Origin: an uncultured Eubacteriales bacterium
Lineage (GTDB): Bacteria > Actinomycetota > Coriobacteriia > Anaerosomatales > CAYWAF01
Length of the DNA stretch: 39,556 nt
Direction: 5' to 3'
Assembly: GCA_964456355.1 (NCBI GenBank)
Contig: CAYWAF010000002.1
Coordinates: forward strand, 13,975-53,530
Shown here: one piece after another, positions 1 to 39,556 of the stretch
Layout of the letters: each line of letters begins with the position of its first letter
Position numbering within the stretch: position 1 is the stretch's first letter
Program-made: the position numbers and the translations under genes
Notes under the pieces: model-generated
Database searches by the model: none
Seen by the model: the letters and a program-made list of their open reading frames with translations, nothing else
Told to the model about the DNA's origin: nothing

Positions 1-999
1 CGCGTGATGCAGGTCATCACTCCTGTGAGACCCGGCGGAGCTCCGGAGATGGCGTACGATTCCGCTCTCAAGCGGATAGAGGGATATCTCAAGAAGATAG
101 ACGAGGGCCCCTCCGGTGCGAAGTTGGGCAACGTGGGCGTCACCGCTGAGGTGCCACTGAAGGCGCACACCACCAAGGAGGAGTATCTGGCGGTGGTCGA
201 GCGCGCCAAGGAGCACATCGATGCGGGCGATATCTTCCAGGTCGTTCCCAGCCAGCGGTTCTCAGCGCCATACGACGGAGACGGGCTCGACCTCTACCGC
301 GTGCTCCGCGCCGTCAACCCCAGCCCCTACATGTTCTACATCCGCACCCGCGACCTTACTCTTGTGGGCTCCAGTCCCGAGCCGCTCGTCCGCGTGGAAG
401 GCGACGAAGTCCTCACTCGTCCGCTCGCAGGCACGCGTCCCAGGGGCGCAGACATCGGCGAGGATGGCAGGCTGCGCGCCGAACTCCTTGCAGACGAGAA
501 GGAACGGGCCGAACACGTGATGCTCGTGGACCTCGGACGCAACGACCTGGGGCGGGTCTCGAAGTCTGGGACGGTCGAGGTAGACGAACTGATGGAGGTC
601 GAGTACTACAGCCATGTCATGCACATAGTGAGCAACGTCGTCGGCAAGTTGCGAGACGACAAGGACTCGCTGGACGCACTGCAGGCCACGTTCCCCGCCG
701 GTACGGTCAGCGGAGCCCCGAAGGTCCGCGCCATGGAGATCGTAGCCGACCTGGAGCCTGCTGCACGTGGTCCATACGCAGGGACGGTCGGCTATCTCGG
801 CCTCGACGGCGCGATGGACATGTGCATCACCATCCGGACGTTCGTCATCGCTGGCGATCGTGTCTATCTGCAGTCCGGTGGAGGGGTCGTAGCCGACTCC
901 GACCCTCTCAAGGAGTACGAGGAGACACTTCACAAGATAAGAGCGCTACACCGTGCGTTGGAGTTGGCGGCAGGCATGAGCGCAGGTAAGGAGGCGTGA
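1..999 (+). CDS. trpE: Anthranilate synthase component I, C-terminal ~332 aa (5' end outside window)
   Basis: The frame is open from the window edge to TGA 997-999. Chorismate-binding-enzyme motifs are present: GDIFQVVPSQRF, LAGTRPRG, EHVMLVDLGRND, GAPKVRAMEI, RGPYAGTVGY, QSGGGVVADSDP. trpGD starts 1 nt after the stop. Confidence 0.93.
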   Translation, partial: RVMQVITPVRPGGAPEMAYDSALKRIEGYLKKIDEGPSGAKLGNVGVTAEVPLKAHTTKEEYLAVVERAKEHIDAGDIFQVVPSQRFSAPYDGDGLDLYRVLRAVNPSPYMFYIRTRDLTLVGSSPEPLVRVEGDEVLTRPLAGTRPRGADIGEDGRLRAELLADEKERAEHVMLVDLGRNDLGRVSKSGTVEVDELMEVEYYSHVMHIVSNVVGKLRDDKDSLDALQATFPAGTVSGAPKVRAMEIVADLEPAARGPYAGTVGYLGLDGAMDMCITIRTFVIAGDRVYLQSGGGVVADSDPLKEYEETLHKIRALHRALELAAGMSAGKEA

Positions 1000-1000
1000 G

Positions 1001-2715
<1,715 letters not shown>

Positions 2716-2719
<4 letters not shown>

Positions 2720-3552
2720 GCGGTTTCCTGGAAGAGATGGTAGTGCGCAGGACCGAGCGCATGGGCCGGGAGTCCGGCGCCATGACCTCTGCCGATCTGG
2801 AACGCCTTGCTGCTTCCGGCAGGCCTCCTCGCGATCTCGTCGCTGCCGTTTCGACGGGCGATGACGTCGCCGTCATCGCGGAGGTCAAGAAGGCCTCACC
2901 CTCAGCAGGGCCGATAGCCCCGGAGTGTGACGCGGCCGAGCAGGCTCTGCGCTACCAGGACGGAGGGGCAGCTGCGATAAGCGTCCTGACCGAACCGGAG
3001 TCCTTCGGGGGGTCGTTCACCGACCTCGCCGATGTCGCGGCCAGCGTGGACCTGCCTGTGCTGTGCAAGGACTTCGTGGTCGACCCGTCGCAACTCTTCA
3101 TGGCCAGAGGTCGTGGGGCGGATGCGGTCTTGCTCATGGTGAGCGTGCTGGGCGAATCGCTCGCGGAATACATGGATTTGGCCGCCACCCTGAGGATGCA
3201 GCCGTTGGTCGAGGTCACGGATGTAGAAGAGTTGCGAGCGGCTTTGCGTGCAGGGGCCTCTCTCGTGGCGGTGAACAGTCGCGACCTGCGGACTTTGGAG
3301 GTGGACGCTGCGAGAGCGCGGGAGGTGGTGGCAGAGGCGGCATCCGTTTGCGAGGCCGTGGTCCTTGCGAGCGGGACGAAAGGTCGTCCGGAGGTGGAGG
3401 CGGCCGCAGAAGCAGGGGCCGATGCGGTCCTGGTGGGCGAAGCGCTCATGCGCGCCTCTTCCCCGAAGGCGTTGTTGAAGGAACTGACGGGCGTCGACTC
3501 ACACCGTGGGTCACACGCTCGTGAAGGTATGGATGCGGATCTGTTCGCATAG
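2716..3552 (+). CDS. trpC: Indole-3-glycerol-phosphate synthase
   Basis: The start overlaps the trpGD stop as GTGA. Motifs: [46 protein letters not shown]. Confidence 0.85.
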
Positions 3553-3572
3553 ACGAGAAGGAGGTAGTGAGC

Positions 3573-4919
3573 ATGTCAGAAAGGACCAGGTACATCTTGG
3601 ACGAGAGGGAGATGCCGACAGCGTGGTACAACATCAACCCGGACCTTCCGGAGCCGTTGGCCCCGCCCCTGGATGCTGAAGGCAACCCGATCGGTCCGGA
3701 GCAGCTCGGGGTGATATTCCCCATGGCGCTGATCGGCCAGGAGATGTCGATGGACCGTTACATCGACATCCCGGGTGCGGTGCTCGACGTCTACAAGACC
3801 TACCGTCCGAGCCCGTTGCATCGCGCTCTTGCACTCGAGAAGGTGCTGGAGTTGCCGCCGGGCGTCAAGATCTTCTACAAGTACGAAGGCGTCTCTCCTG
3901 CGGGCTCCCATAAGCCCAACACTGCGATCGCGCAGGCCTACTACAACAAGGAAGAGGGCATCAAGAAGATCTCCACGGAGACCGGTGCCGGTCAGTGGGG
4001 CTCGGCTCTTGCGATAGCCGGAGCGCTCTACGGCATAGACATCGAGGTCTTCATGGTGAAGGTCTCTTACGAGCAGAAGCCGTACCGCCGTGCACTCATG
4101 GAGACGTACGGTGCGAAGGTGCACTCATCACCCACGAATCTGACTGATGCCGGCAGACACGTGCTCGAACGCGATCCCGACTCCACGGGTTCGCTCGGCA
4201 TAGCGATCTCGGAGGCCGTCGAGGTGGCTGCCAAGAACGAGGACACCCACTACTCGCTCGGTTCGGTGCTCAACCATGTCTGTCTACACCAGACGATCAT
4301 CGGTCAAGAGGCGATAAAGCAGATGGAGATGGCCGAAGCCGAGCCGGACGTCGTCATCGGTTGCGTGGGCGGCGGCTCGAACTTCGCCGGGATGGCGTTC
4401 CCGTACTATCTGCGTCGCAAGGAAGGCAAGAGCAACACGCGCCTTCTGGCGGTGGAGCCGAAGGCCTGCCCGACGCTCACAGCCGGTGACTACCGCTACG
4501 ACCTCGGTGACGAGGCCGGCATGACGCCGCAGTTGATGATGTACACGCTCGGCCACGAGTTCGTCCCGGCGGGCATCCACGCCGGCGGTCTGCGCTATCA
4601 TGGGGACTCCCCGCAGCTGTCCATGCTGGTCAAGACCGGCAACATGGAGGCTGTGGCCGTCCACCAGATCGCGTGCTTCGAGGCGGCCGTGCAGTTCGCG
4701 CGCTCCGAGGGCATCCTGCCTGCTCCGGAGTCCAGCCATGCGATCCGTGCAGCCATCGATGAAGCCCTTGCCGCCAAAGAGGCTGGCGAGGACAAGACCA
4801 TCCTGTTCAACCTCTCCGGGCATGGACACTTCGACCTGACCGCATACGAGGCATACATCTCTGGCGACCTGGTCGACTACGACTACAGTGCCGGTACCGT
4901 CCTCAGCGAGGACGACTGA
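3573..4919 (+). CDS. trpB2: TrpB2-type tryptophan synthase beta-like PLP enzyme
   Basis: It has the long TrpB2-style N-terminal extension ([26 protein letters not shown]). The PLP-lysine region is [17 protein letters not shown], and [11 protein letters not shown] is present. ATG 3573 lies 8 nt after RBS GAAGGAGG (3557-3564). The track start GTG 3567 is only 2 nt from the RBS. Confidence 0.85.
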
Positions 4920-4933
4920 GGGGGAGGCTTGCT

Positions 4934-4964
4934 GTAGGGTCCGCCCTTCCCGGGCGGACCCTAC
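4934..4964 (+). other. Perfect 13-bp GC-rich stem-loop between trpB2 and trpF
   Basis: The sequence is GTAGGGTCCGCCC-ttccc-GGGCGGACCCTAC. It starts 15 nt after the trpB2 stop and ends 13 nt before the trpF ATG. No U-tract follows. Confidence 0.6.
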
Positions 4965-4977
4965 GCGAGGTGACAGG

Positions 4978-5613
4978 ATGAGGACACGGGTCAAGATATG
5001 TGGCATCACCTCGGCAGAGGACGCCGCACTCGCCGTCCGCGCAGGAGCGGACGCGGTGGGAGTGGTGCTGGCGGAGTCTCCCAGGCAGATGAGCGTGGAC
5101 GAGGCAGCCGAAGTCCTTGCCGAGGTCCCGCCTCCGGTGGCGAAGGTGGGCGTCTTCGTCGACGCACCTCCGGAGTTCGTCGCTCGTGCGATCGAGAGGA
5201 TCGGGCTGACGGCCGTGCAGTTCCACGGCTCTGAGACCCCGGAGACATGCGTCCGGGTCTCAGTGCCTGTGATAAAGGCCATACGCGTCGTCGACGAACC
5301 CGACGACCTGGAGTTCGCTCGCTACTCGGAGACATGTGCCGCCATCCTGCTCGACACCTACGATCCTGTACTGGAGGGTGGCACAGGGAAGACGTTCGAC
5401 TGGCTGGGCTTCTCCGAGGTGCGTTGCGCCGTCCCGCTGATCGTGGCGGGTGGGCTGAACCCAGTGAACGTGCGGGAGGCCATCCGCATCATGCGTCCTT
5501 TCGGGGTCGACGTCTCTTCGGGCGTGGAAGAACGCCCCCGTCAGAAGGACCGCCTGAAGATGGAGGCGTTCATGGCCGCCGTCCGCGACGCTGATGGAGA
5601 GATGCGCATATGA
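4978..5613 (+). CDS. trpF: Phosphoribosylanthranilate isomerase
   Basis: The protein begins [16 protein letters not shown], a typical TrpF N-terminus. Other motifs: [29 protein letters not shown]. The track ORF start at 4888 would read through the hairpin and was rejected. Confidence 0.85.
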
Positions 5614-6866
5614 GCGATGTCTCCGGTCATGACGCACCCGCCCCCGACACGCCCTCCACTGCTGCGCACGTTCCTGACGAGCAGGGCTTCTTCGGCGAGT
5701 ATGGTGGCATCTTCGTCCCGGAGACGGTCATACCCGCTCTGGAAGAGTTGGAGTCGGCGTTCTCCGAGTCATGGGCCGATCCCACGTTCCGCAACGGACT
5801 GTCCGACCTCTTGCGTGATTACGTGGGTCGTCCTACCCCGTTGTATCCGGCTCGCAGACTCGCTGAAGAAGTCGGTCTGGCAAAGGTCTATCTCAAGCGC
5901 GAGGACCTCACGCACACGGGTGCTCACAAGATAAACAACACGATCGGGCAGTGTCTGCTCGCTCAGCGTATGGGCAAGCGTCGCGTGATAGCCGAGACCG
6001 GCGCCGGACAGCACGGGGTCGCCACCGCCACGGCAGCCGCTCTGTTCGGCATGGAGTGCTCGGTCTTCATGGGGATCGAAGACATCCGCAGGCAGGCATT
6101 GAACGTGTACAGGATGCGCCTGCTGGGAGCGGAGGTGGTTCCCGTCGAGGAGGGAGCGGGCACCCTCGCGAACGCGGTCACCGCGGCACTCCGCCATTGG
6201 GTGGAGCGCGTGGAGGACACCTTCTACGTCCTCGGTTCCGCTGTGGGCCCCCATCCCTATCCACTCATGGTGCGTACCTTCCAGCAGGTCATCGGCGAGG
6301 AGATCATCGAGCAGCTCTCTGAGAGAGGAGAGGGCGCACCGACCGCAGTGATCGCATGCGTCGGTGGCGGCAGCAACTCGATAGGCACCTTCCATCCCTT
6401 CCTGCGTGACATCCCGGAGTGCAACAGACCGGTGCTCATAGGTGCTGAAGCTGCAGGTAAAGGCATCGACACGGGCGAGACCGGAGCTTCACTCACCTTG
6501 GGCGAGCCGGGCGTGATGCACGGCTCCTATTCGTATCTGCTCCAAGACGAGCGGGGCAATCCTCAGGAGGCCTACTCGATATCGGCGGGACTGGACTACC
6601 CTGGCGTGGGGCCGGAACATGCCCACCTGCACGACGAAGGCCTGGTACGCTACATGCCAGTCACCGACGACGAGGCACTCGAGGCCTTCGAGACGCTCTG
6701 CAGGACCGAAGGCATCATCCCCGCCATCGAGAGCGCACATGCCCTCGCGCTGCTTCCGCGCATCGCCGAAGAGTTCGGCCCCAAGGCCACGGTGGTGCTC
6801 ACGCTCTCCGGCCGTGGGGACAAGGACGTCGACATAGTGCGTGAGGCGGGCCTCGGAGATGGATGA
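5610..6866 (+). CDS. trpB: Tryptophan synthase beta chain (canonical TrpB1)
   Basis: The start overlaps the trpF stop as ATGA. Motifs: [27 protein letters not shown] (PLP Lys), [30 protein letters not shown]. Confidence 0.93.
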
Positions 6867-7665
6867 GCGCACAGGACTCACGAGGGGTTTCCCGGTCGGC
6901 TCGGCGGCACTGGTCACGTATCTGATGGCCGGCTATCCGGACCGCGAGACGTCACTGGCCTCTCTGCGCGAGGCTGCCAGGGCGGGAGCGGACGTCATAG
7001 AGGTCGGGGTTCCGTACGGTGACGCTCTGGCCGACGGTCCCATCATCGCAGACGCTGCTCACGTCGCGATACATGCGTCCGGGGCGGGATTCGGGTTGGA
7101 GGAGACGGTCGCCCTGACTGCCGAGTTCCTAAGAGACCCCGGGACCGACGAGGTCCCACCGGTGGCTTTGATGACGTATCTCAACCCCATGCTGCGCTTG
7201 GGCCTGGAACAGGTCGCCGGAATGGCCCATGAGGCCGGTGTCGCGGGGTTCATAGTGCCGGACATGCCGCCGGACAATCCTATGGCCGGGCAGTGGCTCG
7301 CCGGGGCGGCCGAAGCGGGCCTGCAGACGGTCTTTCTCGTCGCGCCCACGTCCACCCCTGAAAGGCTCGCTCTCGCGGGCTCCATGACGTCCGGCTTCCT
7401 CTACTGTGTCCCCACCACTGGGACCACAGGCGAGCGGGACAGCGTCTCCGGAGACCTCGACGCCCTCGTATCCAGGGCCAGGAAGCACACCACAGCACCG
7501 GTGGCGGTCGGTTTCGGGATCGGCACGCCGCAACAGGCTTCCCAGGCGGCTCGCGTCGCTGACGGCGTCGTGGTCGGGAGTGCGATCGTCCGTCGTCAAC
7601 AGGACCCGATGGCCGTAGGGTCTTTCATCCGCGAGATGGCTGCTGCCGTGCATGGAGCACGCTGA
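6859..7665 (+). CDS. trpA: Tryptophan synthase alpha chain
   Basis: ATG 6859 overlaps the trpB stop (ATGGATGA); GTG 6841 is an alternative start. Motifs: [44 protein letters not shown]. Confidence 0.85.
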
Positions 7666-7744
7666 GCCGAAAGACCCGTTCGCATAAGCCCGGAGGGGTA
7701 TCATCCTCTTGTGTACCTGATACCTACGGAGCGGAGCGACACGG

Positions 7745-9352
7745 ATGCGAGTGGCCATCGCCCAGATCAACACCTCGGTGGGGGACATCAGCGGCAACGT
7801 GACCAAGATACTGGAGGCCGTCGCTCGAGCGACGGAGGAAGAGGCGGGCTTCACCATCTTCCCCGAACTCACGATAACGGGCTACCCTCCCGAGGACCTT
7901 CTCGCCAAGCCCCATTTCGTGGAGAGGAACCTCGATGCCTTGGAGGAGGTCGCAGCCGCCTGTGGCACCTCCACGTTCGTCGGGTTCGTGAACAGGGTGG
8001 ACGACGAGCTCTACAACGCGATCGCCATGTGTGGCAACCATCGCATCCTGCGCATCTATCACAAGCAGCGTCTTCCGAACTACGGCGTTTTCGACGAGAG
8101 GCGTCACTTCCAGCCCGGTGATCTCCCCAGCCTGATGGAACTCGGTGGAACGTTGTTCGCGATCTCGATCTGCGAGGACATCTGGGCTCCTGAGATAAGC
8201 AAGGACCTGGCGGAGCTGGGCGCACAGGTGGTGTTCAACTCATCCGCTTCGCCATTCCATGTGCGCAAAGGAGAGGAACGGGAGCGCATGCTCGCCGAGC
8301 GCGCATCGGAGAACGGCTTCTGGCTCGTCTACTGCAATCTCGTCGGAGGGCAGGACGAACTGGTCTTCGACGGTCGCTCTGCGATCTTCTCGCCTTCGGG
8401 CGACGTGGTGGCGCGAGCCGCGTCTTTCGAGGAGGACTTCCTCATAGCGGACTTCACGCCTCGCTCCAAGCTCGGTGCCGCCGAGCACATGGTGGAGCCG
8501 CCCGGACCCACGGAGTCGGTCTACAAGGCCCTGGTCTTGGGCCTCAAGGATTACGTGACCAAGAACGGGTTCACCGATGTGGTGATAGGGCTGTCGGGTG
8601 GCATAGACTCCTCCTTGACCGCGGTCCTCGCCGTAGATGCCCTGGGGGCCGAGCATGTGCACGGTGTGATGATGCCCTCCAGGTACTCCTCTGCCGGAAG
8701 CCTGTTGGACGCTGCCGCCCTGGCGTCCAATTTCGGCATCGAGACGATCGAACTCTCGATAGAGCCTGCCTTCGAAGCGTTCGAGGAGACGCTCTCCGGT
8801 GTGTTCGAAGGCAAGGAGCCCGACGTGACCGAGGAGAACCTACAGGCCAGGATCCGCGGGACCTTGCTGATGGCCCTCTCCAACAAGTTCGGCTGGCTGG
8901 TGCTCGCTACGGGGAACAAGTCCGAGTTGTCGGTGGGCTATTCGACGCTGTACGGAGACATGGTCGGAGGGTTCGCTCCGATAAAAGACCTGCTCAAAGG
9001 TCGTGTCTACGAACTCGCAAAGTGGCGCAACGACCAAGCGGGCAAAGACCTCATCCCCGAAGAGGTGATGAAGAAGGCTCCAAGCGCCGAACTCCGCCCC
9101 GACCAGAAGGACGAGGACTCCCTTCCGCCCTATCCCGTGCTCGATGCCATCCTGGCCCTCTACGTGGAACAGGACATGTCCGTGGACCGGATCGTCGAGC
9201 AAGGGCACGAGCGTGCTGTCGTGGAGCGTGTGGCGCGGATGGTGGACGCAGCCGAGTACAAGAGGCGTCAAGGGCCGTTGGGCATACGTGTCACCCCCAA
9301 GGCGTTCGGGAGAGACAGACGGATGCCCGTCACCAACGGCTTCCGCGAGTGA
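7745..9352 (+). CDS. nadE: Glutamine-dependent NAD+ synthetase (CN-hydrolase domain + NAD synthetase domain)
   Basis: The N-terminal nitrilase-like part has RVAIAQIN and ICEDIW. The C-terminal part has the PP-loop GLSGGIDSS and ATGNKSELSVGYSTLYGD. Length is 535 aa. Confidence 0.9.
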   Translation: MRVAIAQINTSVGDISGNVTKILEAVARATEEEAGFTIFPELTITGYPPEDLLAKPHFVERNLDALEEVAAACGTSTFVGFVNRVDDELYNAIAMCGNHRILRIYHKQRLPNYGVFDERRHFQPGDLPSLMELGGTLFAISICEDIWAPEISKDLAELGAQVVFNSSASPFHVRKGEERERMLAERASENGFWLVYCNLVGGQDELVFDGRSAIFSPSGDVVARAASFEEDFLIADFTPRSKLGAAEHMVEPPGPTESVYKALVLGLKDYVTKNGFTDVVIGLSGGIDSSLTAVLAVDALGAEHVHGVMMPSRYSSAGSLLDAAALASNFGIETIELSIEPAFEAFEETLSGVFEGKEPDVTEENLQARIRGTLLMALSNKFGWLVLATGNKSELSVGYSTLYGDMVGGFAPIKDLLKGRVYELAKWRNDQAGKDLIPEEVMKKAPSAELRPDQKDEDSLPPYPVLDAILALYVEQDMSVDRIVEQGHERAVVERVARMVDAAEYKRRQGPLGIRVTPKAFGRDRRMPVTNGFRE

Positions 9353-9419
9353 CCCGCGTCCGCACTTCGGCACTCATGGGTGGTCTCTCGTGGCCGAGAG
9401 CGTCCTGCAAGTCCACCCT

Positions 9420-9451
9420 CACGACGCGAGAAGACACATAGAAGCGTCGTG
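9420..9451 (+). terminator. Possible nadE terminator hairpin (8-bp stem, 16-nt loop)
   Basis: The stem is CACGACGC ... GCGTCGTG, followed by TTCT. The large loop and weak U-tract keep confidence low. Confidence 0.3.
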
Positions 9452-9602
9452 TTCTCGATAGGGCGGGTGCAGGGACCGGTCCAAGGGCGGGTAGATAATC
9501 GATGTGCTTTGTCCTAACCTGATGTGACGGGTCTTGCCAGTCAGGTCGATGACGGACTGAGCCGAAACAGACGCATCGCCGGTTATATGGAGGAGGAGTC
9601 AT

Positions 9603-10541
9603 ATGCCCAGCATCACACGTGATCAGGTCCGCGTGCCGGCAGACGTGCCCGCCGAGAGTCGCGACACCTACATAGACAACTATCTTGCGGCCACTCGCGG
9701 GACGGGACGTCTGATGCTCTTCGCATGCGACCAGAAGATCGAGCATCTCAACGACGATTTCTATGGCGAAGGGATAGCCGAGGAGGACTCCGATCCCGAG
9801 CACCTCTTCCGCATCGGGTCGCAAGGGGTCGTAGGAGTGCTGGCAGGCCAGCGCGGTCTCGTGGCACGCTACGCTCCCGACTATCCGGACATCAACTATC
9901 TCATCAAGATCAACTCGAAGACGAACCTGGTCAAGACGAGCCAGGAAGATCCCTACAGCCCTCAGCTCTACGACATCCAGACCGCACTCGATCTCATCGA
10001 CAACGGAGTGAACGTGGTCGCCGTCGGCTACACCATCTATCTCGGCTCCGAGTACGAGTCCGTGATGATGATGGAGGCCGGGCAGCTGATCGCTGACGCC
10101 CATGCCGCAGGGTTGGTCGTGGTCTTGTGGATGTACCCACGCGGGAAAGCCGTGGCCAACGAGAAGGACCCGCACCTGATCGCAGGTGCTGCAGGCGTCG
10201 CACTCTGCCTGGGAGCCGACTTCGTCAAGGTCAATCCTCCGAAGGCCACGGAAGACGCCTCTTCGGCCGAGCTCCTCAAGGAGGCTTCGATGGCGTCCGG
10301 GCGCACCGGACTCGTCTGTGCCGGTGGCTCGACGGTGGATGCCCCCACCTTCCTCACCCAACTGTGGGAGCAGATACACATAGGTGGTGCCCACGGCAAC
10401 GCCACGGGGCGCAACATCCATCAGCGCAGCCTGGACGAGGCCGTCCGGCTGACGAAAGCCATCTCGGCGATAACATTCGGCGACTACGATGCCGATCGTG
10501 CGCTGAAAGTGTTCGAGGGCGAGGAAGACTTCGCGGTATAG
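9603..10541 (+). CDS. Class I aldolase of the DhnA/FbaB (DeoC/LacD) family, probable fructose-bisphosphate aldolase
   Basis: RBS GGAGGAGG lies upstream of the ATG. The sequence is collinear with the E. coli FbaB pattern: LFACDQKIEH, IKINSKTNL, VGYTIYLGSE, VVVLWMYPRG, GADFVKV (Schiff-base Lys) and GRNIHQR. Confidence 0.75.
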   Translation: MPSITRDQVRVPADVPAESRDTYIDNYLAATRGTGRLMLFACDQKIEHLNDDFYGEGIAEEDSDPEHLFRIGSQGVVGVLAGQRGLVARYAPDYPDINYLIKINSKTNLVKTSQEDPYSPQLYDIQTALDLIDNGVNVVAVGYTIYLGSEYESVMMMEAGQLIADAHAAGLVVVLWMYPRGKAVANEKDPHLIAGAAGVALCLGADFVKVNPPKATEDASSAELLKEASMASGRTGLVCAGGSTVDAPTFLTQLWEQIHIGGAHGNATGRNIHQRSLDEAVRLTKAISAITFGDYDADRALKVFEGEEDFAV

Positions 10542-10580
10542 TCGTCATTCGGCCCCGGAGGCCGCGATAAGAGTCGAGGA

Positions 10581-10617
10581 ACGACACCGTCTGTGATGCG
10601 AGGACGGACGGTGTCGT
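10581..10617 (+). terminator. 11-bp perfect stem-loop downstream of the aldolase gene
   Basis: The stem is ACGACACCGTC (10581-10591) paired with GACGGTGTCGT (10607-10617), with a 15-nt loop. No U-tract follows. It sits between the aldolase stop (10541) and the accD start (10656). Confidence 0.35.
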
Positions 10618-10655
10618 CCTGTCAGGCCCATCGGGTCCGATGATTCGGGAGACAG

Positions 10656-11534
10656 ATGCCGATATCTGATTGGTTCAAAGCGCGAGAGGAACGCCGTTAC
10701 ACGGTGGCTGACGGAAGCGGCCGCAAGACAGACGTCCCGGAAGGCGTCTGGGAGAAGTGCCCCTCGTGCAAGCACATAGTCTACGAGGGGCAACTCGCCG
10801 ACAACTGGCGCTGCTGTCCTTATTGTGGCCACCATTTCCTGATGACCGCTTACGAACGCATCGGGATGTTCGTCGACCCCGATGCGTTCCAGGAGGTCGA
10901 TGCGGGCCTCTCTTCCACGGACCCACTCTGCTTCACGGCCGCGAAGCCATACACGGAGAGCATCGCTGCGGCCAAGCAACGCTCCGTCCTCGAGGAGGCA
11001 GTGGTCACCGGACGTGCCTCCGTAGGCGGCCATCCGGTCATGATCGGCGTGATGGACTTCCGCTTCATCGCTGCGACCATGGGCTCGGTCGTGGGGGAGA
11101 AGGTGACCCGCACCTTCGAGACCGCCATGGAGGAGAAGCGCGGCGTCCTGATGGTCACGGCCTCAGGCGGAGCGCGGATGCAGGAAGGGATGCTCTCCTT
11201 GATGCAGATGGCCAAGACGGCTGCGGCAGCCGAGCGCCTCGCTCGCGCACGTCTCCCGTACGTCTCGGTCTTCACGCATCCGACTACCGGTGGCGTGACG
11301 GCGTCGTTCGCCTCCTTGGCCGATGTCATCTTCGCCGAGCCCGGTGCACTGGTGGGCTTCGCGGGTCCCAGGGTCATAGAGCAGACGATCCGTCAGAAAC
11401 TTCCCAAGGACGCGCAGTCCTCGGAGACCTTGGTGGAACACGGGATGATCGACGCAGTGGTCCCCCGGTGGGAACTCCGCGACAGGGTCGCACAGACCTT
11501 CGGCCTCCTGATGGGGGAGGGTGAGGGCCGGTGA
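10656..11534 (+). CDS. accD: Acetyl-CoA carboxylase carboxyltransferase subunit beta
   Basis: The N-terminal zinc ribbon is CPSC..(n)..CPYCGHHF. Also present are the carboxyltransferase fold and GGARMQEG. Confidence 0.9.
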   Translation: MPISDWFKAREERRYTVADGSGRKTDVPEGVWEKCPSCKHIVYEGQLADNWRCCPYCGHHFLMTAYERIGMFVDPDAFQEVDAGLSSTDPLCFTAAKPYTESIAAAKQRSVLEEAVVTGRASVGGHPVMIGVMDFRFIAATMGSVVGEKVTRTFETAMEEKRGVLMVTASGGARMQEGMLSLMQMAKTAAAAERLARARLPYVSVFTHPTTGGVTASFASLADVIFAEPGALVGFAGPRVIEQTIRQKLPKDAQSSETLVEHGMIDAVVPRWELRDRVAQTFGLLMGEGEGR

Positions 11535-12499
11535 GCCATCCCAAGTTCGTCATGGACTTCGAGCGGGAACTGGTGGAGCTGGAGTCCAAGCTCGAGGAAC
11601 TCAAGCGCATCGACGTCTCCAGTCATCCCGAACTCGCCGAAGAGGTCGAGAAACTCACTGCTGAGATCGAGGTCCTGCACAAGAAGACCTACACGGAACT
11701 CTCTCCGTGGGCGCGAGTGCAGATATCCAGGCATCCGGAACGGCCGAAGACGCAGGACTATCTCGAAACGTGCTTCTCGGACATCATGGAACTGCGGGGA
11801 GACCGTCTCTACCGCAACGATGCGGCGATACTGACCGCCCTGGCCAGGATCGATGGCAGGCGCGTCATGGTCATAGGCCACAACAAGGGGCGTACCGCCA
11901 AGGAGAACGCCGTCCGTAATTCGGGGAGCCCGCATCCGGAGGGTTACAGGAAGGCTATACGTGCTATGCGGATGGCCGACAAGTTCGCACTCCCCATCGT
12001 GGCCTTCCTCGACACCGCCGGAGCGTATCCCGGCTTGGAGGCCGAGCAACGCGGTCAGGCCTGGGCTATCGCCGAGTCGCTGGCCACTCTCTCGCAGGTC
12101 AGAGTGCCGGTCGTGGTCGTAGGCATAGGCGAGGGCGGTTCCGGTGGCGCGTTGGCCATCGGCTTCGGTGACCGGATGATCATGCTGGAGAACGCGTATT
12201 ACTCGGTGGCGAGCCCTGAAGGCTGCGCTTCGATAGTCTACAAGGACGCCTCGCAGGCCCCTCAGGCTGCCGAGTGCTTGATGCTCACCGCGGACTCCCT
12301 GCTCGACCTCGGCATAGCAGACGAGGTGTTGCCCGAGCCGCTGGGTGGTGCCCATCGCGATCCGGACGCTGTCCTCCAGGCTGTGGGGACGGCCATAGAG
12401 CAAGCACTCGACGATCTGGTCGGAAAGGACCCTGAGACGCTGGTCGAACGCCGCTACGAACGTCTCAGGGGTATCGGAGCATACGACCAGGAGCCGTGA
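11531..12499 (+). CDS. accA: Acetyl-CoA carboxylase carboxyltransferase subunit alpha
   Basis: The start overlaps the accD stop as GTGA. Motifs: RHPERP, PIVAFLDTAGAYPGLEAEQRGQ, IGEGGSGGALA. Confidence 0.9.
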   Translation: MSHPKFVMDFERELVELESKLEELKRIDVSSHPELAEEVEKLTAEIEVLHKKTYTELSPWARVQISRHPERPKTQDYLETCFSDIMELRGDRLYRNDAAILTALARIDGRRVMVIGHNKGRTAKENAVRNSGSPHPEGYRKAIRAMRMADKFALPIVAFLDTAGAYPGLEAEQRGQAWAIAESLATLSQVRVPVVVVGIGEGGSGGALAIGFGDRMIMLENAYYSVASPEGCASIVYKDASQAPQAAECLMLTADSLLDLGIADEVLPEPLGGAHRDPDAVLQAVGTAIEQALDDLVGKDPETLVERRYERLRGIGAYDQEP

Positions 12500-12536
12500 T
12501 CCAAAGCACGACCATCGTTCCCGTACATGGAGGTGT

Positions 12537-13781
12537 GTGGTAGTGAGTGCATCCGACGATATCAAGCGCGTGGGTCTGCTTTTCAGTGGCGGACCGGCTC
12601 CAGCCGCCAACGCTGTGATCTCCGCAGCGGCTCTGAGCTTCTTGAACGCAGGGATAAGCGTTCTGGGCTTCCTGGATGGCTATGAGAATCTGGAGAAACA
12701 CTCTTCGGAGAGCCCGATGGTCGAAGGGGAGCACTATCGGTGCCTGGAGCGGGATGACGTCACGCAGATACGCAATCAGAAAGACATAATCATCCGCACT
12801 TCGAGAGCGAACCCCGGAAAGCCGATAAAGTCACTCGCCGACCTGGAAGACCCGGAGAAAAACGCGAAGTTGCGAGCCGTCTACGACGCGTTCGAGGCCC
12901 TGGAGGTGGACGCGTTGGTCTCCATCGGTGGCGACGACACCCTCAAGACCGCGAACTACCTCTACCAGATGCAAGACCTCCTGCCCGATCTGCGGAGGTT
13001 GCGTGTCATCCATCTTCCCAAGACCATCGACAACGACTACTTCGGTATCGACTGGACGTTCGGCTTCTTCTCTGCCGCTCACGCTGCGGCAGCAGAGATC
13101 CGCAACCTGGACGCCGATGCCGTGTCCACCAAGGTCTGGTACGTACTCGAGATAATGGGGCGGAAGGCGGGATGGCTCACGTATGCTGCCGGCATAGCCG
13201 GAGAGGCCACCAAGATGATCTCGGTCGAAGACGTCGACGACGAGTTCGATCTGGACAAGGAGGCCGAGGACCTCGTCCGGTTGATGGCCGTGCGTAAGAA
13301 GGACGGCCGCGAGTACGGCGTCGTGTGCATCGCCGAAGGGCTCGCCGACATGCTTCCGGACTCCCAGAAACCGAAGGAGACGGACGAGCACGGCAATGTC
13401 GTGCTGGGGGCTGCCCAGATCGGCAAGATGCTGGCAGAGGCCATGGCCGAGAAGTACACACAGGCCACCGGCGACAAGATAAAGGTGCGCCACAAGCAGG
13501 TCGGATACGAGACCCGTTGCTCCGACCCGAGCGCTTTCGACGTCCTGTTGGGGACTCAACTCGGAGCAGGTTCTTTCAGGGCATTGGTGGAAGAGGGCCT
13601 CACGGGTCACATGGTCAGCGTGGAGAAGCAACTCCAACTGAAATACGTCCCCTTCAGCGAACTCATAGATCCTGAGACGCTGCGGACGCGGGTGCGTTTC
13701 ATCGAGCGCGACAGCGATTTCTACCGCTTGGCGCGGGCTCTCGAATACCAGGAACTGTCCCACAAGGACAAAGGCTGCTAG
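12537..13781 (+). CDS. pfp: 6-phosphofructokinase, signature residues of the PPi-dependent type
   Basis: It has the PFK fold, with GGDDT in place of GGDGS and PKTIDND in place of PGTIDND. These are the two positions known to discriminate PPi- from ATP-dependent PFKs. GTG 12543 is an alternative start. Confidence 0.8.
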   Translation: MVVSASDDIKRVGLLFSGGPAPAANAVISAAALSFLNAGISVLGFLDGYENLEKHSSESPMVEGEHYRCLERDDVTQIRNQKDIIIRTSRANPGKPIKSLADLEDPEKNAKLRAVYDAFEALEVDALVSIGGDDTLKTANYLYQMQDLLPDLRRLRVIHLPKTIDNDYFGIDWTFGFFSAAHAAAAEIRNLDADAVSTKVWYVLEIMGRKAGWLTYAAGIAGEATKMISVEDVDDEFDLDKEAEDLVRLMAVRKKDGREYGVVCIAEGLADMLPDSQKPKETDEHGNVVLGAAQIGKMLAEAMAEKYTQATGDKIKVRHKQVGYETRCSDPSAFDVLLGTQLGAGSFRALVEEGLTGHMVSVEKQLQLKYVPFSELIDPETLRTRVRFIERDSDFYRLARALEYQELSHKDKGC

Positions 13782-13816
13782 ACGTCTTGCAGTGACGGCC
13801 GGCAAGGAGGCGACGG

Positions 13817-14581
13817 ATGCCGAACGACGATTCCCGCGAAGACGAGCGGACCTCTCACGAAGAGCCGGACGGCGTGAGGATAAACCGCTCCATCCTGGAG
13901 CAGGCCACCGGCGCCGAAAGAGACTTCCTGGCGGGCAAGAGGCAGCACTCGGAGAACGTCGAGAGTGCCGTACGTTACTTCCTGGAGTTCCTGCGCGGTT
14001 TCGAGTTCCTCTCCATCGACGAGCCGTGCGTCACCGTCTTCGGTTCGGCCCGTTTGAGAGAGGGCAGCCCGTACTACGATCTCGCCTACGAGATAGGGGC
14101 GGCTCTGGCGAAGGCCGGATACTGCGTGATGACGGGCGGAGGCCCGGGACTGATGGAGGCCGCGAACCGTGGTGCCCAGGAGGCCGGCGGTCTGTCCATA
14201 GGCGCCAACATACACCTGCCCAACGAGCAGCAACCCAACCCCTACGTGGACAGGTTCATCCAGTTCGAGCACTTCTTCGTACGTAAGGTCATGCTGGTCA
14301 AGTACTCCTGCGCCTTCGTGGTCCTGCCGGGCGGGTTCGGTACGCTCGACGAGATCTTCGAGACGCTGGTCCTCATCCAGACACACAAGGTGGAGACCTT
14401 CCCGATAATCGCCATGGGCAGCGAGTTCTGGAACCCGCTGCTCTCCTTCTTCAGCGAGCGGCTGGCCAAAGAGGGCACCATAGCGATCGAGGACATCGAC
14501 CTGGTGCACGTCACCGATTCGGTGGAGGAAGCCGTGGCGACCATCAAGAACCATCCGCACGGCTGCCCCGAGATGGAGTAG
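13817..14581 (+). CDS. LOG-family (TIGR00730) nucleotide phosphoribohydrolase / 'lysine decarboxylase-like' protein
   Basis: RBS AAGGAGG lies upstream. Motifs: MTGGGPGLMEAANRGA and the LOG signature PGGFGTLDEIFE. Confidence 0.8.
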   Translation: MPNDDSREDERTSHEEPDGVRINRSILEQATGAERDFLAGKRQHSENVESAVRYFLEFLRGFEFLSIDEPCVTVFGSARLREGSPYYDLAYEIGAALAKAGYCVMTGGGPGLMEAANRGAQEAGGLSIGANIHLPNEQQPNPYVDRFIQFEHFFVRKVMLVKYSCAFVVLPGGFGTLDEIFETLVLIQTHKVETFPIIAMGSEFWNPLLSFFSERLAKEGTIAIEDIDLVHVTDSVEEAVATIKNHPHGCPEME

Positions 14582-14629
14582 CGTCGCATCCTTCCTCTCG
14601 GCAAGGGGTGTCGGCTCTCCGCTCTCGCG

Positions 14630-14635
14630 TATACT
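14630..14635 (+). promoter_or_regulatory. -10-like TATACT placed 7 nt before the AOR GTG start (leaderless configuration)
   Basis: The context is cgcgTATACTtcgctctGTG. The same cgcgTATACT context occurs at the pdtaS start. Confidence 0.4.
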
Positions 14636-14642
14636 TCGCTCT

Positions 14643-16433
14643 GTGACACACGGCTACACAGGCAACATGCTTCTCGTGGACCTGACGTCGCGTGCCTCCA
14701 AGGTCGAACCGCTCGATGCGGACATGGCTCGGTCCTTCATCGGCGGCAGGGGGCTCGGCGCACGTCTTCTGTGGGATGCCCCCGAAGGGCTCGACCCGTT
14801 GGCGCCGGAAGCGCCCCTCATCTTCGCCACCGGTCCTCTCACCGGCACTCCTGCACCGACGTCCGGACGCTTCTCGCTCACCGCCCGCTCGCCGCTCACC
14901 GGCACCGTCTTCGACACCAACTGTGGCGGAGCGTTCGGCGTCAGGCTCAAGGCAGCCGGCTTCGATGTCCTCGTGGTCACCGGCATCGCCGAGACGCTCA
15001 CGACCCTGAGGATAGGTCCCGAGGGCGTCCACTTCGATGATGCCGAGGACCTGTCGGGTGCGGAGGTGTCGGAGACGACCGCTGTGGTCTCCGGAGGGCG
15101 GAAGCACACGAGCGTGGCTGCCATCGCCTCGGCCGGGGAGCGTCTGGTCAAGCTCGCGACCATCATGGTGGACGGGAAGCGCGCACTCGGACGCGGTGGT
15201 ATGGGGGCCGTCATGGGGTCCAAGCGCCTCAAAGCGATCGTGGTCTCCGGAGACGTTGCTCCTTCCGTGGCACACCGTGACGACCTCGATTTCTTCCTCT
15301 ACGAAGTGAAGAAAGTCATCAAATCCAACCCGGTCACTAGCACGGCGCTGCCTCGCTTCGGTACCCCGATGCTCGTCGAGATACTCGGCAGGCGCGGACT
15401 GATGCCGGCGTCGAACTTCCGTGCGTCAGGGAGTGCGTTCGTAGACGCTCTTTCCGGCGAGCGTCTTGCCGAGGAGTTCTCATCCTCCCGTTCCGGCTGC
15501 TGGGGCTGCCCGATCCAGTGCGGGCGCAAGACTCGCACGAGTTCGGGGGAGGGCCACGGGCCGGAGTACGAGACGTTATGGGCACTGGGGGCCGACCTCG
15601 GGATCGACGACCTGGAAACCGTGGTGGACCTCAGCCATCTCTGCAACGAGCTCGGCCTCGACACCATATCGGTGGGCGGAACCCTTGCCTGCGCCATTGA
15701 GATAGCGGAAGACGACACGACCATACCCTTGCGTGCGGGAGACGCCGCCTCCATCCGAGCGGCGATCGAAGCACTGGCCGAGCGCGATGGGGACCTCGGA
15801 GACGCGCTGGCCGAGGGTTCGCGCGTCTTCGCAGACCGTCACGGGCGTCCCGATGCGGCCATGCAGGTCAAAGGTCTCGAGCTCCCGGCCTACGACCCGC
15901 GCGGCATGCAAGGCCAGGGTCTCGGTTATGCGACGAGCAACCGGGGCGGCTGTCATCTGCGCGGCAACATGCTCGGGTTCGAGGTGCTGGGGACACCCAA
16001 GCTGGTGGACCGCACCGCGAACGCCGGGAAGGCGGGCCTGCTCATCGTGGCCCAGCACCTGGGTGCCGTCCTGGACTCCCTCGCACTCTGTAAGTTCACC
16101 TCCTTCGCTCTCTCCGAGGAGCACTATGCCCGTCTCTACTCCGCGGTCACCGGCCTGAAGGTGAGTGGTCAGGACCTCATGCTGGCGGGTGAACGTATCT
16201 GGAACCTGGAGCGTCTCTACAACCTGCGTGAGGGCTTCGATGCTTCCGATGACCGTCTCCCGACCCGCCTGCTCGAAGAGCCGGACGCTGCCGGCGAGGT
16301 CGTGCATCTCGATGAGATGCTGGAGGAGTACTATCGCTTCAGAGGTTGGAGTCCCGATGGCGTACCGACCATCGGGAAACTCGAACGGCTGGGCCTGGCG
16401 GACCTGGCGGGGGAGGTGAAAGGCGTTGTATGA
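14643..16433 (+). CDS. aor: Aldehyde:ferredoxin oxidoreductase family (tungstopterin enzyme)
   Basis: The N-terminus is typical of AOR: GYTGNMLLVDLT...FIGGRGLGARLLW. The [4Fe-4S] motif CWGCPIQC and the pterin-binding-region motifs GLGYATSNRGGCH and DSLALCKF are present. Length is 596 aa. Confidence 0.88.
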   Translation: MTHGYTGNMLLVDLTSRASKVEPLDADMARSFIGGRGLGARLLWDAPEGLDPLAPEAPLIFATGPLTGTPAPTSGRFSLTARSPLTGTVFDTNCGGAFGVRLKAAGFDVLVVTGIAETLTTLRIGPEGVHFDDAEDLSGAEVSETTAVVSGGRKHTSVAAIASAGERLVKLATIMVDGKRALGRGGMGAVMGSKRLKAIVVSGDVAPSVAHRDDLDFFLYEVKKVIKSNPVTSTALPRFGTPMLVEILGRRGLMPASNFRASGSAFVDALSGERLAEEFSSSRSGCWGCPIQCGRKTRTSSGEGHGPEYETLWALGADLGIDDLETVVDLSHLCNELGLDTISVGGTLACAIEIAEDDTTIPLRAGDAASIRAAIEALAERDGDLGDALAEGSRVFADRHGRPDAAMQVKGLELPAYDPRGMQGQGLGYATSNRGGCHLRGNMLGFEVLGTPKLVDRTANAGKAGLLIVAQHLGAVLDSLALCKFTSFALSEEHYARLYSAVTGLKVSGQDLMLAGERIWNLERLYNLREGFDASDDRLPTRLLEEPDAAGEVVHLDEMLEEYYRFRGWSPDGVPTIGKLERLGLADLAGEVKGVV

Positions 16434-17022
16434 GCAGTTCGCAGCGATAGGGCGCGACCTCTTCGTCTCGGGAGCCATCTCCAGCCATGGCGGCAACATG
16501 AGCGTGCGGGTGGGCGACCGGGTGCTCATAACCCGGCGTGGCTCCATGCTCGGACGCCTGACCGAGAGCGACATCATCGAGACAGCGCTCGAGCACGACG
16601 ACTCCGAGATCGCCCTGGCCTCCACTGAGATCGTGGTCCACCGTGCGATCTATGCCAAGACCGATGCGCTCGCAGTGGTGCACGCCCATCCGGTGCACAC
16701 GATCATGCGCTCGCTCATCGAGGACGAGATCGTGCCGATAGACTCGGAGGCCAGTTATCTCCTCCACAAGGTCCCTGTCTTCTCGCTGCCACTCACCGCA
16801 GGCTCTGCCGAGGTGGCTGAGGCGGTCTCCGAGGGGCTCAAAGAGTACAAGTGCGTCATGCTGCGCGGCCACGGTCCTTTCGCCATCGGCACGGTGCTCG
16901 AGGAGGCGTTCCAGTGGGTCTCCACACTGGAGCAGGCATGCAAGATACTCGACCTGCGAGACCAGATGGGCGTGGAGGTCAAGGAGTACAGGGAGCATGG
17001 AGAGGATTACGGTAGGTGGTGA
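16426..17022 (+). CDS. Class II aldolase/adducin-family protein (FucA/MtnB-like)
   Basis: TTG start lies 8 nt after GGAGGTG and overlaps the AOR stop by 8 nt. Motifs: SSHGGNMSVRV, ITRRGSMLG, VVHAHP, MLRGHGPFAIG. Confidence 0.75.
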   Translation: MYEQFAAIGRDLFVSGAISSHGGNMSVRVGDRVLITRRGSMLGRLTESDIIETALEHDDSEIALASTEIVVHRAIYAKTDALAVVHAHPVHTIMRSLIEDEIVPIDSEASYLLHKVPVFSLPLTAGSAEVAEAVSEGLKEYKCVMLRGHGPFAIGTVLEEAFQWVSTLEQACKILDLRDQMGVEVKEYREHGEDYGRW

Positions 17023-18344
17023 GCTCTGAAGACCTGCCTTCCGGAAAGCGGATAGTAAGAGCCTATCTCCTCATCTACGGGATGTTCACGCTCGCCACTT
17101 CCCTCATCTGGGGCATCAACACGCTCTTCTTGCTCGATGCGGGGCTGGACATATTCCAGGTCATGGTCGTCAACGGGGTCTTCAGTGCAGGGCTGGTGTT
17201 CTTCGAGGTGCCCACAGGGGTCATCGCGGACACCATCGGCAGGAAGGCATCCTTCCTCATAGGCATCGTCGTGCTCTTCGTCTCCACGTTGATGTACCTG
17301 GTCTCTGCCGGTCATGAGTGGGGGATGTGGGGCTTCTGCCTCGCCTCGCTCCTTCTCGGCCTCGGGTACACGTTCCAGACCGGAGCGGTGGACGCCTGGT
17401 TGGTCGACGCCTTGGACCACGTAGGGTGCGAGACATCCAAGGAGACGGTCTTCGCTAAGGGCGGGATGATCTTCGGGATAGCCATGTTCGCCGGCACCTT
17501 GGCGGGCGGCCTTCTCGGGCAGGTCGACCTCACGTTGCCGTACGTCGCCCGTGCGGGGATACTCGTGGTGGCTTTTCTCATGGCGGCCGTGATGATGCAA
17601 GAGGTCGGCTTCTCCTCCACGCCGCTCGGCTCCTCCACCTTCGCAAGAGAGGCTCGCAAGATAGCCCGTGACGGCGTGCGCTACGGATGGCGGGACCCGG
17701 TTGTGAGACCCCTCCTTCTCGTCTCCGGGCTGCAGGGCACGTTCATGATGTACTTCTTCTACTCCTCGCAGCCGCTCGCTCTCGCCGTCCTGGGTCGGGA
17801 GGACCTCATCTGGGTGGCCGGTGCGATGACGGCGCTGTTCGGACTCGCCAGCGTGGCGGGCAACCTGGCGGTCGGACCGGTGATGAAGACGCACTGGGGG
17901 GAGAAGCCGGCAGCCATCCTCGTCTGGTGTACCGTGGTGAGCGCCTTCCTGGTAGCAGGCATAGGAGCCGTGGGTCTTCTCGCTCCGGCCGCCGGGAGCG
18001 TGTTCGCATGCGCGCTCATGACCCTGCTCTTTTCGACCTTCGGTGCCGTCTACGGTCTTCTGGAGCCGGTCCGGCAGGCGTTCATCAACCGCCACATCCC
18101 TTCCAGACAACGTGCGACTGTGCTCTCGCTCAACTCTTTCTTCGACGAAGGCGGTGGCATGATGGGGCAACCGCTGTTCGGATGGTTGGCGAGGGCGGTC
18201 TCGATACCCGCAGGGTACATGGCCGGATCCATCGTGGTAGGCATGACGGCGCCGCTCTACCGACGTGCCGGGCGCGCTTCCCGAGCGCGCATGGGGAGCG
18301 GGGATGAAGGGAGTACCACCCTCTCCGTGCAGGCCGAGGAGTGA
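17016..18344 (+). CDS. MFS transporter
   Basis: It overlaps the aldolase stop. About 12 hydrophobic segments are present, plus an MFS loop motif, GVIADTIGRKASF, between TM2 and TM3. Confidence 0.7.
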   Translation: MVSSEDLPSGKRIVRAYLLIYGMFTLATSLIWGINTLFLLDAGLDIFQVMVVNGVFSAGLVFFEVPTGVIADTIGRKASFLIGIVVLFVSTLMYLVSAGHEWGMWGFCLASLLLGLGYTFQTGAVDAWLVDALDHVGCETSKETVFAKGGMIFGIAMFAGTLAGGLLGQVDLTLPYVARAGILVVAFLMAAVMMQEVGFSSTPLGSSTFAREARKIARDGVRYGWRDPVVRPLLLVSGLQGTFMMYFFYSSQPLALAVLGREDLIWVAGAMTALFGLASVAGNLAVGPVMKTHWGEKPAAILVWCTVVSAFLVAGIGAVGLLAPAAGSVFACALMTLLFSTFGAVYGLLEPVRQAFINRHIPSRQRATVLSLNSFFDEGGGMMGQPLFGWLARAVSIPAGYMAGSIVVGMTAPLYRRAGRASRARMGSGDEGSTTLSVQAEE

Positions 18345-18354
18345 AGTGAGAGCG

Positions 18355-18441
18355 TGGTGCCCGGGGAGGGACTCGAACCCTCATGGGGTCTCCCCCATCG
18401 GTTTTTGAGACCGACGCGTCTGCCTGTTCCGCCACCCGGGC
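18355..18441 (-). tRNA. tRNA-Leu (anticodon CAA), CCA encoded
   Basis: The reverse complement folds by hand into a cloverleaf: acceptor GCCCGGG/CCCGGGC, 3-bp D-stem, anticodon stem TCGGT/ACCGA with loop CTCAAAA. There is a long variable arm (GGGG/CCCC) and a T-arm GAGGG-TTCGAGT-CCCTC, followed by the discriminator A and CCA. Confidence 0.95.
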
Positions 18442-18461
18442 TCACTCAGGTCGCCTCGCGG

Positions 18462-18467
18462 ATTATA
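18462..18467 (-). promoter_or_regulatory. Consensus TATAAT -10 box for tRNA-Leu
   Basis: The minus strand reads gacTATAATccgcgaggcgacctgagtga and is followed by the mature tRNA 5' end at 18441. Confidence 0.4.
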
Positions 18468-18480
18468 GTCGACTCCCACC

Positions 18481-18497
18481 GAATCGTGCCACGATTC
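18481..18497. promoter_or_regulatory. Perfect 8-1-8 palindrome in the divergent tRNA-Leu / pdtaS promoter region
   Basis: The sequence is GAATCGTG-c-CACGATTC. It sits at about the -35 position of both candidate promoters and is flanked by direct CCACCGA repeats. Confidence 0.3.
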
Positions 18498-18519
18498 CAC
18501 CGAGCACCCTGCATCCGCG

Positions 18520-18525
18520 TATACT
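18520..18525 (+). promoter_or_regulatory. -10-like TATACT 6 nt before the pdtaS ATG (leaderless configuration)
   Basis: The context is cgcgTATACTctgcccATG, and no Shine-Dalgarno is present. Confidence 0.4.
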
Positions 18526-18531
18526 CTGCCC

Positions 18532-19944
18532 ATGTCAGACGAACCGGTCAAAGATGATGTCGTCACGGGTGACGAACACCTGGACAACGTCGCCGCCAAC
18601 CTCCAACTCGTCGCCGACCTCGGCTACGGCGACGTGGCTCTTGCCGTGCCGGACGACACCGGCATGCTGCGCGTCGCAGCCGAGGCCCGTCCAATGACTG
18701 CCATAGCTGCCGCAGCGGCCTCCCGGCTGGGCGTCATGCTGCGTCATGAGGACGAGCCGGAGGCGTATAAGGCGCTTGCCACCGGACGTTCCTACGTGCG
18801 CGAAGCCGGGAAGACCACGCGTGGGATATCGTTCACCACGTTCGCCTATCCTGTCGTCACCGGCGAAGGAGGCGCTGTCATCGCGGTGGTCGTCCGCAAC
18901 GTCGCTCAGCAGGTGCTGGAGGCGCCCGGTGCCATGGAGACGGCCTCCATGGAACTGGCCGAGGAGGTCCTCGACGTGCTCAGCAGGCAGCCGCTGAGGG
19001 AGACAGGGACGGGCAAGGGATTCTCGACGACTCGCAAGGCAGGGGACGGCCTTCTCCGAGTCTCGGGTGAGATGGTCGCTTACGCGAGCCCGAACGCGCT
19101 CAACATCATGCGGTTGGCGGGTGTGGGCGTCCCTTTGCCGCGCAACGCGGCCATGCTGCCTGGGGCGAAGGCCGCGGTCCTGCCGGTGGTCAAGAGGTCA
19201 GGTGCGGCATCGGCCACCGAGATCGAGACGGGCGAGCGGGTCTTGGGCTACCGTTCGATAGGAGTGGCCGACGGTGCTCTCGTGCTGGTCGAGGACCGCA
19301 CCGAGGCACGTCGGCGCGAGCAGGAGATAAAGGTCAAGGAGGCGACGATACGTGAGGTCCATCATCGCGTGAAGAACAACCTGCAGACGATCGCCAGCCT
19401 CTTGCGCATCCAAGGGAGGCGCATGGAGAGCGAGGAGGCCAGGGAGGCGCTCTTCGAGGCGACCGAGCGGGTCTCGTCCATGGCGGTAGTGCACGAACTC
19501 CTCGCTGGCTCGTCCGAGGCGAGCATCGACTTCGCGCAGGCGGCCTCCACCGTGGTCGACATGGTCTGCAAGGGTCTTTCCGGCGAGAGCAGCTGTATCG
19601 ATGTCAAGGTCTCCGGCTCCACCGGTCAGGTCCCGGCGAAGGCTGCCACCTCGCTCGCGCTCGTCCTCACTGAGCTCGTCCACAACGCCATCGAGCATGG
19701 CTTGGCTGGCACCGGTGGAGGACTCGTCTCCGTCGAGATGCGCAGGCTTCCCGACGAGCTGGTGCTCACGGTCCGCGATGACGGACCCGGGTTTCCGGAG
19801 GATTTCGACCCGGACTCCTCTCCCAATCTGGGTCTGGCCATCGTGCGCACTATGGTCGAAGACGATCTTCGCGGTACCCTTTCGTTCGGTAAAGGTCCCG
19901 GTACGACAGTGACGGTGCGTTTCCCGCTCCCGAAGGAGGGCTGA
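18532..19944 (+). CDS. pdtaS: Soluble PdtaS-type sensor histidine kinase (HisKA_2/HWE-like)
   Basis: There are no TM segments. An N-terminal sensor region of ~270 aa precedes the H-box EVHHRVKNNLQ. HATPase motifs are LVHNAIEHG, DDGPGFP and GLGLAIV. An ANTAR regulator follows immediately. Confidence 0.8.
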   Translation: MSDEPVKDDVVTGDEHLDNVAANLQLVADLGYGDVALAVPDDTGMLRVAAEARPMTAIAAAAASRLGVMLRHEDEPEAYKALATGRSYVREAGKTTRGISFTTFAYPVVTGEGGAVIAVVVRNVAQQVLEAPGAMETASMELAEEVLDVLSRQPLRETGTGKGFSTTRKAGDGLLRVSGEMVAYASPNALNIMRLAGVGVPLPRNAAMLPGAKAAVLPVVKRSGAASATEIETGERVLGYRSIGVADGALVLVEDRTEARRREQEIKVKEATIREVHHRVKNNLQTIASLLRIQGRRMESEEAREALFEATERVSSMAVVHELLAGSSEASIDFAQAASTVVDMVCKGLSGESSCIDVKVSGSTGQVPAKAATSLALVLTELVHNAIEHGLAGTGGGLVSVEMRRLPDELVLTVRDDGPGFPEDFDPDSSPNLGLAIVRTMVEDDLRGTLSFGKGPGTTVTVRFPLPKEG

Positions 19945-19951
19945 GAGTATC

Positions 19952-20536
19952 GTGCGTGTGGTCATCGCAGAGGACGAGGCGCTCATACGGATGGACCTCC
20001 GAGAGATGTTGGAAGAGGAAGGTCACGAGGTGGTCGGCGAAGCACGCGACGGCGCAGAGGCGGTCGAGCTGGTGCGTTCGCAGAGGCCCGACATCGTGTT
20101 CATGGACATAGAGATGCCCGTGATGGACGGGCTCGAGGCCGCGAGGATCATCGGGGAGGAGGGCATCGCTCCGGTGGTGATGGTCACGGCCTTCTCTCAG
20201 GTCTCCTATGTCGAGGAGGCCGCGCAGGCAGGCGCCATGGGTTATCTGGTCAAGCCCTTCACGGTGCGCGATGTCGTTCCCGCCATGCACATAGCGACCT
20301 CCCGTTTCACCGAGGCCAGGACCCTCGCTGACGAGGTGGCGGACCTCAACGAGCGCCTGGAGACCCGCAAGGTGCTCGACAAGGCGAAAGGACTCCTCAT
20401 GGCGAAGGGGATGAGTGAACCGGAAGCGTTCAAGAAGTTACAGCGTCTGGCCATGGACAAGCGCAAGACGCTGCGTGAGGTCGCAGAAGCGGTGCTGCTC
20501 GCCTCGGAGGCCCACGATGGCAAAGGCGACGGTTAG
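19952..20536 (+). CDS. pdtaR: Receiver-ANTAR response regulator (PdtaR-like RNA-binding antiterminator)
   Basis: The receiver has VVIAEDE, IVFMDIEMPVMDG, VVMVTA and GYLVKP. The C-terminal ANTAR helix pattern is LETRKVLDKAKGLLMAKGMSEPEAFKKLQRLAMDKRKTLREVAEAVL. Confidence 0.85.
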   Translation: MRVVIAEDEALIRMDLREMLEEEGHEVVGEARDGAEAVELVRSQRPDIVFMDIEMPVMDGLEAARIIGEEGIAPVVMVTAFSQVSYVEEAAQAGAMGYLVKPFTVRDVVPAMHIATSRFTEARTLADEVADLNERLETRKVLDKAKGLLMAKGMSEPEAFKKLQRLAMDKRKTLREVAEAVLLASEAHDGKGDG

Positions 20537-20539
20537 CCG

Positions 20540-21139
20540 ATGCTTGCTGACCTCCTGAGAGAGAATCTGTGGTTCGGGCTGCTGGCAGTCACCGTCTTGT
20601 ACGTACTCGACTACCGTCTCACCCTGATAGGGCAACGCTGGTACAGGATGGGTGCTCACGAGCACTACGTCCTCTCCGGTTCATACGAGCTGAACCCTCC
20701 CTTCGCCGACGACGTGGACTCCGGCAGGGCGATAAGCCTCAGGCACTTTCTAGCCATCGGCAGGATATGGCTGGTGCTGGGGGCCGCATGGTGGCTCTTC
20801 GTCGTCCACTGGGACCTTTCGCAGGTCTACTTGGGGGCGGTCGGCTTCTTCTTGCTGTTGCAACTCCCAGTGCTGATGAGGCACACGCAGAACATCGTCC
20901 TCTTCCGGTTCGTGGTCAGACGCGGCGGCGTGGAAGGCAAGACCGAGGCGGAGCGCTGGCTCGACCTGAAGACGACGGGCGCGATCTTCTGGTACTTCGC
21001 AGCCGCCTACTCCGTGCTCTGGCTGCTCGATGGCAGTCCTCTGTTCCTCGGTGGCGCGTTGGGCTGCTTGTTGGTGGGCGCACGCTTCTGGATTTTCGGA
21101 GGCGAGGCGGAGGAGGACGATCCCGGGCAGGATGCATGA
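20540..21139 (+). CDS. Hypothetical integral membrane protein (possibly DUF5658-like)
   Basis: It starts 3 nt after the pdtaR stop. It has 5-6 hydrophobic segments and an acidic C-terminal tail. The N-terminal LDYRLTLIG ... YELNP resembles the DUF5658 pattern from memory only. Confidence 0.5.
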   Translation: MLADLLRENLWFGLLAVTVLYVLDYRLTLIGQRWYRMGAHEHYVLSGSYELNPPFADDVDSGRAISLRHFLAIGRIWLVLGAAWWLFVVHWDLSQVYLGAVGFFLLLQLPVLMRHTQNIVLFRFVVRRGGVEGKTEAERWLDLKTTGAIFWYFAAAYSVLWLLDGSPLFLGGALGCLLVGARFWIFGGEAEEDDPGQDA

Positions 21140-21222
21140 GATGCCTCGTGACAATCGAACTCGGACGAAAGAGATGTCCCGGCGTCACCGGGAGCCGGTC
21201 CGGAGAGCGATGATGAGCGCCA

Positions 21223-22047
21223 TCACCCGGGCTCGGCGCCGGGGGTGACGAACAGTCGTCTCGCTGCTATCACGAAGAGCACAAGAGCCGCTATCGCCAA
21301 CGGAGACTCGAACGCGTGCAACAAGCCCGTTCGGCCGACCTCTCCGACGACTGCCTGGCCACCGATATATGTGAAGAATCCGAAGTCCCACAAAGCATGG
21401 ATGACCATCAACACGACAAGACTTCCGGTCACGCGCCTTGTGGCATAGAACACGCTGCCCAGTACGAATGCCATGCCGATCTGGCGGAGTGTCTCCCCGA
21501 GACCTTGGCCGAGAAAGAGGTTCATGCCGTGCAGCGCTCCGAAAAACAGCGACGACAGCAACCAGACCCAGACCTCTCTGTAGCTACCCCGGAAAGCGAC
21601 CAGGGACAGGCCCCGGTACGTGATCTCCTCGCAAAAGCCGACGAGCATCGTGCCGATGGCAAGCCAGATGAGATATGCTCCGCCAAGCGCGCCCAGCTGG
21701 CTGTAGTCGATGCCTATGAGTACGGCAGCGAACAGCAGGAGGGGGATGGCCCACATCCAGCGAACACCCACACGTTTCTCCCGAAGCACGGGGCGCCACC
21801 ACCCGAGCATGGTAGTGATGCCTGCCAACACGACTGCGCCGACCGCCAGGGGGATGACGATGCCTCGCACGACCGAATCGGTCGTTTTGCCAAGCTCTGT
21901 GTAGGGCACCCCCATGATCTTCTCCATCGCGAGGAAAAAGAGCATGTACCCTATCGCGATGCCGAAACCGATGAGTGCGGTCGGCGTCACCCTCAGGCTG
22001 GAGACCTCATCGTCCGCGTTCGCGGTGGATCTGTCTTCTTCAACCAT
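21223..22047 (-). CDS. CPBP-family (CAAX/Abi) intramembrane glutamic protease
   Basis: RBS GAGGAGG lies upstream. The three CPBP motifs are EEITYRG, FGALH and HALWD, within a multi-TM protein. Confidence 0.8.
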   Translation of the reverse strand: MVEEDRSTANADDEVSSLRVTPTALIGFGIAIGYMLFFLAMEKIMGVPYTELGKTTDSVVRGIVIPLAVGAVVLAGITTMLGWWRPVLREKRVGVRWMWAIPLLLFAAVLIGIDYSQLGALGGAYLIWLAIGTMLVGFCEEITYRGLSLVAFRGSYREVWVWLLSSLFFGALHGMNLFLGQGLGETLRQIGMAFVLGSVFYATRRVTGSLVVLMVIHALWDFGFFTYIGGQAVVGEVGRTGLLHAFESPLAIAALVLFVIAARRLFVTPGAEPG

Positions 22048-22218
22048 CGAGCCTCCTCGTCGGATCTTCCGTCATCTTTTGGGTTCATACCCTGAAAAGC
22101 ATTCCGAATCAGTCTCGACAGACTCTTGATGAGTCGGGCTGCTCGTGGCGTGTCTGTCGCGCGCACTCTCTCGGTCTCATCCCAGGTTCACCCAACGGGT
22201 ATCGGCTCGATGGGGTTT

Positions 22219-22246
22219 TTGTGAATCGATGCGCACCTGATATAAT
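22219..22246 (+). promoter_or_regulatory. Sigma70/SigA-like promoter with extended -10 (TTGTGA-16 nt-TATAAT; TGaTATAAT)
   Basis: The -35-like TTGTGA is at 22219-22224 and TG-a-TATAAT at 22238-22246. This stands out in a GC-rich genome. It predicts a ~125-nt leader before the ATG at 22378. Confidence 0.5.
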
Positions 22247-22377
22247 GCTTCACGCGCTCCACGATGATGTGGGGCGGACATAGATGACGAGCAACGACGC
22301 TCGCTCGGTCCGTCTGGGCCTTGCGGGCGTTTTCATATGTACCGGTCGCCTGTCAGGACGAGGGAAGGGCTATAAAG

Positions 22378-23745
22378 ATGAAGGAGTTCGCGGTCTTCTG
22401 GGGATGCACGATCCCTGCCCGCTTCCCGTTCATAGAGAAGTCGCTCAGGGTCCTCTTCGACGAGCTCGGTGCCACCATCCACGAGTTGGAGGGGCACACA
22501 TGCTGTCCGGAGGGCACCCTCGTCAAAGCCAACGATCCCGACTCCTTCTTCACGACCGCCGCACGCAACCTGGCGATCGTCGAGAAGGCGGGGCTGGACC
22601 TGGTGACGCCGTGCAACGGCTGTTATTCGACGTTCAAAGAGGCTCAAAGCCATCTGAAGACCCACTGGCGCGAGCGCGAGAAGATAAACGAACGTCTGGC
22701 TCCCGAGGGGCTCGAGTACCGGGGTGACCTGAGGGTAGTGCACTTCGCCGAATGGCTCGCGGACCATATGGGCACGGGCATGGTGACCGCGAAGGCCAAG
22801 AAGCACCTGTGGGGCATGAACATCGCCGTGCATTACGGCTGTCATCTCCTGCGTCCTCAACCTGCCATCACGTGGGACGACCCGCTCAACCCCACCAAGG
22901 TCGAGGGGATAGTCGCGGCCCTCGGCGCCAACGTCGTCGACTATCCGTCCAAGATGCAGTGTTGTGGCGGTTACCTGGACCGTGTGGGCGAGCGTGACGG
23001 CTCCCTCGCCTTCAACCGCAGGAAGCTCTACGACCTGGAGCGTCACGGTGCGGACGCCCTCATCGTGGTATGCCCTTCCTGCTTCCAGCAGTTCGATCTC
23101 AACCAGGCCGCATTGCAGCGCGCCAACGAGCAGATACACATACCCGTCCTCTACCTCTCCGAACTTTTGGACCTGACCTACGGACACGATCCGGAGGAGC
23201 TGGGCCTGAGCATGCACAGGGTCGACGTCTCCCCGTTCTTGGAGAAGTGGGCGAGTCGTCATGAGGACAAGGCACGGCTCGAGGAGGACTTCGACGTCTC
23301 GCTCCTGGCCAAGTGCTACAGCTGTCAGGCATGCAAGGACGATTGCCCGGTCTGCAAGATCGACCCGACATTCCAGCCGCTCGAGATAATCGGCCGGCTT
23401 CTGAGGGGCGAGATCGACGACGTGCTCGACGACCCCAACATCTGGAAATGCCTCGAGTGCTACACGTGCTTGGAACTGTGCCATTCGGAGATAGGCATGG
23501 CCGAGACGTTCCGCAAGCTCAAGGAGCTCTCCTTGGAGAAAGGGACCAACCCTGAGCAGATACCTGCCAGTTACGAGACGTTTCTGGAGACAGGACTTCT
23601 GGGCAAGCCGAGGGAGAGCGCACGCAAGAAGTTGGGCCTCGGGCCTCTGCCCGAGACCGGTGGAGACGTGATCAAACGGATCATGGGCGGCGAGGAAGCA
23701 TCCGCTGCTGATGATGCGGAGGAAGAAGGAGAGGAAGAGCGATGA
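22378..23745 (+). CDS. HdrB-like (2x CCG cysteine-rich domain) fused to HdrC-like 2x[4Fe-4S] ferredoxin domain
   Basis: ATG 22378 follows GAGGGAAGGG. The first CCG unit is WGC...CCPEG...PCNGC and the second is YGC...CCGG...CPSC. The C-terminus has CYSCQACKDDCP and CLECYTCLELCH, followed by an acidic tail. Confidence 0.8.
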   Translation: MKEFAVFWGCTIPARFPFIEKSLRVLFDELGATIHELEGHTCCPEGTLVKANDPDSFFTTAARNLAIVEKAGLDLVTPCNGCYSTFKEAQSHLKTHWREREKINERLAPEGLEYRGDLRVVHFAEWLADHMGTGMVTAKAKKHLWGMNIAVHYGCHLLRPQPAITWDDPLNPTKVEGIVAALGANVVDYPSKMQCCGGYLDRVGERDGSLAFNRRKLYDLERHGADALIVVCPSCFQQFDLNQAALQRANEQIHIPVLYLSELLDLTYGHDPEELGLSMHRVDVSPFLEKWASRHEDKARLEEDFDVSLLAKCYSCQACKDDCPVCKIDPTFQPLEIIGRLLRGEIDDVLDDPNIWKCLECYTCLELCHSEIGMAETFRKLKELSLEKGTNPEQIPASYETFLETGLLGKPRESARKKLGLGPLPETGGDVIKRIMGGEEASAADDAEEEGEEER

Positions 23746-25016
23746 GTCACGAACCGCTTATGGAGCGGGGGACGACGACGAAGATGCCCTCCCTCACCGA
23801 CCGTGAGGGAGTCTTCGGTCTGGAGCGTCCGCACTATGCAGAAGAGGCCTCCTTCAAGATACATGGCGGATGCGGACTGGTGGGCATCTGCGACGAGTCC
23901 GGCTCGATGATGAGCGGGGAGATAGCCATCCGCTCGATGGCGGTCCAGCGGGACCGCGGCAACGGTCTGGGCGCAGGCTACGCGGGATACGGGATATACC
24001 CGGAGTTCCCGGACCACTTCTGTTTCCACATGATGTACCACGACATCAAGGCGAAAGAGGACACAGAAGCGATCTTCGACCAGTACTTCGTCGTCGACCT
24101 GGCCGAGCCGATGCCCACGCGCCCGGCCCGCGGGATAAGCGACGCCCCGTTACTGTGGCGCTACTTCGTCACTCCCGACCCTCATAAGATCGAAGGGACG
24201 GAGATGTCGGCCGACGACTTCGTCGTCCACACCGTCATGCTCATAAACTCCAGCGTCGACGGTGCTTTCGTGGCCTCTAGCGGAAAGAACATGGGCGCGT
24301 TCAAGGGCGTCGGCTTCCCCGAGGAGATAGGCCACTACTACCTGCTCGAGGAGTACGAGGGTCACACGTGGGTCGGCCATAACCGCTTTCCGACGAACAC
24401 CCCCGGCTGGTGGGGCGGCGCCCACCCGTTCACGTTGCTCGACTGGTCGATCGTGCACAACGGCGAGATCTCCAGTTACGGCATCAACAGCCGCTATCTC
24501 GAGCAGTACGGCTACAAATGCGCACTCGGCACCGATACCGAGGTAGCAGCATATCTGTTCGATCTGATGTTACGTCGCCACAAGTTGCCGCTCGAGTTGG
24601 CCTGCAAGGTGCTCGCGAGTCCTCTGTGGTCGGAGATAGACCGCATGCCCGAAGAGGAACAGGTGCTCATGCGCTCGCTACGTGCCGTCTACGGCCCAGG
24701 GATGTTGAACGGTCCGTTCGCCATCGTGCTTGGCTTCAACGGCGGGATGGTCGCCCTCAACGACCGCATCAAGTTGCGGCCGCTCGTGGCCGCCCGGCAG
24801 GACTCGATAGTCGCGGTCGCCTCGGAGGAGAGTGCGCTCCGGGAGGTGTTGGACTCGCCCGATGCGGTATGGATGCCGAAGGCCGGCGAGCCCGTCATCG
24901 CGCGGGTGAGGGGTATGGAGTGGCCCATCCACGGCGACCTTCACCTTTCCGCTTCAGAGGTCTCCTGTGCCGTCACCGGCTCGGAAGACTCGTGCGAGAC
25001 CATGGAGGTGGGCTAG
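23742..25016 (+). CDS. Class II (Ntn) glutamine amidotransferase, glutamate synthase domain-1 type
   Basis: The start overlaps the upstream stop as ATGA. The catalytic-Cys context is HGG-CGLVGI at residue 44. Also present are HNRFPTNT and VHNGEI, typical of GltB/PurF-type GATases. Confidence 0.82.
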   Translation: MSHEPLMERGTTTKMPSLTDREGVFGLERPHYAEEASFKIHGGCGLVGICDESGSMMSGEIAIRSMAVQRDRGNGLGAGYAGYGIYPEFPDHFCFHMMYHDIKAKEDTEAIFDQYFVVDLAEPMPTRPARGISDAPLLWRYFVTPDPHKIEGTEMSADDFVVHTVMLINSSVDGAFVASSGKNMGAFKGVGFPEEIGHYYLLEEYEGHTWVGHNRFPTNTPGWWGGAHPFTLLDWSIVHNGEISSYGINSRYLEQYGYKCALGTDTEVAAYLFDLMLRRHKLPLELACKVLASPLWSEIDRMPEEEQVLMRSLRAVYGPGMLNGPFAIVLGFNGGMVALNDRIKLRPLVAARQDSIVAVASEESALREVLDSPDAVWMPKAGEPVIARVRGMEWPIHGDLHLSASEVSCAVTGSEDSCETMEVG

Positions 25017-25019
25017 CAG

Positions 25020-26531
25020 ATGCCGATCAGCCTGATCCAGCCTGAGTTCAAGGTCCACATCGACTACGACAAGTGTCACAAGTGCGGCCGTTGCGTGCAG
25101 CAGTGTGGCTGGGGGGTCTACTCGTTCAACGAGCGGCCCATCCCCGACGACTCGAAGTGTCGCGCATGTCACCGCTGCGTGACGTACTGTCCGGCCCACT
25201 GCATCACCATCAAGAAGAACGACCTGGCATACCGCTCGAACGAGCACTGGTATCCCGGGCTGCGCAAGGCAGTCTGGCGTCAGGCCGAGACCGGTGGCGT
25301 GATGCTCACCGGCATGGGCAACGACATGCCGTTCCTCAACATCTTCGACCATCTCGTCCTGGATGCTTGCCAGGTCACCAACCCTTCCATCGACCCTCTC
25401 CGTGAGCCGATGGAGCTGCGCACCTATCTGGGCCGTAAGCCGGACTCGGTCGAGGTCGAGGTCGACGAGAACGGCGGCTACCGCCTGAAAGGCGAGGACG
25501 CGGTAGCCCGCAACATACAGCTGGAGGCCCCCATCATCTTCTCGCCGATGAGTTACGGCTCGGTCTCGCTGAACGTGCACAAGTCGCTTGCGATGGCCGC
25601 CCAGCGTTGCGGCATCCTCATGAACACGGGCGAGGGTGGACTGCACGCCGACCTCTACCCCTACCAGGACAACGTGATAGTCCAGGTGGCTTCGGGCCGC
25701 TTCGGGGTCAACCCCGAGTACCTCAACCGTGGTGCTGCGATGGAGATCAAGATAGGGCAGGGCGCCAAGCCGGGCATCGGCGGGCACCTGCCGGGCGAGA
25801 AGATAAACCGCGAGGTCTCCGAGACGCGGATGATACCGCAGGGCTCCGACGCCATATCGCCCGCTCCTCACCACGACATCTACTCCATCGAGGACCTGCG
25901 CCAACTCATCTACTCGCTGAAGGAGGCGACCGGCTACAAGCCGGTGGGTGTCAAGATAGCGGCGGTCCACAACGTCGCTGCCATAGCCAGCGGCATCGTG
26001 CGCGCCGGGGCCGACTACGTGTACCTGGACGGTTTCCGGGGAGGCACGGGCGCTGCGCCGCAGATCATCCGCAACCACATCGGCATACCCATCGAGATAG
26101 CCGTGGCCGTCGTCGACCAGCGCCTGCGTGATGAAGGCATCCGCAACCAGGCATCCATCGTGGCAGCCGGTTCGATCCGCTCCTCGGCCGACCTGGCCAA
26201 GGTGATCGCTTTGGGCGCCGACGTCGCCGCCATCGGTTCGACCGCGCTCATGGCGCTCGGTTGCCATCTGTGTCAGGGATGCCATACAGGGCTGTGCTCC
26301 TGGGGCATCACCACGCAGAAGCCTGAACTCACGCGCCGGATAGACCCGGAGTGGGGCGCCGAGCGTCTGAGCAACCTCATCCATGCGTGGAGTCACGAAC
26401 TCCAGGAGATACTGGGTGCCCTCGGCGTGAACGCGGTGGAGTCCCTCAGAGGGAGCCGCGAGCGTCTGCGTGCTGTGGGCCTCGACGAGCAGACCTGCGA
26501 GATCCTGGGCGTCAAGCCCGCTGGCCGCTAG
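25020..26531 (+). CDS. Glutamate synthase FMN/Fe-S domain with N-terminal 2x[4Fe-4S] ferredoxin insert (archaeal type)
   Basis: The ferredoxin motifs are CHKCGRCVQQC and CRACHRCVTYCP. GltS FMN-domain motifs are NTGEGG, KIGQGAKPGIGGHLPG and DGFRGGTGAAP, plus the Cys cluster LGCHLCQGCHTGLC. Confidence 0.85.
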   Translation: MPISLIQPEFKVHIDYDKCHKCGRCVQQCGWGVYSFNERPIPDDSKCRACHRCVTYCPAHCITIKKNDLAYRSNEHWYPGLRKAVWRQAETGGVMLTGMGNDMPFLNIFDHLVLDACQVTNPSIDPLREPMELRTYLGRKPDSVEVEVDENGGYRLKGEDAVARNIQLEAPIIFSPMSYGSVSLNVHKSLAMAAQRCGILMNTGEGGLHADLYPYQDNVIVQVASGRFGVNPEYLNRGAAMEIKIGQGAKPGIGGHLPGEKINREVSETRMIPQGSDAISPAPHHDIYSIEDLRQLIYSLKEATGYKPVGVKIAAVHNVAAIASGIVRAGADYVYLDGFRGGTGAAPQIIRNHIGIPIEIAVAVVDQRLRDEGIRNQASIVAAGSIRSSADLAKVIALGADVAAIGSTALMALGCHLCQGCHTGLCSWGITTQKPELTRRIDPEWGAERLSNLIHAWSHELQEILGALGVNAVESLRGSRERLRAVGLDEQTCEILGVKPAGR

Positions 26532-26545
26532 TTAGGAGATGCGTG

Positions 26546-27370
26546 ATGACTCAAGCGACTGAGAAGCGCACCGGACCCATCGAGGGTTACCGGATGGTCG
26601 AGCCGAAGGTCACCGTCGAGGGTGACGTGTTCACCATCGATGCGCGCAACATCTACTACAAGCAGATGAACGAAGCGGTGCGCCGGGCCATAGCCGATGG
26701 CGCGAAGACCATAAGACTCATGGGTGTGAACGGTCAGCGTTACATAGGCACCGGCCTCAAAGGCCCCGATGTCCGCATCGAGGTGCACGGGACCGCCGGC
26801 AACGACATGGCCATGTTCATGGACGGACCCACCCTGGAGGTCTTCGGCAACGCCCAGGACGGCGTCGGCAACACCATGAACGCAGGCAAGGTGTTCGTGC
26901 ACGGGGATGCAGGCGACGTGCTGGGTTACGGGATGCGTGGCGGTCGCGTCTTCATCAAAGGCGACGTCGGCTACAGGGTGGGCATCCACATGAAGGCCTA
27001 CGAGAGCCTCGTCCCGGTCATGGTGTGCGGCGGGAAGTCACGCGACTTCTTCGGCGAGTACATGGCAGGCGGCATGCTCGTGCTGCTGGGCATGGACTCT
27101 CAGATGAAGGGGCCCATCGTGGGCGGCTATGTCGGCACGGGCATGCATGGAGGCGTGATCTACCTGCGCGGTGAGCTCGAGCCGTGGCAGGTGGGCAAGG
27201 AGTGCGGCATCTTCACCGCCGACGAGGACGACCTCGTAGAGCTCAAGCCCGTGCTGGAGGAGTACTGTGAGGCTTTCGAGGCCGACCTCGACGAGGTCCT
27301 CTCCGTCCCGTTCACCAAACTGGTGCCGATAAGCCATCGCCCCTACGGGAAGCTGTACACGTACCTGTAG
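26546..27370 (+). CDS. GXGXG-motif domain protein (GltB C-terminal domain / FwdC-like)
   Basis: ATG 26546 lies 7 nt after AGGAG. Repeated beta-helix G-x-G motifs are present: HGTAGNDMAMFMDG, VFGNAQDGVGNTMNAG, VHGDAGDVLGYGMRGG, IKGDVGYRVG. Confidence 0.82.
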   Translation: MTQATEKRTGPIEGYRMVEPKVTVEGDVFTIDARNIYYKQMNEAVRRAIADGAKTIRLMGVNGQRYIGTGLKGPDVRIEVHGTAGNDMAMFMDGPTLEVFGNAQDGVGNTMNAGKVFVHGDAGDVLGYGMRGGRVFIKGDVGYRVGIHMKAYESLVPVMVCGGKSRDFFGEYMAGGMLVLLGMDSQMKGPIVGGYVGTGMHGGVIYLRGELEPWQVGKECGIFTADEDDLVELKPVLEEYCEAFEADLDEVLSVPFTKLVPISHRPYGKLYTYL

Positions 27371-27425
27371 AATGAGGCTCGGGCATATGCATCGATGAGG
27401 TCAAGGGGAGAGCGGGTGCCATAGC

Positions 27426-28568
27426 GTGATCGGCTACGTGGTGGGGATAGGCAAGACACGTTTCGGTCCCTCCAGCCATGCCCTCCCGTATCTCGCTCAG
27501 GAGGCGATGGTCGATGCCCTGGAGGACGCAGGGCTTTCGCCGCATGACCTCGGCGCCTTCATCGTGGCCAACTTCCTCGGCGGGCCGAACGAGCATCAAC
27601 TCCATCTGAACTCCGTGGTCGCCAGTCTCATGCCAGGGGTGCATGTCCCCGGCTGGCGGGTCGAAGCGGCCTGCGCCGCCGGAGGCGTGGCCGTGCACCA
27701 GGCGCTCGCGCTGCTCGACACCTACGACCCCATACTCGTCATCGGGGTGGAGCGGTTGAGTGGTCTACCCGGTGCCGAGTTGACCCGCAACATCGGGATG
27801 GCCGGCGATGTCCTTCTGGACCAGGCCTTCGGGCTCAATTTCCCTGCGAGTTATGCGCTCGTGGCTCAGAGGCACATGCAGGAGCACGGGACGACCACGC
27901 GTGACTTCGAACTCATCAGCCTGAAGAACCATGCCAACGCCCGACTCAACCCCAAGGCCCACTTCCATCGAAAACAGGTCACCCAGTCCGACATCGATGC
28001 CGGTCCCACGGTGGCTGCTCCGCTGCGCCTGTTCGATTGCTGTCCCGTCTCGGACGGTGCCGCGGCGGCGGTGGTCTCCAGAAAACCCGTCGGTCCCAGG
28101 AGCGTGCCGGTCCTCGGCAGCGCTGTGAGGACCGACGTCATCTCGCTCGCACAACGTAAGACCCACACGAGCTTCCTGGCTGCGAAGAAGGCTGCTCATA
28201 CGGCCTACGCCCAGGCCGGCATCAGCGCAGGAGACACGGGTTTCGCCGAGGTCCACGATTGCTTCACGATAGCGGAGATAGTGGCCATGGAGGACCTGGG
28301 GCTCGCCGAGCCCGGACATGCGGTGGACCTCATACGCGAAGGCGAGACAGGCATCGAGGGCAGGATCCCGATAAACCCGAGCGGCGGCCTGAAAGCGGGT
28401 GGCCACGCCATCGGAGCCACGGGCGTGGGTCAGGTCTACGAGGCCGTCATGCAGATCCGCGGAGAGGCGGCCGAGCGTCAGGTGCAGGATGTGCGTTACG
28501 GGGTCACCCACAACGTCGGAGGCGTCGGCGGGACATGCGCCGTCCATGTCCTTGGAGGTCCGCGATGA
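27426..28568 (+). CDS. Thiolase-fold protein of the archaeal/SCP-x type (acetyl-CoA acetyltransferase-like)
   Basis: The N-terminus is GYVVGIGKTRFG. The nucleophile context is VEAACAAGG, and NPSGGLKAGGHAIGATG is present. It is 380 aa and is followed by a DUF35-containing gene with an ATGA overlap. Confidence 0.85.
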   Translation: MIGYVVGIGKTRFGPSSHALPYLAQEAMVDALEDAGLSPHDLGAFIVANFLGGPNEHQLHLNSVVASLMPGVHVPGWRVEAACAAGGVAVHQALALLDTYDPILVIGVERLSGLPGAELTRNIGMAGDVLLDQAFGLNFPASYALVAQRHMQEHGTTTRDFELISLKNHANARLNPKAHFHRKQVTQSDIDAGPTVAAPLRLFDCCPVSDGAAAAVVSRKPVGPRSVPVLGSAVRTDVISLAQRKTHTSFLAAKKAAHTAYAQAGISAGDTGFAEVHDCFTIAEIVAMEDLGLAEPGHAVDLIREGETGIEGRIPINPSGGLKAGGHAIGATGVGQVYEAVMQIRGEAAERQVQDVRYGVTHNVGGVGGTCAVHVLGGPR

Positions 28569-29686
28569 GTGCGTACGAGTGCACCTCATGCGGGACCGTC
28601 TACGCTCACGAGTTGGCATCGTGCACGTTCTGCGGCGCCGCTCTCTCCGAGCTCGAACCACAGGACGGGCGGGTGCTCGCCGTCACCGAGGTGACCACCC
28701 CTTCGGTGGGCCACGAGGACGTGCCGTACTGGTGTGCGCTCACCGAGGTCGGCGATGGCCGATACTCCATAGTCAAGCTCGACAGGGCGGTCGAGGTGGG
28801 CGAGACGATACCGGCTCGCGGCATCACTGCCGAGGCCCGTTACGCGGTAGGCGTGCTCGGATCGGGGGCCATGGGACGCGGGCTGACGGAACTGCTCCTC
28901 TTCCAGGGTCACGAGGTCGTCTGGGTGAGCCGTTCTCTCGAGCGTCTGGAGAGAGGGAGGGCGAAGGTGGCCGACCGCCTGGCGCGCGTGATGGACGAAA
29001 CCGAGGTCGCAGAGGCGCTTTCGAGACTCACCATCGCAGACACATACTCCGCTCTCGAGCCATGCGACATAGTGATAGAGGCGATAGTCGAGGAGATAGA
29101 GCCCAAGAAGCGTGTCCTCGCAGAGGTGGAGGCGGTCGTCTCCGAGGACACCCTGATAGCCACCAACACGTCGTCTCTGCCGCTCGATGAGATGTCGGCG
29201 CAGATGCAGCACCCCGAGCGCTTCGGTGGCCTGCACTTCTTCAACCCGCCCACACGCATGCGTCTCGTCGAGGCCGTCCGTGGTCCGATGACCACGGAGG
29301 AGACCTCACGGATCATGAACGAGTTCGCCCGACGTCTGGGCAAGGTCCCCGTGCCGGTCGAAGCAGGCCCGGGCTTCGTCGTCAACCGGGTGCTCATGCC
29401 CCTTCTGAACGAGGCCGTACGTACTCTGGAAGAGGGTATAGCGCCCGCCGAAGACATCGACGAGGCTGTCCGTCTGGGACTCAACCATCCGATGGGACCG
29501 CTGGCCCTGGCCGACCTCATCGGCCTGGATGTCGTGGTGAGGATAATGGACGATCTCCACACGCGCCTCGGCGATGAAGCATATGCGCCCAGGCCGATGC
29601 TCAGAAGGTTGGTCGAGGAGGGCAAGTTGGGGCGCAAGACCGGCGAGGGCTTCTACGTCTACACCCCTCCACCCGTGTCGGGGTGA
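28565..29686 (+). CDS. Fusion: DUF35-type zinc-ribbon/OB-fold domain + NAD-dependent 3-hydroxyacyl-CoA (3-hydroxybutyryl-CoA) dehydrogenase
   Basis: The first ~95 aa carry CTSC..(n)..CTFCG followed by an OB-like segment. Next come the Rossmann motif VGVLGSGAMGRG and the HBD motifs IATNTSSL, HFFNPP, PGFVVNR and GRKTGEGFY. The track ORF start at 28259 lies off-frame inside the thiolase gene and was rejected. Confidence 0.8.
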   Translation: MSAYECTSCGTVYAHELASCTFCGAALSELEPQDGRVLAVTEVTTPSVGHEDVPYWCALTEVGDGRYSIVKLDRAVEVGETIPARGITAEARYAVGVLGSGAMGRGLTELLLFQGHEVVWVSRSLERLERGRAKVADRLARVMDETEVAEALSRLTIADTYSALEPCDIVIEAIVEEIEPKKRVLAEVEAVVSEDTLIATNTSSLPLDEMSAQMQHPERFGGLHFFNPPTRMRLVEAVRGPMTTEETSRIMNEFARRLGKVPVPVEAGPGFVVNRVLMPLLNEAVRTLEEGIAPAEDIDEAVRLGLNHPMGPLALADLIGLDVVVRIMDDLHTRLGDEAYAPRPMLRRLVEEGKLGRKTGEGFYVYTPPPVSG

Positions 29687-29688
29687 CC

Positions 29689-30843
29689 TCAGAGCTTGAC
29701 GTAGATCTTCCGCCTGTCCAGCCATGCTGCGACCACGAACCACATGGCGACCTCCGCGCCTGACACCAGAAGCGAAGCGGCGACGTTCCCGAGGTAAGGC
29801 GCCAGGGCGACTCCGGCCCCGGGGAAGAAACGCATCTGCGTCCCCGGGATGACGAGGTGCCTGGCCACCACGACCAAGGCACTCGAGCCGACGTATATCA
29901 ACAGCGCGTTACGCCCCATGGGCACCAACCATCGCAGATAGCGGTCATGCCCTTCGAGGTCCGCGACGTAGTACATGGCGGCCAGGATGACGGTGCATAC
30001 GCCGGACGTCACCATCACGAACGTCGGGGTCCAGAGTTCTTTGTTTATCGGCAGAGAGAGAAGCGATGCGGTCACCCATCCACATGCGGCCAGAGCGGCG
30101 CCCATCAATGCCAGTCGTCCCACTTGCTTCGCGCCCTTCGGGAATCGTATCAGCCACATCCCCGTGGCAAGGCCCAAGAGCGCTTGCGCTCCTGCCGAGA
30201 GCGTTCCCAAGACGCCCTCGGGATCGAATCCGAGGTGACGATAGGTGTGCCCCATCCCTAGGACGAGTGTGTCTATGTAGCCGGAGATGTTCGCCTCCAT
30301 GCTGCTGAGGTCTCCCGGGACCACCCCCGGCGCACCGACCCCGAGCAGGACCACACCGTGCAAGACGAGCAGCACCGCGGCCCCGACGAGCACCCAGCGG
30401 ATCCTCGAACGCGTGAAAGGCCACGCGATGAGCAGCGAGAGCGCTATGCGCTGCAGAACGCCCAGATACCTCAATGGGAGGCCGTACTTTATCAGGTTGA
30501 GCCCCAGCCCTATCGCGAACAGGACGGCGACGCGTCTCAGGAAGACGAGGGTAGCCGCTTTGAAGTCGAGGTCCTTCTTGCGGCTGACCGAGTATGCGAG
30601 GGAGACCCCTGCTATCCAGATGAAGGCGGGGAAGACGAAGTCCGGCAGCCTCAAACCATGCCACTCCGGATGCACCAGGAAAGCCGGGAGCGAGGCGATG
30701 ATCGTCGGGTGGTCCATGAATATCATCAGGGCCACGGTGATCGCTCGGGCTGCGTCCAGGGAGACGACGCGTTTTTTCTTCACTTGGCTCTGGCCCGCAG
30801 GTCCATCTTCCCTGGGTCCGACAGGTCTTTCCTCAGCCGACAT
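29689..30843 (-). CDS. Multi-TM acyltransferase-like protein, HGSNAT/DUF1624-DUF5009 family (heparan-alpha-glucosaminide N-acetyltransferase-like)
   Basis: The N-terminal RVVSLDAARAITVALMIFMDH matches the family's R..SLD..RG...M...H start as I remember it. About 10 TM segments follow. Its stop codon is 2 nt from the convergent HBD stop. Confidence 0.55.
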   Translation of the reverse strand: MSAEERPVGPREDGPAGQSQVKKKRVVSLDAARAITVALMIFMDHPTIIASLPAFLVHPEWHGLRLPDFVFPAFIWIAGVSLAYSVSRKKDLDFKAATLVFLRRVAVLFAIGLGLNLIKYGLPLRYLGVLQRIALSLLIAWPFTRSRIRWVLVGAAVLLVLHGVVLLGVGAPGVVPGDLSSMEANISGYIDTLVLGMGHTYRHLGFDPEGVLGTLSAGAQALLGLATGMWLIRFPKGAKQVGRLALMGAALAACGWVTASLLSLPINKELWTPTFVMVTSGVCTVILAAMYYVADLEGHDRYLRWLVPMGRNALLIYVGSSALVVVARHLVIPGTQMRFFPGAGVALAPYLGNVAASLLVSGAEVAMWFVVAAWLDRRKIYVKL

Positions 30844-30940
30844 GCCCCTCCAGCCCGATGACGGTCAGCAGAATGGGTCGTGCAAGCGCATCATGGTGGT
30901 GTCATGATACAGGAGTCATATCTCGTGTGAGGGGATTTCT

Positions 30941-31756
30941 TTGGGGCGCTGGAAGAAGGTACTCATCGTCGTCTTCGCCGTCATCGGAGTATCGATGGCG
31001 GTGGTTGTCTTCTGGCGTTGGCCGAGGGCCGTGCCCATACTCGATGCAGACACCGTCCTGGTGATAAGCCCCCATCCCGATGACGAGACGTATGCGATGG
31101 CTGAGGCGATAGCCGAGCAGGTGATGGCAGGGAAGCAGGTCATAGGAGTCCTGGTGACCGACGGAGAGAAGAGCGACCGTGTGGAGGAGTGGACCGTCGA
31201 GGAGGGGACCGACCTCGATGATGACGGTGATGTCGACAGGTGGGACTTCGGCCTTGCCAGGCGTGCCGAGTACAAGAAGGCCATGACCGCCCTAGGGGTC
31301 AGGCGCATGGTCTTCCTAGGTCGGGCCGATACTCAGGGCAGGGCAGGGTTCCGTGATGGCTCGGTGGATGCAGGCGATGTCGAGAAGGCTTTGTCAGAGA
31401 TCGCCGAGCGCTATCCCGAGGTCGGTTACATGACGGTCATGCGCTACCTTCCCGAGCACAGGCTCGTCGGTGATGCCAGGCTCCACGAGGACCACACGGC
31501 CGTGTGCGAGGCAACCAAGTCCTTGGCGCAGGCGCGCGGCGAGACGGCGTACTTCTACAAAGTCTACGTCCTCTATCACTCCGAGTGGTGGAAGCGCTGG
31601 GCGCCACGGTTCGTCCGGGGCAGCGACGAGGCTTTCGAGCGCAAGCAGGCCGCTGTGGACGCATACTCCGAGATGGGGGCGGCAAGCACTCCCGATCTCT
31701 GGGAATCGGCTCGCGAGAGCCGCGTGGAGTACCTGGTTCCTTCGGATTGGTTCTGA
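30941..31756 (+). CDS. PIG-L/LmbE-family N-acetylglucosaminyl deacetylase with N-terminal membrane anchor
   Basis: TTG start lies 7 nt after GAGGGGA. One N-terminal TM helix precedes the PIG-L signature VISPHPDDETYAM. The later HEDH is a possible metal ligand. Confidence 0.8.
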   Translation: MGRWKKVLIVVFAVIGVSMAVVVFWRWPRAVPILDADTVLVISPHPDDETYAMAEAIAEQVMAGKQVIGVLVTDGEKSDRVEEWTVEEGTDLDDDGDVDRWDFGLARRAEYKKAMTALGVRRMVFLGRADTQGRAGFRDGSVDAGDVEKALSEIAERYPEVGYMTVMRYLPEHRLVGDARLHEDHTAVCEATKSLAQARGETAYFYKVYVLYHSEWWKRWAPRFVRGSDEAFERKQAAVDAYSEMGAASTPDLWESARESRVEYLVPSDWF

Positions 31757-31794
31757 TCCTACGGCAGGAGTCCGGCGCGTGCCCGAGGCGGGTC

Positions 31795-33960
31795 CTAACT
31801 TTTGGACCGTATCCTTCCTTCGACGATGAGACCGGCGAAGATCCTTGCAAGTTCGGGGTCGAACTGGGTGCCCGCGCACTGCAGGATCTCTTCAGCAGCC
31901 TCGTTGTCGTTGCAGCTCTTACGGTACGGGCGGTCGGAGGTCATGGCGTCGAAGGCGTCGCATATGCACAGCATGCGTGCTTCGTAAGGTATCTCCTCGC
32001 CACGCAACCCGTTGGGATAGCCGGCTCCGTCCCATCGCTCATGATGGGCAAGCACCCACGGCAGTATCTCATCGCGCACGCTCGCGCGGAGTATCTGCAC
32101 GCCTAACGCCGGGTGGTTCATTATCCGCTTGAACTCGTCGGGCTCGAGAGCGGTGGGCTTGGTGAGTATCGCATCCGGCACGCCGATCTTGCCGATGTCG
32201 TGCAGAAGCCCGGCGGCGACGAGCAGCGGCAGCTTCTCCTCGGGGTAATCGACGGTCTTCGCGAACACCTCTACATGCTCTGAGACGTTGCGGGAATGAC
32301 TTTCCGTATAGGGGTCTCTCGCGTCGACTGCAGCTGCCAAGGACTCGATCAGCTTGGTGTGAGAGATCTCTTCCACCTTCAGCCGGTGCTCCGCGGAGTC
32401 CAGGGCCTCCACCGTCTGAGGATCGAAGATGATGATGGAGTTCCCGCCCGAGACCTTGGCCCAGTACGAGGCACCCTCAGCGAAGCGTATGAGGTCGTTT
32501 ATGTCCGATGTGTGCATCGGTATCGATGCGATACCGATCGAGAGATGGAGTGGCTCGTCGGTGCCGTCGTTGGGGCCCTCTGCCCTTCGGACCACTCTCA
32601 GACAGTCCTGGTACGCCTGCACGGCATCGGTGACGGGAAGGATCACGGCGATGTCATCGCCTCCTATGCGGAAGACCGTGTCATAATCGCGGACGTTGGC
32701 CTTGATCATCCTGGCGAGCCAGCGTATGCGGTTGTCTCCGGCAGAGTAGCCGTATCGGAGGTTGAACGCCTCGAAATCGTCGATGTCTATCACGCAAAGA
32801 CTCAAAGCATCGCCGTCATGGAGGGCGTGCTTGACCTCACGCGCGAGTCTTTCCCGGAAGTACCGGTAGTTGAAAAGACCGGTCAGCGGGTCCAGATACG
32901 ATTCCTCCGACAACCTGCGGTTCTCCAAGGTGATGACCGCGCTGCGAGCCACGACGAGCATCGCGACCGCTGCAGCGGAGAAGGAGACTATCGTCTGCGT
33001 CAGTGGATCTGATGCGTACGTGGCCATGTAGATGAGGGCCGGCAGACCCAGGATGCCGATCATCAACGAGGCGATGCCGGGCCAGTGGGGGAGGTCGAGT
33101 TCGGGGGTGGGCTCCCGGTAGACCGATTGGGGCTCGGTCAGTCGCGTGAGTCCGGCGAGCGCCAGCAACGAGGCGGTGATGACCCACAGGGAGTCCACTG
33201 CACCCGTATATGGCTCGCCCGCCTCATAGAATCCCCATACCGCTCCCACGGTGCTTCCCAGTATCCCGAAGGCCGAGACGGTGAGAGCTGCGAGTATGAG
33301 GAGCACGTGAGGATGCCATCGGCTACGCCGGAACGCCAGGAGATAGATGACCACCGCGAAGCTGACCACGGGATACAGGATCAGCGCGACCCTTCCCATC
33401 ACCGAGGTGTCACTCTCCAAAGCGTTCAACGGTGCGAGGATGAAGAGGTATGCAAGAGCCAGCATGAGCATGAACATCGTGGCGAAGTCGATCATGTTGC
33501 GCAGTTTTCTCAGGCCGACCACCTGGAACGGTTCGGTCATCAGCAGGACCACGGGGATGAACATCAGAAAGCCGATGGTGAACATGTAGTCCTCGAACGA
33601 GCCGGGTGGAGGGTAGTCCCCGAAGGCGAACACGTGATAGGCGCGATAGGCCATCCCTGCGAAGAAGAACGACATCCCTACGGCGATCAGCAGCCACGTG
33701 CGCCGTTCCTTGCCTCTGGTGCTCGATGCAGTGAAGAAGTTGGAGAGGATCGCTGTGCCTATGGGGACGAGGAACATGAGCGCGGAGATCTTCGCGCGCG
33801 TCTCCGTGGGCCAAGGGGCGAGTTGAACGGCCAGGAACAGGCCGAGGAACGTTGCAGCAGAGAACCAGGCCGGGCTCCGCAACGTCGTGACCTTCTTGCG
33901 AAGGTCACCCCACCCTTTTTCTGCGAGCAGCCCGTCCCCTCTGTCGACGGCTTCATGCAC
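31795..33960 (-). CDS. Multi-TM sensor protein with degenerate GGDEF domain and intact HD-GYP phosphodiesterase domain
   Basis: About 9-10 N-terminal TM segments are present. The GGDEF fold has LDPLTGLFNYRYF with the signature changed to GGDDI, preceded by RDYD at the I-site spacing. HD-GYP motifs are HDIGKIGVPD and HHERWDGAGYPNGL. Confidence 0.85.
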   Translation of the reverse strand: MHEAVDRGDGLLAEKGWGDLRKKVTTLRSPAWFSAATFLGLFLAVQLAPWPTETRAKISALMFLVPIGTAILSNFFTASSTRGKERRTWLLIAVGMSFFFAGMAYRAYHVFAFGDYPPPGSFEDYMFTIGFLMFIPVVLLMTEPFQVVGLRKLRNMIDFATMFMLMLALAYLFILAPLNALESDTSVMGRVALILYPVVSFAVVIYLLAFRRSRWHPHVLLILAALTVSAFGILGSTVGAVWGFYEAGEPYTGAVDSLWVITASLLALAGLTRLTEPQSVYREPTPELDLPHWPGIASLMIGILGLPALIYMATYASDPLTQTIVSFSAAAVAMLVVARSAVITLENRRLSEESYLDPLTGLFNYRYFRERLAREVKHALHDGDALSLCVIDIDDFEAFNLRYGYSAGDNRIRWLARMIKANVRDYDTVFRIGGDDIAVILPVTDAVQAYQDCLRVVRRAEGPNDGTDEPLHLSIGIASIPMHTSDINDLIRFAEGASYWAKVSGGNSIIIFDPQTVEALDSAEHRLKVEEISHTKLIESLAAAVDARDPYTESHSRNVSEHVEVFAKTVDYPEEKLPLLVAAGLLHDIGKIGVPDAILTKPTALEPDEFKRIMNHPALGVQILRASVRDEILPWVLAHHERWDGAGYPNGLRGEEIPYEARMLCICDAFDAMTSDRPYRKSCNDNEAAEEILQCAGTQFDPELARIFAGLIVEGRIRSKS

Positions 33961-34240
33961 GTGGAGCCTGCCCTTTCTTCGAGCCGGTATGGGACATGAT
34001 TCACTTTCTTAAAGAGTATATGTGTCGTGAGGTCATGAATCGAAACCCAGAAACCACTTCGTTCAATAAAAAGCGAATTGCTGCAACCCCTGGTTTCCGA
34101 AACATATCTGAAACACAACAGCGAGAGAATGTGTCGTTGTGACCGAGAGACATGCGGTATGCGCCGCTCGATCCGGGAGCGGGAACCACACCAGACTTCT
34201 TGGATGCAGCCGGCGTGTGTATCGATCGAGGAGGTATGTG

Positions 34241-35578
34241 ATGACACCCAAGTTCGACAAGGAATACGTCCTGAAGACCGTCGAGGAGCGTAACGTCAAG
34301 TTCATACGCTTCTGGTTCACGGACGTGCTCGGCGTCCTCAAATCGTTCGCCGTGACCGACAGCGAGTTGGAAACCGCGTTCGAGGAAGGCATGGGCTTCG
34401 ATGGCTCCTCGATCGACGGCTTCACACGCATCCAGGAATCCGACATGGTAGCGGTTCCGGATGCGAGCACGTTCCAGATAATCCCGTGGCGTCCCGAGGA
34501 GCACGGCGTAGCGCGACTGTTCGCGGATGTGCAGAGACCCGACGGCACGCCTTTCGAGGGTGATCCCCGTTATGCACTCAAGCGGATGATCAAGAAGGCG
34601 GCCGACATGGGATACACGATGTATGTCGGCCCGGAACTCGAGTTCTTCTACTTCACCGACGAGTGCGACACCCAGATCCTCGACAAAGGCGGGTATTTCG
34701 ACCTGACTCCCCTGGATATGGCCAGCGACCTCCGTCGTGAAACGGTGCTCACGCTGGAGAAGATGGGCATCCCGGTCGAGTACTCGCATCATGAGGTCGC
34801 TCCGTCCCAGCACGAGATCGACCTTCGTTACCAGGACGTCCTGACGATGGCGGACGCCGTCATGACGTACCGACTGGTCGTCAAGGAGGTCGCCTATGCG
34901 AACGGGGTCTATGCGAGCTTCATGCCCAAGCCCATCGCCGGCGAGAACGGCTCCGGCATGCATACCCACCAGTCGCTCTTCGACAAGGACGGCAACGCTT
35001 TCTTCGATGCGAACGACCCCGAGGGCTACAACCTCTCCAAGGTCGGCAAGCACTACATCGCCGGTCTGCTGAAGTATGCTCCGGAGTTCTGTGCGGTCAC
35101 CAACCCGCTTGTCAACTCCTACAAGCGTCTGATACCGGGCTTCGAGGCTCCCACCTACGTCACCTGGGCTCGCCGCAACCGTTCGGCCCAGGTACGCGTG
35201 CCCATGTACAAGCCGGGCAAGGAGGCAGCTACCCGCGTCGAGCTCCGCTCACCCGATCCCTCCTGCAACCCCTACCTCGCTTTCGCGGTGATGTTGGGTG
35301 CGGGTCTGAAGGGTATCGAGGAGGAGCTCGAACTCATGCCGGAGGCCACCAACAACATTTTCAGCATGACGGAGGCAGAGCTCGAAGAAGCCGGCATCGT
35401 GACTCTGCCGAAGAACCTCGGCGAGGCCATCGAGTTGTTCGAGCAGTCAGAGGCGATGCACGAGATACTCGGCGACCACATCCACACCTTCTATGCCGAG
35501 AACAAGAAGGCCGAGTGGAACGAGTACATAATGCAGGTCACTCCGTGGGAGCTCGACCGTTACCTTCCGACCGTCTAG
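34241..35578 (+). CDS. glnA: Glutamine synthetase type I
   Basis: ATG 34241 lies 5 nt after GAGGAGGT. Motifs: FIRFWFTDVLG, GFDGSSIDGF, GPELEFF, HHEVAPSQHEID, MPKPIAGENGSGMHTHQSL, NSYKRLIPGFEAP, RNRSAQVRVP. Confidence 0.93.
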   Translation: MTPKFDKEYVLKTVEERNVKFIRFWFTDVLGVLKSFAVTDSELETAFEEGMGFDGSSIDGFTRIQESDMVAVPDASTFQIIPWRPEEHGVARLFADVQRPDGTPFEGDPRYALKRMIKKAADMGYTMYVGPELEFFYFTDECDTQILDKGGYFDLTPLDMASDLRRETVLTLEKMGIPVEYSHHEVAPSQHEIDLRYQDVLTMADAVMTYRLVVKEVAYANGVYASFMPKPIAGENGSGMHTHQSLFDKDGNAFFDANDPEGYNLSKVGKHYIAGLLKYAPEFCAVTNPLVNSYKRLIPGFEAPTYVTWARRNRSAQVRVPMYKPGKEAATRVELRSPDPSCNPYLAFAVMLGAGLKGIEEELELMPEATNNIFSMTEAELEEAGIVTLPKNLGEAIELFEQSEAMHEILGDHIHTFYAENKKAEWNEYIMQVTPWELDRYLPTV

Positions 35579-35605
35579 ATAGGTCTGTAGGCGACCTATC
35601 GCTGA

Positions 35606-35644
35606 CAACGATGCCGGGCGGGGGCACCTCGCCCGGCATCGTTG
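35606..35644 (+). terminator. Strong 15-bp perfect stem-loop after glnA
   Basis: The sequence is CAACGATGCCGGGCG-ggggcacct-CGCCCGGCATCGTTG, followed by CATT. A 7-bp hairpin, ATAGGTC/GACCTAT (35579-35599), precedes it. Confidence 0.6.
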
Positions 35645-35670
35645 CATTCCGGTAGTTCGGGCCGGAGCGC

Positions 35671-35676
35671 TAGAAT
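35671..35676 (+). promoter_or_regulatory. -10-like TAGAAT 7 nt before the regulator ATG (leaderless configuration)
   Basis: The context is gcTAGAATcaggcacATG, and no Shine-Dalgarno is present. Confidence 0.4.
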
Positions 35677-35683
35677 CAGGCAC

Positions 35684-36349
35684 ATGAAACGCGTTCTCAT
35701 AGCCTCGGATGATGCACATACCCGTGCCTGGGTGATGAATGCCCTGGGCGCTTTGGACGTGAGTCTGACGGAGGTGCCGTTCGAAGAGATGGTCTCTGCG
35801 ATCGTCTCAGGCGACGTGGATGCGGTGGTCTTGGACGGCGGGCGTGATCCGGGATCACAGATGCTGGCCGTCGATGCGGCTCTCAACGGTGGGGCAGAGA
35901 TCAAGGTGCTCCTTCTCGTCGAAGCCGACCATCTCGCTGAACTGCGGATGTCTGCTCGCCCGTCGGCCGACTTCATCGTGAGAGGTGCATCCTCCGAGGA
36001 AGTCACAGCCCGCATGCGGACTCTGTTGTGGCCGGGAGAAGAGGCCACCTCACAGGAGTTCGTCCGCATCGACGACCTCACACTCAACCTGGCCACCTAC
36101 CAGGCGTATCGCGGTGCAGATCCTATAGACTTCACATATCTGGAGTACGCACTCTTCGCTTTCCTGGTCACGCATCCCAACAGGGCTTACAGTCGCGAGA
36201 CGCTCCTGCGGCGCGTCTGGGGCACGGACTACTACGGAGGTCTGCGCACCGTCGATGTCCACATCAGACGCATCCGTTCGAAGATAGGTCCGGAGCTCGG
36301 CAAGCGACTGGAGACCGTTCGCAACGTCGGTTATCTCTGGAGTGGTTGA
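35684..36349 (+). CDS. glnR: OmpR-family winged-helix regulator with atypical receiver, GlnR-like
   Basis: The C-terminal part, LTLNLATYQA...FTYLEYALFAFL...RVWGTDYYGGLRTVDVHIRRIRSKIGPELGKRLETVRNVGY, closely follows the actinobacterial GlnR/OmpR DNA-binding pattern. The receiver-like N-terminus has DD and VVLDGGRD but no adjacent kinase. It lies directly downstream of glnA. Confidence 0.65.
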   Translation: MKRVLIASDDAHTRAWVMNALGALDVSLTEVPFEEMVSAIVSGDVDAVVLDGGRDPGSQMLAVDAALNGGAEIKVLLLVEADHLAELRMSARPSADFIVRGASSEEVTARMRTLLWPGEEATSQEFVRIDDLTLNLATYQAYRGADPIDFTYLEYALFAFLVTHPNRAYSRETLLRRVWGTDYYGGLRTVDVHIRRIRSKIGPELGKRLETVRNVGYLWSG

Positions 36350-36386
36350 GAGGACGCCCCGTGGCGTCCGCATGCGACGCATGCAG

Positions 36387-36412
36387 AAAGGGACGCCGAG
36401 CGGCGCCCCTTT
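36387..36412. terminator. Bidirectional terminator-like hairpin between convergent glnR-like and DUF1269-like genes
   Basis: The sequence is AAAGGGaCGCC-gagc-GGCGcCCCTTT, with T-runs on both strands. Two more hairpins precede it: GGACGCC/GGCGTCC (36352-36369) and GCATGCG/CGCATGC (36370-36384). Confidence 0.45.
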
Positions 36413-36440
36413 CGTCACGGTCGAAGGTCGTTGCCGACCA

Positions 36441-36950
36441 TCAGCCCTCGCTCAAGGCTTGATCGATGGCAGCTTTCGCCTCATCAGCGTTCTCGTCGAT
36501 CTCTTTCTTCATGATCTTGGCGGCCTTCTTCATCATGTTCTCGACGCCGGCCTCCACGGTGCTCTCGGCGATGATGACCACAGCGGCTTCGCCTGCATCC
36601 AGCGCTTCGCCCATCTCTTTGAGGTCGCTTCGCTTCATGACCTTGCTGAAGTTGGCGACCAGGGCGCCGACACCAGCGCCTGCACCTGCAAGAGCCAGTA
36701 GACTGACAGGGAAGAACAGCCCCATCACGGCGCCGGCGATGAGACCGGCCTTGGCTCCGGTCGCGCGCTCGGTCACGTCGGTGTCGAGGATCTTGACGTT
36801 GCCCTCCTCGTCCTTCTCGAACAGTGCGGCCTCATAGCGGCCCACGAACTTCTCTTTGCGCAAGACCTTGATGGACTCGAAGTCAGCCTTCGCATCGTCG
36901 ACGTTGTCGTATGCGCCCAGGAACACGAACAGACCATCCGGTTCTGACAT
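36441..36950 (-). CDS. DUF1269-like membrane protein (stress-protein-like N-domain + Gly-zipper TM)
   Basis: The N-terminus is VFLGAYDNVDDAKADF...DEEGNVKI. A central Gly/Ala-rich TM region reads GLIAGAVMGLFFP...LAGAGAGVGAL. The family assignment is from memory. Confidence 0.45.
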   Translation of the reverse strand: MSEPDGLFVFLGAYDNVDDAKADFESIKVLRKEKFVGRYEAALFEKDEEGNVKILDTDVTERATGAKAGLIAGAVMGLFFPVSLLALAGAGAGVGALVANFSKVMKRSDLKEMGEALDAGEAAVVIIAESTVEAGVENMMKKAAKIMKKEIDENADEAKAAIDQALSEG

Positions 36951-37008
36951 GGTTCCCTCTCTTCCTCGATGTGAACGTACAGGTTCTCATATACCCGTGG
37001 ACCGTGTT

Positions 37009-37590
37009 CTACTCTCTGACTTCTCCCACGAACCTGTAGACCGGGCCTCCCATCAAGGTGCTCTCGCCCTCGATCCCGTGGCGGGAGAAGAACTCGCGCA
37101 TCTCGTCCGGCGTGAAGAAAGAGCCGGGCTCGCCGAGGATCTTCTCGCCCAAGACGAGCATCCGCATGAGAAAGCCGGTGGGGTCGAGTTCGAGCACCAC
37201 CAGGCCCCCTTTGCTGCGGACCACGCGTGACATCTCGGTGGCGGCTCCGTCCTGGTCACGGAAGTGGTGGAAGGCGTCTGAGATGATGACGGCGTCCGCG
37301 TGGTCGTCATCGAAGGGCATCGCTTCCGCCGAGCCCAGGACGGCCTGGACCGAAGGGTGGGAGGGCACGTATCCGATCATCTCCGGCGTGGGATCCAACA
37401 CGATGACCTCGGCGGACAGGGCGTCTGCGAGTTTCACCGCCAGTGCCCCGGTGCCGCCTCCGATGTCTATGACCCTCCCGCCAGTCGGGACGTATGGCTC
37501 CAGCCATCCGGCGATCTCGGAGACGTCGTCGGGCGACCATCTGTCGGCGAAGCGGTCGAATATCGGTGCACTCCAGTTGAACAGTCCCAC
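37009..37590 (-). CDS. Class I SAM-dependent methyltransferase
   Basis: Motif I is VIDIGGGTGALAVKLA. The acidic residue of post-I is in VIVLDP, and motif II-like is DAVIISDAFHHF. Length is 193 aa. Confidence 0.75.
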   Translation of the reverse strand: MGLFNWSAPIFDRFADRWSPDDVSEIAGWLEPYVPTGGRVIDIGGGTGALAVKLADALSAEVIVLDPTPEMIGYVPSHPSVQAVLGSAEAMPFDDDHADAVIISDAFHHFRDQDGAATEMSRVVRSKGGLVVLELDPTGFLMRMLVLGEKILGEPGSFFTPDEMREFFSRHGIEGESTLMGGPVYRFVGEVRE

Positions 37591-37706
37591 AGGCCCTCTC
37601 CCAGGGTAGAATCGGACATAGCGGCCAGAACCGGTCGATGCGGTCCGGTCCGGCTCATGTCATTATCGTTCCCTGACGCGGACCATGCAGCTCGAGGGGG
37701 TCTCGG

Positions 37707-39556
37707 ATGTCCGGACGCACGCTCGCAGTCATAGACGGCAACAGCCTCTTGCACCGCGCTTACCACGCGCTCCCCACGACCATGACCGCACCCGACGGTC
37801 GACCCACCAACGCTGCCTTCGGCTTCATCTCGATGCTCATCAAGATGGTCCAGGAACTCTCCCCGGAAGGCGTCGTGGTCGCCTGGGACTCCGGGAAACC
37901 CGCTTTCCGCACGCAGGCCCTCGAGCAGTACAAGGCCAACCGTCCTCCCACCGACCAGGAACTCAAGGACCAGTTCCCCATGGCGAAAGAACTCCTCGAT
38001 GCGCTTGGGGTACCCCAGGTCGAGATAGAGGGCTGGGAGGCGGACGACATCTTGGGCACGATAGCCGAGGACGCCCCCAAGAAGGGCTGGCACGTGCTCC
38101 TCGTCACAGGGGACCGCGATGCTCTGCAACTGATCGACGACGATGTCGAGGTCGTCTCCACGAAGAAGGGGATAAGCGACATCAAGATCTACGATGCGGA
38201 CGCGGTCGAGGAGAGGTTCGGTGTGCGTCCCGAGCAGATAGTGGACTACCTCGGCTTGAAGGGCGACACCTCCGACAACATACCCGGGGTCAAAGGCGTG
38301 GGGGAGAAGACCGCTGCGAAGTTGATAGGGGAGTACGGCTCGCTCGACGCGGTGCTCGAGGCCGCTGCCGAGATGGGCGGCAAGTTGGGCGAGAACCTCA
38401 GGGAGCACGCTGAGGACGCCCGCATCAGCCGTACCGTAGCCACCATACAGCGGGACGTGCCCCTCGGGCTCGATTACGACGCCGTGAAGTGGGGCGACTT
38501 CTCTCCCCATGATGTGGCCGAGGTGTTCGGCAAATACAGGTTCACGACGCTCCTGGACAGGGTGCTTGCCACGGCTGTGGGAGGAGCAGAGGAAGGAGCA
38601 GGCGACTCTGGTCCGGACACCGCTCCCTCCGCACGTGAGTGGTCGGTGGAGCGCGGCCCGGAGGCGGCCGAGGCCGTCATCGCCTCGGCCGGAAAGGACT
38701 GGCTGGGCATGGCCCTCGATGACGGTACGTCCGAGTCACTGTTCGCTGTGCGCCGTGACCTGGCTCTCGCTTTCGGGGGGAAGGTCGCGATCGTCGAGGG
38801 CGACGATGCGGCTCCAGTGTGGGAGAAGGTCCTGGAAGAGGGGCATCTGGCCTCCGGTGACGTGAAGGCGCTTCTCCACGCACTCTGTCCGTCACAAGGA
38901 GCCGACGAAGACGCGGCGACTCTCGATGCGGTCGACCCGGCACGCCTCTTCGACTGCGGGGTGGCCGCGTACCTGCTGGAGTCCCAGCGCTCCTCCTTCG
39001 AGATAGGCGCACTATCCGCCGACTACCTGGGGGCTCCTCTGCCCGAGCCGGACGAACGGTACCCGGCCGTCGCGATGGCAGCGAAAGCATCCTGCGAGTT
39101 GGCCGGAGAACTCGCGCAGCGACTGGAAGAAGACGGCTCTGCACAGGTCATGCGCGAGGTGGAGATGCCGCTCGTGCCGGTGCTCGCCCGCATGGAGCGC
39201 ACAGGCATCGCCGTGGACACCGATGTCCTGGCCTCCATCAAGGAGGAGACCGAGAAAGACATCTCGCGCTTGCGTGAGGAGATATTCGAGCAGGCAGGAT
39301 GTGAGTTCAACATCGACTCGCCCAAGCAGTTGGCAGAGGTTCTCTTCGAGAAGATGGGGCTTCCTGCGACCAAGCGCACGAAGACGGGTTTCTCGACCGA
39401 TGCATCCGTGTTGCGAGGTCTGGCGGCAGACCACCCCATCGCTCGGCTGGTCATGGACTATCGCGAACTCACCAAGCTCACATCCACCTACATAGACGCA
39501 CTCCCGAGGCTGATCGCCGAGGACGGTCGGATACACACGACCTTCAACCAGACCGC
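37707..39556 (+). CDS. polA: DNA polymerase I, N-terminal 616 codons (3' end outside window)
   Basis: It is not in the ORF track because the frame stays open to the window edge. I translated it by hand from ATG 37707. The 5'-nuclease domain reads MSGRTLAVIDGNSLLHRAYHALP...AWDSGKPAFRTQALEQYKANR...GWEADDILGT...LVTGDRDALQL...KGDTSDNIPGVKGVGEKTA. Later come MPLVPVLARMERTGIAVD and SPKQLAEVLFEKMGLP...KTGFSTDASVL. The central region lacks clear DxE / NxxYD exonuclease motifs, suggesting an inactive proofreading domain. Confidence 0.93.
   Translation, partial: MSGRTLAVIDGNSLLHRAYHALPTTMTAPDGRPTNAAFGFISMLIKMVQELSPEGVVVAWDSGKPAFRTQALEQYKANRPPTDQELKDQFPMAKELLDALGVPQVEIEGWEADDILGTIAEDAPKKGWHVLLVTGDRDALQLIDDDVEVVSTKKGISDIKIYDADAVEERFGVRPEQIVDYLGLKGDTSDNIPGVKGVGEKTAAKLIGEYGSLDAVLEAAAEMGGKLGENLREHAEDARISRTVATIQRDVPLGLDYDAVKWGDFSPHDVAEVFGKYRFTTLLDRVLATAVGGAEEGAGDSGPDTAPSAREWSVERGPEAAEAVIASAGKDWLGMALDDGTSESLFAVRRDLALAFGGKVAIVEGDDAAPVWEKVLEEGHLASGDVKALLHALCPSQGADEDAATLDAVDPARLFDCGVAAYLLESQRSSFEIGALSADYLGAPLPEPDERYPAVAMAAKASCELAGELAQRLEEDGSAQVMREVEMPLVPVLARMERTGIAVDTDVLASIKEETEKDISRLREEIFEQAGCEFNIDSPKQLAEVLFEKMGLPATKRTKTGFSTDASVLRGLAADHPIARLVMDYRELTKLTSTYIDALPRLIAEDGRIHTTFNQT

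Follow-up and report, generated by a model that had tools for sequence, protein, structure and literature searches.

How does a split, archaeal-type glutamate synthase (GltS) that is encoded with no adjacent gene for GltD, the subunit in the electron-input place of bacterial GOGAT, receive its electrons? The question is raised by a stretch of 39,556 nucleotides (hereafter the window) from an uncultured bacterium of the Coriobacteriia, in which ORF analysis together with Pfam and NCBIfam searches identifies four closely spaced forward-strand genes at 22378-27370, comprising a split GltS set and a protein in which an HdrB-like part is followed by an HdrC-like part (Table 1). An earlier note, made from the sequence alone, had proposed that this protein is the redox partner of a GOGAT-like complex; here we examine that proposal using domain and structure comparisons and a survey of related loci.

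Architecture of the operon

The junctions between the genes can be read directly from the sequence: ORF1 and ORF2 overlap by ATGA (23742-23745), a 3-nt spacer separates ORF2 from ORF3 (TAG-cag-ATG), and a 14-nt spacer containing GGAG separates ORF3 from ORF4 (TAG-ttaggagatgcgtg-ATG), confirming the tight packing described earlier. The CCG, Fer4_8, GATase_2, Glu_synthase and GXGXG domains were all matched in the expected ORFs. The "one strong promoter" of the earlier note fares less evenly: there is a single site directly before the conserved leader RNA, and this position is the reason for favoring the call, but the number of promoter-like matches in 9 kb (one observed against 1.5 expected by chance) is no better than random.

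Table 1. Features of the window discussed in the text
Feature	Position	Strand	Basis or remarks
PdtaS-type sensor histidine kinase (GAF_PdtaS, HisKA_2, HATPase_c)	18532..19944	+	Pfam
Response regulator with ANTAR RNA-binding domain, PdtaR-like	19952..20536	+	Pfam; synteny
Sigma-70-type promoter, TTGTGA-16 nt-TATAAT, TG 5' of -10	22219..22246	+	8 nt before leader hairpin 1
Leader hairpin 1, 8-bp stem, hexaloop GAUGAU	22255..22276	+	fold, covariation
Leader hairpin 2, CGAGC-AACGAC-GCUCG, hexaloop with A1 and G4	22288..22303	+	in 81/81 distinct Coriobacteriia leaders examined
Intrinsic terminator in leader, 9+5 bp stem, then UUUU	22296..22334	+	minimum-free-energy fold
HdrB-HdrC fusion (ORF1), 455 aa	22378..23745	+	Pfam, NCBIfam, alignments, AF2/Foldseek
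HdrC-like part of ORF1, aa ~305-440	23290-23697	+	two CxxCxxCxxxC motifs, 23314-23346 and 23449-23481
Ntn (class II) glutamine amidotransferase (ORF2), 424 aa	23742..25016	+	Pfam, NCBIfam
GltS FMN/synthase subunit (ORF3), 503 aa	25020..26531	+	Pfam, NCBIfam
GXGXG (beta-helix) subunit (ORF4), 274 aa	26546..27370	+	Pfam, NCBIfam; start codon and GGAG
Glutamine synthetase glnA	34241..35578 (ORF from 34139)	+	likely start ATG 34241, preceded by GAGGAGG
GlnR-like OmpR-family regulator	35642..36349	+	Pfam Trans_reg_C and GlnR_1st

ORF3 matches Glu_synthase (PF01645) end to end with 448 bits and can be aligned with the GltS synthase domains of solved structures. It carries an N-terminal 2x[4Fe-4S] ferredoxin domain, with CxxCxxCxxxC motifs at residues 19-29 (25074-25106) and 47-57 (25158-25190), and a C-x2-C-x2-C-x4-C motif (26259-26306) occupies the site of the [3Fe-4S] cluster of the classical enzyme. 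ORF4 matches GXGXG (PF01493) with 111 bits. ORF2 matches GATase_2/6/7 and is strongly divergent, GATase_2 reaching only 33 bits and PDB matches an E-value of about 1e-3; its candidate nucleophile is Cys44 (codon 23871-23873). Most of its relatives have an extension of 11-50 residues ahead of this cysteine, a few begin Met-Cys, and the sequence of the extension is conserved among Coriobacteriia. Residues 1-43 are presumed to be a propeptide, an earlier suggestion that fits the family as a whole.

An HdrB-like protein fused to an HdrC-like protein

In ORF1 a pair of CCG domains (PF02754, E=1e-30) precedes Fer4_8. Residues 3-290 align with the full length of the HdrB model TIGR03288, at a score under the NCBIfam cut-offs, and residues 311-428 align with the HdrC model TIGR03290; a conserved RKKLGL motif lies beyond, toward the C-terminus. 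The CCG cysteines are residues 10, 42, 43, 79 and 82, and 155, 195, 196, 232 and 235; those of the ferredoxin motifs are 313, 316, 319 and 323, and 358, 361, 364 and 368, with an additional C326. Against solved HdrB, sequence comparison gives about 40% identity (E=5e-66), with all ten cluster cysteines kept. The AF2 model (pLDDT 92.3) has as its top Foldseek match HdrB 8rvy_B (target TM-score 0.93, rmsd 1.8 A, 41% identity); it also matches HdrC chains, and the other matches include LutA 9a6l and EtfD 9ojn. Across 39 members of the fusion family, down to 30% identity, 16 of the 18 cluster cysteines are invariant and two occur in at least 90%, the corresponding figures for the ten CCG cysteines being eight and two; all 18 are invariant among 16 diverse representatives.

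The domain order is, as had been claimed, CCG then Fer4, the reverse of that seen in the aligned positions of GlcF, GlpC, HdrD and TfrB. The CCPEG of the first CCG unit, in turn, is no peculiarity, as alignments of genuine HdrB show CCP at the same place. SdhE, LdhH, GlcF and GlpC are weak NCBIfam matches of ORF1. TfrB, a subunit of the CoM/CoB-dependent fumarate reductase, is also among the matches; the donors of thiol:fumarate reductase are thiols. The fusion appears to be an HdrB-like protein with its catalytic parts intact. In the alignment, however, Leu241 stands in place of the CoB-phosphate-binding Arg240 of HdrB, and the position of Arg201 is not conserved across the fusion family; hence, the substrate is predicted to be one other than CoM-S-S-CoB, and the pocket is not readable from sequence.

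Conserved linkage to split gltS genes

More than 170 related loci were retrieved with flanks of up to 10 kb and compared. Of 166 non-redundant loci, 158 have a split-gltS gene on the same strand no more than 6.5 kb from the fusion, and the remaining eight are contigs ending at most 172 nt past the fusion gene, so that all 158 testable loci are linked; the objection that the linkage might not be conserved fails. Of 108 complete cassettes, 103 keep the order HdrBC, GATase, GltS, GXGXG. Two further orders exist, indicating that the linkage outlasts rearrangement. By source name, the cassette-bearing MAGs belong to Coriobacteriia, Bacillota/Clostridia, Nitrospirota, Planctomycetota, Deltaproteobacteria/Acidulodesulfobacterium, Ca. 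Methanoperedens and Lokiarchaeia, with one further archaeal contig. Since the fusion gene constantly adjoins gltS genes in such distant lineages, it probably encodes the electron-input part of the split glutamate synthase, and we consider it very likely to be a dedicated subunit of a GOGAT complex.

We found no paper describing an Hdr-GltS system, in keeping with the earlier note. Its companion statement, that split GltS has no defined electron donor, slightly overlooks proposals that archaeal GltS is F420-dependent and has a fourth, donor-defining subunit resembling FrhB, and holds insofar as these are still unproven (PMC3087415, PMC3448663). This putative F420-dependent GltS is the closest described analog.

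The electron donor

A pointer to a donor comes from four Bacillota loci in which a dihydrolipoyl dehydrogenase (Lpd) gene is embedded in the operon. In three of the four a free lipoyl protein of 76-85 residues adjoins the Hdr-like gene, and LipA is likewise present in three. The order is GATase-GltS-GXGXG-Lpd-LipB-LipA-lipoyl protein-HdrBC at L089 and L174/L175, GXGXG-Lpd-LipA-HdrBC, where stop and start codons overlap, at L092, and GXGXG-Lpd-lipoyl protein-HdrBC-GATase-GltS at L176. With TIGR01350 the Lpd reaches 538 bits, above the cut-off of 409; LipA and LipB likewise exceed theirs. The free lipoyl proteins share 67-75% identity, and the lysine of their TSKA motif is conserved. The presence of Lpd and a lipoyl protein inside these operons hints at a dithiol donor and lends support to the thiol/disulfide-linked input considered earlier; in Hdr-like sulfur-oxidizing complexes, lipoate-binding proteins are obligate partners (PMC6067878). 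Genes for the lipoyl protein, Lpd, LipA or LipB were found neither in the window nor in any non-Bacillota locus examined. That a dithiol is the donor of the complex is a tentative proposal, which we rate at slightly under an even chance. The quinone-linked option of the earlier note is unlikely because no membrane segment is predicted in any of the four proteins.

The foremost competing explanation, which we regard as rather unlikely, is a ferredoxin-dependent GOGAT in which the dedicated HdrBC-like subunit is only an Fe-S wire, scaffold or ferredoxin-docking module, with no CCG thiol/disulfide chemistry. The ferredoxin-type domain of the GltS subunit could itself accept electrons from ferredoxin, the CCG proteins LutA, EtfD, SdhE and GlpC are without known thiol substrates, and the cassette carriers are anaerobic and possess ferredoxin-linked enzymes (the AOR and polyferredoxin genes noted below). 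Outside one Bacillota subclade, no recurrent gene for a thioredoxin-like or other thiol partner was seen across more than 160 loci, and we know of no low-molecular-weight thiol common to all cassette-bearing taxa. However, a mere wire needs no HdrB, yet the ten CCG cysteines and the whole HdrB fold are retained, and Lpd in four operons and the lipoyl protein in three, in two gene orders, are hard to square with it.

Quite improbably, another part of the genome might encode the donor partner, be it GltD, an NfnB/SudA-like protein or some other reductase, and the HdrBC-like subunit would then be an accessory, e.g. for thiol/disulfide sensing or switching. A gltD elsewhere was also among the objections that the earlier note had foreseen. 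GltD homologs are indeed widespread as partners of many enzymes (PMC5736913), but a Pfam scan of about 44 window ORFs recovered no GltD-type protein (Pyr_redox_2/Fer4_20), bearing out the earlier statement on the window, and gene tables and homology searches found no GltD-like gene in the more than 170 related loci. Further, the operon position of the fusion gene, whose stop or start codon often overlaps that of its neighbor, suggests a structural subunit, and its HdrC-type clusters are as expected for an electron route into the GltS ferredoxin domain.

Nitrogen-assimilation context

Both glnA and the GlnR-like regulator gene were found downstream of the operon, as had been reported, and glnA, amt, P-II and GlnR recur as cassette neighbors in relatives. 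In many of these glnA is directly 3' of the operon, and at L002 the GlnR-like regulator gene comes next after glnA, as in the window. The operon is best explained as part of the GS-GOGAT nitrogen-assimilation set. The window also encodes a ferredoxin-dependent aldehyde oxidoreductase (AOR), and at the Nitrospirota locus L173 a polyferredoxin gene lies immediately upstream of the cassette.

A non-biosynthetic complex, oxidizing an amino acid such as glutamate with a disulfide acceptor or catalyzing another amidotransfer in the manner of N-methylglutamate synthase, appears very improbable: while the amidotransferase is very divergent, disulfide reduction is the usual reaction of Hdr, and MgsABC/GlxBCD-type enzymes share the three-gene GltS-like architecture, the end-to-end Glu_synthase match of the FMN subunit, its alignment with solved synthase domains, neighbors devoid of methylamine or catabolic genes, and the seven Fe-S cluster sites, which suit a reductive enzyme, all speak for a GOGAT. 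Finally, that ORF1 is an ordinary GlcF/LutA/SdhE/HdrD-type subunit adjoining gltS by chance, as its weak NCBIfam matches might hint, is refuted by the linkage at every testable locus, its reversed domain order and its closest sequence and structure matches, HdrB and HdrC.

A leader RNA of the ANTAR-target type

In the leader, hairpin 1 has G at position 4 of its hexaloop and G at position 1, where most relatives have A, with compensatory changes in five of six pairs. Hairpin 2 is the antiterminator, its 3' arm being common to the terminator, whose inner stem spans 22311-22329 and is followed by TTTTC. The dual hexaloop motif is found in 77 of 81 Coriobacteriia leaders and a GCGGGCGTTTT-type terminator in 75; 97% of the cells in the leader alignment are paired, and compensatory changes occur. 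A covariance model matches the window exactly once (22248-22310, 47 bits); in 1.43 Mb of loci it has 76 matches, every one in the operon leader. The dual-hexaloop motif agrees with the published definition of ANTAR targets (PMC3369931, PMC8164766). A PdtaS-type kinase gene lies upstream of the operon at most Coriobacteriia loci, and the PdtaR-like ANTAR regulator is the probable antiterminator protein for the leader.

Mechanistic interpretation

On balance, we lean toward the four genes encoding one GOGAT of the split archaeal type, presumably soluble, with electrons entering via the HdrB-HdrC fusion. The Ntn amidotransferase would be autoprocessed to expose Cys44 and free ammonia from glutamine, which the FMN and GXGXG subunits would join to 2-oxoglutarate, reducing the imine. 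The fusion would supply the two electrons, taking the place held by GltD in bacterial GOGAT and proposed for an FrhB-like subunit in methanogen GltS, along a predicted path through the two HdrC-type [4Fe-4S] clusters, then the N-terminal [4Fe-4S] pair in GltS and the four-cysteine cluster adjoining FMN, to FMN itself. In the Bacillota subclade, the dithiol would probably be a dedicated lipoyl carrier protein, re-reduced by NAD(P)H via dihydrolipoyl dehydrogenase. In Coriobacteriia, the ANTAR-type leader antiterminator would gate expression of the enzyme, probably via the upstream PdtaS/PdtaR-like system.

A split glutamate synthase with a fourth, Hdr-like gene

The operon consists of four genes in a stretch of ~62% GC (GC of the window as a whole), and all four were recovered as forward-strand ORFs at the positions assigned by the earlier note. 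The junctions described there were each read from the sequence: ORF1 and ORF2 overlap by ATGA, and the next two spacers measure 3 nt and 14 nt, the longer one containing a GGAG. The names of near-identical proteins point to an environmental Coriobacteriia MAG as the source of the window. Pfam and NCBIfam searches likewise agree with the domains it had proposed. In ORF1 an HdrB model matches end to end over aa 3-290 and an HdrC model over aa 311-428 (NCBIfam); ORF2 scores above the cut-off with each of GATase_2, GATase_6 and GATase_7; ORF3 matches PF01645 with 448 bits over profile positions 7-369 of 369; and ORF4 matches PF01493 with 111 bits (all Pfam). Thus, the amidotransferase, PF01645 and PF01493 domains are encoded by separate, adjacent genes on one strand, i.e. 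the split organization termed 'archaeal' glutamate synthase. A separate central domain was not detected, the match to PF04898 falling within the synthase-domain region of ORF3.

Coordinates of the features discussed (window coordinates unless a related locus is named; L-numbers denote related loci in other genomes or metagenomes, each with its own coordinates; for the lipoate-gene stretches the content column gives the order of the operon around them)
Feature	Coordinates	Strand	Length	Content
Tryptophan operon	4-7665			trpE, trpG-D fusion, trpC, PALP/TrpB-like gene, trpF, second TrpB-like gene, trpA
NAD synthetase	7745-9352			glutamine-dependent; after tryptophan operon
Aldehyde:ferredoxin oxidoreductase	14643-16433			tungsten-type (AFOR_N, AFOR_C)
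Two-component pair	18532-20536			PdtaS-type histidine kinase and ANTAR response regulator (19952-20536)
Leader	22253-22377		125 nt	RNA preceding ORF1
Hairpin 1	22255-22276			hexaloop GAUGAU (G1 variant, not A)
Hairpin 2	22288-22303			hexaloop AACGAC
Intrinsic terminator	22296-22334			22296-22303 common to hairpin 2
ORF1	22378-23745	+	455 aa	two CCG domains, then two-cluster ferredoxin domain
ORF2	23742-25016	+	424 aa	class-II (Ntn) glutamine amidotransferase
Cys44 codon of ORF2	23871-23873			in conserved GGCGL motif
ORF3	25020-26531	+	503 aa	two CxxCxxCxxxC motifs, then GltS FMN/synthase domain
Four-Cys motif of ORF3	26259-26306		aa 414-429	C-x2-C-x2-C-x4-C, next to FMN
ORF4	26546-27370	+	274 aa	GXGXG domain
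Thiolase-like gene and 3-hydroxyacyl-CoA dehydrogenase	27426-29686			55 nt past GXGXG stop
HGSNAT-like membrane acyltransferase	29689-30843	-		between operon and glnA
PIG-L family deacetylase	30941-31756			between operon and glnA
GGDEF + HD-GYP-type (HD_5) protein	31795-33960	-	721 aa	between operon and glnA
L089 (Bacillota), lipoate-gene stretch	4536-7970			GATase-GltS-GXGXG-Lpd-LipB-LipA-lipoyl protein-HdrBC
L174 (Bacillota; L175 same order), lipoate-gene stretch	5685-8904			GATase-GltS-GXGXG-Lpd-LipB-LipA-lipoyl protein-HdrBC
L092 (Bacillota), lipoate-gene stretch	7134-9387			GXGXG-Lpd-LipA-HdrBC; stop/start codons overlap
L176 (Clostridia), lipoate-gene stretch	7306-8998			GXGXG-Lpd-lipoyl protein-HdrBC-GATase-GltS
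L176 (Clostridia), upstream of Hdr-GltS cluster	1020-6341			two ANTAR response regulators, glnA, extra 525-aa Glu_synthase-only gene
L156 (metagenome)	2652-4097			HdrC-like half a separate ORF right after HdrB-like half
L172 (Planctomycetota)	10999-12087			HEAT-repeat protein between GltS and GXGXG genes
L173 (Nitrospirota)	1829-2491		220 aa	polyferredoxin-like gene (AF_0155 family), 46 nt upstream of Hdr-like gene

The catalytic cysteine of the amidotransferase is preceded by 11-50 residues in most members of the family, while a few begin Met-Cys, and the Coriobacteriia share the context RPxYxEEAxFKIHGG|CGL around it. This N-terminal extension would fit a propeptide presumably lost by autoprocessing, as in PurF and GltB, in keeping with the ~43-aa propeptide suggested earlier. 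An alignment with solved GltS structures places the FMN subunit on their synthase domains. The N-terminal 2x[4Fe-4S] domain of this subunit has CxxCxxCxxxC motifs at aa 19-29 and 47-57; two such motifs are found in 83/85 family members of sufficient length. The three cysteines of the C-x5-C-x4-C [3Fe-4S] motif are found at the positions that they have in B. subtilis GltA; as a fourth is found in every sequence where the motif was located (84/84), the cluster beside the FMN may be [4Fe-4S]. From these motifs, the predicted cofactor complement of the four proteins is seven Fe-S clusters and FMN. A glutamate synthase reaction (glutamine + 2-oxoglutarate + 2e- -> 2 glutamate) is presumably catalyzed, for which the genomic context speaks (glnA, amt, P-II and GlnR genes as neighbors in the family).

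The claim that the window lacks GltD, the NAD(P)H-oxidizing subunit of the classical bacterial enzyme, holds: nothing GltD-like was found among the ~44 window ORFs scanned with Pfam. A GltD gene (Fer4_20 + Pyr_redox_2) was equally absent from the gene tables of annotated related loci and from the recurrent neighbor families of the remaining ones. The glnA gene and the GlnR-like regulator lie, as noted earlier, downstream, 6.9 kb after the operon. The glnA ORF as listed has a GTG start at 34139, while an ATG at 34241 behind GAGGAGG is the likely start; it gives a 445-aa product matching 448-aa relatives, so that the upstream 34 codons are probably untranslated. No terminator was detected between the operon and the thiolase-like gene that follows it, which is absent at this position in every related locus surveyed; the adjoining 3-hydroxyacyl-CoA dehydrogenase ORF, as listed, has a long N-terminal extension with a CxxC...CxxC zinc-ribbon-like stretch. 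At the other end of the window, the PALP/TrpB-like and second TrpB-like genes of the tryptophan operon represent two TrpB paralogs.

Affinities of the HdrB-HdrC fusion

Against HdrB of known structure, the first 290 residues of ORF1 give ~40% identity (E=5e-66); the match of residues 304-428 is to HdrC. An AlphaFold2 model (pLDDT 92.3, pTM 0.84) matches HdrB with a TM-score of 0.93 on the target and an rmsd of 1.8 A, and HdrC with ~0.56, LutA and EtfD being far lower structural matches (Foldseek). All 18 of the 18 cluster cysteines are present, and they are invariant or conserved in at least 90% of 39 sequences extending down to 30% identity. The 'CCPEG' of the first cysteine motif, which the earlier note had listed as a feature, is not retained as one: 'CCP' is normal for HdrB at this place.

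A bona fide CoB-CoM heterodisulfide reductase can nevertheless be rejected on several counts: the scores lie below the NCBIfam equivalog cut-offs (TIGR03288 256 vs 345, NF041780 124 vs 450, TIGR03290 57 vs 160 bits), the B and C parts are fused in that order, and no HdrA-like gene occurs in any annotated related locus. Moreover, CoB is held by Arg14, Arg201 and Arg240 in HdrB of M. thermolithotrophicus (PMC13261682). The first is kept as R15 of ORF1, the second (R202) is kept in Coriobacteriia only and varies across the family, and the third, the CoB-phosphate ligand, is lost to L241. Proteins of the GlcF/GlpC/HdrD/TfrB/LutA/SdhE type are dismissed by their Fer4→CCG order (or CCG only), as against CCG→Fer4 here, with scores far below the respective NCBIfam cut-offs (SdhE 147 vs 500, TfrB 74 vs 385, GlcF 19 vs 333).

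Linkage to split gltS genes across Bacteria and Archaea

The association of the Hdr-like gene with gltS genes, proposed earlier from this locus, proved to be conserved: a gltS-type gene lies on the same strand within 6.5 kb of the fusion in 158 of 166 non-redundant loci, and the contigs of the other eight stop at most 172 nt past the fusion gene. Scanning one genome per GTDB species gave 80 loci at 68-78% identity, nearly all from MAGs named Coriobacteriia or other Actinomycetota, with a constant HdrBC-GATase-GltS-GXGXG order wherever the contig extends far enough. From a search of 50%-identity cluster representatives, ~30 more clusters emerged whose members are full-length B→C fusions, with identities of 31-50%. 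By their source names, these relatives belong to Bacillota/Clostridia/Eubacteriales, Deltaproteobacteria (Ca. Acidulodesulfobacterium), Nitrospirota, Planctomycetota and Ca. Schekmanbacteria among bacteria, and to Ca. Methanoperedens, Ca. Argoarchaeum and Lokiarchaeia among archaea. The cassette was present in 9/9 distant relatives whose gene tables were examined; in the Lokiarchaeia contig it adjoins an Arf/Ras-type GTPase, and an archaeal contig with the cassette also carries Cdc6, Pcc1 and prefoldin. The same linkage was seen in 80 more metagenome loci (43-57% identity to a Bacillota member). Since three gene orders were found, the linkage has outlived rearrangement.

Unbiased clustering of flanking ORFs outside Coriobacteriia recovered only amt, P-II and glnA as recurrent neighbors, with no GltD-like, thioredoxin-like or ferredoxin gene recurrent. 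Greedy longest-ORF calling in GC-rich loci also produced antisense shadow ORFs (clusters 4, 6 and 10), which were disregarded. A correlation of identities between subunits mostly reflected the split of Coriobacteriia from the rest and was discarded as evidence. Taken together, the conserved linkage and domain content make it highly probable that the HdrB→HdrC fusion belongs to a widespread split GOGAT as its dedicated fourth subunit. The four proteins would form a complex, in which the fusion most likely supplies the electron input.

The sources name these proteins 'heterodisulfide reductase subunit B', 'heterodisulfide reductase-related iron-sulfur binding cluster', '4Fe-4S dicluster domain-containing protein' or 'hypothetical protein'. 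In L156 and five other metagenome loci the two halves are separate ORFs, still in the order B then C, through either a true gene split or a frameshift. Downstream of the Nitrospirota cassette lie a sigma-54 activator and amt.

Candidate electron donors

A pointer to the donor comes from Bacillota, where dihydrolipoyl dehydrogenase (Lpd) is embedded in the operon next to the Hdr-like gene in four independent loci, mostly with other lipoate genes. L089 and L174 encode LipB, LipA and a free lipoyl protein of 76-77 aa; L176 has a lipoyl protein of 85 aa without LipA or LipB, and L092 has LipA as the only such gene besides Lpd. The Lpd, LipA and LipB proteins of these loci score above their NCBIfam equivalog cut-offs, and identities among the free lipoyl proteins (76-85 aa), which have a conserved lysine, are 67-75%. 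In these organisms electrons would pass from NAD(P)H via Lpd and a dihydrolipoyl protein to the HdrB-like clusters, and onward through the HdrC-like and GltS clusters to FMN. There are precedents: in thiol:fumarate reductase a CCG module can pass electrons from thiols into a flavoenzyme, and the Hdr-like complexes of sulfur oxidation have lipoate-binding proteins as obligate partners (PMC6067878). Together with the lipoate-bearing operons themselves, these precedents support the Lpd/lipoyl chain in Bacillota. A search of the window and all related loci found lipoate genes confined to the Bacillota loci, and a lipoyl donor therefore cannot be claimed for the Coriobacteriia organism of the window. 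Its cultured relatives have a glycine cleavage system and thioredoxin reductase (PMC9686372), the former implying a lipoyl protein there.

For the family as a whole, we place a dithiol as the source of the electron input at only just short of an even chance. The broader reading, which is more tentative still, would be that of an undescribed class of glutamate synthase that runs on dithiols, with HdrB-type non-cubane clusters working in the oxidative direction and feeding nitrogen assimilation. Under the same reading, some Clostridia would draw on a dedicated lipoyl carrier protein that NAD(P)H recharges through Lpd, and other lineages on other dithiols, for which GcvH-type lipoyl proteins (Coriobacteriia) and CoM-SH/CoB-SH (Methanoperedens) are possibilities; the enzyme would then serve many subsurface anaerobes, among them ANME-2d and Lokiarchaeia, as their main GOGAT.

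The main rival, and a serious one, is that reduced ferredoxin is the donor, entering via the ferredoxin domain of GltS or with the Hdr-like protein serving as a wire. It is favored by the polyferredoxin gene immediately upstream of the Hdr-like gene in the Nitrospirota locus and by the tungsten-type aldehyde:ferredoxin oxidoreductase in the window, which indicates an anaerobe with ferredoxin-linked metabolism and so bears on the donor question. The quinone-linked input that had also been suggested is unlikely, as hydrophobic (membrane) segments are absent from all four subunits, which points to a soluble complex.

An ANTAR-type leader RNA

The leader, i.e. the RNA between the promoter and the start of ORF1, is predicted to fold into two hairpins, separated by an 11-nt linker, and a terminator. 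Among 81 distinct Coriobacteriia leaders, hairpin 2 is present in 81, hairpin 1 in 77 and a GCGGGCGTTTT-type terminator in 75; a loop of the form A..G.. is seen for loop 2 in 78/81 and for loop 1 in 56/81. In an alignment of 55 leaders 97% of the cells pair, with compensatory changes in five of the six hairpin 1 pairs. A covariance model finds a single copy in the window (47 bits), its sole significant match there, with no further ANTAR target, e.g. none upstream of glnA; over 1.43 Mb of related loci it finds 76 copies, every one of them (76/76) in this leader. Rfam returned only a tRNA-Leu for the whole window at the gathering threshold and only a chance SAH-riboswitch match (E=5) in an E-value search of the leader, which thus is not a catalogued family. 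A published ANTAR target comprises two hexaloop stem-loops (A1, G4) with a linker of 2-25 nt, the second stem competing with a terminator (PMC3369931, PMC8164766); as judged from its predicted fold, the leader matches this definition.

The PdtaS-type kinase and ANTAR regulator are encoded 1.8 kb upstream of the operon, and such a pair is found upstream of it in most Coriobacteriia relatives. The intervening genes for a 199-aa membrane protein (no Pfam match) and a CAAX-protease-like protein are not conserved at that position in relatives. We infer that this regulator acts on the leader. The two ANTAR response regulators just upstream of the Hdr-GltS cluster in the Clostridia locus L176 suggest that ANTAR control of the system may reach beyond Coriobacteriia.

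Comparison with known systems

The closest parallel is the putative F420-dependent archaeal GltS (FGltS I/II; MTH193 'subunit 4') of methanogens and ANME, which like the present system is a split GltS with an extra Fe-S subunit; in both, this subunit is proposed to define the electron donor, and each is known from genome context alone. For the F420-GltS, an FrhB/FdhB-like subunit has been deduced from the gene context, a proposal that 'remains to be proven' (PMC3087415, PMC3448663, PMC9012536). That subunit would be an F420H2 dehydrogenase; its counterpart in the present operon is the HdrB→HdrC fusion, with the motifs of CCG non-cubane clusters, and the Hdr-type GltS is widespread in both Bacteria and Archaea. 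With NADPH-GOGAT (GltB/GltD) and ferredoxin-GOGAT the operon shares the Ntn amidotransferase (with a presumed propeptide ahead of its N-terminal Cys), the FMN synthase, the GXGXG domain, an Fe-S cluster beside the FMN and the partnership with glutamine synthetase. Unlike in those enzymes, the domains are separate proteins with no separate central domain detected and no GltD in the window, the FMN subunit adds a 2x[4Fe-4S] domain, and a four-Cys motif replaces the three-Cys [3Fe-4S] motif.

HdrABC (PDB 5ODC, 8RVU) has in common the HdrB fold, both five-Cys CCG motifs and the two-cluster ferredoxin fold of HdrC; however, B and C are fused here, there is no HdrA/MvhD neighbor, many hosts are non-methanogenic bacteria, and the proposed direction would be thiol oxidation rather than disulfide reduction. 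TfrAB of Methanothermobacter, in which a CCG + ferredoxin module passes thiol electrons into a flavoenzyme reducing a carbon substrate, is the mechanistic precedent for a 'thiol:GOGAT', its donors being CoM-SH and CoB-SH. TfrB is among the NCBIfam matches of ORF1, but has the [2Fe-2S]/Fer4→CCG order, reversed in ORF1, and partners a fumarate reductase flavoprotein. In the sHdr-LbpA sulfur-oxidation systems, the genes for Hdr-like CCG proteins are accompanied by one for a small lipoate-binding protein and by others dedicated to lipoate assembly (PMC6067878, PMC10332631), and the Bacillota Hdr-GltS operons resemble these in their Lpd, LipB and LipA genes and free lipoyl protein. They differ in lacking HdrA, sulfur transferases and DsrE/TusA, in having GltS as the partner enzyme, and in the E2-type lipoyl domain and classical LipA/LipB; no lipoate gene occurs in the window. 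Likewise, the leader shares with the EutV/eut, NasR/nas, AmiR/ami and mycobacterial PdtaS-PdtaR systems two hexaloops, the second overlapping a terminator, a nearby ANTAR regulator and a nitrogen-metabolism target (PMC3369931, PMC8164766); the Hdr-GltS target and the environmental Coriobacteriia hosts are unmentioned in these two papers.

Implications for nitrogen assimilation

Literature searches, including genome papers on the host clades, yielded no Hdr-, CCG- or lipoate-linked glutamate synthase, in line with the earlier note, which knew of no described Hdr-GltS system; for Archaea, reviews mention only the existence of ORFs for separate GltS domains (PMC8097209). The note's further remark, that it knew of no defined donor for split GltS, stands insofar as none is established, but must be amended since proposals from genome context exist (PMC3087415).

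A fourth subunit that travels with split gltS genes in every testable case is a concrete candidate for the electron input of these enzymes in Bacteria and Archaea alike, and the Bacillota operons offer a specific chain to assay (NAD(P)H → Lpd → lipoyl protein → HdrBC-like → GltS). The ANTAR leader, for its part, is a clean, clade-wide case of antitermination control of GOGAT. The annotation of many MAG proteins as 'CoB-CoM heterodisulfide reductase subunit B', a possible source of error when the metabolism of Coriobacteriia, Asgard archaea and ANME is reconstructed, would be corrected if these proposals are confirmed. If a dithiol is indeed the donor, lipoate and the CCG fold would acquire a biosynthetic function new to them. 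Confirmation would also mean that glutamate synthesis is coupled to thiol redox state, and that HdrB-type non-cubane chemistry operates in central nitrogen assimilation as well as in methanogenesis and sulfur oxidation.
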